Virus record (IMG/VR): IMGVR_UViG_3300033075_000403
Coordinates: 1 to 64,000 of that record
DNA length: 64,000 nucleotides
Strand: one strand, 5' to 3'
From: a virus
Lineage: Duplodnaviria; Caudoviricetes
The notes below the pieces were generated by a model. It ran no database searches. It was given only the letters and a program-made list of their open reading frames with translations, and had not been told where the DNA came from. Below are positions 1-64,000 of the stretch, one piece after another (the stretch's first letter is position 1; each line of letters opens with the position of its first letter). The position numbers were made by a program, and so were the translations under genes.

Positions 1-567
1 TTGTTAAGTTGGCACTATTCGCGAGAGTTTGCGAGACTGTCTGAGTCGTTGGCCATCGAACGCGAATTTGCAGACGTAGCACGGCAGCAACGCCAGGACG
101 CGGAGCAGGAGCGGGACGCGCTTGTGGAAGCGTTGAGGACGACGCAGGCGGAACGCGACGAAGCTGGGCGTGCTGGAGCGGAAACGCTGGAGCAATTACG
201 CAAGGCCAACGGCAAGATTCTCGACCTGGAGGCACGCCTTGCCCGCGTCGTGGCTGAAGGCGACAGACTGCACGACCGGGCGGCAGCGCTGGAAGTCGAA
301 CTGGCAAAAGCACGACAGGACTCCGCCGACATCGAACGCCGCTGCGACGTGGAGTTGGCACGGCGAACGGAGGTGTGGAAGGCACACATTGCGGAGCTGG
401 AGCGGCAGGTGGTGGAGCAGGAAGACGAGAAGGGCCGTGTGTGGGTCAATGCGGTGCAGTCCGCCCGGCGCGAGATTGGCGACGTGCTGCGTAGGGTGGA
501 GAAGTCGTGGAGCCTGCCCGAATCGTGCTGCGGAGTGGACACCAGCGAACAGGAGGAAGCATCGTGA
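1..567 (+). CDS. Coiled-coil hypothetical protein (probably 5' truncated)
   Basis: Open from base 1; heptad-like E/R/A/L-rich helix; stop overlaps next GTG (GTGA at 564-567). Confidence 0.7.
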   Translation: MLSWHYSREFARLSESLAIEREFADVARQQRQDAEQERDALVEALRTTQAERDEAGRAGAETLEQLRKANGKILDLEARLARVVAEGDRLHDRAAALEVELAKARQDSADIERRCDVELARRTEVWKAHIAELERQVVEQEDEKGRVWVNAVQSARREIGDVLRRVEKSWSLPESCCGVDTSEQEEAS

Positions 568-809
568 AACTAATCCATGAGATTCGCCGTGCAAGGAAAC
601 AGTACCAATGCACGGAGCAAAGCTACCACACGATCCACCCCGGCACTTACTACCTGTACGGCGTCTGCCCGCCGTGGCACGAAGCGAATCGCAGCAGGCC
701 AGGAGAGAAAAGGTACGATACGATCCGCGCCTGCCTGCGATGCACTGAGCGGTTTGGGCTGCACAACAGCGATACGCATGCACAATTGGAAAGGAAGATC
801 ACTGCATGA
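564..809 (+). CDS. Small phage Zn-binding protein (RARKxxxC...I.PG..Y...CxxC type)
   Basis: GTG at 564 after AGGAGG; IRRARKQYQC...IHPGTYY...ACLRC. Confidence 0.7.
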   Translation: MKLIHEIRRARKQYQCTEQSYHTIHPGTYYLYGVCPPWHEANRSRPGEKRYDTIRACLRCTERFGLHNSDTHAQLERKITA

Positions 810-916
810 GCAACCCCAACGAGTGCCCCCGCTGCGGGGCGACGACGCCGCACCAGACCTTCGCGAAGCTGGCGGCGGTGAATATGATGGTATTTTATTC
901 GCAAAATACCACATGA
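806..916 (+). pseudogene. Stranded 5' half of a CxxC gene interrupted by the HNH insertion
   Basis: MSNPNECPRCGATTPHQTFAKLAAVN aligns without gaps to the N-terminus of 1642..1851, then stops after 36 codons. Confidence 0.6.
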
Positions 917-921
917 TTGAT

Positions 922-951
922 TTGACCTCATATTGAGCTGCTTGGTATAAT
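922..951 (+). promoter_or_regulatory. Sigma70-like promoter of the HNH insert
   Basis: TTGACC (922-927), 18 nt, TG-n-TATAAT (extended -10; TATAAT 946-951). Confidence 0.75.
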
Positions 952-965
952 GATACTACGCGACA

Positions 966-1059
966 GGGGCGCAATACCTATCGTGTGAAACCGAGCAACG
1001 GCGAAAGCCGGTCATACCGCCAGCATTTGGGATTGCGCCCCGGATGTCTGGCGGTTTTT
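966..1059 (+). promoter_or_regulatory. Structured 5' leader (candidate attenuator or ncRNA) upstream of HNH
   Basis: GGGGCGCAAT 966-975 pairs with ATTGCGCCCC 1032-1041; CGGC-GAAA-GCCG 999-1010; ACCGCCAG 1016-1023 pairs with CTGGCGGT 1048-1055, followed by a T run. Confidence 0.55.
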
Positions 1060-1076
1060 CTTTTGTCGGGGGCGAC

Positions 1077-1625
1077 ATGAGCGATGAGATTTGGAAGGAT
1101 ATTCCTGGCTATGAGGGGCTGTACATGGTGTCGAGCCACGGGCGGGTGAAGTCACTGGAGCGGCTTGTGTTTAATCTATGTGGGGTCGTGAGGACATCGC
1201 GGTTGCAGTCCAAGATGCTGAAGCAGTGCACAAATAGGACCGGGCACAAGATGGTCGCCTTGTATAGCCGGTGCGGCAGTAAAAGAAGCCAACTTGTCCA
1301 CCGTCTTGTTTTGGAGTCTTTTATTGGATTGTGTCCAGCCGGAATGGAAGCATGCCACTTCCCTGACCGTGACCCGTCGAATAACCATCTGAATAATCTC
1401 CGATGGGGAACGCGCAAGGAGAACTGCGCTGACATGATTGAGCACGGAACAAGAAGAAAGGGCGGGCAGATTCCAAGTGCGAAGTTGAACTGCGACAATG
1501 TCAGGGAAATTCGCAGACTAATTGCGGCCAAACAAACACTGCGAAAGATTGGTGCAATCTTTGGGGTCTGCCACGATACCATTTCGAAAATCAAGAACGG
1601 GGAGACATGGAAGCACATCAACTGA
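1077..1625 (+). mobile_element. Free-standing NUMOD4-HNH homing endonuclease with C-terminal HTH
   Basis: N-terminal EIWKDIPGYEGLYMVSSHGRVKS (NUMOD4); VHRLVLESF...ACHFPDRDPSNNHLNNLRWGT (HNH_3); C-terminal LRKIGAIFGVCHDTISKIK. Confidence 0.92.
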
Positions 1626-1641
1626 AACAGGGGGGGCAGCC

Positions 1642-1851
1642 GTGAATTGCGCGCCGTTTTGTGATGGATGCGGAAGAGAGAATCCATCGGTTTCGCTGCA
1701 AAAACTAGCAGCAATAAATATCGAGCAGGCGAAGGAACTGACGCGGCTGCGGGCGGCTCTGGCCAGGATGCCAAACCCGGCATGTCACGAATGCGGAGGC
1801 GATGGGGTTGGCGGGAAACCATGCGATGCGTGTTGGAAAGGATGTGCGTGA
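1642..1851 (+). CDS. Small protein with two CxxC clusters and a coiled coil
   Basis: GTG at 1642; CDGC...KLAAINIEQAKELTRLRAAL...CHECGG...CDAC. Confidence 0.6.
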   Translation: MNCAPFCDGCGRENPSVSLQKLAAINIEQAKELTRLRAALARMPNPACHECGGDGVGGKPCDACWKGCA

Positions 1852-2168
1852 TGGCGACAGAAGTTCCGAATATCGGCAGGATTCTGCCGACAAACGAGTC
1901 GATTGGGCGTGACGCGGTACACGTCGCTATTGTCCCGGTGATTGCTGCGGAAACGCTGCAACCGGGCCAGCGGGTTGGCTTGATTTACCAAGGCGCTGAT
2001 GTTGTTGGTACGAATGGCCTCATTGCGTCTTGCGGGATTGTGGACCCGTACCTAACGGACCCAGTTCGGAAAGGGCAGCGTTTCTACCTGTTCCTTTATC
2101 CCGGCACTGTGACCAGCCTGCGGCACGAATGGACGCACCCCCTATTCGACGGAAAGGACAAGCCATGA
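1851..2168 (+). CDS. Conserved phage hypothetical protein
   Basis: GRDAVHVA...GIVDPYL...GQRFYLFLYPGTVTSLRHEW pattern; coupled to both neighbours. Confidence 0.75.
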   Translation: MATEVPNIGRILPTNESIGRDAVHVAIVPVIAAETLQPGQRVGLIYQGADVVGTNGLIASCGIVDPYLTDPVRKGQRFYLFLYPGTVTSLRHEWTHPLFDGKDKP

Positions 2169-2524
2169 ACGACGACGAGAAAGACCGGGCTGCGTTCTGG
2201 AACATGATCCGCATGGACCCGGCCAACGACGCCAATCGTCTTGTGTTCGCAGATTGGTGCGAGGAACGCGGCGACATGGAACTAGCCGAGATGCTTCGCG
2301 GCGGATCGCGGAAGTGGATCGAGGACATCGCGCCAGCATTCGAGATGGACTACCAAGAACTGATGGATCACATTAAGTACGACAATTGCAACACACAGTA
2401 CGACGCCGAATCGTGGCAGGATACATGGTACGAAATCAAGGAAGATTTTTTCCGCCACTACAAGGTGATGACTGGAGATGACGCTGTGAAAGAAACATGC
2501 TACCCGTTCTCTTGTTCATGCTGA
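2165..2524 (+). CDS. TIGR02996-like (planctomycete repeat-companion) domain protein
   Basis: AAFWNMIRMDPANDANRLVFADWCEERGD matches the FLxAIxxxPxDDxxRLxxADWLxExG pattern. Confidence 0.8.
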   Translation: MNDDEKDRAAFWNMIRMDPANDANRLVFADWCEERGDMELAEMLRGGSRKWIEDIAPAFEMDYQELMDHIKYDNCNTQYDAESWQDTWYEIKEDFFRHYKVMTGDDAVKETCYPFSCSC

Positions 2525-2537
2525 AAGGCGGCCCCCA

Positions 2538-2714
2538 ATGACCCGCGAAGACCTGACCCGCTGGCATCGCGAATGGGAGGCCGAGCTTGCCAGCGGGCGG
2601 GTACGCATGTGGGCGGCGTTCCTGGTGGAGCGGATTAATGAGGAATTAGATAAGTGTAGACGTGAATCACGCGACGATACATCATCTGAAGACAACATTA
2701 CGATCAAGGAGTGA
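2538..2714 (+). CDS. Hypothetical protein (58 aa)
   Basis: ATG 2538 to TGA 2714 fills the gap before the primase. Confidence 0.45.
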   Translation: MTREDLTRWHREWEAELASGRVRMWAAFLVERINEELDKCRRESRDDTSSEDNITIKE

Positions 2715-2717
2715 CCC

Positions 2718-4862
2718 TTGCCGAAGGTAAATACAACCCCCTCCACACTCAGACCCTACGAAGCACACGGAGTCGTCCTCGATTGGAAGGAAGGGGGGAA
2801 ACAGGCCAGCGGGTCGTGCCCCTTTTGTTCATCGGAAGGCAAGTTCACTGTCAGCGTGGCGAAGGGTTTGTGGCGTTGCTTCAGCTGCAACTGTGGGCCA
2901 GATCGCGGCAAGCCGGTGCGTGGTGGGAACGCGGGGGACTTCCTCGAACTGCTCCACGAAACGGCGGCGAAGACGCAGATCAACGGATACGATGTACTGG
3001 CTCAGTCCCGCAGTCTGCTCAACGAATCCACCTTGGAAAAATGGGGGTGCGTGAAATCGCACCTGACCGGGGAGTGGATCGTGCCGGGGTATGACGTGGC
3101 GGGTAAAGTCCACAACCTCTACCGATGGGGAGTGAACCACAAGACCGGCAAGGGGGTGCTGTATTCCACGCCAGACACGACACACGGGCTGTTCGGAGTT
3201 CATCTGCTTGAGGGCAGGGAGAAGCTGTTTTTGACCGAAGGCCCCTGGGATGCGATGGCTCTGTGGGAAGCGGAGGGGGGTGAGATCGACGTACTGGCCG
3301 TACCAGGCTGCACGACGTTCCTGCCGGAGTGGGCATCGTTGTTCGCGGGAAAGGACGTGGTGATTCTGTACGATTCGGACCATGCTCGCGACACTCCAGC
3401 GGGTAGGGTGGACGGTGCAGGGTTCGGTGGGGTCAAACGGGTGTGCAAGACCCTCAAGGAGAGTGCGGACCCTCCCCGTTCGGTGTCCTACCTCAAGTGG
3501 GGACCGGAGGGGTACGACCCTACCTTGCCGAGCGGAACCGACATCCGTGATTTCCTCAAGAAAGGGGAGACACTGGAGAAACGACGGGAGATCGTCCAGG
3601 CCCTTCTCTCTGCGGTGGTCCCCTGCCCCGACACCTGGGTCAGCGACGAAAGCGTAACGGTGGCGTCATGTGAAACGTGGGCGCAGTTGGTCGAGGTTTG
3701 CGAGAAGGCGATGTACTGGACCGAGGGGTTGGATCGTGCCTTCTCGTGTATGCTCGCCTGTGTGATCTCAACAGAAACTCCAGAGGACCGCCTATGGCTC
3801 ATGGTGGTATCACCTCCATCCACGGGTAAGTCGAGTCTCTGCGATGCTCTCTGCAAGGCTCGTTCTCATGTTCTCAACGTGGGTGTGTTCAAGGGGTTCC
3901 ACAGCGGGTATCAGGTAGACAAGGAAGGAACAGAAAACCAGTCTCTCGCATTCCGGCTCAAGAGCAAGACGATGGTGACGACGGACGGCGACACGTTGCT
4001 TCAGTCTCCCTTCAAGGATCAGATCCTTGCGGAAGCACGGGTGATCTATGACGGCCATTTCGCCGCCGAGTTCAAGAACAAGATGAAGATGGTGTACGAG
4101 GATTGGAAGATCACCTGGATCTTGTGCGGTACGTCCTCGCTGCGAGCGCTGGACACGTCGGAGCTGGGTCAGCGATTCCTTTCCGTGGTGGTGATGGACG
4201 ACATCGACGAGGACATGGAGGCGGCGGTGAACTGGTCGAGGTCGATGCAGATTCAGCGGTCCTTCGCTGGTGCCAACCAGGACGAGCAAGACAGCCCCGA
4301 ACGTGTCTTGATGAAGAAGATGACGGGGGGATACATCAACTACCTTAGGTCGAGGGTGGGGGAGTTGCTCAAGGAGATCCGCATGCCCAAGGAGGCAACC
4401 CTGGAGTGTAACCGCATGGCAGAGTTCACCGCATTCATGCGGGCGCGCCCTTCCGAGAAGCAGAAGGAGGAAGTCCACCGGGAGTTCTCCACGCGCCTTG
4501 TGACTCAGTTGACGAAGCTGGCGTACTGCCTCGCGGTGGTGATGAACAAGACGACCATCGACAAGGAAGTGATGAGGAGGGTGCGGCGAACCGCGATGGA
4601 CACGGCGCGGGGGTTGACTCTCAAGATGGCGAAGCGGATGCTGGAGACGGGGGACACGGGGACGACGGTAGGCGCGCTGGCGTCACACCTCGGCCTGTCC
4701 TCGGCAGAGACGGCCAAGCTGTTGCGGTTCCTTCTGCGAATCAAGGCGGTGGAGTTCATTCAGCCCAAGACGGCATTCGGTGCCGCCACGGACAAGCCGC
4801 GATGGAGACTCACGGCGCGACTCACCAAACTGTGCAAGGAAGCGATGGAGGATCAACCTTGA
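2718..4862 (+). CDS. DNA primase-helicase: Zn finger + TOPRIM + P-loop ATPase + C-terminal wHTH
   Basis: CPFC...WRCFSC; FLTEGPWDAMAL and VILYDSD (TOPRIM acidic motifs); SPPSTGKS Walker A. Confidence 0.85.
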   Translation: MPKVNTTPSTLRPYEAHGVVLDWKEGGKQASGSCPFCSSEGKFTVSVAKGLWRCFSCNCGPDRGKPVRGGNAGDFLELLHETAAKTQINGYDVLAQSRSLLNESTLEKWGCVKSHLTGEWIVPGYDVAGKVHNLYRWGVNHKTGKGVLYSTPDTTHGLFGVHLLEGREKLFLTEGPWDAMALWEAEGGEIDVLAVPGCTTFLPEWASLFAGKDVVILYDSDHARDTPAGRVDGAGFGGVKRVCKTLKESADPPRSVSYLKWGPEGYDPTLPSGTDIRDFLKKGETLEKRREIVQALLSAVVPCPDTWVSDESVTVASCETWAQLVEVCEKAMYWTEGLDRAFSCMLACVISTETPEDRLWLMVVSPPSTGKSSLCDALCKARSHVLNVGVFKGFHSGYQVDKEGTENQSLAFRLKSKTMVTTDGDTLLQSPFKDQILAEARVIYDGHFAAEFKNKMKMVYEDWKITWILCGTSSLRALDTSELGQRFLSVVVMDDIDEDMEAAVNWSRSMQIQRSFAGANQDEQDSPERVLMKKMTGGYINYLRSRVGELLKEIRMPKEATLECNRMAEFTAFMRARPSEKQKEEVHREFSTRLVTQLTKLAYCLAVVMNKTTIDKEVMRRVRRTAMDTARGLTLKMAKRMLETGDTGTTVGALASHLGLSSAETAKLLRFLLRIKAVEFIQPKTAFGAATDKPRWRLTARLTKLCKEAMEDQP

Positions 4863-5140
4863 AACCCAAGACCAACGACAAAAACGTCTGGAAGATCACC
4901 AGGGCCAAGAAATCCCATCGGTGCGATGCTCACCGGGGTTCCGGTGGGGATACCTTGGAGATCGAGGAGGGGGATTACTACCTCCACCGTTCCACGTGTG
5001 ACAAGGGAAGGTGGTACACCGACAGGGTGTGCATGGAGTGTGCGGTGAAAGGGACGAGTTTACCGTCTACCCGTCAAAAGCTGGAGGAGTTGCACGCGAA
5101 AAACCTGGAGAACAAAGAGAAAAAGGAGAGGGTGCCGTGA
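4859..5140 (+). CDS. Small phage Zn-binding protein, paralogue of 564..809
   Basis: TTG overlapping primase stop; ITRAKKSHRC...IEEGDYY...VCMEC. Confidence 0.65.
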   Translation: MKPKTNDKNVWKITRAKKSHRCDAHRGSGGDTLEIEEGDYYLHRSTCDKGRWYTDRVCMECAVKGTSLPSTRQKLEELHAKNLENKEKKERVP

Positions 5141-5406
5141 GCTACGAAATCAAGAAACTGAAATGGAAACGGGTAGAGGAAACGTGGACAACGCGAGCGG
5201 TGGTTACCGTCACGGATGACCGTATCGTGACATGGTTTGTCACTGTATTTCATTCCAATGATGGTAGTAGGTGGGGGTTGTCTGGTCTTCCTTACCCTAC
5301 CTCCTACTTCAAGAGTCGAGCAGACGCGATGAAAGCGGTGGAACGGATGCACCAGAAGGCGGTTCGCCGGCTCCTGAGTCCAACGAGAAAGGGAAGTGTA
5401 CCGTGA
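5137..5406 (+). CDS. Hypothetical protein of the Y.IK.L.W paralogue family
   Basis: GTG at 5137 after AAGGAG; SYEIKKLKW...FKSRADAMKAVERMHQKAVRRLL. Confidence 0.65.
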   Translation: MSYEIKKLKWKRVEETWTTRAVVTVTDDRIVTWFVTVFHSNDGSRWGLSGLPYPTSYFKSRADAMKAVERMHQKAVRRLLSPTRKGSVP

Positions 5407-5475
5407 CCCCCGCCCTGGGGGTGATCGGCTCCAGACCGATCCCCCCTCCCCCGCCGTTTCAGCCGATCCAGTTCC

Positions 5476-5607
5476 CTAACGCGAAGTAGACTTCCGGCGG
5501 CGCTTGGCGGGCAGTTTAATGCCAAGTTTTTCCAGCTTCTTCGCGTCGTGCTGACGGAAGCCGGATGCGATGCAGTAGGTGACGAACAGAATCAGAAACG
5601 TGGTCAT
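5476..5607 (-). CDS. Small membrane protein
   Basis: ATG 5607 after GGAGG; hydrophobic N-terminus, basic tail. Confidence 0.5.
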   Translation of the reverse strand: MTTFLILFVTYCIASGFRQHDAKKLEKLGIKLPAKRRRKSTSR

Positions 5608-5705
5608 GTGGACCTCCAGAGTGAAAAAGAGAGGGCTTCCCACGAGGGATAGCCCTTTGTTCGTTCCAGGATTGACGGATAGACGATTAGACGCCACGGG
5701 CAGGC

Positions 5706-6023
5706 TTACCACTGGTCATGAATCGCAGCGTCTCCCGTAGGCTGCTGGACGTTCTTCGTGACCAATGCGATGCGGTAGATGCCGAAGCATCCGGCGCATC
5801 GTTTCGAGGGGTTGGCGGAAACGACGCGGCAGCAATCGTCACACCACGGGGCCTTGAACGCCGGGGGTGGTTGTGGCGGGTTGCGTTTTCGTTCCGCGAG
5901 TATCCGTGCGGCTTCTTTCCAGCCCTCTTTGTCGAGGTCGTGTTGCCGTTTCTCTCGAATGATCCACCAGGCCAAGAGAGAACCGAGAGCGGCAACGGCG
6001 AGAGTGATGAGGGTGTAGGTCAT
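5706..6023 (-). CDS. Membrane-anchored protein with CxxC...CxxC
   Basis: N-terminal TM helix; CDDC...CAGC. Confidence 0.6.
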   Translation of the reverse strand: MTYTLITLAVAALGSLLAWWIIREKRQHDLDKEGWKEAARILAERKRNPPQPPPAFKAPWCDDCCRVVSANPSKRCAGCFGIYRIALVTKNVQQPTGDAAIHDQW

Positions 6024-6283
6024 GGTTTTTCCTTTCGTCCTCGGATCATCTTACCCCCGCCGATGGTTCCACCCTCGCGATACGCGCCGAAGGGGAAACC
6101 GCACTTGCGGGGAGCTTTGCGGTACTTCTCAACGCTGTTCCAGTCGAGCAGCCATCGACCCTGGGTGTCCTTGGTGCCGGTGATGATCCCGGCGCTGATG
6201 ACTTCCTGGACGCGGTTGCGGGAGAGTTTGAGGCGTTCCGCAGCTTGCTTGACGGTGAGGGGTGGGTGTGTGATTTCTGGCAC
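6020..6283 (-). CDS. Excisionase-like helix-turn-helix DNA-binding protein
   Basis: LTVKQAAERLKLSRNRVQEVISAGIITGTK...W (HTH_17 pattern). Confidence 0.8.
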   Translation of the reverse strand: MPEITHPPLTVKQAAERLKLSRNRVQEVISAGIITGTKDTQGRWLLDWNSVEKYRKAPRKCGFPFGAYREGGTIGGGKMIRGRKEKP

Positions 6284-6338
6284 GGGGTTCTCCTTGTTGA
6301 TAAAGAAGGGGGGCGAATGTTACCCCCTTGGTGGTGTG

Positions 6339-6599
6339 TTAGGCGTACTCTCGATTCGTGGGGTAAACCTTGCAACCATCGCGATAGCGTTCCTTGGCCG
6401 CTTCGCGTTCGCTGATGATCCGCTGGCTGGACAGGGCCGCCGGCCAGACGGGGTTCTCTGCGTACAACTCGTCGCCAGTGGTTTTTAGCCACACCAAGGC
6501 GTCAGCGCGGTTATCGAATCGCTCCCAGGTGTGCTTCGATTCGCCGGGGTAGCCGATGACTGCAACCATGTCCGTCTCCTTCTTTTGTGTGTTCGCCAC
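6339..6599 (-). CDS. Hypothetical protein
   Basis: ORF in the co-oriented minus-strand cluster; start may be 6569. Confidence 0.6.
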   Translation of the reverse strand: MANTQKKETDMVAVIGYPGESKHTWERFDNRADALVWLKTTGDELYAENPVWPAALSSQRIISEREAAKERYRDGCKVYPTNREYA

Positions 6600-6636
6600 T
6601 GGTCGCCGTGGCCGCGTGTGTGGTGTTGTGAATTGG

Positions 6637-6858
6637 TTAGCTCCGTCGCAGCATCGACACGATCACCCATCCGGTTGCCACAGAAACGGCGAGCATCACG
6701 GCGGCCTCGGCTGGGCGATGCCAGCATGCCAGCGACGCCACGCTGACTGTCGCGGAGATGGCCGCAGCCAATGCCACGACGCCGGCGATGCCTGACGTTA
6801 GCTGGATCGCCATTTGCTGCAACTCCATCGCCTCACGATTGTCGTCGGCGGTTGCCAT
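6637..6858 (-). CDS. Small two-TM membrane protein
   Basis: Two hydrophobic segments; AAGGAG upstream. Confidence 0.6.
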   Translation of the reverse strand: MATADDNREAMELQQMAIQLTSGIAGVVALAAAISATVSVASLACWHRPAEAAVMLAVSVATGWVIVSMLRRS

Positions 6859-6912
6859 GGTCGTTCTCCTTGGTTGTGGGGGGCTGGTGGTCGTCCCCGT
6901 GAGTGTGTGGTG

Positions 6913-7113
6913 TTACTTGGCATCGTCATAGCCAGTGTTCCATCCGGCCTGATGGCTGGCCTGCATTGGTCCGTCGATGATCTCGGCGATTTGCTTCGCG
7001 GTCAACGCTTCGAGCAGACTTTCGGGAATGTTTTTCAGACGTGCCGCAAACGTGCGGGGGTAGCGTGCTGTGTCGCAAAGACGGACGACACGGTTGTACT
7101 TGATCTTGCTCAT
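6913..7113 (-). CDS. Hypothetical protein
   Basis: ATG 7113 (MSKIKYN) after AAGGAG. Confidence 0.6.
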   Translation of the reverse strand: MSKIKYNRVVRLCDTARYPRTFAARLKNIPESLLEALTAKQIAEIIDGPMQASHQAGWNTGYDDAK

Positions 7114-7189
7114 GGTTTGGCTCCTTGTTGAGTTTAAAACGGCTCCTGTTCTCCCCTCCCTCAAACGAGAGAAGGGGGAACGGGGGCCG

Positions 7190-7714
7190 TCACTCGTCGT
7201 CGAGGTCGCAATCACAGGTGTCGCTTTCGCATTCCCTGCACCATCGTTCCGGCTGTGTGTACTGCACTGTGTCATGCTCGCCTGGGTTGCGTTGACTGCC
7301 GCACGACTTCTCCACGCGATGCAGCCCGCAGGTGCGGCAGTGGCGGGTGAACACCATTGACGTACCGCCCGTGGACCACACGCCGGGATTCTGGTCGCAA
7401 CCGCCTTCCCCTTCTCCGGTCCAGTCGTGATCGCATGACGTGTCGCCCCCGGCTTGCTCGATGAGGTAATCGTAGTCGGGTTCGATTTCAACTGTGATTT
7501 CCTCGCGGTCGATCTCTTCGCCGTTCTCGTCTTCCGCCGTCACCCAGACGGTTACGGAAGCCCCTTCTCTGCCCCAGTCGCCGTTCTTGCAAAGAGCCTC
7601 GGCCATCTCCAGGGCTTCGTCCATGTCCTCGGCGTCCAGTTCCTCGCTGTGTCCACCTTCTTCGTGGTAGGTGTAGGTGATGGCGGTTTCTTCGGTCGTG
7701 TCGTGGTCGCTCAT
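7190..7714 (-). CDS. Highly acidic Cys-containing hypothetical protein
   Basis: D/E-rich; CRTC and CREC motifs; GGAGG upstream. Confidence 0.7.
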   Translation of the reverse strand: MSDHDTTEETAITYTYHEEGGHSEELDAEDMDEALEMAEALCKNGDWGREGASVTVWVTAEDENGEEIDREEITVEIEPDYDYLIEQAGGDTSCDHDWTGEGEGGCDQNPGVWSTGGTSMVFTRHCRTCGLHRVEKSCGSQRNPGEHDTVQYTQPERWCRECESDTCDCDLDDE

Positions 7715-7789
7715 GTTTTACCTCCAGAGTTCGAGTAGTTGGCCGCTCCCGTTCCCCCCGCGCTGGCAGGGGGTGGGGGAGGGGTCAGA

Positions 7790-8155
7790 CTAGATCCAGC
7801 GGTGATTGAATTTGTACCAGGTGCCGTGGAGGGACTGGGAGAGGCAATCTACTAGGTGATACCCCATATCCATGCCTCCGCCGTTGACGACAAGGCCGTC
7901 GTACTTGGGGTGCCTCTTGTAGCCGAGCGTTAGCCCGACGTAGTAGGAGATGCACCACGGCTCGTTGTCGCGGATGATATAGCAGTCGATCCGTCGCTGC
8001 ATGCCGGACGTGCTGACGTGGCGCAGGACGGTGTACACCGTCGTCCCCACGGGGCAGAGCTTGAGGAGTTCCGCGCGGACGCGGGCGCGCTCCTCGGCGG
8101 CCTGTTGCTTCTTGCTGGCGGGCTTTGCCGGCTTCGCTGGTTTCGTGGTCGTCAT
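7790..8155 (-). CDS. Conserved phage early-region hypothetical protein
   Basis: TVYTVLRHVSTSGMQRRID...LVVNGGGMDMGYHLV pattern; AAGGAG upstream. Confidence 0.7.
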   Translation of the reverse strand: MTTTKPAKPAKPASKKQQAAEERARVRAELLKLCPVGTTVYTVLRHVSTSGMQRRIDCYIIRDNEPWCISYYVGLTLGYKRHPKYDGLVVNGGGMDMGYHLVDCLSQSLHGTWYKFNHRWI

Positions 8156-8192
8156 GGTTTCGGCTCCTTTAGTGGTGGTGCGGTAGTGGTCG

Positions 8193-8489
8193 TTACTTCG
8201 CCAGTTGTTCGGCTTGCCGGTCGTCGATGGATTCCAGCACGGCGGCGAGCCGTTCGACCATCTCGGTTGACTTTTCTAAAGCGATTGTTAGGGTTTCGAT
8301 ACGCTCTTGCAGTGTGACGATTTCGTCATCGAGACTCGCAATCGTTTTGTCGTGGTCGTCCAGTCGGTCGGCGAGTTTGTCTGTCGCTCCGATGGTAGCC
8401 CGTTCGGCGCGCTCTGCATCGTACATGGCGAAAAGCAAACGGTCGTCCTGTCGCGGCGCTGGGGTGGCTTTCTTTCCAATGGTCGGCAT
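8193..8489 (-). CDS. Coiled-coil hypothetical protein
   Basis: ATG 8489 after AAGGAGG; heptad repeats. Confidence 0.65.
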   Translation of the reverse strand: MPTIGKKATPAPRQDDRLLFAMYDAERAERATIGATDKLADRLDDHDKTIASLDDEIVTLQERIETLTIALEKSTEMVERLAAVLESIDDRQAEQLAK

Positions 8490-8578
8490 GGTCTTACCCT
8501 CCTTTGTGGTGATGTCCTCGGCACTCTCCAGCGCCCCCCGCGCACGGGGAGCATTAGAGAAAGTCGGGGCGTCGCGGA

Positions 8579-9067
8579 CTAGCATGATCGAATTAAGTAG
8601 GTTTCACCGTCCCATTCGATTTCGGCGTAGTCCTGTTTCAGTGCTTCGGCGGCGGCTTCCCAGTCGATGTGACAGATAGGCCAATGGGCTTTTGCGTCGA
8701 TAGCCCCGATGTCATCGGCGAACTGCTGGGCGTACTCTTGGAAGTAGTCCTCATGGATGAGGGTTTCCCCGTGCTGCCAGTCCGACGAATTGCTCTCCCC
8801 CTCTTCGCAGAAGTCTTTGAGGGCTTTGAGTTCGTCGCCGTTCTCGGCGTCCCATTCTTCGAGGGCTTCGCGGGCTTCCTTCGCGGTTTCTTCCAGCGTG
8901 GGGAGCGCTGTAGGGTCGTCGTCCTCGGCGTCGAAGTCGTTCAAGGCTTGGATGGCTTCCGTCAGTTCGTCCGCGAGGGCTTCGCGTTCGTCGGCGAGTT
9001 CTTCGCAGCGCTTGATCACGTCGCGGCTGTCAATGATCTTGTCGGTGTTGCTGATGGTGCGAGCCAT
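8579..9067 (-). CDS. ArdA-like acidic antirestriction (DNA mimic) protein
   Basis: Very acidic; C-terminal YFQEYAQQF...IDWEAAAEALKQDYAEIEWDGETYLIR resembles the ArdA C-terminus. Confidence 0.6.
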   Translation of the reverse strand: MARTISNTDKIIDSRDVIKRCEELADEREALADELTEAIQALNDFDAEDDDPTALPTLEETAKEAREALEEWDAENGDELKALKDFCEEGESNSSDWQHGETLIHEDYFQEYAQQFADDIGAIDAKAHWPICHIDWEAAAEALKQDYAEIEWDGETYLIRSC

Positions 9068-9119
9068 GTTTTCAGTCCTCCAAGGGTTGCGGTGAGTGTG
9101 TCGCGTGTCGGACAATGTA

Positions 9120-9147
9120 ATAGTAGCGTCGGTGTCGGCGAAAGCAA
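9120..9147 (-). promoter_or_regulatory. Early-type promoter
   Basis: TTGCTT-TCGCCGACACCGACGC(16)-TACTAT on minus strand. Confidence 0.6.
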
Positions 9148-9165
9148 GGGTCAGCGGTCGATTTC

Positions 9166-9194
9166 TTGCTTTTTTCTTTCCGTCTGTCTATCCT
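9166..9194 (+). promoter_or_regulatory. Promoter for the TerS-like gene
   Basis: TTGCTT-17-TATCCT, back-to-back with the minus-strand promoter at 9120-9147. Confidence 0.45.
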
Positions 9195-9228
9195 CTTGGG
9201 TAGGAACCACACGCAAGAGGGCAGAGAC

Positions 9229-9897
9229 GTGCCGAGAATCCAAGTGCAGCGAGACAGGGCAGCGGAGCGACGGCAACAGGCGGCGGCGCTCTACGCGCGC
9301 GGCGTGTCTCTGGGAGAGATCGCGGAGCAATTGCAGTGCAGTCAGGGTACGCTCGCAGCTGACCTGGCGACGATGCGCAGGGCATGGCGCGAGCGGATGT
9401 CAGGGGACATCGCGGAATCGCGCGCCCATGAATTGCTCAAACTGGACGAAGCGGAGCGCAGCCTATGGGAGAGCTGGCGGCTATCCCAAGGGGGACAGAT
9501 CGTAGAGAGGGAGAGCGAAGAACACACCCGCGCCCGGCGTCCGCTGGACGAGGACGACGGGGGAGAGGGGGACGACGTGGGCGCGCCTCTCCAGCTCTCT
9601 AGGACGATCAAAGAGCGGACGCGCGCGAGCAAGCCGGGCGATGCAAAATACATGGAATTGATCCTTCGCGTAATCGACCAAAGGATTAAGTTACTCGGAC
9701 TGGCGGACGACAAGGGCAAGGGGAGCGGCGCGCAGGGGAACACGGTTCACGTCTCGATAGACTGGACGATGATCGCGCAGGGCGGCCCGGCAAAGCCCGA
9801 CCCCATTGAAGCGGAGATCCTGCGCGTGAGGGAGGGGGGAATCACTCCCCCCGTTCCCGTGCTCGTGCAGGACGTTGCAGCGCTTCCCGTGGATTAG
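9229..9897 (+). CDS. Probable terminase small subunit (N-terminal HTH)
   Basis: AAALYARGVSLGEIAEQLQCSQGTLAADL HTH; KLDEAERSLW; GDAKYMELILRVIDQRIKLLGL helix typical of TerS-like proteins. Confidence 0.6.
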   Translation: MPRIQVQRDRAAERRQQAAALYARGVSLGEIAEQLQCSQGTLAADLATMRRAWRERMSGDIAESRAHELLKLDEAERSLWESWRLSQGGQIVERESEEHTRARRPLDEDDGGEGDDVGAPLQLSRTIKERTRASKPGDAKYMELILRVIDQRIKLLGLADDKGKGSGAQGNTVHVSIDWTMIAQGGPAKPDPIEAEILRVREGGITPPVPVLVQDVAALPVD

Positions 9898-10142
9898 ACG
9901 GGCGCGCCGGTTGCCTTGGCGATGATGTGGCGGGCTTGCTCAATCGTCGCAAACATGACGATAGGATCGGGTTCGCTTTGATTGCTCGCCTTGACGAGAC
10001 GTTGCAGCGATTCGAGCAGTTCCGGGGCGGCGGCAAACAGGACGCCGTATTTCTTCGCCGCTTCGTCGCTGGTGAACGTGGCGAGGCGGGACTTGTATTT
10101 GTCCGGCCCGTTGATACCTTTGCCGTCGAATGATAGCGACAT
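9894..10142 (-). CDS. Phage hypothetical protein (AAAPELL motif)
   Basis: LFAAAPELLESL motif; GAGG upstream. Confidence 0.7.
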   Translation of the reverse strand: MSLSFDGKGINGPDKYKSRLATFTSDEAAKKYGVLFAAAPELLESLQRLVKASNQSEPDPIVMFATIEQARHIIAKATGAPV

Positions 10143-10208
10143 CGTTTGTCCTCTTGAGGTTGCAGGAACGCCCGACGACGTGCCGGGCGCGTTTGGTTGA
10201 CGTTTAGA

Positions 10209-10475
10209 CTAGGTTTCGTCGGTGTTCTTCAATGATTCATTGTACTTTTTCAACCACGTCTTTTCGTCCCAGTGCTTTCTAATCCATGCTTTCAAGCGTT
10301 TTTCACTCGGTTCGGTTTTCGATGGCATGGGTGGAACGTCGTCGTAAGCCCCTCCGAACCGCGTTCCCTCGCCGTCCCAGTCCGCCCAGCAATTGAACGG
10401 GTACACGCGCATACCGCTTTTCGTGCGATAGCTCCCGCAAAAATCCATTACGCAAATTGTTACTTGCTCTTGCAC
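10209..10475 (-). CDS. Hypothetical protein
   Basis: ORF in minus cluster; start uncertain. Confidence 0.5.
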   Translation of the reverse strand: MQEQVTICVMDFCGSYRTKSGMRVYPFNCWADWDGEGTRFGGAYDDVPPMPSKTEPSEKRLKAWIRKHWDEKTWLKKYNESLKNTDET

Positions 10476-10563
10476 GGTTTTCCCTCACAACGTGATTGTG
10501 ATTTGATACAGTCCTTCGCCCGGTTGCGAAGCCGGCGGCGCGTCGCGGGGGATTGGTTGACGC

Positions 10564-11097
10564 TTAGACCATGTTGCCGTGCTCGTCAAATTCGTATTCG
10601 TTCGCGTCGCAGGTTTCGCGGAACGCTTCCATGCTCGTTTGATATTCGTAGTCGGCTTGGCAAGCGTACAACCAGGTTTCCCCAGCGGCGCGCATCAGAT
10701 CGTCAAGATCCGTTTCGCCGTCCTTCAAGAATGCTTTGCGGAATCCGTCGATGGCGCTTTCATCGTGGCAGAATCCTGTTAGCTTGCAATCGCCGTGTCC
10801 CTTGAACGTCTCAGGGTTGAACGTGCCGAGTTGTTCCAATCGTTCCGCGATCTCGTCATGTCCCATATCGTCGGGCATGTTGAAGTGCAGGTGCGAGTGC
10901 GCCGCGCAGCTCCAATCAATGCGCCAATCCGAGAGAGAACCGCCGAAGTGCTCCGCCAATTTCTTGAGGGATGCGAGCGCGTCGTCGCCCCAGTGATATT
11001 CTTCGTGGAGGTTGAATTGTTCTAGGGCGCGCTCTTGCACGTCCTGAGGGAGTTCCTCAAGCTTGTAGATGATCCGCGTCGTCGTTTCGGTGCGCAT
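10564..11097 (-). CDS. Conserved acidic phage protein (family often auto-annotated as antitoxin-like)
   Basis: YKLEELPQDVQERA...DYEYQTSMEAFRETCDANEYEFDEHG pattern; has its own promoter. Confidence 0.65.
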   Translation of the reverse strand: MRTETTTRIIYKLEELPQDVQERALEQFNLHEEYHWGDDALASLKKLAEHFGGSLSDWRIDWSCAAHSHLHFNMPDDMGHDEIAERLEQLGTFNPETFKGHGDCKLTGFCHDESAIDGFRKAFLKDGETDLDDLMRAAGETWLYACQADYEYQTSMEAFRETCDANEYEFDEHGNMV

Positions 11098-11156
11098 GGT
11101 TCGATTCTCCAGGAAGGTAGGGTGGAAGGAGGGAACGCGCGCGTTCCCCATAATGG

Positions 11157-11185
11157 ATTCTAGGCCGATTGTCGGCGATTGTCAA
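11157..11185 (-). promoter_or_regulatory. Early-type promoter
   Basis: TTGACA-ATCGCCGACAATCGGCC(17)-TAGAAT. Confidence 0.8.
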
Positions 11186-11556
11186 AACCCGTAGATTTTA
11201 CCATCGTCGCCTACGTACAGATTAACCGTGCCGTAAACCTTGCTTGCTTTGGTCAATCGCGTTCCGACATCGTGCGGCCAATCGCCATCCCAAAAGCCGG
11301 CTCCGTGCCCGTTGCGGGTAAGCCAGAAATCGTACCCGGCTTGCTTCAAGTTGCTGCCGATGTCGTCGGCATGGTCGGCGAGGAACGCCGAAACGTCGTT
11401 CTGCGCTGACGCCAGCGATTCCGGGGAGATGTCTTCGATGCCATAGTTGTCATCTAGTGGTGCGCCATCGTTCCCGTCCTCGTCATACTCGCACGAGGAC
11501 CACAAGGCGCATTCAAGGTAGGCGCGTAGCATCGGGCATTCGATTTTGTGTCCCAT
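11182..11556 (-). CDS. Conserved acidic phage protein (LTRNGHGAGFWD motif)
   Basis: AYLECALWSS...AGYDFWLTRNGHGAGFWDGDW. Confidence 0.75.
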   Translation of the reverse strand: MGHKIECPMLRAYLECALWSSCEYDEDGNDGAPLDDNYGIEDISPESLASAQNDVSAFLADHADDIGSNLKQAGYDFWLTRNGHGAGFWDGDWPHDVGTRLTKASKVYGTVNLYVGDDGKIYGF

Positions 11557-11650
11557 TGTCCAATCCTCAAAAGGTTAATTGTGCTTCCCGAACAAAGGGA
11601 GGAATGATCCTCCCAAGGTTTCGCGCCTTGCGAGCGCTCATCAGCGGGAT

Positions 11651-12229
11651 TTATTCTTCGGCGTCTGCTGGCGGAGTGTAGACGCATTCGCCCGTATCGA
11701 CGCGATAGACCGGATATGGGCAGGGGTTGTCATCGTCGAACCAGTCCGCAGCGAAGCAATAGGTGCGCGGTCCGCTCTCGCATGGGTTCTCAAGATACCC
11801 AGCACCGGGCGCGCAGGGGGAGCAGAATTGAGCACGAGTGTAGTAGGGGCTTGAGACAAGGAAAACGTCGTTGTAGTCGTCGATGGTCGCCTTGTATTCG
11901 CCATCGTCCAGTGTCCAGCCGCACGGTTCATCGCCAAAGCAATCGGACGATTCGAGATAGTGGCCGCAGCTCTCGCAAGCATAGTCCGCGCAGGAGCGAT
12001 AGCCCGTGCGAATGTGCGGGTAATCACAGTGCTTTTCATCATCGTAGGAAACGATATCATTCCCGCAGTTTGGGCAATGGGGATCGCCATAGTCTGCTTC
12101 AAATGCTTCCCACGATTCACACACAAGCGCGTTCATGTTGATGACGCCGAACCGAATACCCGTTTTCTTGTCAATGTTCGTGGCTCCGTGCCCGTAGTCG
12201 ATGCCGACATAGTTCGTTTTTCCGCTCAT
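11651..12229 (-). CDS. Acidic Cys-rich hypothetical protein
   Basis: CPNC, CESC, CSPC motifs; GAGG upstream. Confidence 0.75.
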   Translation of the reverse strand: MSGKTNYVGIDYGHGATNIDKKTGIRFGVINMNALVCESWEAFEADYGDPHCPNCGNDIVSYDDEKHCDYPHIRTGYRSCADYACESCGHYLESSDCFGDEPCGWTLDDGEYKATIDDYNDVFLVSSPYYTRAQFCSPCAPGAGYLENPCESGPRTYCFAADWFDDDNPCPYPVYRVDTGECVYTPPADAEE

Positions 12230-12285
12230 GGTTCCAATCCTCAGATTGTGTCAAGGTAGGGGCGCGACGTGCGCCCCGTAGTGTA

Positions 12286-12313
12286 ATCGTAGCTTTGTGT
12301 CGTCGAATGTCAA
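12286..12313 (-). promoter_or_regulatory. Early-type promoter followed by a GGGGCG...CGCCCC hairpin
   Basis: TTGACA-TTCGACGACACAAAGC(16)-TACGAT; hairpin at 12259-12277. Confidence 0.7.
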
Positions 12314-12330
12314 GGGCGAAAATGGATTGA

Positions 12331-12531
12331 CTACTTCCCAGCGCGGAGCCGCCGAAGGATGTCCGCCGGCTTGACGCCGCGCCTTAGCAGCTTGACGCCA
12401 CGAGAAACCAGCGCTAGCTCCTCTTGCCACGTTAGACCGTTAAAGCGGCTTGCCAGTGACCGCGCCAGCTGCGCGGCTTGCTGAAGACGTTCGCGCGTGG
12501 CGGCCATCTTGTCGTGTGTGCTCATGTCCAT
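12331..12531 (-). CDS. Small basic hypothetical protein
   Basis: Preceded by the repeated leader GGATCTGCACAATG. Confidence 0.65.
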   Translation of the reverse strand: MDMSTHDKMAATRERLQQAAQLARSLASRFNGLTWQEELALVSRGVKLLRRGVKPADILRRLRAGK

Positions 12532-12627
12532 TGTGCAGATCCTCTTGAGAGAACAGGGAGTAGGGGCGAAACGTCCTCACCAGTTCACGAGACTGGCGTT
12601 CTCACGTGGATTGCAGGACGATAGACG

Positions 12628-13014
12628 TTACTTGTCGCCGATTGCAGCATTGAAGCACGCGCAGAACGACAACGGGACGTTGGGCAGTTGAACGATGCTC
12701 AATCCTTCGGTATCGTAGAGCTTGCAATCGTTGCCAAGTGCAATCAATCGCTCTTGATCGGCGCTGGTTGGGTAGTCGGTGGCCATCAGCTCATCATCGA
12801 CTTCCAGGAATTCGAGCTTTCCCGAATCGGCCACGATGTCAAGCGCGTCCTGCTCGTTGTCGGCAAATGCGACTGCGACAACGAAGCCGTGGTCATGGAA
12901 CAGGAACGTCTTGACGTTGGCGCTCCCAGCAGCTTGCCAATCGTCCAGGTTGATGACGTCGTTGTCGGTGAAACGGACGCGAGAGACTTCAGAGACGTTG
13001 ATGCGATTGCCCAT
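12628..13014 (-). CDS. Acidic hypothetical protein
   Basis: ATG 13014 within leader GGATCTGCACAATG. Confidence 0.7.
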   Translation of the reverse strand: MGNRINVSEVSRVRFTDNDVINLDDWQAAGSANVKTFLFHDHGFVVAVAFADNEQDALDIVADSGKLEFLEVDDELMATDYPTSADQERLIALGNDCKLYDTEGLSIVQLPNVPLSFCACFNAAIGDK

Positions 13015-13071
13015 TGTGCAGATCCTTTGAAGAGAAACGATAGGGGCGAGACGTTCGCCCCGTGTAAGGGA

Positions 13072-13100
13072 ATGATACGCTTGTTGTCGTCGAATGTCAA
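13072..13100 (-). promoter_or_regulatory. Early-type promoter followed by a GGGGCG...CGCCCC hairpin
   Basis: TTGACA-TTCGACGACAACAAGCG(17)-TATCAT; hairpin at 13043-13061. Confidence 0.8.
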
Positions 13101-13105
13101 GCCGA

Positions 13106-13294
13106 TTATTTCCGCGCTTGCAGGTCAGAGACCTGTTTCCGGGCCGTCGCAAGATCTTGCTTGGCGCGATGCAGTTGGCAACGTAGGGTGTGCTCCGCCA
13201 CATCGTCCAGCGCGAGAATCGAGTAGGCGGCCAGCGCGGTTCCGATGATGACGCCGATGCCAAGCGCTGCGAGTAGGTGGAATGATGTCCTCAT
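13106..13294 (-). CDS. Small membrane protein
   Basis: N-terminal TM helix; leader AAAGGATCTCCGCATG. Confidence 0.65.
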   Translation of the reverse strand: MRTSFHLLAALGIGVIIGTALAAYSILALDDVAEHTLRCQLHRAKQDLATARKQVSDLQARK

Positions 13295-13323
13295 GCGGAG
13301 ATCCTTTGCAAAAATGGTGATGA

Positions 13324-13521
13324 TTAGACCGATTCATGTAGACGTTCAGGACGAATCCAGCCGTCTGAGCCGTCCTCGCGAACGACGTTGACGAATGACA
13401 CCGTGCCATCGGGACGATATTCGATGTCCTGCACGATGCCGCGCACGCGATTGTTGCGCAGTTGGCGAGCTGCATGGTGCGGAGTGTACCATACTTTTTG
13501 ACCGATTGTGAGCTGTTCCAT
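13324..13521 (-). CDS. Small SH3/KOW-like beta protein
   Basis: IGQKVWY...RGIVQDIEY...VNV...W; leader AAAGGATCTCCACAATG. Confidence 0.6.
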   Translation of the reverse strand: MEQLTIGQKVWYTPHHAARQLRNNRVRGIVQDIEYRPDGTVSFVNVVREDGSDGWIRPERLHESV

Positions 13522-13636
13522 TGTGGAGATCCTTTGGGTATGGGGCTAGAACGTGCTAGGATTGCGTGTGTGGCGTTTGGAGAGCGCGGGTAGGGGTGGC
13601 ATAGCTTGAACCCATCCCCGTGTCTCTGGGGCGATT

Positions 13637-13876
13637 CTAGGAGTCCTGCAGGGGAACCGATACATGAGCCAGCTGGAAGGCGTCGCATGGTCCACCGTCG
13701 CGATAAGCCATGACGCGGAAGGAAATGCCAGCAGGGGAAAGCCAACCATGCACGCGGCAGGGGGCACAATCCTCAGCCAGTCCCGTTGCAGCGCGTAGCA
13801 CTCGCACGCGGTCGGCAGGGGAGAGTGAGGTTAGGTCTTGGGGGCGGAGATGGAGAGCGGGGGGAAGGGTGTCCAT
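13637..13876 (-). CDS. Hypothetical protein
   Basis: Leader AAAGGATCTGCACAATG. Confidence 0.6.
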   Translation of the reverse strand: MDTLPPALHLRPQDLTSLSPADRVRVLRAATGLAEDCAPCRVHGWLSPAGISFRVMAYRDGGPCDAFQLAHVSVPLQDS

Positions 13877-13977
13877 TGTGCAGATCCTTTAGGTAGCGGG
13901 TAAGGGAAACCTGTAGGGGTTGACGGGCGAGCGCTATTAGCCTGTCCTAAGTCGGCGTGTTAGGTGAGCCTAACGGA

Positions 13978-13997
13978 CCGCCCCCCGTAGGGGGCGG
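13978..13997. terminator. GC-rich hairpin (terminator or processing stem)
   Basis: CCGCCCCC-CGTA-GGGGGCGG just downstream of 14011..14142; no clear U tract. Confidence 0.35.
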
Positions 13998-14010
13998 CTC
14001 CGTGTCGGAG

Positions 14011-14142
14011 TTACCAGCTGAACCAGCGCTTCCACCATACTTTGTAGGTGGATTTTCGCATGGTCTTTTCCAGTGCCAGCCATGCCTCTGACCCGACAGG
14101 CTCCATCACTCCATCGTCGTTCCGCCAGTAGACCTTAGCCAT
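14011..14142 (-). CDS. Small Trp-rich basic peptide (43 aa), first gene after the non-coding region
   Basis: MAKVYWRNDDGVMEPVGSEAWLALEKTMRKSTYKVWWKRWFSW; promoter directly upstream. Confidence 0.55.
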   Translation of the reverse strand: MAKVYWRNDDGVMEPVGSEAWLALEKTMRKSTYKVWWKRWFSW

Positions 14143-14195
14143 TGTCCTGCCCTCTTGAGATCCTCGGTCGATCTGACCCTCAGCTCTACCTTATC

Positions 14196-14223
14196 ATTGT
14201 AGCACGTCGTCGGCGAAAGTCAA
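14196..14223 (-). promoter_or_regulatory. Early-type promoter
   Basis: TTGACT-TTCGCCGACGACGTGC(16)-TACAAT. Confidence 0.75.
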
Positions 14224-14261
14224 GAGGGAAATCTTTTTTTTTCCAGAGTTCCCCGATCCGG

Positions 14262-14632
14262 CCTACCGTGGACCCTTGTAGGGCATTTCCGGTAGGGTAC
14301 TACCTCACCGCTCCCCCACCCGTCCAAGTGTGACACCATTTTCACATGCTCCCACGACATTGAACGACACCGCCCGAATGTCGCACCACTTTCCCATGCT
14401 CCTGCACATTGACCGACATGCCCACTCTCCCCCAAGGGGCCGACGACATTCGCAGACACTCCCCTCTTCCCGTGTTGGGGTTGCACACCCTACCCCTCGT
14501 TTTGGAACGCACGTTTGCTACATTCACGGACATACTCCCTACCGTGGACCCTTGCCGGTGGCTCGTGTGATTCGTGCAAGAATCGTGGAGAGCTACCCTA
14601 CCCTGTGTTTTGGAACGATGCGTTGCTACATT
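14262..14632. repeat. Two pairs of direct repeats in a non-coding region
   Basis: CCTACCGTGGACCCTTG at 14262-14278 and 14538-14554; CCCTACCC-N3-GTTTTGGAACG-N5-TTGCTACATT at 14488-14524 and 14596-14632. Confidence 0.8.
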
Positions 14633-14693
14633 GGGCGACATGGTGTATGATCCACATGACGGAGATTTTGGAATCGTTTTCCCGATGTAAGTT

Positions 14694-14889
14694 AATTCCA
14701 AATTCCACTTCGACGTAACTCTATACTACTACACCACTTAAAATGGAATTACTAGCGTTCCAAACCGTTCCAATAATTCCACTTCTTACCCAAAGTGGAA
14801 CGACTGGAACAGAGTGGAACAGGTCCAATTCCATTTTATCCCCTTGTGTGTTAACGACTTACGACAAAGTGGAATTGTGGAATGGAATT
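14694..14889. repeat. Iteron-like TTCCA/TGGAA array, candidate replication origin
   Basis: 13 copies of TTCCA/TGGAA (often AATTCCAC/GTGGAATT) in both orientations within about 200 bp of AT-rich DNA right after the helicase stop. Confidence 0.6.
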
Positions 14890-15899
14890 CACAGAGCAAC
14901 CCTCCACCGTGCAGGCTTGGTCGCTTTCACTGCCACACCGTCTTTCACGAGCTTGTTGAGGGTGGAACGCACCGATTCCACGTTCTCGTTCTGGATTCCG
15001 CTGGCGATCTGTTCCAGGGTAGACCAGTCTCGTTGCTTGGTGAGGAAGTTCCTGATGCGTGTCCTCATGTCGTCGAGGATGTCTTCCCCTGGGTCCGACA
15101 TCTCCCACCAAGTACAGGTCTGTGGATCGAACCTCACGGAGAGTACTTTCTCCTCAACGTCCCTGCCGGTGACGCTCAACTTGCCGTCGTTTGCCATTCG
15201 AGGTCGCTCCAGAACCATGTTGGTGTCGGTGGTTCCTGTGAGTCCGTTGGTCCCGCTGGATTTCTCGTGGATGTCCTCCGCGATCCCTTTACGAGTGTGG
15301 TGAACCAGCAAGATCGGACACTTGCCATGGTCGGCGATCTTCTTGATCTCCCCAACATAGTGCGAGTCCGCGTTGTAGTTCTGACTGTTACCGGACAGTT
15401 GAGGACGAAACCTTCCCCACACGTCGATGACGCATAGCCGGGGATTGCTGGCAGCGGAGATCCATTCCCTGAGAGACTCGAAACCACCCTCGTGCAAGAG
15501 CGGACTATCCGTGACAAGGAAGAACCGACTCACGTTGTCACCCATCCCCATCGTGGGGAGAACCTTGAGTACACGATCCTTGATTCGTCTCTCCTGATCC
15601 TCAAGAGCAAGGTAAAGAACGTCTCCCTGCTCGACCTGACGTGTACCGAGGGCTTTTCCACCCATTGCAACGGCGAGTGCGATTCCAAGACTCATCCACG
15701 ACTTCCCCATCTTGGGAGCGCCGGACAGAAGACTCACTCCCTCACAGAGCAATCCGGGTACAGCCCACTTGGGAGGAGGTAGATCCGTGGTCATCGTTTC
15801 AGAAAGGCACTTTGCTTTGAAGCGTTTCTCCTGCCGTGGTTTGCCGACTTTCGGCATGGCAACTCCAATGAAAAAACCGCACGCAAACGTCTGGTACAC
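14889..15899 (-). CDS. RepA/AAA_25-type replicative helicase with C-terminal wHTH
   Basis: SGAPKMGKS Walker A; VLYLALED; LCVID Walker B; LVHHTRK; start may be 15858. Confidence 0.85.
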   Translation of the reverse strand: MYQTFACGFFIGVAMPKVGKPRQEKRFKAKCLSETMTTDLPPPKWAVPGLLCEGVSLLSGAPKMGKSWMSLGIALAVAMGGKALGTRQVEQGDVLYLALEDQERRIKDRVLKVLPTMGMGDNVSRFFLVTDSPLLHEGGFESLREWISAASNPRLCVIDVWGRFRPQLSGNSQNYNADSHYVGEIKKIADHGKCPILLVHHTRKGIAEDIHEKSSGTNGLTGTTDTNMVLERPRMANDGKLSVTGRDVEEKVLSVRFDPQTCTWWEMSDPGEDILDDMRTRIRNFLTKQRDWSTLEQIASGIQNENVESVRSTLNKLVKDGVAVKATKPARWRVAL

Positions 15900-16002
15900 G
15901 TCTGCGGCGGTCTGTCAGCCTTGCGGCTGATGTATTGTCTGTCGTCCGATGTACCAGATCGGACCACTCTATTCTAACATGCCTGACCCTCGGATTCAAT
16001 GC

Positions 16003-17223
16003 TCATCCAAGCACCCGTTTTCTTGCTGTGAGGTACGATTCCTCATCCTGCTCGATACCGACGAAGCGGAATCCCTCCAGCAGGGCGGCCTTCCCCGTGC
16101 TTCCACTTCCCAGGAATGGGTCAAGGATAACCCCGTTTGGCGGAGTCACCAAACGGCACAGGTATCGCATCAACGCCGTGGGCTTCACCGTGGGATGATT
16201 GTTGCCTTCTTCGCGGTCGGCCTTGCTTGTCTTTGCGCAGTAGAAGAAGCGGGCGGCGCTTCCGGTGTCGCCAAATCCGGTGAGGTCAGACCCACTTCGG
16301 CACGAATCAGACCCATAGATGCCGCTTTCCCCGGACGTACCGCGACGCTTGCCGATTGGTTTCCCGCTTGTGGTATGTGGAAACCCCGCCGTTGCCTCGT
16401 CGCTGCCGTCGTGAATGAGGTTGGCTGGCCAGCGGCCAGATGGCGCGTTTCCCGTTGGTTGGGATGAAACCTTGATTGCGTTCCCGGTGTCGTGTCGCGA
16501 ATAGGCGCGGGTTGCTGGCCATGTCTCGACAACGGTTCCAACCCGGCACGCATCGACGTTGATCGCCCCCGTGCCGTGCGCCAGCACGTTCGCCGCAACG
16601 GTTCCGATGAGTGGCTTGCGGGCGAGGATGACAGGCTCATAGGCGGGCTTCAGGGCGGTCCCCCAGCCTTGCCACTGGCGGGCGGCGTCGGTAGCGGGGG
16701 CGGTGATGGGGATGTCCACCGTGATTTGCTTCGCACCCTGACCATACGCTCCGCATCCTTTGGCATTTTCGGCATCATTCCCATTCCTCGATAGCGTGTT
16801 TAGATTTTCGCCACCCTTCCCTTTCTGAGTCCCCACTACCTCCCGCTCCGCCCCCGCCGCCTTGTCGATGGCCTTGCTCACGTCGTGCGACTTGGGAAAC
16901 CCGCTGCCGTAAACCCACATGATGCAGTCGCGAATCTCCCAGCCCGCATCCTCGATGGCACACGCAAGCCGGTGATAGGTCCGCGTGCCTCCGAACGCCA
17001 GTAGGTGCGCACCGGGCTTGGCGACTCGCAACGCTTCTCGCCAGAATGATTCTCCAGGAACACCGTGGTCCCAATTCTTGCCCATGAACGACAACCCGTA
17101 GGGAGGGTCCGTCACCACGGAGTCAATGCTGTCCCCCCGCATCGTCCGCATCACGTCTAGGCAGTCCCCGTGGTGGAGGACGGCACGGGGATCGTGGTTC
17201 GTCGTTTGTCCTATTCGTGGCAT
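16003..17223 (-). CDS. Beta-class N6A/N4C DNA methyltransferase
   Basis: GDCLDVM, DPPY near N-terminus, HPTVKP, DPFLGSGST near C-terminus. Confidence 0.92.
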   Translation of the reverse strand: MPRIGQTTNHDPRAVLHHGDCLDVMRTMRGDSIDSVVTDPPYGLSFMGKNWDHGVPGESFWREALRVAKPGAHLLAFGGTRTYHRLACAIEDAGWEIRDCIMWVYGSGFPKSHDVSKAIDKAAGAEREVVGTQKGKGGENLNTLSRNGNDAENAKGCGAYGQGAKQITVDIPITAPATDAARQWQGWGTALKPAYEPVILARKPLIGTVAANVLAHGTGAINVDACRVGTVVETWPATRAYSRHDTGNAIKVSSQPTGNAPSGRWPANLIHDGSDEATAGFPHTTSGKPIGKRRGTSGESGIYGSDSCRSGSDLTGFGDTGSAARFFYCAKTSKADREEGNNHPTVKPTALMRYLCRLVTPPNGVILDPFLGSGSTGKAALLEGFRFVGIEQDEESYLTARKRVLG

Positions 17224-17429
17224 GCTTGCTCCTTGCTCAACGATTCGTTTCTCACACTCTCCGGTACGAGACTGCGTAGAGTTTCCCGTGCTGCCCACGA
17301 CACGGCATCGACTCCGCGACGTGCCGCCACCTGGTCGAGGATCTGGAGTTGACTCCACAGCACGCGCTGGGTCTCCAGCAGCAGGGACTTGGGGTTGCCA
17401 CACACGGGGCAGGTAGTGGGGTGATTCAT
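17211..17429 (-). CDS. Small CxxC protein
   Basis: MNHPTTCPVCG; overlaps the methyltransferase start. Confidence 0.5.
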   Translation of the reverse strand: MNHPTTCPVCGNPKSLLLETQRVLWSQLQILDQVAARRGVDAVSWAARETLRSLVPESVRNESLSKEQACHE

Positions 17430-17512
17430 GTGTCTCTCAAGAGAATCACAAGGGTGGGTTCGTGGTGGAGTTACACAAAGGGTGTCGTTAAAGGCGACAC
17501 CCTTGTTGACCG

Positions 17513-17809
17513 TCATCGCCCATCTTCCATTGGAACTAGTTTCAGCGGGATCGCGTCGGCGTCGAGTTTTGGAAACTCGACCCACGCTTCCCACTCCCTG
17601 GTGATTGTTGCGAGTCTTGCCCTCAACTTACCTAAATCAAGCACCACGCAATCACGTCCATCCCACCGCAGAAAGTCCCCGACCTGCCACGCACGCGGCT
17701 CGTCTGGCGGGGCCAGATCGAGGAGCATGTCTGCGGCTTCCGAGTACCCAACTTGCTTGATAGCGTCCACCATCTTCAGCACTTCCGGTCGCGTGTACTT
17801 CTTCGTCAT
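17513..17809 (-). CDS. Hypothetical protein
   Basis: Coupled to upstream gene; GAGGTGA SD. Confidence 0.7.
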   Translation of the reverse strand: MTKKYTRPEVLKMVDAIKQVGYSEAADMLLDLAPPDEPRAWQVGDFLRWDGRDCVVLDLGKLRARLATITREWEAWVEFPKLDADAIPLKLVPMEDGR

Positions 17810-18078
17810 GGCTTCACCTCGTTGAGAAATCGTTTCAGGGACTCCAAGTGGTGTTTCTCCGCGTGTTTTACAGCTTGGGAACGGTATCTAAACACCCTGG
17901 TGCAGTTGAGCGTACAGGCCGCCCTCTCCTGTTTCCACGACCAGTTCCTACACGTCTTGACGCCTTTTGCGGGTTTATCCAGCCTGTGGATTATGAAGAT
18001 ACCCATGACACCAGAAGCGGTTAAACCGCCGTCATCCCAGTCCCTCCACTCCAACGGTTTGACGGTGTAAGTTTTCAT
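17806..18078 (-). CDS. Hypothetical protein of the Y.(I/V)KPL.W paralogue family
   Basis: YTVKPLEW...FRYRSQAVKHAEKHHLESLKRFL. Confidence 0.7.
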   Translation of the reverse strand: MKTYTVKPLEWRDWDDGGLTASGVMGIFIIHRLDKPAKGVKTCRNWSWKQERAACTLNCTRVFRYRSQAVKHAEKHHLESLKRFLNEVKP

Positions 18079-18587
18079 GCTTCACCTCCTTCAGTTTGAA
18101 TCTCCAGTTCAAGTTGCTCCGTTGTTGGAAGACCAAGGTGTCTGCACAGATTGTCATGCGTTCTGGCAGTTGATTCCCCACCAATACCGCTGCACATTGG
18201 CTCTCTGCGGAAGTCCCCGATACGGACCACCCGCTTACCGTCCTCCATCTGTTGGAGAATCCACAAGAAGAGTGATTCTGCTTCCTCCTTGGATGTAGGG
18301 TCAGTCAGGTGGAGAACCTCCGACACGGTGGAGAGGTGGTCGGCGAGGGAGACACTCCACCCATCCAGGAACCTACCCACGAGAAACGTGTGGGCCTTCT
18401 CTGTGTTTACTGCTTCGCCGCAACGGTTCACGATCCACATACGGTTGCTCCTTGAAAAAGAAAAACCGCCCACCCCTGGGTCAGCAGAGATGGACGGCTG
18501 GCTGGGTTTCCCCAGAACATGCGGGCAAAGAATTGCCGTGGGGTCTTTCCAAGCGATAACCCACGACGAGCGGCCCGCGTGATTCAA
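18075..18587 (-). CDS. Hypothetical protein
   Basis: First gene after the promoter at 18612-18639. Confidence 0.65.
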   Translation of the reverse strand: MNHAGRSSWVIAWKDPTAILCPHVLGKPSQPSISADPGVGGFSFSRSNRMWIVNRCGEAVNTEKAHTFLVGRFLDGWSVSLADHLSTVSEVLHLTDPTSKEEAESLFLWILQQMEDGKRVVRIGDFRREPMCSGIGGESTARTHDNLCRHLGLPTTEQLELEIQTEGGEA

Positions 18588-18611
18588 AGTGACCTGACCG
18601 TCACTGATAGA

Positions 18612-18655
18612 ATGGTAGCGTCGTGCTTGTGAAAGTCAAGAGGATTCGCTAGAAT
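18612..18655. promoter_or_regulatory. Overlapping divergent promoters
   Basis: Minus: TTGACT(18639-18634)-16-TACCAT(18617-18612); plus: TTGTGA(18627-18632)-17-TAGAAT(18650-18655) facing terL. Confidence 0.6.
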
Positions 18656-18685
18656 CGCCTGAAATAACCTTCCGAGGACCGTCCT

Positions 18686-20272
18686 GTGGCTGTCATGTCT
18701 CCCTTTGCGTTGATTGAGTTGCTCTGGCCGGACACGATTTTGTATCGGCAGCAGCGGGAGTTGATTCAGTCCGTGGAGGACAACACGGAGACAATCGTGG
18801 TGGCGGGGAATCAGTTGGGGAAGGATTACAGCGCCGGGTTGATTGCCCTTCTCTACTTCCTACGCCACCCCGTCGTCCGCATCATCACTACCTCGGTGGC
18901 CGAGAAGCACCTGGATGTGCTTTGGGGGGAAATCCGTCACTTCGTCCAGACCTCCCGCAGTCCCCTTGATTACAAGCAAGGTGGACCTCTCAAGCTCATG
19001 GAGTCAGCACTGGAGATGTACAAGGTGGACCCCAAGACGGGAGTGCAATGTCCTACGTCGCGCATGCTCGGTATGGTGTCCGAGAAGGCAGAAAAATTCG
19101 CCGGCTGGCACGCCCCGGCAACTCTGTGCATCTTTGACGAAGCCTCCTCCGTGGACGACATGGCATACTCCCAGTCTCGCACGTGGGCCAAGCGTCGTCT
19201 GCTCATCGGAAACCCGCATTCACGCGGTAACTACTTCTTCCGTGCCGTCAAGGAAGGGGACATCGTTGACAAGGATCACACTCCCAAGGAGGGAGAACCG
19301 CAGCGGTGTTTCCGCAAGGTGATGCAGATTCGTGCGGTGGATTCTCCCAACGTGAAACTTGGACTTGAAGAAGTCGCTCGTGGGTTGAAACCATCGAATC
19401 GTGTTCTGGTGCCGGGGGTGCTGACCTACGAGCAGTACAAGGAGCGTCGTGCGACCTGGGGCGCGATGGAGCAGTGCATCGGGCTTGATGCGGAGTTCTG
19501 GGAGGGTGACAGCGTGATGCTGGTTCCCGCCCCCTGGCTTGCCGAGGCCGCAGATCACCACGATTACCTCGTTCGCAACCGTGTCAAGCGTACTCCGCGT
19601 GCTATCGGAGTGGATACAGCGTCCGGTGGGGATGAGACAGTTTTCACCTGCGTAGATGAGCATGGTGTCATCGAACAGATAGGTCGCCGTACCCCCGACA
19701 CGAACACGATCATCGGGGACATCATCGCGTTTGGGAAGAAGCACAACGTCCCGGCGACTCAGTGGGTTTTCGATGCGGGGGGTGGTGGTCGTGAGCATGC
19801 CGACCGTTTGAGGTACATGGGGTACAAGGTCCGCACGGTGGGGTTCGGAGAGTCGGCCACCCCGGAACCGAGGCAGGCGAAGATCCCGCTCTCGGAGAGA
19901 CGAGAAGCCAAGGACGCCAAGCGTGCCTACGTCAATCGTCGAGCCGAGATGTACGGGGACGTGCGCATGCTTCTCGATCCCACCACGGATTCGGTTCCCG
20001 CAGACATCTACCGGGATCTGCCGTTCTCCGGGTTCGCCATCCCTGCCGACATGCTGGAGTTGCGAAGGCAACTAGGTGGAATCCCGTATCACCGCGACGA
20101 AGAGGGCCGCATGTACCTTCCTGCCAAGAGCAAACGGTCCAGAAAGAGGGTGAATGAACAGACGCTTGATGAACTGCTGGGGTGCAGTCCTGACCGTGCG
20201 GACTCGCTCGTTCTGGCAGTCCACGGCATGCTTCGCGCGTCAGCAGGGTTCGTAGTGAAACCGATGTGGTGA
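18686..20272 (+). CDS. terL: Terminase large subunit
   Basis: GNQLGKD Walker A; LCIFDEAS Walker B; LLIGNP motif III; IGVDTASGGD and PDRADSL nuclease acidic residues. Confidence 0.92.
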   Translation: MAVMSPFALIELLWPDTILYRQQRELIQSVEDNTETIVVAGNQLGKDYSAGLIALLYFLRHPVVRIITTSVAEKHLDVLWGEIRHFVQTSRSPLDYKQGGPLKLMESALEMYKVDPKTGVQCPTSRMLGMVSEKAEKFAGWHAPATLCIFDEASSVDDMAYSQSRTWAKRRLLIGNPHSRGNYFFRAVKEGDIVDKDHTPKEGEPQRCFRKVMQIRAVDSPNVKLGLEEVARGLKPSNRVLVPGVLTYEQYKERRATWGAMEQCIGLDAEFWEGDSVMLVPAPWLAEAADHHDYLVRNRVKRTPRAIGVDTASGGDETVFTCVDEHGVIEQIGRRTPDTNTIIGDIIAFGKKHNVPATQWVFDAGGGGREHADRLRYMGYKVRTVGFGESATPEPRQAKIPLSERREAKDAKRAYVNRRAEMYGDVRMLLDPTTDSVPADIYRDLPFSGFAIPADMLELRRQLGGIPYHRDEEGRMYLPAKSKRSRKRVNEQTLDELLGCSPDRADSLVLAVHGMLRASAGFVVKPMW

Positions 20273-20368
20273 TTCTCGTGTAGCATTGTGCGACAGACGG
20301 TGTACAATCGGGTCAAACACCTGCCCGTTTTCAACCCACCACAGATCGCCCGCCACGAGGGTCCAATC

Positions 20369-20923
20369 ATGCCAGACGCAAAAGACTTGGAAAAGGTATC
20401 GCAATCCCCTGCCCTGATTGCACTGGTCTGTTTGGTGGCGCTGGCGTTCGTGGTGTGGGTGGTGGTGAAATGGGTGGGGAGGATGTTGGAGACGAAAATC
20501 CTCCCCCTCGGAGGTGATGCCCTCAATGCGATGAAGGAATTTCTGTCACACCTGCTTACCAACCAGGAACTCCTGAAAACGTCTCAGGATAACGCGGCAG
20601 CGATCCAGCTCAAACTGCTCGACAATCAGCAGCAGATCAAGAGCATGAACGACTCGACACGAAACCATCTTGAAAAATTAGTGGTAATTTCTGCGGAACA
20701 AAGTAAGATGCTTGCAGAAATCGCCAAGGCAGGTGCTTCCCTTCTCGTAAACGTGGCCACGCTGCAAGAGAACGGGAAGACGTTGGACGGGATATTGGTG
20801 GCTCTCAACAAGGTCTGCAAGTACAACGAGGAAGCAATTCGTGCTGCTGGGGTTTGCCCGCTCCATGTGACCGAAGTGAAACTGGAGGGCAAGACGGATG
20901 GAACCAGACCCCAAAAAAGTTAG
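20369..20923 (+). CDS. Single-TM coiled-coil membrane protein (holin- or spanin-like candidate)
   Basis: LIALVCLVALAFVVWVVVKWVG TM followed by a long coiled coil; position after terL. Confidence 0.6.
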   Translation: MPDAKDLEKVSQSPALIALVCLVALAFVVWVVVKWVGRMLETKILPLGGDALNAMKEFLSHLLTNQELLKTSQDNAAAIQLKLLDNQQQIKSMNDSTRNHLEKLVVISAEQSKMLAEIAKAGASLLVNVATLQENGKTLDGILVALNKVCKYNEEAIRAAGVCPLHVTEVKLEGKTDGTRPQKS

Positions 20924-21059
20924 AATCGTCGAGAAGTTGGTCGAGAGTGTCATCGCTCTGGACCAGAGGGTCAAAGAGTTGGAGCGATTAACGGAATCGT
21001 TAAGGACACGGATGACCGCTGTGGAAGCAACCCAAGACAATCGAGAGGACTCGAAATGA
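20898..21059 (+). CDS. Small coiled-coil protein
   Basis: ATG 20898 after GGAGGG; stop overlaps the next ATG. Confidence 0.55.
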   Translation: MEPDPKKVRIVEKLVESVIALDQRVKELERLTESLRTRMTAVEATQDNREDSK

Positions 21060-21907
21060 AGCGCCTTGTGTGCGTGATGTCCCCGCTGCTCCTGCTGATT
21101 GCGGTGGTCGGGGCGGACCAGTTCCGCAGCCAGCCAGTGCGCCCGATGATGGCGACGGTGGCAGTGGCACAAGACCCCAAGCCAGTTCCGCCTCCCGTGC
21201 CGGTGGTCGATGGCATCACCCTGCCAGCAACAGCGACGGGCGAGCCAGGCGAGTTTATTCGCGTGCCGGCCATGACGACGGGGGCGGTGGTCAAGTGGAA
21301 GACGCCCGACAAGGGGCTGAACGTCTTCCCGGTGGACCTGCTCAGAGACAGCAAAACGGCGGTGGTAATTGGCACGACGCCGGGCGTCTACCGGCTGTGG
21401 GCGTGGACATCAGGGGTGAGTGGTCCGAGTGACGCAGCGGAATGTTTGGTGACGGTTGGCAAACCCAAACCGACGCCGAAGCCGCCCGACCCCAAGCCAA
21501 AGCCCGACCCGAAGCCAAAGCCAAAACCACCCGATCCAAAGCCGCCAACGCCTTCGCCTGCACCAATTCCGGTGGCTGGGCTGCGGGTGCTGGTGGTGTA
21601 TGAGTCTGCCGACATCACGAAGATGCCCGCGGCGCAGCAGGCAATTGTGTACAGCGAGGACATGCGGGATTACCTCAATTCCAAGTGCATTGTCGGGCCG
21701 GATGGCAAGACGAAGGAATGGCGGTTCTGGGACCAGAACATAGACACGAAAAATGCGGCGAAACTGTGGCAAGACGCGATGCAGCGGCCTCGCCAGTCGT
21801 TGCCGTGGATGATCGTCAGCAATGGCAAGACGGGCTTTGAAGGACCGTTGCCTGGCAGTGCGGACGAGGCCAAGAAGCTGATTCAGAAATACGAGGTGCA
21901 GCCATGA
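21056..21907 (+). CDS. Exported protein: signal peptide, beta domain, Pro/Lys linker, thioredoxin-like C-terminal domain
   Basis: Hydrophobic N-terminus; KPKPTPKPPDPKPKPDPKPKPKPP linker; RVLVVYE...SLPWMIVS. Confidence 0.7.
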   Translation: MKRLVCVMSPLLLLIAVVGADQFRSQPVRPMMATVAVAQDPKPVPPPVPVVDGITLPATATGEPGEFIRVPAMTTGAVVKWKTPDKGLNVFPVDLLRDSKTAVVIGTTPGVYRLWAWTSGVSGPSDAAECLVTVGKPKPTPKPPDPKPKPDPKPKPKPPDPKPPTPSPAPIPVAGLRVLVVYESADITKMPAAQQAIVYSEDMRDYLNSKCIVGPDGKTKEWRFWDQNIDTKNAAKLWQDAMQRPRQSLPWMIVSNGKTGFEGPLPGSADEAKKLIQKYEVQP

Positions 21908-22812
21908 TGATTCAAGGCGAACCGATCATCCATGAAGGCAACGCCCACGAATACGCCGACCCGACGTTGTTGGTGGCGGGGCAGCCGGTCATGCGTGGTT
22001 TGGTGCAACGTCCTGCGGGCATCGTCTACGCGAAGGCCGTGGCCGCACCGCCATCCATCCCGATTATCCCAAGGTCGGAGTGGTCCGCACGGATTGCCGA
22101 GAAGACGGCGCAGCGGTCGCATCTATCAAACATCCGCATGAAGGCGGACAACGGCCAGCTTGCCGTGAACCTGGACCAGAATGGAAAAGGCGCATGCTGG
22201 GCACACTCGTCAACGCAAGCGGTGATGATGAACCGCGCCGCCTGCAATATGCCATACATCCGTCTCTCGGCATACGGACCATTTTGCGTTATCAAGCAGT
22301 ATCGCGACGAAGGCGGATGGGCTGCCCTGTCGATGGACTTCCTTTCGACGCGTGGCGTGCCATCGTGCGAGAAGTGGCCCGAGCAGTCGATGAGCCGCAG
22401 CAACGACAACCCAGCGACGTGGGAAGACGCTGCCCGCTACAAGGTGACGGAAGGCTTTTGGGATTCGGACCTGGCACCCTATGATCGCAAGCTGACCTTC
22501 GAGCAGCGTATTAGCTTGCTCCTGTGCAATCAGGCTTGCGCATCGGATTATATGTGGTGGGGCCATTCGGTCTGCGACATCGACGCCGTGGATGGCGTTT
22601 CGCTTCGCGGAGAGTGCCGAGCCGAGAGCGGCAAGCTACTCACGCTCCAGGAATTCGATGCGATGTGGGACACCGATGGCGTCACGGGTGGAATCGGCGT
22701 GCGAATCCTCAATAGCTGGCTGAACTGGGGTCTGAACGGCACCGGGACGCTGGCTGGCACGAAAGCAATGGCGGATGGATCTGTCTGCCCGCTCGTCAGC
22801 AACGCAGCATAG
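21904..22812 (+). CDS. Papain-like C1 cysteine peptidase
   Basis: DQNGKGACWAHS (oxyanion Gln, catalytic Cys); WWGHSV (His); ILNSWLNWG (Asn). Confidence 0.85.
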   Translation: MMIQGEPIIHEGNAHEYADPTLLVAGQPVMRGLVQRPAGIVYAKAVAAPPSIPIIPRSEWSARIAEKTAQRSHLSNIRMKADNGQLAVNLDQNGKGACWAHSSTQAVMMNRAACNMPYIRLSAYGPFCVIKQYRDEGGWAALSMDFLSTRGVPSCEKWPEQSMSRSNDNPATWEDAARYKVTEGFWDSDLAPYDRKLTFEQRISLLLCNQACASDYMWWGHSVCDIDAVDGVSLRGECRAESGKLLTLQEFDAMWDTDGVTGGIGVRILNSWLNWGLNGTGTLAGTKAMADGSVCPLVSNAA

Positions 22813-22872
22813 AGGGCGTGCGATGTTCCGCCGCCTGAGTCCGTTTGTTTTACTTCAACGAAGGAGACGACG

Positions 22873-23085
22873 ATTAGCACACCACGAAAGATCGCGACCG
22901 AACACGAAAAGGCCAACCCAGGCATGCGGGCCGCGACGAAAAAGCTCTCCGATATGGGGCTGAGTTTCTTCGAGATTCTTGCCCTGATCGGCAAGTATCA
23001 AGAGTTCTTCCTGCCCTTGCTGAAGCAGATCATCGACGCCATCAAGAACAAGACTCCGCTACCCGAAGTGCCGAAGAAAAAGTAG
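22873..23085 (+). CDS. Small amphipathic-helix protein with a probable ATT start
   Basis: AAGGAG (22861-22866) 6 nt before ATT; ...LSFFEILALIGKYQEFFLPLLKQIIDAIKNK...KKK; alternative ATG at 22924. Confidence 0.55.
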   Translation: MSTPRKIATEHEKANPGMRAATKKLSDMGLSFFEILALIGKYQEFFLPLLKQIIDAIKNKTPLPEVPKKK

Positions 23086-23109
23086 CGACCACGACACGGA
23101 AGGATTCCC

Positions 23110-23415
23110 ATGCGTTACCTGATCGTCTCCCTGCTGATTGCGGCCACGGCTACCACGGCAGAGGCCCAGCTATTCGCGAGAATGCGGAACAGCCGCGCCG
23201 CTGCCCAGCGTGCCGTCCCAGCGGAAAGATCGCTGGCGACGACGTACCAGCCTCCGGTGAAGGTGGTGCTGCAAGCAGGACCGCCTCCGCAGGCTCCGCC
23301 GTGCTGGTCGCCACCGCCGCAAGCGCCTCCGGTCTGGACGCAATCGGCCCCCGTCGTCACCTACCAGCCGCAGACGTTTGCCGCTCCGCTGATGCGTTCG
23401 GCGACGAACTGCTGA
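23110..23415 (+). CDS. Secreted Pro-rich protein
   Basis: Signal peptide MRYLIVSLLIAATATTAEA; PPQAPP repeats. Confidence 0.7.
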   Translation: MRYLIVSLLIAATATTAEAQLFARMRNSRAAAQRAVPAERSLATTYQPPVKVVLQAGPPPQAPPCWSPPPQAPPVWTQSAPVVTYQPQTFAAPLMRSATNC

Positions 23416-23451
23416 CGCTGACCCATGCGGCCCGGTCGGGCTGGAGGACGG

Positions 23452-23961
23452 ATGAGCGTCGTGCTCTGGATCGTTACTGGCGTCATCCTGATGTCGTTTG
23501 CCGAGTACACCGTGCACCGCTGGGTGATGCACACGCCCACGGTGTCGCGGTCCACCTTCGAGGAACACGCCAAGCTGCACCACGGGCGATTCTACCAGGG
23601 GTTCGCCGGCGACATGGACCCCGCTGCGAAGCACGTCGGGCTTACGCTGTGGCCGCCGAACATGCTGGTATGGATGCTGCCGGCCTGGGGAACGGCGGCA
23701 TGGTTCTCGATTCTTGGTGGCATTATTTGGGCGACGATCTTCGTGGCGTATGGTGTGACCTGGAACGCTTTCCACTGGGAGATGCACGAACCAAGGGGCG
23801 TCTGGTGGTCGCGGTCCAGATGGTTCAGGCGGTCGCGGGAGTATCACCGAATCCATCACAATCATCCACGATGCAATTACGCTGCCCTGTTCCCTGGAGT
23901 GTGGGATTGGGTATTCCGAACACGTCTGTCACCCGCTAACGTGGTAGGCAAACCGAACTAG
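23452..23961 (+). CDS. Fatty acid hydroxylase / sterol desaturase superfamily membrane enzyme
   Basis: Four His boxes HRWVMH, HAKLHH, HWEMH, HRIHH between TM segments; NY...WDWVFRT ending. Confidence 0.85.
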   Translation: MSVVLWIVTGVILMSFAEYTVHRWVMHTPTVSRSTFEEHAKLHHGRFYQGFAGDMDPAAKHVGLTLWPPNMLVWMLPAWGTAAWFSILGGIIWATIFVAYGVTWNAFHWEMHEPRGVWWSRSRWFRRSREYHRIHHNHPRCNYAALFPGVWDWVFRTRLSPANVVGKPN

Positions 23962-24086
23962 TGTGGTGACAGACGACCTTAAAGCCCACGCAGCCCCAGC
24001 CTGAGGACAGGGCGAACCTGGGAGCCGGATGACATTTTCCGAGTGTGTCGTCTGCTGCGTGTGGCCTGTATACCGAGGGGTGATTC

Positions 24087-24473
24087 TTGAAACGAACCGC
24101 TTTGGGGACAGCGACAGGTGTGATTCTCGGAGTAGCTGTCACTTTCGGGACGATGGTGGAAGATAACTCTCCCCCAGAATCGCGATCTCCAAAGTGGTCA
24201 AAAGCGAGAATCGAGCATCTGAAAGTTGAACCGACATGCAGGGTGTGCGGTGCAACAACCAAACTCGAAGTACATCACGTCGAGCCTTTTCATAAACGCC
24301 CCGATCTCGAACTCGACCCGAAGAACCTGGTGACGCTGTGTGGAAATCCGTCGTGCAAGTCTCATCTGACCATCGGACATCTCGGTGACTACCAGTTGGC
24401 TAACCCCGATGTCCGTAGTGATGCCGACATGCTTCGTAAACGTAGAGAGACGGTACGGAATCGCAAACCATAG
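24087..24473 (+). CDS. HNH endonuclease (packaging-type) with hydrophobic N-terminal extension
   Basis: CRVCG...LEVHH...NLVTLC...CKSH; lies directly before the portal. Confidence 0.85.
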   Translation: MKRTALGTATGVILGVAVTFGTMVEDNSPPESRSPKWSKARIEHLKVEPTCRVCGATTKLEVHHVEPFHKRPDLELDPKNLVTLCGNPSCKSHLTIGHLGDYQLANPDVRSDADMLRKRRETVRNRKP

Positions 24474-24529
24474 ACAAGTTGAATTTTCCTCAATCCTTCA
24501 GTACACTTGCGTCAACGGAGGATGGAGAA

Positions 24530-26218
24530 ATGTCGGACACGAACGGTAATACACCAGAGCGATTTGAGATCCCTTCCGAATTTCGGGAGATGGTTCACAA
24601 CGCCTATGTCACTCGTCAAGAACTGCTCACGAAGCTCGGTGATCCACGCCGGAACATCGAGGATGAGTGTGGTTTCCCCGACCTGCATCTCAACATCGAC
24701 GCATGGGCGTGCCAGCGATTGTTCGACCGTGACCCCTTCGCCGGGCGTGTCGTGGACATTCTTCCCAAGGAAACGTGGAAGGTTCACCCCGTCGTTCACG
24801 AAGACCTGACTTCCGGTGAGGTCACGGAGTTTGAGGAAGCGTGGAGCGATTTGTGCCAGGGTGTCAGTGTGGACCCTTCGTGGCATCGTGACGATCAGGC
24901 GTCCATCCTCTACGACTACTTCAAGCGTCTCGACATCATCTCCGGTATCGGTCGCTACGGCGTGATGCTTCTGGGGTTCGATGACGGCATGCCCCTGGAT
25001 CAACCGTTGCCGGGGTTTCAGGAAAACAACTCCTTCGCCTACGCCAACCCTTCGCTCAATCAAGAGCATTTGCCCAAGGACTTCGTGGTCAACACGGAAG
25101 CCCCACCCACCCCTGCACAGATGATGGCGAAGCCGTACCGTCTCACCGTCAACGCCAGCGTACAAAAGCTGAATCTCGCCTACCTCCGAGTGTTTGGTGA
25201 GACGACGGCACAGATCACGCGATTCGAGGCCAATCCCACCTCGCCTCGACATGGCATGCCTGTGGAGTACTTGCTGACGCTGGTGGATGCACGCGACTCC
25301 ACGGGAACGACTGCGGTGGGGGTAGGACCATCCACGGCACGGGTCCACTGGTCGCGGGTGATCCATGTTGCGGACAATCGGCAGTCGTCCGAAGTGTTCG
25401 GCATGCCTCGCATGCAACCCTTGTGGAACAACCTTCAGAGCTTGCGGAAGATCGTACACGGGTCGGGGGAGATGTACTGGAAGGGGGCCTTCCCCGGCCT
25501 GAGCATTGAGACGCATCCCTCGCTGGGAGCGGAAGTGACCATCGACGCGGTGGGCGCGCGTACGGCGATGGAACAGTACATGAACGGACTCCAGCGGTAT
25601 CTCGCCCTCCCCGGCGTCACCGCGAAGTCTCTGGCCCCTCAGATCAGTGACCCCACGAACTTCATGAACGCGCAGGTGGAAGCCCTCTGCGTGCGTCTGG
25701 GATGCCCGGTACGTATCTTCGTGGGTAACGAGTCGGGGGAGAAGGCATCGGGTCAGGATGAGCGTGGATGGGAAGGTCGTGTCATCGAACGCCGCAACGG
25801 TTACGCCACCTGTCAGATCATGGCACCCTTCGTAGACCGCATGATTTTGCTGGGTGTGTTGCCTGAGCCGGTGACGGGGTATACGATCACCTGGCCGGAC
25901 AGCACCAGCCCCACTGAGGATGACAAGGCGAACGTGGCGACGAAGTGGGCCAACGCCATGAGCATCTACGTCACAGCGGGTCTGGACGGCATGATGGCAC
26001 CGAAGGACTTCCTGGTGACGTACATGGGCTTCGACGCGGACGAGGCCGCCACGATCCTCGACAACAGCCTGGAATGGCAGACCGAGTACGAGGAACCGCT
26101 GGCTGCTTTCGGGCAACAAGTCCCCGGTAATCTCAAGAACCCTGTGGCGACGGACTCGGAAGGCAACCCTGCCAAGCCGGGGCAGACACTCGATCAGGCG
26201 CAGGGTGGACAAACGTAA
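24530..26218 (+). CDS. Portal protein (DUF1073-like)
   Basis: Size and position; GRVVDILPKE, SGIGRYGVM, IHWSRVIH...G.PR motifs. Confidence 0.85.
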   Translation: MSDTNGNTPERFEIPSEFREMVHNAYVTRQELLTKLGDPRRNIEDECGFPDLHLNIDAWACQRLFDRDPFAGRVVDILPKETWKVHPVVHEDLTSGEVTEFEEAWSDLCQGVSVDPSWHRDDQASILYDYFKRLDIISGIGRYGVMLLGFDDGMPLDQPLPGFQENNSFAYANPSLNQEHLPKDFVVNTEAPPTPAQMMAKPYRLTVNASVQKLNLAYLRVFGETTAQITRFEANPTSPRHGMPVEYLLTLVDARDSTGTTAVGVGPSTARVHWSRVIHVADNRQSSEVFGMPRMQPLWNNLQSLRKIVHGSGEMYWKGAFPGLSIETHPSLGAEVTIDAVGARTAMEQYMNGLQRYLALPGVTAKSLAPQISDPTNFMNAQVEALCVRLGCPVRIFVGNESGEKASGQDERGWEGRVIERRNGYATCQIMAPFVDRMILLGVLPEPVTGYTITWPDSTSPTEDDKANVATKWANAMSIYVTAGLDGMMAPKDFLVTYMGFDADEAATILDNSLEWQTEYEEPLAAFGQQVPGNLKNPVATDSEGNPAKPGQTLDQAQGGQT

Positions 26219-26266
26219 AAAACGTGGTAAACTCTCTATCTGGTTAAAACGACACAGGAGGGAGTT

Positions 26267-27052
26267 ATGCCGAAAATTGGAGAGACAGGACTTCCGATCA
26301 ACCGCATCGTGTGTGGGGACAACGTGGAGGTGATGAAGACGCTGCCGAAGGAGTGTATCGACTTGGTGGTTACATCGCCACCCTACGATAATCTGAGAAC
26401 CTACGGTGGACATTCGTGGGACTTCAAGGGGGTGGCCGAGCAGTTGACGCGGGTGTTAAAGCCTGGAGGGGTGATCGTCTGGGTGGTGGCGGACGCGACG
26501 GTGGATGGGAGCGAAACACTCACCAGCATGCGTCAGGCAATCCACTTCAAAGACGTGTGCGGTTTTCGTGTGCATGACACGATGATCTGGGAGAAAACGG
26601 GAAGCGGAGGTATTGGGTCGAACCTTTGTTACGCACAGAACTACGAGTTCTCCTTCATTTTCTCCAAGGGCAAACCGAGCAGGATCAACCTTATCGAAGA
26701 TCGTGAGAATGTCATCAAGGCTGGAAAAGTGAAAGTCAACGGCGGTATCGGTAAGGACGGTAAATCAGCGGACGCAAGAGTAGTGGAGAGGAAACCTGTC
26801 GGCAAGCGGACCAACATCTGGAGAATCGCAACACAGAAGAACAGCGAGCATCCCGCCCCGTTCCCCGAACAACTCGCGCACGACCACATCGTGTCGTGGT
26901 CCAGCGAGGGGGACGTGGTGCTGGACCCTTTCAGCGGCAGCGGAACCACAGCGAAGATGGCGATGCTCGCGAATCGGAAGTACATCGGGATTGAAGTGAA
27001 CGAGGAATACTGCCGAATCGCAGAAACGCGGCTTTTACAGGCGAAACTATGA
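26267..27052 (+). CDS. Beta-class N4C/N6A DNA methyltransferase
   Basis: TSPPY; HPAPFP; LDPFSGSGTT. Confidence 0.92.
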   Translation: MPKIGETGLPINRIVCGDNVEVMKTLPKECIDLVVTSPPYDNLRTYGGHSWDFKGVAEQLTRVLKPGGVIVWVVADATVDGSETLTSMRQAIHFKDVCGFRVHDTMIWEKTGSGGIGSNLCYAQNYEFSFIFSKGKPSRINLIEDRENVIKAGKVKVNGGIGKDGKSADARVVERKPVGKRTNIWRIATQKNSEHPAPFPEQLAHDHIVSWSSEGDVVLDPFSGSGTTAKMAMLANRKYIGIEVNEEYCRIAETRLLQAKL

Positions 27053-28044
27053 TCCGTCGTGACCCTACCTTCAACCCTCTACTGTCAGACCCCACGCGAA
27101 CTACGTTCCTGCGCAAGCGGGCCAAGGGTACACTACGCAAGGCGATTCGTGCAGCATTCAAAGCCATGCGCGACATGCTTGCGGGACACGCCACGACCAT
27201 CCCCGTGATGAACGTGTTCTGTCCTGGTGGGAAGGGGTCGGGGAAGAACCCTCACTGCGTCACCACGGGTAGCACCGTGCAGGCAGGTGACTCCACCAAG
27301 CAGGCGTTACAGGCCAAGCAAGCCCGCATCCTCCGTCAGAAGCGTATTCTGAAGTCAGGGCAGACTCGTGCGACAAAGCAGCGGGGATACCGCAAGGGTG
27401 TGAAGGACAGTCCATCCATCTACTCCCCGGCGAAGCAAGGCACTCTGGACTCCGTGGCCAACGCCTTCAATCCTCTGTCGATCTTTGGATCGGTGAAGGA
27501 TGTCCTCAAGGACTTGATGAAGCGGGTACTGCCCTCCGGTGGTTGGTGGAAGAAGTTGCTCGATCTGGTGTACCGTCGTGGCTATGGTGGAACCAAGGCA
27601 CCTCGCAGCAAGGGTCCGTTCCTTGAAGTTGATCCTCCCAAGTTGGAGAAGACTGCCGAGGAACTTGCCAGGCGTGCGATGGAAGACATCGACAACGTGG
27701 CCACCGACATCGCCACCAAGGTAGGGCGTGCAGTGGACGACGCCCAGCGGAAGAACGACCCCAAGGGTCTTGAGAAGGCGATCAACGAAATCGAGAAAGT
27801 CGCCAACAAGCGCGCCGAGATGGTGGTGGACGACGCCGTGGTGCGTACCAATGCGGAGAGCCAGCTGGACGGACATGAAGCCGCCGGCGTGACTCAGGTG
27901 GAAGCGCGCGTGGAGTGGATCACGATGGTGGGAGCGTGTCCTGCCTGTGCTTCCATGCAGGGTAAAATCTTTCCACTGGAAGCAGCGCGTGGTCTGATTC
28001 CAGCGCATCCTCTCTGCCGCTGTGCGTGGCGTGCCGTTTCCTGA
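27049..28044 (+). CDS. Head morphogenesis protein (SPP1 gp7 / Mu gpF family)
   Basis: C-terminal CPAC...IPAHPLCRC. Confidence 0.85.
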   Translation: MIRRDPTFNPLLSDPTRTTFLRKRAKGTLRKAIRAAFKAMRDMLAGHATTIPVMNVFCPGGKGSGKNPHCVTTGSTVQAGDSTKQALQAKQARILRQKRILKSGQTRATKQRGYRKGVKDSPSIYSPAKQGTLDSVANAFNPLSIFGSVKDVLKDLMKRVLPSGGWWKKLLDLVYRRGYGGTKAPRSKGPFLEVDPPKLEKTAEELARRAMEDIDNVATDIATKVGRAVDDAQRKNDPKGLEKAINEIEKVANKRAEMVVDDAVVRTNAESQLDGHEAAGVTQVEARVEWITMVGACPACASMQGKIFPLEAARGLIPAHPLCRCAWRAVS

Positions 28045-28057
28045 ACCGAGGTGTCCT

Positions 28058-28615
28058 GTGCCTTGCTTTGAAGACGTGTATGAATCGCTTCCCGCTGATG
28101 GGTGGTTGACCAAGGATGAGGCACAACTTCTCTACGAGACGGTGGAATCCATCACATCTGCGGGTACGATTCTCGAAGTTGGAGCATTCAAGGGGCGTTC
28201 TACGGCCCTGCTCGCCTCTTTCGGCAGGTTAGTGCATGTGGTAGACCCGTTCGAGGGGTTCAGCACGGAAGACCCAACGGGGATCGAAACACGAAACCTC
28301 TTTCTCCGCAACATGGATGATCGCGGATTGATGAACAGTGTGTGTCTCTGGTCCACCCGCATCGAGGACTTCAACCTCGACATCGTGAAGAAATGCGTCA
28401 TGGCTTATCTGGACGGGGACCACACCCGCAAGGGAACCGAGGCGCAAATCAACACTGCCTTGAAACTCAACGCCCAGGTGATCGCAGTTCATGATGTGAA
28501 CGATGAAGGGGACGGCCTTCAGATCAAGCAGGCGTGCCTCGAACGGCTGGGTCCGTGGACCAAACGAGTCGGACGGTTGGCGGTGTGGGATCGACGGATT
28601 AAACTACGCTCTTGA
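28058..28615 (+). CDS. Class I SAM methyltransferase (Methyltransf_24-like)
   Basis: LEVGAFKGRST; YLDGDHT; VHD. Confidence 0.85.
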   Translation: MPCFEDVYESLPADGWLTKDEAQLLYETVESITSAGTILEVGAFKGRSTALLASFGRLVHVVDPFEGFSTEDPTGIETRNLFLRNMDDRGLMNSVCLWSTRIEDFNLDIVKKCVMAYLDGDHTRKGTEAQINTALKLNAQVIAVHDVNDEGDGLQIKQACLERLGPWTKRVGRLAVWDRRIKLRS

Positions 28616-28629
28616 GGTGCTACTTGCTG

Positions 28630-28884
28630 ATGACCGTGGAAAAACTAACCGCCACAGAGCGCCGCCTGTTTCAGATGTTCTCAGACGGGGAACCGCATAC
28701 CAAGGCGGAACTCATCACCTGTCTGAACGACGAACTGGCGGATTGTCACGCCATGCAACTCCATCTCACGCGCATGCGTCCCAAGATCCGCGAACAGGGT
28801 TTGCTCGTCGTTACGCAGTACATCAGCGGGCGTGTTCACTACCGCATGGTACGCGCCATCAATGTGTCTCCGAACTGCGAGTAG
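28630..28884 (+). CDS. Winged-helix DNA-binding protein (OmpR C-terminal-like)
   Basis: LTATERRLFQMF...LQLHLTRMRPKI pattern. Confidence 0.65.
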   Translation: MTVEKLTATERRLFQMFSDGEPHTKAELITCLNDELADCHAMQLHLTRMRPKIREQGLLVVTQYISGRVHYRMVRAINVSPNCE

Positions 28885-28946
28885 TATGATTCTCAATTTG
28901 ATGACATAGGTTTACACGTCTGTCTCCATCCGATACACTTCTCGGC

Positions 28947-30236
28947 ATGGAGATTCTCACTTCACCACTGGCCAACGCTTCTGCTCGTCGTGAGACGATG
29001 CACGGTAGAAACTACATCGTCGCACCGATGTCGTTGATCGTGCCGGGTGTCCTCAACGGCAGCATGGGTCCGCTGTTCTACCCACCGGAGGAAACCGCCT
29101 CCAGTGCGGACTCATGGAACGGTATGCCCATCGTGGTCTATCATCCCCGTAAGGATGGCCGTCATGTCTCGGCGCGCAGTCCGCAGGTGATGGTGGAGTC
29201 GAACATCGGCACGGTCTACAACGCCACCTTCGACCGCAAGCTCGGTGCGGAGGGCTGGTTCGACGAGGAACTGGTCAAGAACGCCGACCGTGGCTTGCCC
29301 GACAAGGCGAAGATCCTCCCTCGTCTGCTCAAGGGGGAACCGATTGAACTCTCCACGGGGCTGTTCACCGAGAACGAGTCTGCCCCTCCCGGTTCCGTTT
29401 TCAACGGACAACAGTACACGCACGTCGCACGCAAGTACCGTCCCGACCATCTCGCCGTGCTTCCCGATCTGCCGGGCGCTTGCTCGATTGCAGACGGGTG
29501 TGGTGTCATGGTCAACGCGAAGACGGACTCTTGCGGAGACACCTGTGATTGCACCGCCTGTACCCATCAACGAACCATGAAACCCTCCAAGGGAGATGCC
29601 ACGATGAACGAGCGTGAGAAGGCGGTCGAGTTTCTCGTCGCCAACTGCGATTGCTGGAAGGACGCCGAGGGCAAGACGACCCTGAACGCTCTTTCCACTG
29701 AGAAGGTGCTGGCTCTCAAGGCCGACGCCGAAAAGAAAATCCCCGTCGCCAACACGACCTCCACCGCTTCCACTTCCGCTGTGACCCCCGTGGTGGTCGC
29801 ACCCGTTGCCAAGCCTGCGGTCAACGCCTGTGCGGACAACGAAGACGGCGAAGTCACTGGCAGTAAGAAGAAGAAGGCCACCATGAACGAGTGGATGGCG
29901 TCAGCTCCCCCCGAAGTCCAGGTTGCGGTCAACACCGCGCTGGAACTCGTCAACGCGGAGAAGGCCAACCTCATCGCCAATCTCACCGCGAACGTGGCCG
30001 ACACGATCAAGGCATCACTTGCCACCCAGCTTTCCGGGTACGGCGTGCCAGAACTCCGCAACCTGCTCGCCCTGCGTGGTCAGGTCCAGAACGCTCAGTC
30101 GGTTATCCCCGAATTCAACGGCATGCGTCCGGCCATCTACGCACCGGCAACCGCTGGCGGCGTGGTCAACAACAGCAACGATCCCGTCGAAGAGGGTCCG
30201 GCTCCTCCGACCATCAATTGGAAGGCGTCGGCGTAA
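28947..30236 (+). CDS. Prohead protease / scaffold (DUF2213-like)
   Basis: WNGMPIVVYHP, ELSTG, PDHLAVL...GACS; low-complexity scaffold-like C-terminus. Confidence 0.85.
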   Translation: MEILTSPLANASARRETMHGRNYIVAPMSLIVPGVLNGSMGPLFYPPEETASSADSWNGMPIVVYHPRKDGRHVSARSPQVMVESNIGTVYNATFDRKLGAEGWFDEELVKNADRGLPDKAKILPRLLKGEPIELSTGLFTENESAPPGSVFNGQQYTHVARKYRPDHLAVLPDLPGACSIADGCGVMVNAKTDSCGDTCDCTACTHQRTMKPSKGDATMNEREKAVEFLVANCDCWKDAEGKTTLNALSTEKVLALKADAEKKIPVANTTSTASTSAVTPVVVAPVAKPAVNACADNEDGEVTGSKKKKATMNEWMASAPPEVQVAVNTALELVNAEKANLIANLTANVADTIKASLATQLSGYGVPELRNLLALRGQVQNAQSVIPEFNGMRPAIYAPATAGGVVNNSNDPVEEGPAPPTINWKASA

Positions 30237-30275
30237 CCAGTTCCACACACCACCTTGCTTCGGCAGGAGAATCAC

Positions 30276-30779
30276 ATGAAGGGCAGCAAGATCATCGTCA
30301 CGGCGGACCCCAAGGGTCAGTTTGACGAAGGGTACGTCAACACGGGGGAGACTTTCTACCCCGGTATCTGCGTTCAGCGCGACGCAACTCAGTCAACGGT
30401 AGGCGGTCGCTTCGTCTACAAGCTCTACGCTCCCGGCACGGACGGCGAAAACCCGCTCGGTTCGTACTGGATCGTCACGGAGAAGATGGCAGTCCTTCAG
30501 GGATCGGCCATTGCCTCGTCCACCTCGTTCCCCAGCTTCGCGGCGGGTGCGCGGGTCGAAGTCTATAGCCCGCGTGCGGGTGAGGACATCAACCTCCTCA
30601 TCAAGAACCTTTCCGGCACCGGCGACGACCACACCAAGGGTGAAAAACTCATGGTGGACACCGGCACGGGCATGTTCATCGCCACCACCGGCTCCCCGGA
30701 AAGCGAACCGGCCCAGTTGCTCGAAACGCTGACCGACCCGACCGCTGACACGCTGGCGTGGTGCCAGTGGGCGCAGTAA
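30276..30779 (+). CDS. Head decoration / cement protein
   Basis: Position between protease and capsid genes; beta-rich. Confidence 0.65.
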   Translation: MKGSKIIVTADPKGQFDEGYVNTGETFYPGICVQRDATQSTVGGRFVYKLYAPGTDGENPLGSYWIVTEKMAVLQGSAIASSTSFPSFAAGARVEVYSPRAGEDINLLIKNLSGTGDDHTKGEKLMVDTGTGMFIATTGSPESEPAQLLETLTDPTADTLAWCQWAQ

Positions 30780-30827
30780 CCCGCCTGTCCTTCCTCCGAA
30801 CACAACTTCAAGCAAAGGGAAATCACG

Positions 30828-31991
30828 ATGTTCACGGATTTCGTCGAGAATGGACAGGCACACGGCGAGGCCGCGAACCTGCTCCAAGGCATGCGTTACG
30901 AACCCGGCCTGCTTCGCCCGTGGCGGGACAGTCGCGGTCGCACCTGCTTCACGGTCAACGTTGGGAAGAAGTGGACCGAGGGGCAGGAAGTCCCGATCTA
31001 CAAGTCCTACACCGCTGAACAGCTGGCCCAGCGTGGGGTGTACAGCCCCGTGGCCAACGCTCTCAGCATGACCAAGGACGCCTGGATCGAGCTGGACCGC
31101 CAAATCGTCAAGACGGCACGCCTCCGTCTGTTCGCCTACGCCGACCTCGCTTCGTACTCCAGCCGCAACATCGCGAACGCGATGGGCAAGACTACGCTGG
31201 AATACCAGGCGATGAACGACCCCGGCGAAGCCGTCGTGGACATGGACGCCATGACCGATGGCCGGGCCGACCGTCCGCTGTTCAACCTGAAGAGCATCCC
31301 CCTGCCGATCACGCACTCGGACTTCTGGTTCTCTGAGCGTGAACTGGCTTCCTCGCGCATGGGTGGTGCCCCCCTCGACTCCACGATGGGCGAAACCGCT
31401 GGCCGTCGCGTGGCCGAGATGATCGAGCGGACCACCATCGGTACGGAAACCGGCACCACCTTCGGGCCGAACTCCAGCACCGACACGCGGTACGCCAACA
31501 GCGCCAGCACCGTCTACGGGTACACCAACTTCCCGCAGCGGACCACGAAGACCGACCTGACCACCCCCACCGGCTCGAACCCGGAAGCCATCGTCCAGGA
31601 CATCCTGGAGATGATCGAGACGATGAACACGAACGCCTACTACGGGCCGTTCGTGCTGTACCACTCGACCTCGTACAGCCAGTACCTCAACTCGGACTAC
31701 TTCCGCACGGGTGGTACGCAGGTCAGCCAAACCGTCAAAGAGCGCATCATGAAGATCGACGGCATTGCCAAGGTGCAGCGCCTCGACTACCTGACCAGCG
31801 GCTACCAGATGATCCTGGTGCAGATGGGTAGCGATGTGGCTCAGGCTCTCGACGGCATGGGAATCACCACGGTCATGTGGCCCTCCCAAGGCGGCATGCG
31901 GACCAACTTCAAGGTCATGGCGATTCAGGTGCCGCTCCTCAAGAGCCAGTACAGCGGTACGACCGGCATCATCCACGGCACCACGTCGTGA
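30828..31991 (+). CDS. Major capsid protein (HK97 fold)
   Basis: 387 aa; position; strongly C-ending codon bias; followed by a terminator. Confidence 0.85.
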   Translation: MFTDFVENGQAHGEAANLLQGMRYEPGLLRPWRDSRGRTCFTVNVGKKWTEGQEVPIYKSYTAEQLAQRGVYSPVANALSMTKDAWIELDRQIVKTARLRLFAYADLASYSSRNIANAMGKTTLEYQAMNDPGEAVVDMDAMTDGRADRPLFNLKSIPLPITHSDFWFSERELASSRMGGAPLDSTMGETAGRRVAEMIERTTIGTETGTTFGPNSSTDTRYANSASTVYGYTNFPQRTTKTDLTTPTGSNPEAIVQDILEMIETMNTNAYYGPFVLYHSTSYSQYLNSDYFRTGGTQVSQTVKERIMKIDGIAKVQRLDYLTSGYQMILVQMGSDVAQALDGMGITTVMWPSQGGMRTNFKVMAIQVPLLKSQYSGTTGIIHGTTS

Positions 31992-32033
31992 TCCTGACGT
32001 AGTGCAAAACAAAGCGTCTCCATGATGGAGTAT

Positions 32034-32058
32034 GGGGGCAGGAAGCCCCCGCTTTTTT
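32034..32058 (+). terminator. Rho-independent terminator after the capsid gene
   Basis: GGGGGC-AGGAA-GCCCCC-GC-TTTTTT. Confidence 0.7.
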
Positions 32059-32083
32059 GAATCAACCCTTTTGGAGCAACACG

Positions 32084-32278
32084 ATGAAGTTCAGGCTACT
32101 GGAAGGCTTGCATGTGCAGGCAGGTAACGACGGGAAAAGCAAGACGTTTTCCCGTGGTGACATCGTTGAAAGCAAGATGGACCTTGCCAAGCGATTCGGA
32201 CGCGAGAAGTTCGATCCCGTCGTCTACGAAGCCCCACCGGAAGCACCCCCCAAGGGTGAGAATCCCCCGAAGAAGTAG
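32084..32278 (+). CDS. Small head-associated protein
   Basis: GGAG SD; position after the capsid gene. Confidence 0.6.
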   Translation: MKFRLLEGLHVQAGNDGKSKTFSRGDIVESKMDLAKRFGREKFDPVVYEAPPEAPPKGENPPKK

Positions 32279-32286
32279 GGTGACTC

Positions 32287-32724
32287 ATGGCGACTCGGAC
32301 GAATGCAGCACTGGTGAGGCAGGTTCTCCAGGATGACTACGGCACCACGGAGGCGGGAATCGAATCCCCCACCCTGGAACCGTTCATGCTGGCAGCGAAT
32401 CTCCTCACGACCCGCATGGCGTCCACCGCTGCTGCCAACGGGTTCACCCATACCACCGACGAGAAGAAATCCATCGAGACGTGGCTGTCCGCTCACTTCT
32501 ATGTGATGAGCGATCAGAACTACATCACGAAGAACACAGGTGGTGCGTCGGCCACGTTTCAGGGGAAGACTGCAATGCACCTGGAGGCCAGCAAGTACGG
32601 CCAGTCGGCGTGCATCATCGACGCCAGCGGCACACTACGAGCGATGGCCAAGGGTGGGATTGCTCGGATTCAGTGGCTCGGTTTACCCGTGAGTGGTCAG
32701 ACCGATTACGTTGACAGGGACTAA
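32287..32724 (+). CDS. Head-tail adaptor
   Basis: Position; WLSAH...SKYGQ...D.SG pattern. Confidence 0.7.
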   Translation: MATRTNAALVRQVLQDDYGTTEAGIESPTLEPFMLAANLLTTRMASTAAANGFTHTTDEKKSIETWLSAHFYVMSDQNYITKNTGGASATFQGKTAMHLEASKYGQSACIIDASGTLRAMAKGGIARIQWLGLPVSGQTDYVDRD

Positions 32725-32727
32725 TCC

Positions 32728-33099
32728 ATGCCTGCTCAGGAACGCCGAGAGCGATACCAGTGGGCGGTGTACTGGCCAGCAGATGGAACCCTGGACATCT
32801 ACGGTGAGGCAGTCCTTGGTGAACCAGAGGAAATCCGGTGCAGGTGGGTGGAGAAGCGGCATCAGGTGCCATCACTGACCAGTGAACCCGTGGCGGCAGA
32901 CGTTCAGCTCCACACCGACTTCGATGTACCCAACGGGAGTGTGTTCTGGAAGGGAAGGTTGGACGACTACTACGGCACGGGAAGCAGTGGGTTTGAATCC
33001 GTGACCTTCGTGGCCGTGGCTCGAAACGTGGTCCCCGACATCAAAGGACGTGCTACCCTCCGGTACACATCCCTCCAGCAGCAGCGAAAGAAGGCGTGA
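32728..33099 (+). CDS. Head closure protein
   Basis: Position and size. Confidence 0.6.
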   Translation: MPAQERRERYQWAVYWPADGTLDIYGEAVLGEPEEIRCRWVEKRHQVPSLTSEPVAADVQLHTDFDVPNGSVFWKGRLDDYYGTGSSGFESVTFVAVARNVVPDIKGRATLRYTSLQQQRKKA

Positions 33100-33100
33100 G

Positions 33101-33583
33101 ATGTTCAGTCCCAGGGTGATCGTCGAAGGGTTGGGAAACCTGTTCGGCAAGCTGTTTGGACTGGGCAAGAAGACGCAGGCCCCCGCGAACTACGTCGTCG
33201 GTTACTCCGCTCCCTACGCTCTCCGTGTCCATGAGGACATGATGTATGTTCACCCGATCCACGAATCTCACAAGGGCAGGCACAAGGAAGGGGACTTCTT
33301 TTCCATCGCGATCAACGACGGACTCTACGACTGCCACGGGGATGCGAAGTTCCTGGAGAAAGCGGCACGGGGGATGAAGAAGTTCGCGGCGTTCCGTCTA
33401 TCGTCGCTGATGACCAAGGGGATGACCCTTCAGGAAGCCAACCTCGTACTTGCTCACGATTTGCTCAAGGCGTCGAATCTCATCACTCCCGTACTGACGG
33501 GCAATCTGCGAGCCAGTGGTTTTGTGAAAGGGGACAATGGGATATGGGAGAACCTTTCAGCACGGGTGCCATCGGGTTCGTGA
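33101..33583 (+). CDS. Neck/tail completion protein (HK97 gp10-like)
   Basis: VGYSAPYALRVHE...AKFLEK; PVLTGNLRASG. Confidence 0.7.
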   Translation: MFSPRVIVEGLGNLFGKLFGLGKKTQAPANYVVGYSAPYALRVHEDMMYVHPIHESHKGRHKEGDFFSIAINDGLYDCHGDAKFLEKAARGMKKFAAFRLSSLMTKGMTLQEANLVLAHDLLKASNLITPVLTGNLRASGFVKGDNGIWENLSARVPSGS

Positions 33584-33759
33584 TTGGCGCGCTGGTAACG
33601 GCGGTGATCTTCCTTCTGGTGCAGAAACGACAGCCCTCACCTTCTTTCTCTCCCATGCTGGAAGAACCCGTTCAGACCGAGGAGGAGAAGGCGAAGATGG
33701 CAGAGGAGATCAAGAAGCTCTCAGGACGAATCAACGGCTCTCGAACCATGTGGGATTGA
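33544..33759 (+). CDS. Small single-TM protein
   Basis: AIGFVIGALVTAVIFLLV followed by a charged tail. Confidence 0.55.
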   Translation: MGEPFSTGAIGFVIGALVTAVIFLLVQKRQPSPSFSPMLEEPVQTEEEKAKMAEEIKKLSGRINGSRTMWD

Positions 33760-33760
33760 T

Positions 33761-34198
33761 GTGACGCATTCACAGGCGGAAATCGTGAGACAGTTGCTTG
33801 TGGATCTGGTACTGGGGTACGAACCCAACACCACGACCAGCTGGTCCGCATTCGCCTTCAAGGAACCACAGCAACCCGATAACTGCCTCAGTGTGTTCAA
33901 CACCCAGGGGATGAGCGATGGTAGGGCGATGATCGACGGGGAGTTGATGGACCATCTCGGCTTCCAGATTCGTTCCCGTGGGGTAGATGTCCCGACCATG
34001 CGTGCCAAACTCGCCGCCGTCCGAACGTCTCTTGCCGGTGTGTATCAGCGAACCGTGGTGATCGACTCCAGCTACTACCTGATTCAGTGTGTCTCGAACA
34101 TCGGCCAGATTCTTTACCTTGGTGACGAATCCCCGAACAGTAAGCGTCAACTTGGAACCCTGAACGCCACGCTCGCCGTGGACGAACTCCCCCTGTAA
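33761..34198 (+). CDS. Tail terminator
   Basis: Position before the tail tube; FQIRSRG motif. Confidence 0.7.
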   Translation: MTHSQAEIVRQLLVDLVLGYEPNTTTSWSAFAFKEPQQPDNCLSVFNTQGMSDGRAMIDGELMDHLGFQIRSRGVDVPTMRAKLAAVRTSLAGVYQRTVVIDSSYYLIQCVSNIGQILYLGDESPNSKRQLGTLNATLAVDELPL

Positions 34199-34216
34199 TA
34201 CCCAACGGAGAATCCA

Positions 34217-34693
34217 ATGGCGGCTCCTTCCCCAACGACTCGTGTATCCCCCGCTGGCATCAAGCTGAAGGACGGCTACCGTAGCCTCATCACCTTCTCG
34301 CTGGATTCCAACATCGACCTGTGGGAGAAGAAGGTCACTCCACCGGGTCTGGATGGTCGTGAAAAGATCAACCAGACGACGATGTGGAACGACGACTTCA
34401 TCACCTACGCTCCTCGGTCCCTCACGGACATGACGGACTCCTCGATGACCTGTGCCTACGATCCCGTGGCTTACACGCAGATCCAGGCCATTATCAACCG
34501 CGAGGGAACCGTCACGCAGACCTTCAGCGACGGCAGCACGCTCGCCTACTACGGCTACCTCCAGAAGTTCGAGCCGCAGGAGTTGGACGAGGGTACGCAG
34601 CCGGAAGCGAAAGTCACCATCGTCTGCACGAACTTTGACCCTGTGAACCATGTCGAAGCCGCACCCGTTCTCACCAGCGTGTCCGGCACCTAA
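34217..34693 (+). CDS. Major tail tube protein
   Basis: VTPPGLDG...I.QTTM...; position before the chaperones. Confidence 0.75.
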   Translation: MAAPSPTTRVSPAGIKLKDGYRSLITFSLDSNIDLWEKKVTPPGLDGREKINQTTMWNDDFITYAPRSLTDMTDSSMTCAYDPVAYTQIQAIINREGTVTQTFSDGSTLAYYGYLQKFEPQELDEGTQPEAKVTIVCTNFDPVNHVEAAPVLTSVSGT

Positions 34694-34720
34694 CCTTCCT
34701 CTTTCCACCGGAGCAACAAC

Positions 34721-35191
34721 GTGGAAATCCAGTCTCTTGTGTTCGATGAAACAGACCTCGCCCCTGTCGAACTCCCCGTCAAACTCGGCAAGGTCAACTA
34801 CGCCTTGCTCGAAGCCGACGAGGACACGGCAGGGAAGTTCCGCACCGCTGCCGCCAAGTCGATCAAGTTCGACGACGGCAAGATGTGTGGTCTTGGCGAT
34901 GTGGGGTCAACCCAGGCCCTTCTCGTCTCCCTGTGCCTCTACATGGCCGACGAAAACGGCAAGGTGCCACGTCGAGACGACGGTACTCCCGACTACTCCA
35001 AACGAGTACCGGAGTCCGTGGTCAAGAAGTGGAAGGCTTCCGTGGTGAAGTCCATCTTCGAGACGGCGAAGAACATTTCTGACCTGTCCGAAGGGGAGGA
35101 CACCGAGGAAACGCTGACCAGGCAGATCGACGACCTCCAGAAGCGTCTGACTCGTCTCCAGTCGAAAAAAAACGGCAACAACGCTGGTTAG
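34721..35191 (+). CDS. Tail assembly chaperone (gpG-like)
   Basis: Between tail tube and tape measure; slippery site near the 3' end. Confidence 0.75.
   Translation: MEIQSLVFDETDLAPVELPVKLGKVNYALLEADEDTAGKFRTAAAKSIKFDDGKMCGLGDVGSTQALLVSLCLYMADENGKVPRRDDGTPDYSKRVPESVVKKWKASVVKSIFETAKNISDLSEGEDTEETLTRQIDDLQKRLTRLQSKKNGNNAG
35167..35173 (+). other. -1 programmed frameshift heptamer A AAA AAC
   Basis: In-frame X XXY YYZ; the -1 frame is open to 35538. Confidence 0.85.
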
Positions 35192-35538
35192 CCAAGTTCA
35201 ACCTGGCGAGTCGTCTCGGTAAGCACCTGCATGAGGTCATGGGGTGGCCTGGTCCGATGACGGCGCGCCAGTTTGACGCCTGGATGGAGTGGGAGATGGA
35301 GGACATCAACATCCCCTCCCGCACCGATCACTACCTCATGCGTATCGCGATGGAAGTCCGAGGGGGGAACGTCAAGCCCGGAACCTCGATCAACCCCAGG
35401 GACTTCTTTGTCAAGTTCGACCGTCCAGATCGCCCCGTGGTGAAAACTGAAGAACAGAAGCGTCTGGAAGTCGAGCAGGACAAGGCAATCGCTCTCGCAA
35501 GAGTGTCACGAGTCGGTAAACGCCCCACGAAGGAGTAG
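35170..35538 (+). CDS. Tail assembly chaperone frameshift extension (gpT-like)
   Basis: KRQQRWLAKFNLASRLGK...MTARQFDAWMEWE. Confidence 0.75.
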   Translation, partial: KRQQRWLAKFNLASRLGKHLHEVMGWPGPMTARQFDAWMEWEMEDINIPSRTDHYLMRIAMEVRGGNVKPGTSINPRDFFVKFDRPDRPVVKTEEQKRLEVEQDKAIALARVSRVGKRPTKE

Positions 35539-35540
35539 TC

Positions 35541-38276
35541 GTGAACGAGCAGGAGGTAGCCAGACTGATCGTGAGGGTCATGGGTGACGCCACCCAGTAC
35601 CACCGCATGCTCAATCAGGCTACTTCCGCCACGCAGCGATTCACCTCCATGCTGGGGTTCTCGTTCAACAACATCAGCCTGGCCGGACTCACCATTCGGT
35701 TCTCGTCGATGTTCGAGCAGTTGCAAACGTCCTTCGGCACGATGCTGGGGTCGGATGGTCTTGGCCGTCGCATGATCTCTGAACTCAGGCAACTCGCCGC
35801 CGAAACCCCCCTCACCATGACCGGGGTGGCACAGGGCGCGCGCGAGCTTCTCCAGTACGGTGTGTACGCTGGCGATGTTGTAGACGTGCTCCGTCGGATC
35901 GGTGACATCTCCGGTCAGACCGAGGAGCAGATGCACCGCATGACTCGTGCCTATGGGCAGGTCATGTCGATGGGCGCTCTCCACGGTCAGGAACGCCGGC
36001 AGATGATTAACGCCGGATTCGACCCCATCGCGGAAATCTCACGCACCACGGGGCGTAGTACAGGTGACTTGCTCAGTTCCATGCGTCAAGGTGGAATCTC
36101 CGCACAGATGGTCGTGGAAGCGTTCCATACCGCCACGACTGCGGGAGGCCGATTCAACGACGCCATGCTTCGTCAAAACCGCACCCTGTACGGGTTGTGG
36201 TCCAACCTTCGTGACGATGCCATTCGTACTCTCGCACGCCTCGGCGATGATCTCGTGGAGATGCTCAATCTCAAGCAGATCGTCCGTGGCGTGACGGACA
36301 TGGTGAACAAGTTCCGTCAGTGGTACGAGGCTCTGTCCCCCACGGTACGTCGCGCCATCGTTCAGGTGATCGGACTCACGGGCGCGTTCATCGGGCTTGC
36401 AACCTCGATGGGCATTCTCCGCATGACGCTTCTTGCCACCACCTACGGGTTTGGTGTGCTTGAGAACTTCATCTCGTTTTTGCTGTCCCCGCTGGTGATG
36501 CTGGGGTGGCAGATTCGGTATACCGTGGTGGGTGCGTTCACCTTGCTCCGCATCGCCTTTAACGAAATCATTGCGGTTGCACCGACCGTAGGACGAGCGT
36601 TGTTCTTTGTCGGCGAGGTAGCTTTTCAAGCATTCAATTTGGCGTCGATGGCTATTGCCGGTTTTGGTGTCACACTTGCACAATTACCAGTAACCGTTGG
36701 TACAGCGATAGCAAGAATATCAAGTTACATCTGGTCGTTACTACCGAGTTTGAATGGTTTAATGATCTTCCTCGGTCAAACAATGCCAATTGCTTTTGGG
36801 GCAATGCTTAACTTCCTGTCCAGCAATACATTCACAATGATCGGGCAAAAACTACTTCCGATCCTTGACGCACTCGCTCTCAGATTCCGTAATTTTCTTC
36901 TCAATTTTAGTTGGGGAGATATAATTTATAACATCGGATCAGGTATTTCATACGTCGTAACAGGAATCGGCTCATTAACGATGGGGTTTATTCGTCTCGC
37001 AGCAACAGGTGTAGCAGCACTGTTTCAAGGGATCACCTCCGCTGTGTGGGGACTCGGCAGGGCGATCAGCAGCGTCTTCGTCCTCAGCGCTCGTGGCTTC
37101 ATCGGCATGTTCACCATGCTCGGCCCCACGTTCTGGGTGATCCTCGGCGTGATGACAGCCATCGCCGTGTTGGTGAGTGACGACCTCAACCCGTCCACAT
37201 GGAGCATGACCGCCGCATGGAACGCGGTAAAGCAGGCAGCGGTTGACCTGTTCAACTTCCTGTTCCCGGTGTGGAACGCCTTCCAGGGGGCGGTGCGTGG
37301 CTTCGCGGTACTGGCGGTAACCGTGTGGAATGAGGCAGGCGAAGGACTTGCTACATTGCTTGGATATGGGAGTTCAGGCATCTTTCGTATGGGTCTTACT
37401 TGGCGAGACGTGTTTCTCGGAATCCGTGAATGGATTTTCACTGCGTTTATTTACCTTGAGTTCCACACTCGTAGGTCTAGGCTGTATTTCCAAAGAATGC
37501 AACTTGGTCTTGCGATGTCGATGGTAACGATGTGGGATTCTATGCGATGGTTCGGTCGCAACATGGCTATCTTTTTCACATGGCTAGGGGCTAACTGGAG
37601 AGGTGCTCTTGTTGACATGGGAAATATGTTCGTAACATTTTTCCAGAATGCACTGCGTAATGCTGGCAATTTTGCCGGCATGATCTGGGATGCCATGTTT
37701 GGCGATGAGGAAGTTGATTGGGCGGCTGGTTGGAGAAATATGCTGGAGGGTTTTGAAAGAGTCACACCGGCTATCCAATGGGAAGGGTTCAATCTCGCAA
37801 ACATCGCTTCTCCTATAATGCTTGACCTGCAACGACAGTTTAACGCACTAGAACGCCAGTTGGGTGAAACATGGGAGCAGTTCCGTGACCGCAGGCTCCG
37901 TGAAATCGAGATGGCGAATCCTCTCCGTCTCGCCGACCCCGAAACCTTTGAACCTTACGGTCAGCGTGTTGGGGAGAACATCGCACAGGGCATCGGGAAG
38001 GGACTCAAAGACTGGGACCACGTTCTGTTCCGCAGCGCTGAAGCCAACCGCCGCATCGAGGCGTACCGCAACCGTCTCATGGGTCTGGAAACGGACCCCC
38101 ATGTGCGAGGTGGTGCCCACGGTATGCGTGCGGGGAACCCCAACATGCCCAACGCTCGCGATGTGAACGCCTTCCGTGGGAACGACATCGTGGCACAGCT
38201 GCAACGGGTCAATAACAACCTCGAAGGCAACCCGCAAATTCAGATCAACCAGGCCAACTTGCCGGTGAACGTCTAG
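35541..38276 (+). CDS. Tape measure protein
   Basis: 911 aa; tape-measure N-domain (SFGTMLGS...LAAETP...ARELLQYG); hydrophobic helical middle. Confidence 0.9.
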   Translation: MNEQEVARLIVRVMGDATQYHRMLNQATSATQRFTSMLGFSFNNISLAGLTIRFSSMFEQLQTSFGTMLGSDGLGRRMISELRQLAAETPLTMTGVAQGARELLQYGVYAGDVVDVLRRIGDISGQTEEQMHRMTRAYGQVMSMGALHGQERRQMINAGFDPIAEISRTTGRSTGDLLSSMRQGGISAQMVVEAFHTATTAGGRFNDAMLRQNRTLYGLWSNLRDDAIRTLARLGDDLVEMLNLKQIVRGVTDMVNKFRQWYEALSPTVRRAIVQVIGLTGAFIGLATSMGILRMTLLATTYGFGVLENFISFLLSPLVMLGWQIRYTVVGAFTLLRIAFNEIIAVAPTVGRALFFVGEVAFQAFNLASMAIAGFGVTLAQLPVTVGTAIARISSYIWSLLPSLNGLMIFLGQTMPIAFGAMLNFLSSNTFTMIGQKLLPILDALALRFRNFLLNFSWGDIIYNIGSGISYVVTGIGSLTMGFIRLAATGVAALFQGITSAVWGLGRAISSVFVLSARGFIGMFTMLGPTFWVILGVMTAIAVLVSDDLNPSTWSMTAAWNAVKQAAVDLFNFLFPVWNAFQGAVRGFAVLAVTVWNEAGEGLATLLGYGSSGIFRMGLTWRDVFLGIREWIFTAFIYLEFHTRRSRLYFQRMQLGLAMSMVTMWDSMRWFGRNMAIFFTWLGANWRGALVDMGNMFVTFFQNALRNAGNFAGMIWDAMFGDEEVDWAAGWRNMLEGFERVTPAIQWEGFNLANIASPIMLDLQRQFNALERQLGETWEQFRDRRLREIEMANPLRLADPETFEPYGQRVGENIAQGIGKGLKDWDHVLFRSAEANRRIEAYRNRLMGLETDPHVRGGAHGMRAGNPNMPNARDVNAFRGNDIVAQLQRVNNNLEGNPQIQINQANLPVNV

Positions 38277-38284
38277 GTGGTGTA

Positions 38285-39802
38285 ATGACGATTCGTAACC
38301 TTGGACCCATGCCTGCCGAACTGGAACGTGACCATGAGGGTCATCGTACCTACTCGGTCAAGTACAAGGTGTCGTCGGACAACTTCGACGACGGCCCGGC
38401 CAACGTCATCCAGTTCATGGACTCCGAAATCCCGGTGGGGTCGTACTGGAACATCGGCACCGACGTGGACATCTGGGCCTTCCGTCTGTTCACGTCCAAG
38501 GTCATGTCTCGTGGTTCCGATGTTGGTGAGAAAACGAAGCACTGGATGGTGGAGTACACCTTCTCCACGAAGAACCCCAACCGCTGCAACGACACCAAGG
38601 TCGAGAACCCCCTGCTGGAACCACCCCGCATCAGTGGTTCCTACACGACAGATCGAGAGGAGTTCACCGAGGATCGCTTCGGTAAGAAACTCGTCAACAG
38701 TGCATGGGAAGCCCTGAAAGGTCCGACCGTTGAATTCGACCGCTCCAACATCACCATCAAGATCGAACAGAACGTAGCGTCACCGTATCTGGCTTACGAG
38801 TTGCCGTACCAGATGATGGATACCGTCAACAAGTATCCGATCTGGGGGTTTGAACCACGACACGTCAAGTTGTCAGCGGCACCCTTTGAGAAGAAATACT
38901 TTGGGACGTGCTTCCCCTACTACTCACGCACCCTTGAATTCAAGATGCGAGCCGATGGGTTCGACCGTGACATCCTTGATGAAGGGACCAAGGTTCTCCA
39001 CGGACACTGGGGTGGTACGTTTCGTCGGCTCGGCACCATCACCGCTGGGTCAACCGCTGTCACAGGGATGGTAAGCACTCAGAACTTGGCAAACGCTCAG
39101 GTGTCCGGCACAGGTATCGCTTCTGGAACCACGGTTCGTGAAGTGACAGGGGCGACCACCTTGACACTCTCTGCGGTGGCAACGGCAAGCGGGACCGTGT
39201 TTCTGACGTTTACCAGCTCGCAATGGATCTTGGATCAGATCGACGGGCAACTGCCTGACGCTGGTAATCCCAACCACTTCGACCAGTTTCTTGATCGTCA
39301 AGGAAACCCCGGTGTGGTAGTTCTCAACGGATTCGGTATCCCTGCCGACGTGGTACAGGGGAATCGTGGGGTTACATGGTACATGGTGATCGACACCGTG
39401 TTTGGCAGACCTGCCACCGATACCGCGTTCTTCGTCGAGTTGCGAGGTACTCCACCGGGGTCGGACCCCGACTTCACCAGTCCCCCCTTGTGGGATGGAA
39501 AGGTGGCATGGGAGAGGGGATCGTTGGTAAACTACCTCGGTCAGACCTACCTCGCCATCCGTGACGTGTCACGACCGCCACCACTGGAAATCAACCCCAA
39601 CCCGACATTCGATGACACGCGATGGCTCTCGGTCAACCCGAACAACATGGGTCAGCTGGTCAACGATCCCCTCGTGATCTACAGTCCTGGAGACTACGGA
39701 TACACGGACTCCTTTGAAACCAAGACATCGGCTGGGAGTGTGCATGTGGAGGCATACCAGGAAAGCGACTTCCTCGAACTCGGCATCCCGGTCACGCTTT
39801 AG
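38285..39802 (+). CDS. Distal tail / hub protein with beta insert and CBM5/12-like module
   Basis: Follows the TMP; WDGKVAWERGSLVNYLGQTYLA...W resembles chitin-binding modules. Confidence 0.6.
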   Translation: MTIRNLGPMPAELERDHEGHRTYSVKYKVSSDNFDDGPANVIQFMDSEIPVGSYWNIGTDVDIWAFRLFTSKVMSRGSDVGEKTKHWMVEYTFSTKNPNRCNDTKVENPLLEPPRISGSYTTDREEFTEDRFGKKLVNSAWEALKGPTVEFDRSNITIKIEQNVASPYLAYELPYQMMDTVNKYPIWGFEPRHVKLSAAPFEKKYFGTCFPYYSRTLEFKMRADGFDRDILDEGTKVLHGHWGGTFRRLGTITAGSTAVTGMVSTQNLANAQVSGTGIASGTTVREVTGATTLTLSAVATASGTVFLTFTSSQWILDQIDGQLPDAGNPNHFDQFLDRQGNPGVVVLNGFGIPADVVQGNRGVTWYMVIDTVFGRPATDTAFFVELRGTPPGSDPDFTSPPLWDGKVAWERGSLVNYLGQTYLAIRDVSRPPPLEINPNPTFDDTRWLSVNPNNMGQLVNDPLVIYSPGDYGYTDSFETKTSAGSVHVEAYQESDFLELGIPVTL

Positions 39803-39811
39803 GAATACGTC

Positions 39812-40228
39812 ATGGCGAATGAAATCACAATCAGCGTCAATGCTCAGGTGAGGAACGGCAACCTCATTGACCAGACCACCTCGAACTACCGTGCTGACCA
39901 GAACGGACTCGGTGGTCCCACGCCTGGCGCACTCCTCATCAGCACGGCGGGAGAGGATGTCACGCTCACCGATCTGACCACCCCCGGCCTGTGTGTGGTG
40001 CAGAACATCGACGAAACCAACTACGTCGAGATGGGGGTCCATGACGGTACACTGTTCCATCCGTTCATCGAGATCCAACCGGGAGAAACCTACGTCTTCC
40101 GGTTCAGCCGCAACCTCGGTGAAGAAGACGATGTGGCGGGTACGGGAACCACGGGCACGGTCAACACCATCTTCGCACGCGCCAACACCGCACCCGCATG
40201 GATTTTGGTCAAGGCTTACGAGGCATAA
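39812..40228 (+). CDS. Virion structural protein (beta-rich)
   Basis: Position in the tail module. Confidence 0.6.
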   Translation: MANEITISVNAQVRNGNLIDQTTSNYRADQNGLGGPTPGALLISTAGEDVTLTDLTTPGLCVVQNIDETNYVEMGVHDGTLFHPFIEIQPGETYVFRFSRNLGEEDDVAGTGTTGTVNTIFARANTAPAWILVKAYEA

Positions 40229-40726
40229 ATGGACGACACGGAAGACACTCTGATCGAGGAATGCCCCTCCTGCACGCCACCCGTGCTTGTGGCAGGCGCT
40301 CCCATCGCTCGCACCACGGTGGTGTGTTCGTTCTACCATCAGGCAGCGGGATCACAGCCCAGGCTGTTCGACGCAACGTGGTGTTCCCCCGCATGGGAGG
40401 ATGAGGAACCCTTCCAGCGTACCCTCAAGGCCACGGCAGCGTGGAAGGTACTGGCGGCGGGATGCTGGATCGAGAACGCCGGCATCGTCATCATCCGTAA
40501 CGACGAGAAACCATCTGCTCACAGTGCTCGCAATCCGACCACGGAAGACCGCGAAGCCGATGCAGGGAAGACCCTCGAAATCAGTCCTGACGGTCGTACC
40601 GATGGGGGGGTGTGGATCATCCCTCCGGGGGAACACATGAGCGGTCGTTTCCCCGTGGTGGGGAATCTTCGAGTTCGTTGTCGAAGTGGTGAAGTCAAGT
40701 ACACGGTTCTGGTTCATCCAGCGTAG
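40229..40726 (+). CDS. Virion structural protein (beta-rich)
   Basis: Position; IIRND...IPPGE resembles VVQNID...IQPGE of the previous gene. Confidence 0.55.
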   Translation: MDDTEDTLIEECPSCTPPVLVAGAPIARTTVVCSFYHQAAGSQPRLFDATWCSPAWEDEEPFQRTLKATAAWKVLAAGCWIENAGIVIIRNDEKPSAHSARNPTTEDREADAGKTLEISPDGRTDGGVWIIPPGEHMSGRFPVVGNLRVRCRSGEVKYTVLVHPA

Positions 40727-40734
40727 GAGCGTTC

Positions 40735-41799
40735 GTGGCGCGACAGCAGGTATACACCCTGAGCGAGAATGACATCAAGGCGTTGCGCGACCTCATGCGC
40801 AAGGTCAAGGACATCGGTACGACCACGAAGAATCGTCCCCACGTTCCTCCCGCAATCCCCAACGCCACGGATTGCTACATCGCTCTGGTTCCCGCAGGTG
40901 GGATTGGGGGTATGGCCCTCTCCCCCTACTACACCACGCTGGAGTTCCCACAAGGCAACCTACCCTCCTTCAACACCTGCGACATCTACCACCTTGAGGA
41001 CGGCGATCTTGGTAAGGAGTTGATGCCCGCTGGTTTCACCGAAAACGTCTACAACCTGTCCGTGAACCCCATCGCCGGTGGGACATGGGTGCAGGTCACC
41101 AAGGACAAGTTCGGGACGTGGTGGGCGGAAACCGCAGTGGGAGGAAACCCCTCCGAGGGCGACTACACCGGCACTGGGACCGGCACCGGGTCGGATCACC
41201 AGACCTCGTGTGATCCCATCGAACTCATCGAGACGGAAATCTGGTGCGTGGACAACCTCGGCACCACTGGCACCGGACCCAAACAAGGCGATCTTCAGCT
41301 GTTCGAGAGGACGATCACTCTCGACATCATGAACGGATGCCTCACGAAATCCACAGGGGCGTGGAGGTACGTTCGCACGGTTGGGTGCTGCGATCCGTCC
41401 TGCATCTCGGATGGAAACCAGACCGGAACGGGTACGGGAACTGGAACCAACGACGGCGGAACCCCTGTCCCAACCCCTCAGCCCTGCACGGGGTTCCCAA
41501 CGGTGTCCTCTGCTACGTTCACCAACAAGACGGGGGATTGCACCTGTCTCCCCGATAATCCAAGCATCAGCGGTGGCACGTCGTCTCCTGTGGTTCTTAC
41601 CACAATGACATGCCCCGGCAACGTCACATTGACGCTCGATTGTACAGGCGGTTTCATCGCGTTGACCACAGGTACGGGTGGTATCGTCATCACTCTGGTA
41701 TCCGCTTCTTCCACGCTGCTCGTCTACGACATCACCGGCTACGGGGCCAACTGCGGTACGGACGGCGGCGCACGGCTTACTCTGATCGGGACATTCTAA
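40735..41799 (+). CDS. Cys/Gly/Thr-rich tail-associated protein
   Basis: GTGTGTG tracts; many Cys in the C-terminal half. Confidence 0.6.
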   Translation: MARQQVYTLSENDIKALRDLMRKVKDIGTTTKNRPHVPPAIPNATDCYIALVPAGGIGGMALSPYYTTLEFPQGNLPSFNTCDIYHLEDGDLGKELMPAGFTENVYNLSVNPIAGGTWVQVTKDKFGTWWAETAVGGNPSEGDYTGTGTGTGSDHQTSCDPIELIETEIWCVDNLGTTGTGPKQGDLQLFERTITLDIMNGCLTKSTGAWRYVRTVGCCDPSCISDGNQTGTGTGTGTNDGGTPVPTPQPCTGFPTVSSATFTNKTGDCTCLPDNPSISGGTSSPVVLTTMTCPGNVTLTLDCTGGFIALTTGTGGIVITLVSASSTLLVYDITGYGANCGTDGGARLTLIGTF

Positions 41800-42797
41800 T
41801 GGGGTACTACTGTCACCGGGTTCCTTCTCCGAAGGATTGTCCTATCTGTGCAAGATGTGAAACCGACGAGGAGTTCCGTCGTCAGGTACAGTCCATCCCA
41901 CTCCCCCTGTGGCAACGACCAGGCGGTGTTCCCAAGCAAAAGCTATCCATCAACGAACTGGCGGTGAAACGGAAACGGTGTGGTGAGGCGAAACGTGCTG
42001 GATTACCCTGTAACGAGTTCCAGACCTCCTCAGGCGATGTTACCCCTATGAAGCGTCTCCAATGGGCTTACGGTGTCACCACGGTGCCTTCTCGAAGGAA
42101 CAACCTGCTTCCACGCACCTTGCGATCCCTGTCCGACGCCGGATTCGACCGTCCGAGGTTGTTTGTGGACGGGGGAAGTACGGAGGGGTGGTGTCACTTC
42201 GGACTGGACGTGACGATTCGTGGGGGTGATCCCGCTCGAACTCACGGCAACTGGCACCTGACTTTGCTCGAACTGTTCATTCGACAGCCCAACGCGGATC
42301 GGTATGCGGTGTTTCAGGATGACTTCGTGACAGTCAAAGGATTGCGTACCTACATCGAATCATCCCCCTGGCCTGGGAAGGGGTATTTGAACCTCTACAC
42401 GTTCCCCTCGAATCAGGCTGTTGCTCCCCTCGATTCGGGGGGGCGTGTAGGGAGGTGGTACGAAGCACGGTTGCTCAATAGCGGTTCTGGTGAGCATCGT
42501 CTACAAACAGGACGTGGTGCGGTGGCACTGGTGTTTAATCAGGAATCCGCACTTGCTATACTAGGGTCAACCGAATTTCTATCAAGACCTCTGGACCCCA
42601 ACCGTGGGCATCGTGCTGTTGATGGTGGTGTCGTCACCGCTCTCAACAAGTTAGGGTTCCGAGAATACGTCCACGACATATCGTTGGTCCAGCATACAGG
42701 GGATGTGAGCAGCATGGGTAGTAAACCCCATCCCAAGGCAAAATCGTTTCCTGGTGAAACGTGGGACGCGATGGAGTTGTTGAAGGAAACGGCTTGA
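41799..42797 (+). CDS. GT-A glycosyltransferase (GT2/GT25-like) with Cys-rich N-terminus
   Basis: VTTVPSR; YAVFQDDF (DxD-like); SLVQHTG. Confidence 0.75.
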   Translation: MGYYCHRVPSPKDCPICARCETDEEFRRQVQSIPLPLWQRPGGVPKQKLSINELAVKRKRCGEAKRAGLPCNEFQTSSGDVTPMKRLQWAYGVTTVPSRRNNLLPRTLRSLSDAGFDRPRLFVDGGSTEGWCHFGLDVTIRGGDPARTHGNWHLTLLELFIRQPNADRYAVFQDDFVTVKGLRTYIESSPWPGKGYLNLYTFPSNQAVAPLDSGGRVGRWYEARLLNSGSGEHRLQTGRGAVALVFNQESALAILGSTEFLSRPLDPNRGHRAVDGGVVTALNKLGFREYVHDISLVQHTGDVSSMGSKPHPKAKSFPGETWDAMELLKETA

Positions 42798-42835
42798 TGC
42801 TAAACTTTTGCAAATTTTCGAGGGGACGGTGATAT

Positions 42836-43243
42836 ATGGCGATGCGACTTTCCACAGCAGCCCGCAATGCCGCTTGCGACGCAATTGTGGACTTGATCGA
42901 CGGCGGCACACCACCTGGGACGTGTGCGATTCGCACCGGGACACAGCCGACCAACGTAGGTGACGCCGACACGGGAACGCTGCTCGGCACGCTCACGTTC
43001 TCAACAACCGCTTTCGGCGCTGCCGCAACCGGAGTCGCGACAGCCGCATCAATCACCAGCGACAGCAGCGCTGACAACAGCGGCACCGTTGGTCATGCGC
43101 GAATCAAAAACGCTGCCGGGTCGATTCTATTCGATTGCACCTGCGCCCAAGGATCGGGTGACATCAATTTCGACAACGGTACTATCGTTGCCGGTGGCGT
43201 GATTGCAATTTCCTCCATGACTGTTACCGTACCGATTAGCTAA
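42836..43243 (+). CDS. Conserved phage structural protein
   Basis: ARNAACDAI...I.TGTQP...LLGTL...AFGAA...GHARI pattern. Confidence 0.7.
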   Translation: MAMRLSTAARNAACDAIVDLIDGGTPPGTCAIRTGTQPTNVGDADTGTLLGTLTFSTTAFGAAATGVATAASITSDSSADNSGTVGHARIKNAAGSILFDCTCAQGSGDINFDNGTIVAGGVIAISSMTVTVPIS

Positions 43244-43253
43244 GGAACAAACC

Positions 43254-43649
43254 ATGCAAGCACGAATTGGTGGCACGTTTGCCCCGTCGCTGGACGCTGA
43301 CAAACTGGTCGTGTATAAGACGCTGGCAGCAGCAGCGTCGCCGAAGATCGCGGAGGCGATGGGCAAGCTAATCTCCATGATCGAGGAATTCCGCAAAACG
43401 CCGGACTCGGCGAATCCTGGCAAGCCGCATCCTTCGGGGCGTGGTGTTATCGTACCGTTGGAAAATGCCGAGATTGTCCGCATGGATGCGCACGTTCCCT
43501 GGGACGATGAGTTGAATTTGTGGGCGACGTGGTTTGAAGGTATCAGTCCGACCGACGCAAAACCGCTTCGTGACGCGGCTTTTCATTTGCTTTGGTTTGG
43601 CCGGGAACTGTTTCTTGATCGCGAGCCGATGACGACCGACAAGCTGTAG
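43254..43649 (+). CDS. Hypothetical protein
   Basis: AAGGA SD; co-oriented. Confidence 0.65.
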   Translation: MQARIGGTFAPSLDADKLVVYKTLAAAASPKIAEAMGKLISMIEEFRKTPDSANPGKPHPSGRGVIVPLENAEIVRMDAHVPWDDELNLWATWFEGISPTDAKPLRDAAFHLLWFGRELFLDREPMTTDKL

Positions 43650-43658
43650 GAGCAAGCG

Positions 43659-44279
43659 ATGCCGACCCAAGCCGAACGTGCCGAATGGGTGTCCGCTCCT
43701 GTCGTCCTCACCGACTCCGAATTGTTGATCGGTAGCCGGCAGGTCATGCAGTCGTGGGAACGCCCCATCATGGAAAGGATGGCGGCGGCGGTTGCATGCG
43801 GCGACATGCTGGAGGTCGGTTTCGGCATGGGCATCTCGGCGAACGCCATCATGCGGCACGGCTGCAAAAGCTACACAGTCATCGAGGCACACCCCGCAAT
43901 TGCAGCGAACGCAAGATGCTGGGGCGAACGCCAATCGGTGCCGGTCACAGTGGTCGAGGGGTTCTGGCAGGACATCGCCCCGCTCGTTGCGGATCGGTTC
44001 GACGGCATCCTCTACGACACGTTCCCGGTCGGCGACGATTACACGGACCACGGCCCGGCATTCGTGGCGATGGCCCGGCTGCTTCGTCCCGGTGGGCGGT
44101 TCACCTACTACACCGGCCAGCCCGAATCGGTGCTTGTCAACGACCTGAAAACACTACTGAATGAGTTTGATTCGGTCGAGATTTCCCGCACCAAAAATCT
44201 GACCCCGCACAACGGTTGCGACTACTTCCACGGCCAGCAAATGGTAGTCGTCGTCGCCACGAAAGGAACGGCATCATGA
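43659..44279 (+). CDS. Class I SAM methyltransferase, guanidinoacetate-N-MTase/RMT2-like
   Basis: VMQSWERPIM; MLEVGFGMGISA; VIEAHP; FDGILYDTFP. Confidence 0.8.
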   Translation: MPTQAERAEWVSAPVVLTDSELLIGSRQVMQSWERPIMERMAAAVACGDMLEVGFGMGISANAIMRHGCKSYTVIEAHPAIAANARCWGERQSVPVTVVEGFWQDIAPLVADRFDGILYDTFPVGDDYTDHGPAFVAMARLLRPGGRFTYYTGQPESVLVNDLKTLLNEFDSVEISRTKNLTPHNGCDYFHGQQMVVVVATKGTAS

Positions 44280-44863
44280 GCGTTTTTGAATCGACCACGC
44301 CCGGTTCGGACTCGTGGACTGCCCCCGCAGCCGGGACCATCACGGTCGAGGCGTGGGGCGGTGGTGGTGGCGGCGGGCCAACCTACGGCGACGGCGGCGC
44401 AGGAGGCGGGGCATACAGCCGCGTCGAAGGCGTGGTGGTCGCTGCGTCCGAGGTCGTCGCGTACACCGTCGGCGCTGGCGGTGCGCCGGGTGTTGATGGT
44501 GAAGCGTCTTCAGTTGGTGGCGTCTGCATCGCTCCTGGTGGAATCGCTTCCACGGGCAAGCCGGGCGGCGCTGGTGGCTCCGGCGCAACGGGTGACGTGA
44601 CCTTCAGCGGCGGGGCAGGCGAGACGGCAATCCCTTCTGGACGTGGCTGGAAAGAAGGTTGCGGCGGCTCGTCTGCCGGGATCGAGGGCAACGGCACCTC
44701 GCCGGTCAACACGGGCTGCGGTGGCCTCGCCCCGGAAGGCGGCGGCGACGGAGGCGGCGGGGCTGCCACGGGCTTCTGGGCGGAAGCCAAGATTCCAGGT
44801 GGAGGGGCGCACGCTCGCAAGACCGGAGCAGCGGGGAAAATCCGAATCACTTTCACGGTTTAA
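44276..44863 (+). CDS. Glycine-rich tail fibre-like domain protein
   Basis: WTAPAAGTITVEAWGGGGGGG...GGAYS...GKIRITF. Confidence 0.75.
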   Translation: MSVFESTTPGSDSWTAPAAGTITVEAWGGGGGGGPTYGDGGAGGGAYSRVEGVVVAASEVVAYTVGAGGAPGVDGEASSVGGVCIAPGGIASTGKPGGAGGSGATGDVTFSGGAGETAIPSGRGWKEGCGGSSAGIEGNGTSPVNTGCGGLAPEGGGDGGGGAATGFWAEAKIPGGGAHARKTGAAGKIRITFTV

Positions 44864-44884
44864 CAAGCAAAGGCAGGGCAGACG

Positions 44885-45181
44885 ATGGCAGACATTACCG
44901 ATCCGCAGGCGATTCGATTCGTGAACGAGCAGGTGCGCCCGCTGTGCGAGCGTGCCCGCGCACTCAAGGCGGAAATCGACGCGATGACAACCGCCTGGTA
45001 TGGCGGCATCAATGCGAAGTTTCCGAACGACTCGTCCCCGCTGGTGGACGGGCGCGCCGCCGAGGGGGTTTCGCAACTCACTGGGGCGCAGGTCAATTCA
45101 GCGGTGGGGCAACTGATCGGCATTGCACCCAACGCGGAGATTGTTGCTGCGCCGTGCGTGCGTCCCCTGTCCGCATCGTAG
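44885..45181 (+). CDS. Hypothetical protein
   Basis: Co-oriented in the fibre block. Confidence 0.65.
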   Translation: MADITDPQAIRFVNEQVRPLCERARALKAEIDAMTTAWYGGINAKFPNDSSPLVDGRAAEGVSQLTGAQVNSAVGQLIGIAPNAEIVAAPCVRPLSAS

Positions 45182-45193
45182 CGAGGTGACGAG

Positions 45194-46612
45194 ATGTCGT
45201 TCACAGATTTTTTCACAAATGCCTCCACCGGCTCCAACATGAACGGCGGGAGCGACGAAAACACGTCGCCAGCCTACTCCGCGACCAATGGCGGTTGGAA
45301 CAGTGGGACCGGGGTATTCACGCCGACCAGCGGTGACCCGTCTGCTGTGTCTCCCACGCTGGTAGGACAGTTTGCCCACGTCTTCACGGACGGCAGCACG
45401 ACGCCGACTCGCATCGCTCGCGTGACGGCGGTGTCGTCCACCACGCTGACCCTTAGCACTACGGCGGGCAGCGGCACGGCTCCAACGACGGCGGGGACTG
45501 GAATCAGCGTCAATGTCGGCGGCGTGTGGAAGGGACCGAACGGGACGGTTGGCTTTCCATTCTCCGGGGCGACACTTACCAGCGCTGCCACGAACGCCTC
45601 CGGCGACCTTCCGTTTATCAACATGAAAAACGGCACGAACTACGCAATCACCGCCGCAATCACCTGGAGTTCGGCCAATGTCAGCGTCGGCGGCTACACG
45701 TCCACGGTTCGCGACGGCGGCAAAGCGGTCATCGACGGCGGCACGAGCGGGTCAAGCTACGTCCTGCTGACCGTTTCCGGAACGCCATGCGAGGTCATGG
45801 ATTTGATCCTGCAAAACAACGGCGCGACAGGCTCCGCAGCCGGGTTGTCCAACTCCAACAATCGAAACACGTTTCGCCGCGTCGTGGTCAACTCCGTCCG
45901 TGGGGCCGGGTTCGTCAATACGTTTGTTGGCAGGTTCACCCAGTGCGAAGCGTATGCCTGCAACCAATCGAACACGGCGGCGACCGCAGGGTTCAATATC
46001 ACTGCGGCGGCGGTCCTCAAAAGGTGCGTGTCGCACGACAACACCGGGAGCAACTCCAGCGGATTCGTCATCACACCAACCGTTCCGGTGACGCTGATTG
46101 GGTGCATCGCCGACACAAACGGACAGCACGGATTCAGCGGTACAGGGATTGGGCCGGTGGTGCTTCAGAACTGCATCGCGTCCGCAAACACCAGCGACGG
46201 GGCCAGGCACGCCGACGCGACATGCGCATGGGACGTGGAGAACTGCATATTCTCCACGAACGGCGGCTACGGCTTCACCTCCACGGCGAATGCGGGGGAC
46301 GAGTTGGTCAACAACGCCTTTCGTTCCAACACGTCCGGCCAGACCAACAACACTAACGCCGATCTCGTCACCGGCTCCGTCACACTGACCGGCGACCCGT
46401 TCACCGACGCCGCCAATGGCGACTTCACGCTTAACAACACGTCTGGAGCTGGTGCGTCCTGTCGTGGCGCTGGCATCGGCACATACACGCAGACGGCGAG
46501 CAGCTACGCGGGCACGGTCGGTTATCCCGACATCGGCATTCAGCATCAAGAAACGGGCGGTGGTGGCCCTGTTGCCCGCCAAACGATTCGCACAAACATC
46601 GGAACCTACTAG
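45194..46612 (+). CDS. Right-handed beta-helix (pectin-lyase-like) tailspike/adhesin
   Basis: Repeating C(V/I)(S/A)xxNxxxGF rungs; C-terminal GDF.L...S.CRGAG...DIG. Confidence 0.75.
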   Translation: MSFTDFFTNASTGSNMNGGSDENTSPAYSATNGGWNSGTGVFTPTSGDPSAVSPTLVGQFAHVFTDGSTTPTRIARVTAVSSTTLTLSTTAGSGTAPTTAGTGISVNVGGVWKGPNGTVGFPFSGATLTSAATNASGDLPFINMKNGTNYAITAAITWSSANVSVGGYTSTVRDGGKAVIDGGTSGSSYVLLTVSGTPCEVMDLILQNNGATGSAAGLSNSNNRNTFRRVVVNSVRGAGFVNTFVGRFTQCEAYACNQSNTAATAGFNITAAAVLKRCVSHDNTGSNSSGFVITPTVPVTLIGCIADTNGQHGFSGTGIGPVVLQNCIASANTSDGARHADATCAWDVENCIFSTNGGYGFTSTANAGDELVNNAFRSNTSGQTNNTNADLVTGSVTLTGDPFTDAANGDFTLNNTSGAGASCRGAGIGTYTQTASSYAGTVGYPDIGIQHQETGGGGPVARQTIRTNIGTY

Positions 46613-46628
46613 CAAAGGCAGACATATC

Positions 46629-47144
46629 ATGGGCGCTCTCTTTCTTGTCGCGAATGGTCCGATGCAGACCACGGCGGCTTTCGCTGCGGTTACAACAGGC
46701 ACGGCAATTAAGACCATGATCCAGATCAAGCCTGGATCAACCACTCCGCTCCGGGTGGTTGACTGGTGGATCAGCTTTGACGGGTATGTTGCAGCGACAC
46801 CGATCAAGGTTGAGTTGATCGAAACAGACGTGGCTGCGACTGTAACCGCGTATGCGGCTGCGGACATCACCAAGCTCAATGCCGATGCGTTGATGTTCGG
46901 CGATCCAACCACGGCATTGATCGCGGTCGGCACCACGTCGAGCGGCTACACATCAACCAGCGAGGGTTCGATTACTTCGGTGCGAAACCTTGCGCCGCCT
47001 CAGTTCATCGCGCCGACCAACCAGAACATCATCCAGATGCCGCTTGGCCGCGAAGCATTGATTCAGGCTGGCAAGTTTGGGCGAATCCGCGTGACGGCTG
47101 GCGCTGCGGTCAACTGCTACTGCGGCATGACCCTGGAGGGGTAA
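46629..47144 (+). CDS. Beta-rich structural protein
   Basis: ATG 46629; in the fibre block. Confidence 0.6.
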   Translation: MGALFLVANGPMQTTAAFAAVTTGTAIKTMIQIKPGSTTPLRVVDWWISFDGYVAATPIKVELIETDVAATVTAYAAADITKLNADALMFGDPTTALIAVGTTSSGYTSTSEGSITSVRNLAPPQFIAPTNQNIIQMPLGREALIQAGKFGRIRVTAGAAVNCYCGMTLEG

Positions 47145-47145
47145 C

Positions 47146-48744
47146 ATGGCCCGCTTAGGTCGTCGGCAATCGTTTCCCTGGAAACGCCGCAATCCGCCTG
47201 TGATTGTTCCGGCGCTGACGACCTACGCCACAGCCGGCACCTACTACTGGATCGCCCCAGCAGCCGGCACCATCAACGTCAAAGCCTATGGCGGTGGTGG
47301 TGGTGGCGGTGTCGGCATTTACCCAACAGGAACTGGCGGAGGTGGCGGTGGGGCCTATTCCGAGGTCGCGGCGCAGTCAGTGACGGCAGGCCAGTCGGTC
47401 ACGATTGTCGTCGGTACTGGTGGCGGCAGTGTAACGAACGGTGGTGACTCGTCAGCCGATTCATTTTGCGTGGCCAAGGGTGGTAGTACGACAACCACGG
47501 CTCTCACAGGTGGTATTGGCGGGCAGTCATCGGCTGGCACTGGGGACATTAAGTATTCGGGTGGTAATGGCGCTCCATGTCAGACAGGTGGAAGAGGGGC
47601 AATCTATGGTGGTGGTGGGTCATCTGCTGGTACGGGTGCGGACGGCACAACGGCTACTGTAGCAGTTGGAGCGGTAGCTCCGTCGGGTGGCGGTGATGGC
47701 GGAAACGGTCAGGCATCGAGCGGTCTAGCGGGTTCATCCCCAGGCGGTGGTGGAGGGCAAGGTGGATCTGGTACAGGCGGCACGGGTGGCGATGGCAAGG
47801 TGCTGGTGCTGTTCACCGTTGGGGTTGCTACCACCACCTATACCGGCACAGGAACGCTGACAAGCGGAGTGGCGACGCTCGCGGGATCAGCAACTTTCGT
47901 CAAGCCAACTTACACGGGTACAGGGTCGCTCGTTTCTGGTATTTCGACGCTGATAGGTGTCGCCACATTTACCAAGCCAACCTACACGGGGACTGGCTCG
48001 CTCACAGCCGCACCGTCCATACTATCCGGCTCTGCTACGTTTGTCGTGCCAACCTACACCGGGGCAGCCGCGCTGACCGTCGGACCATCCACGTTGGTAA
48101 GTTCCGCTGCGTTTACACAGCCGACATTTACAGGAATCGGTTCGCTAGTCGTTGCGCCAACAAGTTTGGCAAGTTCCGCAACCTTCACCACGCCGACCTA
48201 CACCGGGACTGGATCTCTAACCGTTGCGGCATCAAGTTTAGTGGCAGTGGCAACTTTTGTTAATCCGACCTACACTGGTGCAGCGACGCTTACTTCGGGG
48301 TCAACAACGGTTGCGGCTGCGGCGACGTTCACCGTTCCAATTTTTACAGGAATTGGCTTGCTGGCTATCGCACCGGCAAGTTTATCTGCTTCGGCGACTT
48401 TCCAGCCACCACCCGTCTACGGGACAGGTGTACTGACCGTGGGGACCGTCCTGTTGAGTGGGGCGGCGGTGTTTTTTATCCCTCCGGTAACTGGAAGCGG
48501 AAACCTGATCGTTGGGGCTTCTCTACTTTCCGGTTCCGCGATATTCACCACCATACCGTCGTTCGCCACAACTACGGACACCACCCTGTTCGTCCAACTA
48601 CGATCAGAGTCCACCGTCTGTGCATCCATTGGACCCTCAGACGGTTCTTTGTTCACCCATTTGGAAACGATCTCCATATCCGCTACGTCGTTGGGTTCCG
48701 ACTCAACGGCTGGCTCATATCGACAATCAGACACACTGGATTAG
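47146..48744 (+). CDS. Glycine-rich domain plus ten 24-aa Thr/Ser-rich repeats (fibre-like)
   Basis: N-half paralogous to 44276..44863; then (TYTGTGSLxxxxSxLxxxATFxxP) x10. Confidence 0.8.
   Translation: MARLGRRQSFPWKRRNPPVIVPALTTYATAGTYYWIAPAAGTINVKAYGGGGGGGVGIYPTGTGGGGGGAYSEVAAQSVTAGQSVTIVVGTGGGSVTNGGDSSADSFCVAKGGSTTTTALTGGIGGQSSAGTGDIKYSGGNGAPCQTGGRGAIYGGGGSSAGTGADGTTATVAVGAVAPSGGGDGGNGQASSGLAGSSPGGGGGQGGSGTGGTGGDGKVLVLFTVGVATTTYTGTGTLTSGVATLAGSATFVKPTYTGTGSLVSGISTLIGVATFTKPTYTGTGSLTAAPSILSGSATFVVPTYTGAAALTVGPSTLVSSAAFTQPTFTGIGSLVVAPTSLASSATFTTPTYTGTGSLTVAASSLVAVATFVNPTYTGAATLTSGSTTVAAAATFTVPIFTGIGLLAIAPASLSASATFQPPPVYGTGVLTVGTVLLSGAAVFFIPPVTGSGNLIVGASLLSGSAIFTTIPSFATTTDTTLFVQLRSESTVCASIGPSDGSLFTHLETISISATSLGSDSTAGSYRQSDTLD
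47836..48555 (+). repeat. Ten tandem 72-bp (24-aa) coding repeats
   Basis: Repeat units read from the translation; DNA diverged at synonymous sites. Confidence 0.85.
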
Positions 48745-48753
48745 GAGCAACCC

Positions 48754-49047
48754 ATGTCTTACGATTCCGCAAGCTACTTCATCGGCGATGTGAAGAAGTT
48801 CGAGGTCACGACGGTCAAGGACAGCGTGAACTGGTCCTGCACTGCTGTTACCCTCTATCTCGTTGACCCTGACGGCAACGTGGACTCCTACACCGCCACG
48901 CAGGACTCCACCTACGTCTGGAGCAAAACCGTCTCTACGGCCATCCTCGACCAGCGTGGGGATTGGAGACGCTATTGGACGGCCACCGATGGAGTCACCA
49001 CCCTTACGTGTGGCGAGGTCGAATTTTATGTGAAACAGATAGAGTAG
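48754..49047 (+). CDS. Small beta-sandwich structural protein
   Basis: VTLYLVDPDG...LDQRGDW pattern; last gene of the fibre block. Confidence 0.65.
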   Translation: MSYDSASYFIGDVKKFEVTTVKDSVNWSCTAVTLYLVDPDGNVDSYTATQDSTYVWSKTVSTAILDQRGDWRRYWTATDGVTTLTCGEVEFYVKQIE

Positions 49048-49385
49048 ACTTTCACCGACATAGCTAAGTTAGTGGTAACTTACATCTCCAGCCCATACAG
49101 GGCTATCCCAGTCATCATCTCTATGAAAGAGTGAGAGAGGTGTTGGATAACTAAAGACACCGAGGCAGTGGGGTCCAGTCACCGTCCCACCGACTACTCC
49201 CAATTCTTCACACGCACCGTTGCGGATGACTCGTGGACCAGGACGTTAGCCCGTTGGTGGATCGACTACCACCCCGTTGCCTGGAAAACCCACACCCCCT
49301 ATGGGGTTTGTGGGGAAGAATTGTTTCGTCGTCCTCGCTGCATCACCGGGGGAGGTTGTAACCCCGTGTTTCGCCCATACCGTTT

Positions 49386-49595
49386 CTAGGAGAATGGGTG
49401 GTCTGTCCGCTTTTGGTTCCGGTACTGCGTCCGCCAACTCTCGAACCGGCCTACCCCCTGGTGGTAGGAACACAAGTCACCCTCTGCCGTGGAGAACCAC
49501 AACCCACGAAAAAACCGCACACGGAACAGGTGAAGGCTGTATCCGGTGCGGTCTATCAGGCTTTCGCCTGTGTTCGGTGGTTGTAGCTCCTTCAC
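49386..49595 (-). CDS. Small hypothetical protein
   Basis: Downstream of the minus-strand promoter near 49610-49639. Confidence 0.4.
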   Translation of the reverse strand: MKELQPPNTGESLIDRTGYSLHLFRVRFFRGLWFSTAEGDLCSYHQGVGRFESWRTQYRNQKRTDHPFS

Positions 49596-49609
49596 AGCCC
49601 AACAGGGGT

Positions 49610-49697
49610 AGATTACACCCCCACCACCCCTTCCGTCAAGTCTTTCTGGATTTTTCTCTCAAGAATCTTGACAGGGGGAGGGTGGCGAGCCTATACT
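49610..49697. promoter_or_regulatory. Back-to-back promoters with G-rich spacers
   Basis: Plus: TTGACA(49668-49673)-18-TATACT(49692-49697) ahead of the glycosylation cluster; minus: TTGACG(49639-49634) with a weaker -10. Confidence 0.6.
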
Positions 49698-49827
49698 TCC
49701 TCCGCGTGGTGATGCAAGCACCACACACCGTACACCCCACGAAGCACGTCCGCCGTGCCAACAGCCGCCTTCCAGTTCGCTTGCATCGGACTGGCGGGCG
49801 GTTTTCTTTTACCCCAAGGACTTCACG

Positions 49828-51024
49828 ATGCATTGGACCGCCATCCTCACCGTCGCCGACACCGGGCCAAGGGAATCCCTGGTGGAAATGCTCGACAGCA
49901 TCGGCATCGACTGCGTGATCCCCACCGACAAACTCCGCAGCACCCTCCAGAGCTGGGGTCTGGATTGCATCCTCGATCCCTCCCGCCTCGAAGCCGAGAT
50001 GGGGTACTCCGTCGCAGCACCACTCCCCCAGGTCGGACTCGAAGCCCTCGACCGCAAGGACACCCTGGTCGTTGACGTGAAAGCCCACCGCAACTACGAC
50101 CGCATCCTCAAACACAAACCCAACCTCGCTGGTCGCATCCTCTGGTATCGCATCAACGGAGGACAACCCGAACACGTCGTCAACGCCCGTGGGGACTTCG
50201 GAGACGAACGCAACCCACCCTGCCCCATCCTCACCCCCAACCTTTGGTACAAGCAAGAATTTGAGGACGTACCATGTGATGAGTGTCCTCCCGAAGAGCA
50301 AATCGACCTGACGGACCAAGGACTGCCCAGAATCGCGTTTAAGCCTTACCACTCGAAATGTGGGGGTAGAGGCGTTTTATCCGTCGAAATGCCTTGGCGG
50401 GGCAAATCGTTCGCTTGCTGGCCCCCTTTCTCAAGAATCTCCGAGTACAACGTCCTCCGTCGTCCGGGGGATGGGGTGAACGAGACGTGGAAGAAGTACG
50501 CCAACCCGGTGTGCCTGGTTCACAACCTCCAGGGGTGGGGGTACGGAAATCTCATAGAGCGTGTCCGTCAACTCGGTGTCAGATGCTACGGACTTGGTTC
50601 GCCGGACGGATTGCTTCAGCATGGTGAAGCTCGTATCCGATTAGAGTCGGCACTGGCTTTGGTTCACCTGAAGTCATCCGATGCTCCGGGGTACGCTTTG
50701 TATGAAGCACTCGCGTCTGGTTGCCCAATTATTTGCCCTCGCCGTTTGATATGGCGAAACCGTATGGAAGATCTTTTGGTAGAGAATGAGACGTGTTTGT
50801 GTTTTGACAGAGAAACACATGATTCCCTATCGCCTGAAGAAGCAGTAACATGCTCCGCAGAAATTGAAAAGCATCTGAAGTATCTTTCCAGCAACCGCAA
50901 CAACAAAAAGATCGGGCTTGCGGGGAGGGAGAGGCTTCAGGAGGTCATGTGGTCCTCCAAACGCGATAAGGATGTGGAGTCACTGAGGAATTTCTTCAAG
51001 AAAAACTTCCCGAATATCGGATAA
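49828..51024 (+). CDS. GT-B glycosyltransferase (GT4-like)
   Basis: DAPGYALYEALASGCPII...LLVENETCL (EX7E-like C-terminal motif). Confidence 0.75.
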   Translation: MHWTAILTVADTGPRESLVEMLDSIGIDCVIPTDKLRSTLQSWGLDCILDPSRLEAEMGYSVAAPLPQVGLEALDRKDTLVVDVKAHRNYDRILKHKPNLAGRILWYRINGGQPEHVVNARGDFGDERNPPCPILTPNLWYKQEFEDVPCDECPPEEQIDLTDQGLPRIAFKPYHSKCGGRGVLSVEMPWRGKSFACWPPFSRISEYNVLRRPGDGVNETWKKYANPVCLVHNLQGWGYGNLIERVRQLGVRCYGLGSPDGLLQHGEARIRLESALALVHLKSSDAPGYALYEALASGCPIICPRRLIWRNRMEDLLVENETCLCFDRETHDSLSPEEAVTCSAEIEKHLKYLSSNRNNKKIGLAGRERLQEVMWSSKRDKDVESLRNFFKKNFPNIG

Positions 51025-51146
51025 AGGGTTGCAACCGTCATAAAAGGCGGTATGCTCTCAACATCCCCGGAGTGGGGTAACAGCGCTTGACTCCCGCTGG
51101 ACTCGTCATCCGCCCCACTCCGGGTTTTCCTATCAAGAGACATGAC

Positions 51147-51953
51147 ATGCAAATTGGCATCATTGGGAATGGTACCGTGGGGTCGGCGATGCTGGTGGCG
51201 TACCAGCACCTCGGCCACGACGTACTGGCTCACGACATCGTGCCAGAGCGATCCCAGTGCAGTCTCTCCGAGGTCGTGAAACGGGAGCTGGTGTTCGTCT
51301 GCCTGCCTACTCCCAAGCGTGACGACTCCCTGCGGTGCAACACGCGGTCACTGGATACGCTGCTGTGGGAGATCATCCACCTGCAACCGGAAGCCAACGT
51401 GGTGATCCGGTCCACGGTTCCCATCGGCTACACAAAGTTGTTCCACGATCACGGTCTGAGCAACATCGTCCACTCCCCGGAGTTCCTCACGATGAGAACG
51501 GCGGTGGAGGATGCTCGCAATCCTCGACAACTCATCATTGGGTGTCCTGACCGGATGAAGCTGACGGATGGGTCGTCCAAGTTGTTCCACTTCTACGCGG
51601 AGACGCACGAAGGGAACGGTGTGAAGGTGCTCATCTGTCACAGCGATGCCAGCGAAGCGATCAAGCTGATGCAAAACAGCTTCAGTGCCGCCAAGGTGAG
51701 CCTGTTCAACGAGTTCTACCAGCTGTGCAAGTCCACGAAGATCGACTGGGATACGGTGGTGATGGGTCTGCTCAACAACGGGTGGATCAACCCGATGCAC
51801 ACCGAGGTTCCAGGACCGGATGGTCAGTTCGGCTACGGTGGCGCATGCTTCCCCAAGGACATTGCGAATCTCGTGACGTGCATGCGTGACGCCGGTGTGA
51901 GTCCGACCATGCTTCTTGCGTCGATGGAGAGGAATGCTGTAGACAGGGGGTGA
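51147..51953 (+). CDS. ugd: UDP-glucose/GDP-mannose 6-dehydrogenase family (short form lacking the C-terminal domain)
   Basis: IGIIGNGTVG; FVCLPTP; IRSTVPIG; SPEFL; EAIKLMQNSF; GYGGACFPKD. Confidence 0.9.
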   Translation: MQIGIIGNGTVGSAMLVAYQHLGHDVLAHDIVPERSQCSLSEVVKRELVFVCLPTPKRDDSLRCNTRSLDTLLWEIIHLQPEANVVIRSTVPIGYTKLFHDHGLSNIVHSPEFLTMRTAVEDARNPRQLIIGCPDRMKLTDGSSKLFHFYAETHEGNGVKVLICHSDASEAIKLMQNSFSAAKVSLFNEFYQLCKSTKIDWDTVVMGLLNNGWINPMHTEVPGPDGQFGYGGACFPKDIANLVTCMRDAGVSPTMLLASMERNAVDRG

Positions 51954-52139
51954 TCCGTGTTCAACGGAATGGGCGGCCTGGTTCCCGACTACGACTTCGT
52001 TTACGCCAGTGATTCCATCAACTCCAATCAAGAAAGCCTGTCTCACCGGAGCCGCCGTGTCAGAACCAAGAGAAAGAAGCCACCGTGACGGTGGGTAGAG
52101 GATTCACCTGGAAGTTTCCAGGGGCGTTTACAGGGGAGG

Positions 52140-52406
52140 ATGCAGGGGATGACGAAGCAAGAAAAATACCTGGAAGGTGCTCACCGCAAGCTCGAAGAGG
52201 CGGCGCTGAATTACGCCAGAGTCCAGGCGAACGCCTGTTACGTCAACTCGCTTGGTGAATTGGTGATGTTGTCGCATGACGAAAAAGAAACACACTCGCT
52301 GTATTGGAGTCAGGCGATGATGGCTGCGGCAAAAATGCTGCTTATTGAGGTGTCGATGACGCCTTTGCCGCCCAGGTCCAGCAGCCATGCGGAGGCCACG
52401 ACATGA
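52140..52406 (+). CDS. Hypothetical protein
   Basis: GGGAGG SD; ends EATT at the repeated junction. Confidence 0.6.
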   Translation: MQGMTKQEKYLEGAHRKLEEAALNYARVQANACYVNSLGELVMLSHDEKETHSLYWSQAMMAAAKMLLIEVSMTPLPPRSSSHAEATT

Positions 52407-52702
52407 TCGGAGCGAACACGCCACCGGGGACGGAAGTTTGGGAGCTTTGCCCCTACGACAAGTTTGTCACGGGCCCATATCGCCTTCTGCGCATGGAGGA
52501 CGAAAAAGCAGTGATTGACCGGATTCTCGAAGAAGGTGAAGAATCTTTGCCATTCAGTTCGTTCCACCAAAAACGTGTCGATCTGTTCTTGACCAAGCGA
52601 GAGGCGATCTTGGCACTCGTCATCTACCGTCAGCATCGTCTTGACAGGGCCGTGGCGGAACTGGCCGCACACGACGCTGGGCAAGCGGAGGCCACGCCAT
52701 GA
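52403..52702 (+). CDS. Hypothetical protein
   Basis: Starts and ends at GGAGGCCACG(A/C)CATGA junctions. Confidence 0.65.
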   Translation: MIGANTPPGTEVWELCPYDKFVTGPYRLLRMEDEKAVIDRILEEGEESLPFSSFHQKRVDLFLTKREAILALVIYRQHRLDRAVAELAAHDAGQAEATP

Positions 52703-52902
52703 CAGGATGGACGGAATTCATCTACCCAGTGTTCCCGCAGATTGCATGCGAATGCGGCGGTCTCATGGCGTGGCAGCGCAACCCGCGTAACAACATGGTT
52801 GAGTTGCGCTGCAACAAATGCTGCGAACGAGCGGAGGTGCCTGTTGAGGACGACTGCCGCAAGGCGCTGGAACGCAATACTTGGAAAGGACCAAAGGCAT
52901 GA
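52699..52902 (+). CDS. Small Zn-ribbon protein
   Basis: CECGG...CNKC. Confidence 0.6.
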   Translation: MTGWTEFIYPVFPQIACECGGLMAWQRNPRNNMVELRCNKCCERAEVPVEDDCRKALERNTWKGPKA

Positions 52903-53141
52903 CCGACACAAACAAACTGGACAGGCCGCGACCGATCATGCCAGACTTGGAGGGTGACAATCTGGTCATTCAGGCAGTTATGATCGCCGCAACAAAACTT
53001 GCTCAACTGGAAAAAAACAGGACGCTGGACGAGCGGAGCAGACGGGAGTGCATGGCTGTTCGAGACTTGTTGGAGCGAGCCGAGAATCACCTGATGCCAA
53101 CGCTGGCGCAAAGCCGAAAGGCAATGGAGGCCACGCCATGA
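52899..53141 (+). CDS. Hypothetical helical protein
   Basis: ATGA overlap; ends EATP. Confidence 0.6.
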   Translation: MTDTNKLDRPRPIMPDLEGDNLVIQAVMIAATKLAQLEKNRTLDERSRRECMAVRDLLERAENHLMPTLAQSRKAMEATP

Positions 53142-53380
53142 CCGACGAAGTTGATGATGACGATTTCCGCCTCTGGAGCGACGGTAGGCTGGAGGAGGAA
53201 ATTGGCGGGATACGCGACAGCATGCGTTTCTTCAAGGGCGATCAAGCCCGCGAGATGTCCGACCGGCACAATGTACTGGTTGACGAGTGGAAGCGTCGGA
53301 AGGCCGCGCCTGTGACCGACGAAGCCGCCCTGCAAGCCCTGCTCGACACAATCCAAAGGCAAAATGATGCGCAAGCGTAA
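53138..53380 (+). CDS. Acidic hypothetical protein
   Basis: ATGA overlap after GGAGG. Confidence 0.6.
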   Translation: MTDEVDDDDFRLWSDGRLEEEIGGIRDSMRFFKGDQAREMSDRHNVLVDEWKRRKAAPVTDEAALQALLDTIQRQNDAQA

Positions 53381-53591
53381 ATCAATCAACCTGAACTCGG
53401 ATCTATTCTCAACAGGGGATGTCGCCTGGATTTGTGGGGTGAGTTCTCTGACGGTGCGGAAGTGGCAGGAGAAGGGTCTGTTGCCTGGACATCGAATCCC
53501 TGGAACGGTGAACCGACACCGCCGTTTCCGCAGGGAGGACGTGGTGAAGTTCATCAATGATCATGGTCTACCCAATCCAGGATTGCACTGA
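53364..53591 (+). CDS. Excisionase/MerR-like HTH DNA-binding protein
   Basis: FSTGDVAWICGVSSLTVRKW...G.LP.HRIPG...HRRFRREDVVKF. Confidence 0.85.
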   Translation: MMRKRKSINLNSDLFSTGDVAWICGVSSLTVRKWQEKGLLPGHRIPGTVNRHRRFRREDVVKFINDHGLPNPGLH

Positions 53592-53873
53592 GCCTGCGGC
53601 GGCATGGGGGAAAATGCTTGGGAGAGTGCCCTGTGTCGCCGCTTTTGTACCCGCCAGCTTCGGCGGTAGGGTGAGGGTTAAATCCCCTCAACGGATGCCG
53701 TGCCGATGATTGACGTGGCGATATATCAACCTCCCACGTCATAGGCCCCTGAGCGTGGGTGATTCGCGCGTCCCACGGTATGGCGGAGGTCGATCCATAC
53801 TCCGTCGAATGGTGCTCATGTACCGACGAACCCCGGTATCCACAACCAGCGATGGGTTCAAACTTACGAGGGT

Positions 53874-54239
53874 GTGATGAGACAGCAAGGTGCGGTGTGG
53901 ATGGAGGGAGATGATGTCAAGTACGGATCATCGTTGCCGCATTCCGCACAAGATTATTTGCTATGGTGTGGTGGTACGGCTAACTCCATTGAGATTGCCG
54001 ACATTGTGGTGATGTCGAAACGTAGAAGTGGTATTGGACGAAAGCTCGTCAGTGCGATGCTTCTTGCACTGGACACCGAGACGGTGGTGTGGGCTTGTAC
54101 GCGAACGACGAACGAGATTGCGCAGCAATTCTACGAGGCACTTGGGTTTGATGTGGCTGGTGTGGTGCGTCGTCTGCACGGTACGGAACAGGGTGCGGAC
54201 GGGGTGATCTACCTGCGCCGTGCAGGTGGTCCAATCTGA
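53874..54239 (+). CDS. GNAT N-acetyltransferase (RimI-like)
   Basis: IVV...RRSGIGRKL; NEIAQQFYEALGF. Confidence 0.85.
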   Translation: MMRQQGAVWMEGDDVKYGSSLPHSAQDYLLWCGGTANSIEIADIVVMSKRRSGIGRKLVSAMLLALDTETVVWACTRTTNEIAQQFYEALGFDVAGVVRRLHGTEQGADGVIYLRRAGGPI

Positions 54240-54275
54240 AAACAGACGAAGTATGATTGCCCAAGGAGACAACCG

Positions 54276-54488
54276 ATGACGGATAAGAACGGGGACATTA
54301 AGACAATCCCCTTTGCAGCGCTGGTGATAGCAGCCGTATTGTTCGGCACGGTCGCAGGTCTTTTGTCCTGTGGACACTGCAACACGCGACCAGATGTTCC
54401 TCCCGCTGTGGACATGCGAGATGTCGGACAGGAGAACAACAACGGCATTCGTGTTCTGTTCTGGTCGAAGATGTTCGGTGCGTGGTAG
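54276..54488 (+). CDS. Small membrane protein / possible lipoprotein
   Basis: TM segment followed by LLSC. Confidence 0.55.
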   Translation: MTDKNGDIKTIPFAALVIAAVLFGTVAGLLSCGHCNTRPDVPPAVDMRDVGQENNNGIRVLFWSKMFGAW

Positions 54489-54495
54489 ACGATCC

Positions 54496-55530
54496 ATGTC
54501 GAAACGAGTCCGAGACAGGTACAACCACAGGAAGGACGCACGCTTGAAGGTTGCTTCGATTGTGTACGCCACCGACCAGGGGTTGGGGTATCTGGCGAAG
54601 TCGTTCTGGGATGCGGGAATCCTATCGGAAGTCCTGATCGTCAAGCACCAGCACCGTCCTACGCACCAGGAATGGTTCCCCGGTCAGACGATGGTGAACT
54701 GGTCGAGTCAGATGCCGAAACAGGCACGAGGTCTGGTACAGCGGTGTGACGCTCTCCTGTTCTTCGAGACTCCGTTTTGGTGGGACATCATCCCCTTCGC
54801 GCGAGAGCAGGGGAAGAAGACATTTCTTTGTCCGATGCACGAATGCGAACCGAAAGTCCTCCCTTACGTCCCTGACCGATACATCAACCCGTCCCTGCTC
54901 GACCAGAGGTGCTACCCGGACAACTCGGTGTTCATCCCGGTTCCGGTGGAGGATCTGTTCATCAACCAGTGGCGGCAGAGGATGAGGGCGTACACGTTCG
55001 TCCACAACGCGGGACATGGGGGGCTGAAGGGGAGAAACGGGACACGGGAGTTGATCGAGGCGATGCAGTACGTCAAGGCCGACATCGAGCTGGTGATTCG
55101 TTCACAGAAGCCTCTGGAAGGGATACCGAATGATCCTCGGATCAAGGTGAAGGTGGGGACTGTGCCACGCGAGCAACTTTACAGCGAGGGTGACGTGTTC
55201 ATCTTCCCAGAGAAGTTCAACGGACTCTCCCTTCCTCTACAAGAAGCCTGCGCATCGGGGATGCTGGTGATGGCGACGGATCGTTTTCCGATGAACCAGT
55301 GGTTGCCCACGGAACCGCTGATCCCGGTGAAGAAGTCGGTGCAGAACGAAGTATCGGGTAGGTGTCGGACGTTCCTCGAAGCGGTGATCGACCCGGTGGA
55401 CATCGCGGCGAAGATTGACGAGTTCTCGACACTTGAGATTGGACACTGGAGTGGTAAGGGGTACGATTACGGCCAGCAGAACTCATGGGATGTTCTCAGG
55501 CCAAGGTATCTTGAGGAGTTGTCCAGGTGA
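54496..55530 (+). CDS. GT-B glycosyltransferase (GT4)
   Basis: DVFIFPEKFNGLSLPLQEACASGMLVMATD. Confidence 0.9.
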   Translation: MSKRVRDRYNHRKDARLKVASIVYATDQGLGYLAKSFWDAGILSEVLIVKHQHRPTHQEWFPGQTMVNWSSQMPKQARGLVQRCDALLFFETPFWWDIIPFAREQGKKTFLCPMHECEPKVLPYVPDRYINPSLLDQRCYPDNSVFIPVPVEDLFINQWRQRMRAYTFVHNAGHGGLKGRNGTRELIEAMQYVKADIELVIRSQKPLEGIPNDPRIKVKVGTVPREQLYSEGDVFIFPEKFNGLSLPLQEACASGMLVMATDRFPMNQWLPTEPLIPVKKSVQNEVSGRCRTFLEAVIDPVDIAAKIDEFSTLEIGHWSGKGYDYGQQNSWDVLRPRYLEELSR

Positions 55531-56438
55531 GGAAGCACCGTGTCCTGTACGTGGCCAACCACAACCAGAAGTCGAGCAACGACGATGAAGGGGCGATCAC
55601 CTACGCCCTTCGTCAACTGGGTCATGAGGTTATCACGGAACCGGAGAAGACGAGTTTACCACGGATCGCTCAACTCTCGAAGGATTGCGACTTCCTCCTG
55701 TTCCACAAGTGGCAGGACACCCACTCGATGGCCGCTTCTCGGTGTCCCAACGTGATGTGGTACTTCGATCTGGTGGACTTCCCTGACCCCGGTTTGCGTC
55801 GTCGCTGTGTGGACCGCATTCGCTGGATGTTGAAAGTGCTTCCTCACGTCGCATTGGGATTCGCCACGGATGGGGACTGGGTTCGGAGAAACACCAAGAA
55901 GTTGCGGTGGCTACCCCAGGGCGCTGATGAGCGAATGCTGGCCGACCCTACGAAGATTCGATTCCCAGATCAACCGAAGATTCTGCTGGCGGCGTCGAGT
56001 AGGGGTGGGGAGAAGCGTGACTCGTTCATCGAGCACATGCGGACGTGGCACGCGGATCGTCTGGTGTACGTTCCACAGGGGGTATACCGAGAGAAGATGC
56101 GTGACCTCGTGGCTCAGTGTGGTGTGGTGGTCTGCCCTGACGGTCCTGTGACTTCGAGGTACTGGTCCAACCGCGTGTACAATATGACCGGGTTTGGTGG
56201 GTTAGTGTTCCATCCTCGGTGCGAGCGGTTGAACGATCACTTCGACGATGACGAAGTGTTGTCCTACACCAGTCGGGAAGAACTGGATGAGTTTCTCAAG
56301 TACCCTTTCGACTCGATGTGGTATCAAGACAACATGCAGTTGATGAAGTGTGGTTTGTTGCGCACCATTGAGTGTCACACCTACCGCCACCGCGTCATGG
56401 AGATGCTGTCCTGTCTTGAGATAGAGGGAATCGTATGA
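55527..56438 (+). CDS. Glycosyltransferase, CgeB/YkvP-like (Glyco_trans_1_2)
   Basis: WYFD; WLPQGAD; YWSNRVYNMTGFGG; HTYRHR. Confidence 0.85.
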   Translation: MRKHRVLYVANHNQKSSNDDEGAITYALRQLGHEVITEPEKTSLPRIAQLSKDCDFLLFHKWQDTHSMAASRCPNVMWYFDLVDFPDPGLRRRCVDRIRWMLKVLPHVALGFATDGDWVRRNTKKLRWLPQGADERMLADPTKIRFPDQPKILLAASSRGGEKRDSFIEHMRTWHADRLVYVPQGVYREKMRDLVAQCGVVVCPDGPVTSRYWSNRVYNMTGFGGLVFHPRCERLNDHFDDDEVLSYTSREELDEFLKYPFDSMWYQDNMQLMKCGLLRTIECHTYRHRVMEMLSCLEIEGIV

Positions 56439-56689
56439 TGTACAAGATTAAACCTCTCAAGTGGCTGCACAACACGCCTCCGAGTGGGCCGGAGTGGTGG
56501 ACCACATTCGGACTGGGCGGAGAGGGCAACGGGTCGGAGATGGGGACCATCGAGGTGTACCTCAGCAACTACGGTGGGTGGAAGATCACGGGAAGCAGCG
56601 AGAAGTTCGAGAACGCGGAAGACGCTAAGGAGGTCGTGGAGGATAACCACACCCGCTTGCTGCGTCTGTTCCTGGAGGAGACGCCCTGA
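56435..56689 (+). CDS. Hypothetical protein of the Y.IKPL.W paralogue family
   Basis: YKIKPLKW...FENAEDAKEVVEDNHTRLLRLFL. Confidence 0.65.
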   Translation: MMYKIKPLKWLHNTPPSGPEWWTTFGLGGEGNGSEMGTIEVYLSNYGGWKITGSSEKFENAEDAKEVVEDNHTRLLRLFLEETP

Positions 56690-57171
56690 TGGAGCCGATC
56701 CTTGATCCCGCTTATTGGAAGGAACGACTGGATACCGCAGCCCAGTTACACCACGCCATCATGAAATGTCCGCTGGAGAAGTGGCAGAGGATCGAGGCGA
56801 AGCACCGGGAGATTCTCAAGCGGGTGGTGCAGCCGGACGACCGTGTACTGGATGCGGGGGCAGGTTACGGACGCCTGCTCACGCTGATGCCGGATCATTG
56901 GAGGGGTCCGTATCATGGGGTAGACCTGTCCCCTGACTTCATCGCCAAAGCAAAGGCGGATTACCCGGAGCGGGACTTCCGTGTTGGGTCGATCATGGAT
57001 CGCATCGACGTGCCCCCGTGCGACCTGGCCGTGCTGATCTCGATTCGGCCAATGATCGTTCGTAATCTGAGCCAAGAGGCGTGGGAGATGGCGGAAGTCA
57101 ACCTGCAGCTGGTGGCGAAACGCCTGCTGTTTCTAGAATATGATGAGACATCCGAAGGGGAGATTTCGTGA
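56689..57171 (+). CDS. Class I SAM methyltransferase
   Basis: VLDAGAGYGRL; YHGVDLSPDFI. Confidence 0.85.
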   Translation: MEPILDPAYWKERLDTAAQLHHAIMKCPLEKWQRIEAKHREILKRVVQPDDRVLDAGAGYGRLLTLMPDHWRGPYHGVDLSPDFIAKAKADYPERDFRVGSIMDRIDVPPCDLAVLISIRPMIVRNLSQEAWEMAEVNLQLVAKRLLFLEYDETSEGEIS

Positions 57172-58151
57172 TGCGTGAAGTTAGGAACTGCGTGGTGGCC
57201 GTCACGGGGGCGGCAGGGTTTATGGCCCACCACTTGCTGAAGCACCTCATCGACGACCGGGGGTGCGAGGTGGTGGCCATCGACAACCTCTGCGCGGGTA
57301 GGCGTGACTTCGTTCACAAGAAGGCCAATTTCGTACATCATGATCTCCTCGGAAGTGAGGACAGGCTTCGCAACATCTTCGAGAAGAACAAGGTGAAGTA
57401 CGTCTTCGCCCTCGCAGCTCATCCCTACGTTCCTGACAGCTACGTTCGTCCGATCTACGTTTTCGAGACGAACGCCACCGCCGCCCTTCGCACGATGAAT
57501 GCCGCCCAGGAAGCGGGGGTGGAGGCGATCCTCCAAGTGTCGAGCGCCGAGATTTATGGGGAGGGGGCAGTCCACGACCGACCAATGGATGAAGACGCGC
57601 TGGTCAAGCCCCACTCGACGTACTCCGCAGCGAAGGCCGCCATCGACTTCATTGTGCAGGTACGGTGGAGGGAGGCGAAGACACCAGCCATCGCCCTGCG
57701 GCAATTCAACGTGTTGGGGGAACTCGATCTGCTCCATCCATACGTGGTGCCGGAAATTGTGCGCCAGTTGATTCCGCAAGACTCGAATTTACATGCCACG
57801 GTTCGTCTCGGCAACAACTCACAGCGTGACTTCCTCTACGTCGGTGATGCAGTGGAAGCAATGGTACTACTGCTGGAGAAGGGGAAGTTCGGAGAGGTGT
57901 ACAACAGCGGCAGCGGGGAGTCCGTGTACATCTACGATCTCGCCAAGCAGATCGGTGACATCATGAGGTTTCCACACGTCGAAGTCGTGCCGGATGATGC
58001 ACGCCGACGAAAGTGGGAGTTGTGGTCTTTGCGAGGTGATTTCGCCAAGTTGAATAACGCAACGGGATGGTTTCCGAAGGTTCCCTTCCAGGAAGCCCTG
58101 CGTCGAACGGTTGAATCCATCATCGAGAACCAGGATAAGTTCGCATGGTAG
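57168..58151 (+). CDS. NDP-sugar 4,6-dehydratase / NAD-dependent epimerase (RmlB/Gmd-like SDR)
   Basis: VTGAAGFMA; SSAEIYG; YSAAK (YxxxK); RDFLYVGD; GEVYN. Confidence 0.92.
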   Translation: MMREVRNCVVAVTGAAGFMAHHLLKHLIDDRGCEVVAIDNLCAGRRDFVHKKANFVHHDLLGSEDRLRNIFEKNKVKYVFALAAHPYVPDSYVRPIYVFETNATAALRTMNAAQEAGVEAILQVSSAEIYGEGAVHDRPMDEDALVKPHSTYSAAKAAIDFIVQVRWREAKTPAIALRQFNVLGELDLLHPYVVPEIVRQLIPQDSNLHATVRLGNNSQRDFLYVGDAVEAMVLLLEKGKFGEVYNSGSGESVYIYDLAKQIGDIMRFPHVEVVPDDARRRKWELWSLRGDFAKLNNATGWFPKVPFQEALRRTVESIIENQDKFAW

Positions 58152-59137
58152 AACCGCATGTGCAGCTGGAGCAAGCGTGGGGTGACTTCCTCCACATCAA
58201 GAACGTGGTGTCCTGCTCCAGTGGGTCGAGTGCCTTGCACCTGGCACTGGAGGCGTTGGACATACATCTGGCGTCCGAGGTTGTCACCGCCGACTACTCG
58301 ATGATCGCATGCCCCCGTGCAATCGTGATGGCGGGTCTGGTGCCGGCGTTCATGGACTGCAACGACGACCTGTTGATGCAGCTGGACGGCACGCAGAAGA
58401 TGGAGCGTAGTCGCACGCTGGCGGCGATTCTCGTCGTCCACGTCTACGGTCGCCGTGTGGACATGGATCTGGTTCACCGCATCGCGAAGAAGCGGGAGAT
58501 CCTGGTCATCGAGGACATGGCCGAACTGCACGGGGTGCCGCCTCACCCGCTGACGCACGCCGCTTGCTGGTCCTTTTACAAGAACAAGGTGGTGGGTGGG
58601 GAAGAAGGGGGTGCGGTGTCGTTTCGTGACCCGAAGCATGCCGAGCGCGCCCGCAGTCTGCGATGCCTGGGGTTTGGGTATGAGCATGACTACATGCACC
58701 TGCCGCGAGGGTGCAACTACCGCATGTCGTCGGCACACGCCAACCTGATCCTCAAGAGTCTGGACCAGTACGAGAACAACCTTGCTACCCGAAGGCTCAT
58801 GGAGAAGTGGTATGACAGTCTTTGTCCGAAGCGGTGGGGAATGCCACCACGCCAGTCTCCGTGGGTGTACGATCTGCGGATTCCGGGGATGACGAAATCG
58901 GTGCAAGCAAAACTGGTGGAGAGTCTCAACGCCGATGGGATTCCGGCCAGACACGGGTTCAAACCGATGACCTGGCAGACGGAGTTCAAGAACTGTCGCC
59001 GTAACGACGGGGTGATGAAGTCGTGGGAGCGCGCTCATGAGATCATCTACCTTCCGCTGAATCCGGCGATGGGGAAGACCGAGTTCGACCGGGAGCAACT
59101 CGCTGTGCGAGCGTTCAACATCATCAAAGATGCTTGA
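58145..59137 (+). CDS. DegT/DnrJ/EryC1/StrS PLP sugar aminotransferase
   Basis: SSGSSALHLAL; VHVYG; IEDMAE; SFYKNK(PLP Lys)VVGGEEGG; NYRMS. Confidence 0.92.
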   Translation: MVEPHVQLEQAWGDFLHIKNVVSCSSGSSALHLALEALDIHLASEVVTADYSMIACPRAIVMAGLVPAFMDCNDDLLMQLDGTQKMERSRTLAAILVVHVYGRRVDMDLVHRIAKKREILVIEDMAELHGVPPHPLTHAACWSFYKNKVVGGEEGGAVSFRDPKHAERARSLRCLGFGYEHDYMHLPRGCNYRMSSAHANLILKSLDQYENNLATRRLMEKWYDSLCPKRWGMPPRQSPWVYDLRIPGMTKSVQAKLVESLNADGIPARHGFKPMTWQTEFKNCRRNDGVMKSWERAHEIIYLPLNPAMGKTEFDREQLAVRAFNIIKDA

Positions 59138-59197
59138 CGAGGAGTGTAGGATAATGACAGGGAAACTTTTCCTGTCATTTCTTTTTGGAGGATCGTC

Positions 59198-59497
59198 ATG
59201 CACAAGGAACGAAACAAGAAGGTGTTCACCGCTTTGGCTGTCGCTGTCCTGCCTTTGGTGGCGTGGTTTCAGTTCGACTACGCGGGAAGGACGAACGTGG
59301 AAGAACGGGGAACTGCGACGATGGCCGTGGCGAGGTCGATGGGACTGGCTGCCCCTGTTTGTCCTGAACGATTGAGCGAAGAAACGATTCGTGCTGCGGA
59401 GAAGTGTCTGGCTGATGCGGAAGAAATGGACAGGCCCCGCCGTGATGGTGAGGCCCGTCTTGAGATGTTGGCTGCTTACACTCCCTTGGTGGACTAG
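59198..59497 (+). CDS. Small membrane-anchored protein
   Basis: N-terminal TM; GGAGGA SD. Confidence 0.55.
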   Translation: MHKERNKKVFTALAVAVLPLVAWFQFDYAGRTNVEERGTATMAVARSMGLAAPVCPERLSEETIRAAEKCLADAEEMDRPRRDGEARLEMLAAYTPLVD

Positions 59498-59510
59498 AAG
59501 GGTCGTGTGG

Positions 59511-59903
59511 TCACTTGCCGAGGGCGTCTCTTATGAGTTCCAGGGACGTTTTCTTCTTGAACAGGATACCGGACTTGCGGAGAGCGTCACGAGTCGTTTC
59601 CCCGCTCTGGATCATCTCTCCGATTGTGTCCCAGCACGCTTGACACAACTGTCCGTCTGGATTCACCACGGGTACTCCACCGCACTTTGGGACGTGGCAC
59701 CGTGCGGATTTTACAGTCTTGGCGTTCCGTTGTCCTCGACGACGGCCACGTTTGGTCGGCGGAACCGCAAGCCCGGCACTTTCAAGAAGTCCCCACGTTG
59801 TTTCACCCCTCTTGATGCACTTTCTGTAGAACTGGTAACAGTTCATACAGCAACCACGACTAACTAATCTTTGGGTTCTTGCGCATCGGATGCATCCTTT
59901 TTC
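59511..59903 (-). CDS. Tandem two-Zn-finger domain without its own start; probable frameshift extension of 59864..60325
   Basis: CIRC...CCMNCY...RGETTW..LE..GL and CHVPKC...LCQACW...SGETTRDAL..GIL are a duplicated unit. Confidence 0.6.
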   Translation of the reverse strand, partial: EKGCIRCARTQRLVSRGCCMNCYQFYRKCIKRGETTWGLLESAGLAVPPTKRGRRRGQRNAKTVKSARCHVPKCGGVPVVNPDGQLCQACWDTIGEMIQSGETTRDALRKSGILFKKKTSLELIRDALGK

Positions 59904-60325
59904 TTGGCGCGTTCCCTCCGTTTGCTCTCCCTCGCATGCCTGCGATCCCTCTCCTGTTTGCACTCCTGATGGTAGAGTTGACTCCCGTGTGTCCACACAA
60001 AGGGTTTGTTGCACTCCCGGCAAATCCTCGGTGGGATTACCTCCATCTCGATGTCCTTGGCTCGCTGGGATTTCTTCTCCTCCATCACACGGGCGAGTTC
60101 CTGTTTGCGACACTCCCGATGGAACGGTTTCACTCCGAAGGCTGATCCCACCTTGATGGGGTTTGCGCAGTAAAAGCACACTCTCTGCGGCACCTTGATG
60201 GTTGCCATCTCCGAGGAGAGATCCCGTGTGATTGCATGACAGCGTAGGCACAGGCCCTCCGGGTCCATGCTGCTCTTGAGAAACCTCTTGTGGCATCGTT
60301 GGCATTCTGGCATTCCGCCCGTCAT
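59864..60325 (-). CDS. Multi-Zn-finger protein
   Basis: CQRC/CLRC, CFYC/HREC, CREC/HQEC. Confidence 0.75.
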   Translation of the reverse strand: MTGGMPECQRCHKRFLKSSMDPEGLCLRCHAITRDLSSEMATIKVPQRVCFYCANPIKVGSAFGVKPFHRECRKQELARVMEEKKSQRAKDIEMEVIPPRICRECNKPFVWTHGSQLYHQECKQERDRRHARESKRRERAKKKDASDAQEPKD

Positions 60326-60369
60326 GGTCAGCTTTCATAATGCTCCGTCCTTTGATGGGGTGGTGATGT

Positions 60370-61467
60370 TTAAGATTCGGTCGTTTCATCGGGGGCGTAG
60401 TCGATCCCTCCGACCATCGGGTACTCGTCAAGGCGGGATACACCATTGGAGTCCTGGTAGTAGGAGAGGGCCAGGTCGGAGTCGGTAAAACCACTCTGTA
60501 CCAGTGAGACGTTCCACGCCTTGACGATAAGTGCGATTCGTTCCTGAAGCGACGTGTCGCAGTGGGTGGAGAGCATGGACCGCAGCGGGGTGTCCGAGGC
60601 GAGGGCTGCCCAGAACGTCATCGCCTTGTCCCACATGGAGAAGTCGATACGGCGCTCGGACGGATTCTTGCGGTAGCGATCTCCGTCTGTTTCGGATGAC
60701 GCCATGAGATAGAACAGGGCGGACGCCACGCCCATGTTGACGAGGGGGGTGATCGCACCGTCGTGGTGGAGTTCGAGAATCTTGAGAACCGCCTTCTTCA
60801 GCTTGTCGTGGCGGGCAAGCCACTCCGCAGCCTCCGAGTGGGTGAGTTTGGAATCTCGTTCGTCGTATTTCCTACCGATCCGTTTCCACAGCACGCGGAT
60901 GGCGGTGGAGAGAATGCGGGAAAGGCGTGCCCGTTCCTTGGGGGATCGCTTGCCGAAGAAGTCGGGAGACGTGTGCAGTACGTCGGCGAAGGTGCGGGCC
61001 TTCACGTTGTCGAAGGTGCGGATGACTTCCGGGGTTTCCTTCACCCCGTAGGCGATGCTGCACTCGTAGACCGGCTCCGTCTCCCATTCGGAAGACCACG
61101 CTTCGGGATCGGCGCGCCATTCCTCCACGGCGAGGATGTAACCCGCCAGTCGGTGCTGGCCGGACAGGACGTTGCCGTACTCACCGATGACCACGTTTTC
61201 CAGGTTGAGCTTCCACATCCGGTTGAGGTGGTCTTGCTTGCAGCGGAGAGCGTGTGCGGTGGAGAACGGTCGGTTGAATGCGTTGCGGGAGAATCGGACA
61301 GGTTGGCCGTCGTGATTCTTGATGGAGGTTTCCGCGTCCTTCTTCTCCTGTACTTCCCAGCCGAGGATCTCCACGGCTTCGTCGTAGGTCAGGGCGGTAT
61401 CCCCTTGACGGATGACGACTTCAAGTTGGGAGTACAGGGGTTTGCGTTGCTCACTGATTCGAGGCAT
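60370..61467 (-). CDS. ParB/DGQHR-like domain protein
   Basis: NRPFS...W.LN.E.VV....G.VLSGQHRL...D....RTFADVL. Confidence 0.65.
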   Translation of the reverse strand: MPRISEQRKPLYSQLEVVIRQGDTALTYDEAVEILGWEVQEKKDAETSIKNHDGQPVRFSRNAFNRPFSTAHALRCKQDHLNRMWKLNLENVVIGEYGNVLSGQHRLAGYILAVEEWRADPEAWSSEWETEPVYECSIAYGVKETPEVIRTFDNVKARTFADVLHTSPDFFGKRSPKERARLSRILSTAIRVLWKRIGRKYDERDSKLTHSEAAEWLARHDKLKKAVLKILELHHDGAITPLVNMGVASALFYLMASSETDGDRYRKNPSERRIDFSMWDKAMTFWAALASDTPLRSMLSTHCDTSLQERIALIVKAWNVSLVQSGFTDSDLALSYYQDSNGVSRLDEYPMVGGIDYAPDETTES

Positions 61468-61487
61468 GGGTCGGGTTGCTCCTTGTG

Positions 61488-61709
61488 CTAGGACGTGTAA
61501 CGTCCACCTGTGAGACTGAAAATGTACGTTTTGGTAAGTGCGAAGGCTTGGTCTTCCGTGAACCCCTTCAGAATGAGTCCTTCATAGACTGACCTCACCG
61601 CTGCTGGGAGGATCTTGCCGAGGTGGGCAATGCGGTCGGACAAGTTCATGTTGGGTGTTTCGTCGTCCAAGTTAGTCTCCTTGTGTTGGTTGTGGTCTGC
61701 AAAAATCAC
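61488..61709 (-). CDS. Small hypothetical protein
   Basis: YEGLILKGFTEDQAFALT motif; ATGA overlap. Confidence 0.6.
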   Translation of the reverse strand: MIFADHNQHKETNLDDETPNMNLSDRIAHLGKILPAAVRSVYEGLILKGFTEDQAFALTKTYIFSLTGGRYTS

Positions 61710-62443
61710 TGGTCGGCGGTGTTGGTTAGGACGGTGCGAACGATGTACTCGATGCTGTAGCCGTCCTCGTCAGTTCCAATCGTCGAAAACTCCAGCACCT
61801 TTTCGCACGCCGCTCGCAGATCGTCCCGCTGTTTCCGCAGGGTGGCAATCATGGCCGCTTGCGACGCACGCACCAGGCAGGGCGTGCATTGCTTGGCGTC
61901 GGCCAATTCGAGCTTGCGGCGTTTTTCGGTCATGTTGGCCGTTGGATGGTCGGGAAACGCGCAGCCGCACGTCTCGCAACGCCACTCGCACGCACGGCGA
62001 AGCCGCTTCGCCTCGGCGACGAATGCCGCCGGGTCGTCGATGCCGGCCAGGGCGTTGACGCAGGCGACGATACGGGCCATGTTCGCCATGTCTTCGTCTT
62101 TTCCACTGGTTTGCCGATTTTCTGGTGGAACTGCAATCGCCATCGTTAGACCAGTGTCGCCGTTCGACAGGTTGTAAATCGTGCCGTAGCCCGGCTGGGA
62201 AAACCACGGTTCTTTGCTGTGCTTGCTCATCGTCCGTTCATTTTGTGTTGATTGTGGTTCAATCACCATCATATCTGCGATGAGACGGTGTTTCTCCGCT
62301 TCGCGCATGATGTCTTCTACGGTTGGGAAGTACCCGATGCACTTATCCCAGTGGCACGAGCAAGACAAATGGATTCCATCGTCATCTGTCGTGTAGGTGA
62401 TCTCAATGCGATGCTCCAATTTAGTCTCCTGTGTAAAATCCAC
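61706..62443 (-). CDS. Hypothetical protein (ANxARIVACVNA motif); possible internal start at 62230
   Basis: EPW...ANMARIVACVNALAGI; CETC...CTPC. Confidence 0.65.
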   Translation of the reverse strand: MDFTQETKLEHRIEITYTTDDDGIHLSCSCHWDKCIGYFPTVEDIMREAEKHRLIADMMVIEPQSTQNERTMSKHSKEPWFSQPGYGTIYNLSNGDTGLTMAIAVPPENRQTSGKDEDMANMARIVACVNALAGIDDPAAFVAEAKRLRRACEWRCETCGCAFPDHPTANMTEKRRKLELADAKQCTPCLVRASQAAMIATLRKQRDDLRAACEKVLEFSTIGTDEDGYSIEYIVRTVLTNTADQ

Positions 62444-62693
62444 CGAGGGTCATCACGCCGCCGCCAGGTCCGTCCGCTCGTTCTCCGACACGCATGGGCT
62501 TGCCAAGGGGACGTTGGGGATCACCCGCCAGCAGTTCCTCGTCCTTTACCGGGCCGATGGCGAGAGCGAGAAGGCGTTCCGCACGGTCGTACCAGTAGTT
62601 GGCCATAGTGATCTCGCCTTGCCTTCGACAAGCATCACCCGCTTCGGTGCAGGACTTGGCGATGCGGCGGATCTTTTCTGGGTTGTGACGCAT
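62421..62693 (-). CDS. Hypothetical protein
   Basis: AAGGAG SD; follows the promoter at 62733-62761. Confidence 0.6.
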   Translation of the reverse strand: MRHNPEKIRRIAKSCTEAGDACRRQGEITMANYWYDRAERLLALAIGPVKDEELLAGDPQRPLGKPMRVGERADGPGGGVMTLGGFYTGD

Positions 62694-62732
62694 GGTAGCT
62701 CCTTTTTGTAGAATCCTTGTGCACGCATAGTC

Positions 62733-62761
62733 ATCCTAGACACGCAATCGGCGAATGTCAA
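62733..62761 (-). promoter_or_regulatory. Early-type promoter
   Basis: TTGACA-TTCGCCGATTGCGTGTC(17)-TAGGAT. Confidence 0.8.
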
Positions 62762-62770
62762 GAGAAAAAC

Positions 62771-63247
62771 ATGAACCACACATACATCGGTGTCGATCCG
62801 GGGGCGTCGGGTGGAATTGCGTGGGTGAGACCGAACGGGGTTGCCGAGGCGATCACGATGCCAGGGTCGGAAGACGATCTCTGGGAGCTGATGCAGATGT
62901 TGAAGCAGTGGGGGCCGGCGAAGGGTGTGGTCGAGAAGGTGGGAGGGTTCATTCAGGGGAATCCAGCTCCCGGTAGCGCGATGTTCAACTTCGGGATGGG
63001 GTACGGTGCAGTGCGAATGGCGATGGTGGGGGCGGGAATCCCTTTCTGCGAGGTAACGCCGCAAGCGTGGCAGAAGTACCATCAAGTGGCGCGGCATCCC
63101 CAGGAGACAAAATCGTCGTGGAAAAACCGCCTGAAAACACTGGCGCAGTCGATCTACCCTGATCTGAAGGTGACGCTCCGAACAGCCGACGCCCTGCTTC
63201 TGGCGTTGTTTTTGCAAAAAATGGAATCTTCCCTGATTTCTTCTTGA
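62771..63247 (+). CDS. RuvC-like Holliday junction resolvase
   Basis: YIGVDPGASGGIA; VVEKV; FNFGMGYG; VTPQAWQK; ADALLLA. Confidence 0.85.
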   Translation: MNHTYIGVDPGASGGIAWVRPNGVAEAITMPGSEDDLWELMQMLKQWGPAKGVVEKVGGFIQGNPAPGSAMFNFGMGYGAVRMAMVGAGIPFCEVTPQAWQKYHQVARHPQETKSSWKNRLKTLAQSIYPDLKVTLRTADALLLALFLQKMESSLISS

Positions 63248-63272
63248 CTTTCATCGTCATCCGGCTTACCAT
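63244..63272 (+). promoter_or_regulatory. Sigma70-like promoter
   Basis: TTGACT-17-TACCAT. Confidence 0.65.
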
Positions 63273-63317
63273 TCCATTGTCCAAGGCAAATGGCACCAAT
63301 GCAAAGGAGTGGGAATC

Positions 63318-63689
63318 ATGTCAACGCACTACACACCGTCAACGCATACACTCTGGGATGAACTCCCCCACATTACGACGGGCAAGCCAACCATGAGCTA
63401 CGCCATCGTATCGCCTGGTCTGATCGCGTACCTTAACACCGTGACTGGTTTCTGGAACGTCGATCATCAGTTGACGCACCGGAGCATCCTGCTAGGTGTC
63501 AGGGAGAAGATTGCACGTCAGTTCTGTACCGAACTGGGTGCGGTTCTTTACCGTGAGCAGATACTTGATGTGGAATCCGCTGCGGAGTTCCGATCCATCG
63601 CTCCCCTGTGGCTTGACAAGTGGGTCAAGGAACAGCGGATGCGTCTTGAGTGGCTTGACCCTACTCCTTACATGACGGGGCATAAATAA
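63318..63689 (+). CDS. Hypothetical protein
   Basis: ORF after promoter; start 63309 or 63318. Confidence 0.6.
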   Translation: MSTHYTPSTHTLWDELPHITTGKPTMSYAIVSPGLIAYLNTVTGFWNVDHQLTHRSILLGVREKIARQFCTELGAVLYREQILDVESAAEFRSIAPLWLDKWVKEQRMRLEWLDPTPYMTGHK

Positions 63690-63964
63690 TGGATGACAAA
63701 CTCAAGAAGTGGTTGTCGGAGACGCAACAGGAAATCGAGAGTCTCAAACATAAGAAACAAGTACCGGCGAAGAGTGGTATCACGTTTCTTCTCAATGTGT
63801 ACCAGAGGAAGATGGAAGATGACGATTTTGTGATCGGTATGGAGCAACTTATTGAGAGTTGCGTCAATGACCAAGACACACACGACTTCGCTGTCTTCGC
63901 TTTGCTCGGATTGAGTCTGTTTGACCGTGACACATGGGATGAGTACAAGGAGTTCTTCAAGTGA
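63689..63964 (+). CDS. Hypothetical helical protein
   Basis: TAATG coupling to the previous gene. Confidence 0.65.
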   Translation: MDDKLKKWLSETQQEIESLKHKKQVPAKSGITFLLNVYQRKMEDDDFVIGMEQLIESCVNDQDTHDFAVFALLGLSLFDRDTWDEYKEFFK

Positions 63965-64000
63965 GCCAATGGACGGAACACAAGAGTAAGTGGGCAGGCG

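What the first reader, a model, noticed from the sequence alone, without database searches (positions are those of the whole stretch)
49828..59137. Near-complete amino-sugar synthesis and glycan-transfer system in a tailed phage
Seen: behind one promoter (49668-49697) lie a GT4-like transferase, a UDP-glucose dehydrogenase, a GNAT acetyltransferase, a second GT4, a CgeB-like transferase, a SAM methyltransferase, an NDP-sugar dehydratase-like SDR and a DegT aminotransferase; a fourth (GT-A) transferase sits inside the tail module (41799..42797). Established: 4,6-dehydratase + DegT + acetyltransferase is the route to 4-amino/4-acetamido-6-deoxyhexoses (perosamine, viosamine); giant viruses use such routes to glycosylate their fibres, and some actinophages glycosylate virions with transferases alone. 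Inference: this phage makes its own uronic and acetamido-deoxy sugar donors and builds a methylated multi-sugar glycan. Likely acceptors are virion proteins (Thr/Ser-rich 47146..48744, GTGTGT-rich 40735..41799); the host surface or DNA are alternatives. Donor synthesis plus transfer in a ~64 kb siphovirus would be unusual.
Basis: partly seen in the sequence, partly recalled or inferred. Interest (0 to 1): 0.88.

Follow-up and report, generated by a model that had tools for sequence, protein, structure and literature searches.

The report
Phage sugar-making and sugar-attaching gene module
An uncultivated 74-kb tailed phage carries intact enzymes for tailoring an amino sugar and four sugar-transferases, a kit that its relatives share in shuffled versions beside their tail genes, so it probably sugar-coats the phage's own tail proteins, though the target is untested.

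Summary
All nine genes exist at the stated coordinates, and their catalytic motifs are intact and conserved.

- About 1.9 kb of small ORFs, including an HTH gene, interrupts the "operon".
- The "UDP-glucose dehydrogenase" lacks the C-terminal UDP-binding domain. It belongs to a large virus-only family of short two-domain proteins.
- The SDR carries S-A-E rather than T-D-E, so "4,6-dehydratase" is likely but not shown.
- The host is unresolved.

The module is not a decaying host fragment. Codon usage matches the rest of the phage. GT-A, a GT4-like transferase, the methyltransferase and DegT recur at 38-56% identity in more than 20 viral contigs. One relative has the whole set contiguous.

The GT-A gene has no Pfam, NCBIfam or PHROG family, with about 1,000 clusters in the protein library. 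All five complete relatives carry it next to their distal tail genes. The sugar genes behind it vary: amino-deoxy, rhamnose-like or C-methyl. GT-A::GT4 and GT-A::GNAT fusions tie the parts together. Thr-Gly tracts occur only in tail proteins near GT-A.

Best reading: virion (tail/fibre) glycosylation, confidence 0.5. Host-surface remodelling is not excluded. DNA glycosylation is unlikely, because no hydroxymethylase, TET or C5-methylase was found.

This scan has already noted similar phage cassettes in at least 69 other genomes.

The parts
41799..42797 (+). GT-A-fold glycosyltransferase of an unnamed family. It is a core gene of the distal-tail module in this phage lineage and anchors the glycan island.
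   Evidence: No Pfam, NCBIfam or PHROG family. AlphaFold model with pLDDT 68. Foldseek probability 1.0 to POMGnT1, Mimivirus R655/R699, GLT25D1 and GnT-I, and to actinophage and giant-virus transferases. Invariant FQDD and SLVQH-x-G motifs in 12 homologs. Present in all five complete relatives. About 1,008 library clusters at E<=1e-30.
40735..41799 (+). Distal tail protein p354 with (Thr-Gly)n tracts. Candidate glycan acceptor.
   Evidence: TG tracts at residues 145, 178, 230 and 312. Its stop abuts the GT-A start. The homolog in L050 is also directly upstream of GT-A and also carries TG tracts.
42836..49047 (+). Block of virion and fibre-like genes lying between GT-A and the rest of the module: p135 virion structural protein, a second SAM methyltransferase (43659-44279), two Gly_rich_2 proteins, the beta-helix protein p472, and p532 with TG-containing repeats.
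   Evidence: phrog_3758 at 7.9e-25. Pfam Methyltransf_11, Gly_rich_2 and Beta_helix. This block is absent at the corresponding place in L050.
49668..49697 (+). Sigma-70-like promoter candidate ahead of GT_a.
   Evidence: TTGACA-18-TATACT, 11 of 12 matches, the best in 41000-60500. A consensus match only.
49828..51024 (+). GT_a, a GT-B (GT4-like) glycosyltransferase.
   Evidence: Glyco_trans_1_2 23.5 bits, below the 25-bit cut-off. Atlas structural neighbours are GT4 families and virus-only clusters. 52% identical homolog in L050.
51147..51953 (+). Short two-domain homolog of nucleotide-sugar dehydrogenases (mini-Ugd).
   Evidence: UDPG_MGDP_dh_N plus central domain. The motifs K-x3-N and GGACFPKD are present. 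PF03720 is absent from the genome. The top 120 database relatives are all 256-348 aa and lack PF03720. Atlas clusters are 87-100% viral.
52140..53591 (+). Cassette of six small overlapping ORFs ending in an HTH_17/MerR-like protein (53364-53591). It interrupts the enzyme set.
   Evidence: No homologs in the related loci.
53874..54239 (+). Mini-GNAT acetyltransferase (121 aa).
   Evidence: Acetyltransf_1 28.9 bits, cut-off 20.7. RRSGIGRKL acetyl-CoA motif. Homologs of 108-148 aa in at least 8 loci. One library protein is a GT-A::GNAT fusion, P0179.
54496..55530 (+). GT_b, a GT-B/GT4-like transferase and the most conserved partner of GT-A.
   Evidence: Model pLDDT 90.3. Foldseek matches BshA, PimA and PBCV-NY2A B736L. 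Found in 16 of 18 DegT loci. Fused to GT-A in G003, in L079 and in at least 8 library proteins.
55527..56438 (+). GT_c, a Glyco_trans_1_2 (CgeB-like) transferase.
   Evidence: 38.1 bits, cut-off 25. phrog_28745 glycosyltransferase. Homologs in 5 DegT loci and in L050.
56689..57171 (+). Small class I SAM methyltransferase.
   Evidence: Methyltransf_25 and Methyltransf_11. Homologs in 13 loci.
57168..58151 (+). Extended SDR acting on NDP-sugars. Probably a 4,6-dehydratase; a 4-oxidase/decarboxylase or an epimerase is not excluded.
   Evidence: GDP_Man_Dehyd 2.8e-44. Best NCBIfam hits are LegB (126.7 bits) and RmlB (121 bits), both far below cut-off. G14, G17, S126, Y152 and K156 are invariant, and VSSAEIYG is kept in six homologs.
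58145..59137 (+). DegT/DnrJ/EryC1 PLP-dependent sugar aminotransferase in a short-N-terminus form.
   Evidence: 173.7 bits. Closest solved structure is GDP-perosamine synthase 3BN1 at 5.6e-35. D124, S143, K146/K148 and EEGG are invariant in 14 homologs.
59153..59179 (+). Terminator-like hairpin after DegT.
   Evidence: 12-bp stem, 3-nt loop, then TCTTTTTGG.

Best explanation
This is a phage-borne glycosylation module that decorates the phage's own distal tail and fibre proteins.

Proposed steps (the enzyme identities are shown; the chemistry and the target are inferred):
1. The phage has no nucleotidyltransferase, so it draws on a host NDP-hexose.
2. The SDR oxidises or dehydrates that sugar to a 4-keto (probably 6-deoxy) intermediate.
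3. DegT aminates the intermediate.
4. The mini-GNAT N-acetylates the amine.
5. The small methyltransferase methylates a hydroxyl, either before or after transfer.
6. GT-A, which is a core gene of the tail module in this lineage, starts the glycan on a virion protein. The likely sites are Thr residues in the (Thr-Gly)n linkers of p354, p138 and p532.
7. The three soluble GT-B enzymes (GT_b, GT_c, GT_a) extend the glycan.

The sugar-tailoring genes behind GT-A are swapped between relatives, which would give each phage its own glycan type.
For: Enzymes intact and under selection:
- Catalytic motifs are invariant in 7-16 homologs at 38-56% identity.
- Codon usage equals the rest of the phage: RSCU r is 0.85-0.90, against 0.82 between the structural and replication gene sets.

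A coherent unit:
- GT-A, GT_b, the methyltransferase and DegT co-occur in most of 18 IMG/VR loci.
- L050 has GT-A, GT_a, Ugd, GNAT, GT_b, GT_c, SDR and DegT contiguous, directly after the p354-like tail protein.
- GT-A::GT_b fusions occur in G003, in L079 and in at least 8 library proteins. There is one GT-A::GNAT fusion.

Link to the virion:
- GT-A is present in all five complete relatives, next to p505/p138/p165/p354.
- In the window it lies between p354 and a phrog_3758 virion structural protein.
- Fibre-like genes lie inside the module.
- In six genomes, all 10 ORFs with TG tracts lie within 8.3 kb of GT-A, and 9 of them within 5.4 kb. TG tracts also lie upstream of GT-A in 7 further loci. 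They fall in 7 BLAST-unlinked protein groups.
- GT-A's fold neighbours include protein-O-glycan enzymes and transferases of actinophages and Mimivirus.

Other points:
- All enzymes are predicted soluble.
- No integrase was found.
- No thymidylate-synthase homolog, Tet_JBP or C5 methylase was found.
- Precedents are mycobacteriophage capsid and tail-tube glycosylation (Freeman 2023, as cited in PMC12619734 and PMC10877033) and the Mimivirus cluster R141/L136/L142 plus transferases for methylated N-acetyl-viosamine on fibres (PMC4691112).
Against: - No direct evidence for any acceptor. The phage is uncultivated.
- The TG tracts could be ordinary flexible linkers. Their closeness to GT-A is partly inherited synteny. 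G001 has GT-A but no TG tract.
- GT-A fold similarity says nothing firm about the acceptor.
- In several relatives the island runs straight into replication genes on the same strand, so its position alone does not mark it as 'late'.
- Soluble GT4 enzymes also act on lipid-linked intermediates at the membrane.
- The SDR lacks the Asp of the T-D-E dehydratase motif.
- The Ugd-like protein lacks its nucleotide-binding domain.
Confidence: 0.5

Rival explanations
1. Host-surface remodelling. The soluble phage transferases and the amino-sugar enzymes act during infection on host lipid-linked glycan intermediates (LPS, capsule, S-layer or protein glycans). Host flippases and ligases export the altered glycan. 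This would change the cell surface, for example to block superinfection or to stop progeny being trapped on debris.
For: - GT4-type enzymes and DegT/SDR pairs are classic O-antigen and capsule genes. The closest solved relative of DegT is an O-antigen perosamine synthase.
- The gene content varies between relatives in the way O-antigen loci do.
- Cyanophages carry comparable 'cell wall synthesis and modification' gene sets (PMC12801897).
- GT-A/GT_b homologs sit in planctomycete MAG contigs beside cellular genes.
Against: - No integrase, so lysogenic conversion is unlikely.
- No priming polyprenyl-phosphate transferase, flippase, polymerase or ligase, and no transmembrane segment in any enzyme.
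- GT-A is a core gene of the tail module in all relatives examined.
- Fibre genes are interleaved with the module.
Confidence: 0.27
2. DNA hypermodification. The transferases put a tailored sugar on a modified base in the phage DNA to block restriction enzymes.
For: - Phage GT-A and GT-B enzymes related to LPS enzymes do glycosylate 5hmC, and their gene clusters can lie near structural genes (bioRxiv 10.1101/2023.12.21.572611).
- In relatives the island abuts replication genes.
- Bacillus phage SP-15 also encodes a Ugd homolog. From my own knowledge, not checked here, SP-15 DNA carries a sugar-containing hypermodified base.
Against: - Known routes need a thymidylate-synthase homolog (5hmC, 5hmU, 5hoC; PMC13326640) or a C5-methylase plus TET. 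Six-frame searches found none of PF00303, PF12851 or PF00145.
- The only DNA methylase found is of the N6/N4 type.
Confidence: 0.08
3. An inert passenger: a recently captured host polysaccharide fragment that is decaying.
For: The Ugd-like gene lacks a domain. DegT lacks about 35 N-terminal residues. The GNAT is only 121 aa. Small ORFs interrupt the set.
Against: - Each 'truncation' is the conserved form in many homologs.
- Catalytic residues are invariant.
- Codon usage is fully phage-like.
- The module is shared by more than 20 diverged viral contigs.
Confidence: 0.02

Closest known systems
Mimivirus nine-gene fibre glycosylation cluster (R141 4,6-dehydratase, L136 PLP aminotransferase, L142 acetyltransferase, methylated N-acetyl-viosamine, glycosyltransferases; PMC4691112)
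   Same: Both are virus-encoded combinations of an SDR, a DegT-type aminotransferase, an N-acetyltransferase, methylation and several transferases. Both start from a host NDP-hexose, and both are associated with fibres. Mimivirus R655 and R699 are among the fold neighbours of GT-A.
   Different: This is a 74-kb tailed phage of a prokaryote. No orthology has been shown: the identities are only family-level. The dehydratase motif differs (S-A-E). The sugar and the acceptor are unknown.
Virion glycosylation in mycobacteriophages (Freeman et al. 2023, Cell Host Microbe; known here only through citing papers PMC12619734 and PMC10877033)
   Same: Phage-encoded transferases in a siphovirus modify virion proteins. 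Transferases of Mycobacterium phage Ardmore, Microbacterium phages and Gordonia phages are fold neighbours of GT-A.
   Different: I could not check this because the paper is not held. Here an SDR, DegT, GNAT and methyltransferase tailor the donor. The proposed acceptors are Thr-Gly linkers of distal tail proteins rather than the C-termini of capsid and tail-tube proteins. None of this is experimentally shown.
'LPS / cell-wall synthesis and modification' gene sets of cyanomyoviruses and pelagiphages (e.g. S-SCSM2R, PMC12801897). DegT and Ugd genes are annotated in Synechococcus, Aphanizomenon, Planktothrix and Pelagibacter phages.
   Same: Phage genomes that carry NDP-sugar enzymes, DegT-family proteins and many transferases of unknown target.
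   Different: Those phages are at most 31% identical to this one. Most are large myoviruses, and their genes are usually read as host-envelope auxiliary genes. Here the set is anchored by a core GT-A gene in the tail module.
Bacterial 4-amino-4,6-dideoxyhexose routes (GMD plus perosamine synthase Per; LegB/LegC; PglF/PglE/PglD)
   Same: An adjacent SDR and DegT plus an acetyltransferase. The best NCBIfam hits for the two enzymes are the LegB/LegC pair. The best PDB hit for DegT is perosamine synthase.
   Different: Scores are far below the equivalog cut-offs (126.7 against 475, and 136.7 against 420). The acetyltransferase is a mini-GNAT, whereas from my own knowledge (not tested here) PglD and PerB are left-handed beta-helix enzymes. 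There is no nucleotidyltransferase, and no nonulosonic-acid synthase follows.

Membership tests
DegT/DnrJ/EryC1/StrS sugar aminotransferase (PF01041) | Score above the Pfam gathering cut-off | tested here: met
   173.7 bits against 19.8.
DegT/DnrJ/EryC1/StrS sugar aminotransferase (PF01041) | Schiff-base Lys and PLP-binding Asp | tested here: met
   The Lys of SFYKNK aligns with that of SFFGNK in 3BN1, and IEDMAE aligns with IEDAAE. D124, K146 and K148 are invariant in 14 homologs.
DegT/DnrJ/EryC1/StrS sugar aminotransferase (PF01041) | Full-length N-terminal segment (about profile positions 1-27) | tested here: not met
   The match starts at profile position 28 and at residue 41 of 3BN1. The short form is shared by the viral homologs.
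NDP-hexose 4,6-dehydratase (RmlB / GMD / LegB equivalogs) | NCBIfam equivalog score cut-off | tested here: not met
   LegB 126.7 against 475, RmlB 121.2 against 365, GMD 65.3 against 415.
NDP-hexose 4,6-dehydratase (RmlB / GMD / LegB equivalogs) | GxxGxxG motif, Ser/Thr-Tyr-Lys triad, and an acid/base pair after the Ser/Thr (T-D-E in RmlB, T-S-E in GMD; these motifs are from my own knowledge) | tested here: inconclusive
   G14, G17, S126, Y152 and K156 are invariant. The motif is S-A-E: the Glu is kept, but the Asp/Ser position is Ala. It is conserved in six homologs. The closest solved chains are epimerase-like proteins and Rmd reductases.
UDP-glucose/GDP-mannose 6-dehydrogenase | Three domains, including the C-terminal UDP-binding domain PF03720 | tested here: not met
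   Only PF03721 and PF00984 are present. There is no PF03720 anywhere in the genome. TIGR03026 scores 124.9 against 189.8.
UDP-glucose/GDP-mannose 6-dehydrogenase | Catalytic Cys (GGxCxxKD) and the Lys/Asn of the central domain | tested here: met
   GGACFPKD and IKLMQNSF are present. Which residues are catalytic is from my own knowledge.
GT-B fold, GT4-like glycosyltransferases | GT-B two-Rossmann fold and Pfam GT1-clan membership | tested here: met
   GT_b: pLDDT 90, Foldseek 3.6e-11 to BshA and PimA. GT_c: 38.1 bits against 25. GT_a: Atlas TM 0.59-0.65 to GT4 clusters. However, GT_a (23.5 against 25) and GT_b (26 against 27) fall just under the Pfam cut-offs.
GT-A fold glycosyltransferases | GT-A fold with a DxD-type metal/nucleotide motif | tested here: met
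   Foldseek probability 1.0 to many GT-A enzymes, with TM about 0.4 and model pLDDT 68. FQDD and a C-terminal His are invariant. There is no sequence-family membership.
GNAT acetyltransferases | Pfam cut-off and the acetyl-CoA motif R/Q-x-x-G-x-G/A | tested here: met
   Acetyltransf_1 28.9 bits against 20.7. RRSGIGRK is present. At 121 aa the protein is short. That its substrate is a sugar amine is not testable here.
Phage virion glycosylation system (mycobacteriophage type) | Glycan demonstrably attached to virion proteins | not testable with these tools
   Only context is available: the tail-module position, the TG tracts and the fusions.
Phage DNA glycosylation systems (T-even, TET-type, 5hoC-type) | An enzyme that makes the hydroxylated base: a thymidylate-synthase homolog, or a C5-methylase plus a TET/JBP enzyme | tested here: not met
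   PF00303, PF12851 and PF00145 are absent in six-frame searches of the complete record, and the controls gave hits.

The most novel reading that the evidence does not exclude
A lineage of roughly 70-kb siphoviruses carries a self-contained, hypervariable O-glycosylation system. A previously unnamed GT-A family enzyme, a core gene of the tail module and often fused to a GT4 enzyme or a GNAT, primes the (Thr-Gly)n linkers of baseplate and fibre proteins. A swappable set of sugar-nucleotide tailoring genes (amino-deoxy, rhamnose-type or C-methyl) then gives each phage its own virion glycan 'serotype'. This would be a viral counterpart of O-antigen diversity, with Thr-Gly tracts acting as the sequon.
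Probability: 0.3. Interest if true: 0.8.

Novelty: new variant of a known kind. Interest (0 to 1): 0.6.

Why it matters
Virion glycosylation is experimentally known in only a few actinophages, and autonomous synthesis of donor sugars mainly in giant viruses. This module shows that mid-sized environmental siphoviruses combine both.

It also supplies testable handles:
- an unnamed GT-A family of about 1,000 clusters, tied to tail genes;
- recurrent GT-A::GT4 and GT-A::GNAT fusions;
- a candidate Thr-Gly acceptor motif;
- a virus-only two-domain relative of UDP-glucose dehydrogenase.

If virion glycans vary the way O-antigens do, that would bear on host recognition, on escape from host or grazer recognition, and on engineering phage surfaces. 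The enzymes would also be a source of rare-sugar glyco-tools.

Tried and rejected
- A megablast of the module against cultured phages gave no match. Protein-level hits in cultured phages are at most 31% identical. There is no cultivated relative.
- Profile searches of the GT-A and GT_b alignments against PDB sequences gave nothing useful. Only fold searches worked.
- Literature searches for a described phage DegT/dehydratase/transferase system found no direct match. The Freeman 2023 paper is not held. One search failed on term syntax.
- Tandem Repeats Finder sees only one short DNA repeat in the tail region. The protein repeats of p532 have diverged at the DNA level.
- My GC3-based gene caller worked for this genome but not for relatives with other base composition. 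For those I used plain ORF lists.
- The apparent 360-aa and 959-aa ORFs next to the planctomycete GT-A/GT_b locus L079 look like non-coding shadow frames, so I dropped them.
- MAG bin names for phage-sized contigs (Opitutaceae, Caulobacter, Dehalococcoidia) conflict with one another, so I rejected them as host evidence.
- I considered a Ugd, decarboxylase and ArnB-like route to a 4-amino-pentose. It cannot be excluded, but only three phages examined here have Ugd in this island, and it lacks its UDP-binding domain.

Full report
**What the window is**

The window is the first 64 kb of a 74,164-bp IMG/VR virus record. CheckV rates it 100% complete and IMG/VR classes it as linear. It has a siphovirus-type late region:
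- terminase, 18686-20272
- portal, 24479-26218
- major capsid protein, 30828-31991
- tape measure protein, 35541-38276

Its replication genes include a primase, a PD-(D/E)XK nuclease, a UDG-family protein and PolA. I found no tyrosine integrase. No cultivated phage is close. Megablast of the module found nothing, and the capsid protein is at most 30% identical to any isolate.

**The observation**

All the listed genes are real ORFs on the + strand, and each has family support.
- GT_a (49828-51024) and GT_b (54370/54496-55530) fall just under the Pfam GT1-clan cut-offs.
- GT_b models with pLDDT 90 as a GT-B/GT4 enzyme. Its structural neighbours are BshA, PimA and the chlorovirus protein B736L.
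- GT_a's structural neighbours in the ESM Atlas are GT4 families and virus-only clusters.
- GT_c (55527-56438) passes the Glyco_trans_1_2 cut-off.
- The methyltransferase (56689-57171), the SDR (57168-58151) and DegT (58145-59137) overlap by a few bases, as in a tight operon.
- The promoter-like site at 49668-49697 is the best in the 19.5 kb scanned. A hairpin followed by a T-run sits just after the DegT stop.

Three corrections are needed.
- Between the Ugd-like gene and the GNAT lie about 1.9 kb with six small overlapping ORFs, the last of which is an HTH_17/MerR protein.
- The Ugd-like protein has only the NAD-binding and central domains. The UDP-binding domain PF03720 is nowhere in the genome.
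- The gene at 41799-42797 has no sequence family at all. The model (pLDDT 68) matches POMGnT1, Mimivirus R655/R699, GLT25D1 and GnT-I with probability 1.0. FQDD and a C-terminal SLVQH-x-G motif are invariant in 12 homologs.

**Are the enzymes intact?**
- SDR: G14, G17, S126, Y152 and K156 are invariant, and the motif VSSAEIYG is kept in six viral homologs.
- DegT: the Schiff-base Lys and the PLP-binding Asp align with those of GDP-perosamine synthase 3BN1 and are invariant in 14 homologs.
- Ugd-like: it keeps the Cys, Lys and Asn motifs.
- GNAT: it has the acetyl-CoA loop.
- The apparent truncations are conserved forms, not decay. These are the missing ~35 N-terminal residues of DegT, the 121-aa GNAT and the 268-aa Ugd.
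- Codon usage of the nine genes matches the structural and replication genes as well as those two sets match each other: RSCU r is 0.85-0.90 against 0.82.

The 'decaying host fragment' refutation therefore fails.

**Relatives**
- DegT homologs at 38-50% identity occur in 18 IMG/VR loci. Almost all of these also carry GT_b. Most carry GT-A and the methyltransferase, and some carry GT_c, the SDR and the GNAT.
- Those islands hold other sugar genes as well: a sugar C-methyltransferase, a GMD-like SDR, GT2 enzymes, a PLOD-type transferase, a TylF-type O-methyltransferase and a sulfotransferase-like protein.
- Contig L050 (67 kb) is the best guide. It reads p505, p138, p165, p354-like, GT-A, GT_a, Ugd, x, GNAT, x, GT_b, GT_c, x, SDR, DegT with no gap. 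In the window, therefore, the module is split by about 7 kb of fibre-like genes at 42836-49047: a phrog_3758 virion protein, two Gly_rich_2 proteins, a beta-helix protein and a second SAM methyltransferase.
- Among five complete relatives (capsid protein 43-56% identical), all have GT-A beside the distal tail genes. Only G001 and G004 have DegT plus GT_b.
- G005 instead has a GT2, two SDRs (one of them RmlD-like) and a rhamnosyltransferase-like protein.
- G003 has a single 587-aa GT-A::GT_b ORF.

GT-A is thus a core tail-module gene, and behind it sits a hypervariable sugar island.

**How the parts are tied together**
- A profile search of 1.84 billion representative proteins found 2,172 GT-A relatives, 1,008 of them at E<=1e-30.
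- Among the best 150, at least eight are GT-A::GT_b fusions and one is a GT-A::GNAT fusion.
- Five planctomycete MAG contigs carry GT-A and GT_b homologs together. Four have a second GT-A copy, and in L079 the first two are fused and lie next to a typical planctomycete kinase/STAND/FGE-sulfatase gene.

**Target**
- Against DNA: every known glycosyl-DNA route starts from a thymidylate-synthase homolog or from a C5-methylase plus TET (PMC13326640; bioRxiv 10.1101/2023.12.21.572611). Six-frame searches found none of these, and the controls worked.
- Against lysogenic conversion: no integrase.
- Against an autonomous envelope pathway: no transmembrane segment in any enzyme and no priming transferase, flippase, polymerase or ligase recognised. 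However, soluble GT4 enzymes could still act on host lipid-linked intermediates, so host-surface remodelling remains a serious rival.
- For the virion:
  - GT-A has a fixed place in the tail module, between p354 and a virion structural protein.
  - Fibre genes are interleaved with the module.
  - There is a striking pattern of (Thr-Gly)n tracts. In six genomes, all ten ORFs with such tracts lie within 8.3 kb of GT-A, and nine within 5.4 kb.
  - Seven further loci have a TG-tract protein just upstream of GT-A.
  - The proteins fall into seven BLAST-unlinked groups.
- Caveats: this is suggestive, not proof. Part of the pattern is inherited synteny, the tracts could be plain linkers, and G001 has none.

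**Chemistry**

The phage has no nucleotidyltransferase, so it must start from a host NDP-sugar.
- The best NCBIfam hits for the SDR and DegT are the adjacent LegB/LegC pair, and the best solved relative of DegT is a C4 aminotransferase. This fits a 4-amino-4,6-dideoxyhexose that is then N-acetylated and methylated, the same logic as the Mimivirus viosamine cluster (PMC4691112).
- All of these scores are far below the equivalog cut-offs.
- The SDR has S-A-E where, from my own knowledge, dehydratases have T-D-E or T-S-E.
- The closest solved chains to the SDR are epimerase-like proteins and Rmd reductases.

The product therefore cannot be named.

**The Ugd-like protein**

It belongs to a big, virus-only family of two-domain proteins, some of them fused to a cytidylyltransferase-like domain. 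Whether it oxidises a nucleotide sugar is open.

**Novelty and verdict**

The module is real, functional-looking and conserved. Its kind is not unprecedented:
- phage virion glycosylation in actinophages;
- donor-sugar pathways in giant viruses;
- 'LPS' gene sets in cyanophages (PMC12801897);
- this scan's own earlier notes of comparable cassettes in at least 69 genomes.

What is new here:
- the unnamed GT-A family as a tail-module core gene;
- the recurrent fusions;
- the swappable sugar island;
- the Thr-Gly tract association;
- the mini-Ugd family.

I rate it a new variant of a known kind, with interest 0.6. Confidence is about 0.9 that it is a working sugar-tailoring and transfer module, and 0.5 that its target is the virion.

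Noticed in passing
window 51147-51953; loci L045-L049; proteins P0002-P0120: The 'UDP-glucose dehydrogenase' belongs to a large virus-only family of short (about 256-300 aa) two-domain proteins without the UDP-binding domain. Some are fused to a cytidylyltransferase-like domain. Neighbours elsewhere include an SDR, a TylF methyltransferase, PhyH, GSCFA and a CTP_transf/zeta-toxin-like kinase protein. The substrate is unknown.
   Followed up: partly
window 43659-44279: A second SAM-dependent methyltransferase (Methyltransf_11/25) sits inside the fibre-gene block, between a virion structural protein and a Gly_rich_2 protein. It could be a protein or a glycan methyltransferase.
   Followed up: no
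window 52140-53591: Six small ORFs that overlap or lie within 1 nt of each other and have no homologs in related loci. The last is an HTH_17/MerR-like DNA-binding protein. Together they interrupt the sugar module and look like an inserted regulatory or moron cassette.
   Followed up: no
L075-L079 (Planctomycetota MAG contigs); G003 46599-48360; proteins P0139, P0153, P0158, P0177, P0179, P0187, P0224, P0239: GT-A is repeatedly fused to the GT4-like GT_b domain, and once to a mini-GNAT. Four of the five planctomycete contigs carry GT-A, GT_b, GT-A triplets. In L079 the triplet lies beside a Ser/Thr kinase-STAND-FGE-sulfatase gene, which suggests a cellular origin or counterpart for the pair.
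   Followed up: partly
window 47146-48744: p532 has an N-terminal Gly_rich_2 domain followed by about nine diverged repeats of roughly 24 aa of the type 'ATF-x-PTYTGTGSLT'. The repeats are not detectable at the DNA level.
   Followed up: partly
L063 (G005) 3325-10268: A relative that lacks DegT and GT_b has a different island behind GT-A: a GT2, two SDRs (one RmlD-like) and a rhamnosyltransferase-like protein. This is evidence that the sugar genes are swapped as cassettes.
   Followed up: partly
L009 4136-6303; L001 4261-9998: Other islands carry a sugar C-methyltransferase (Methyltransf_13/14), a GMD-like SDR, a PLOD-type transferase, a TylF-type O-methyltransferase, a sulfotransferase-like protein and DUF6527.
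   Followed up: no
window 60370-61467 (- strand): A 365-aa protein (phrog_5931, function unknown) lies beside DegT in most of 13 related loci and ahead of the PD-(D/E)XK nuclease in most of them. It is probably part of the replication/recombination module, but I did not identify it.
   Followed up: partly
window 49048-49827: A gap of about 780 nt holds no ORF conserved in related loci. It lies between the last fibre-block gene and GT_a and contains the strong promoter-like site.
   Followed up: no
L071, L072, L073, L074 (genome contigs): Phage-sized contigs related to this phage are binned into MAGs named Opitutaceae, Caulobacter and Dehalococcoidia. L073 is a 73,771-bp contig, the same length as the viral record G001, so it is very probably the same contig. 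These are likely binning artefacts, so MAG names are unreliable for host assignment.
   Followed up: partly
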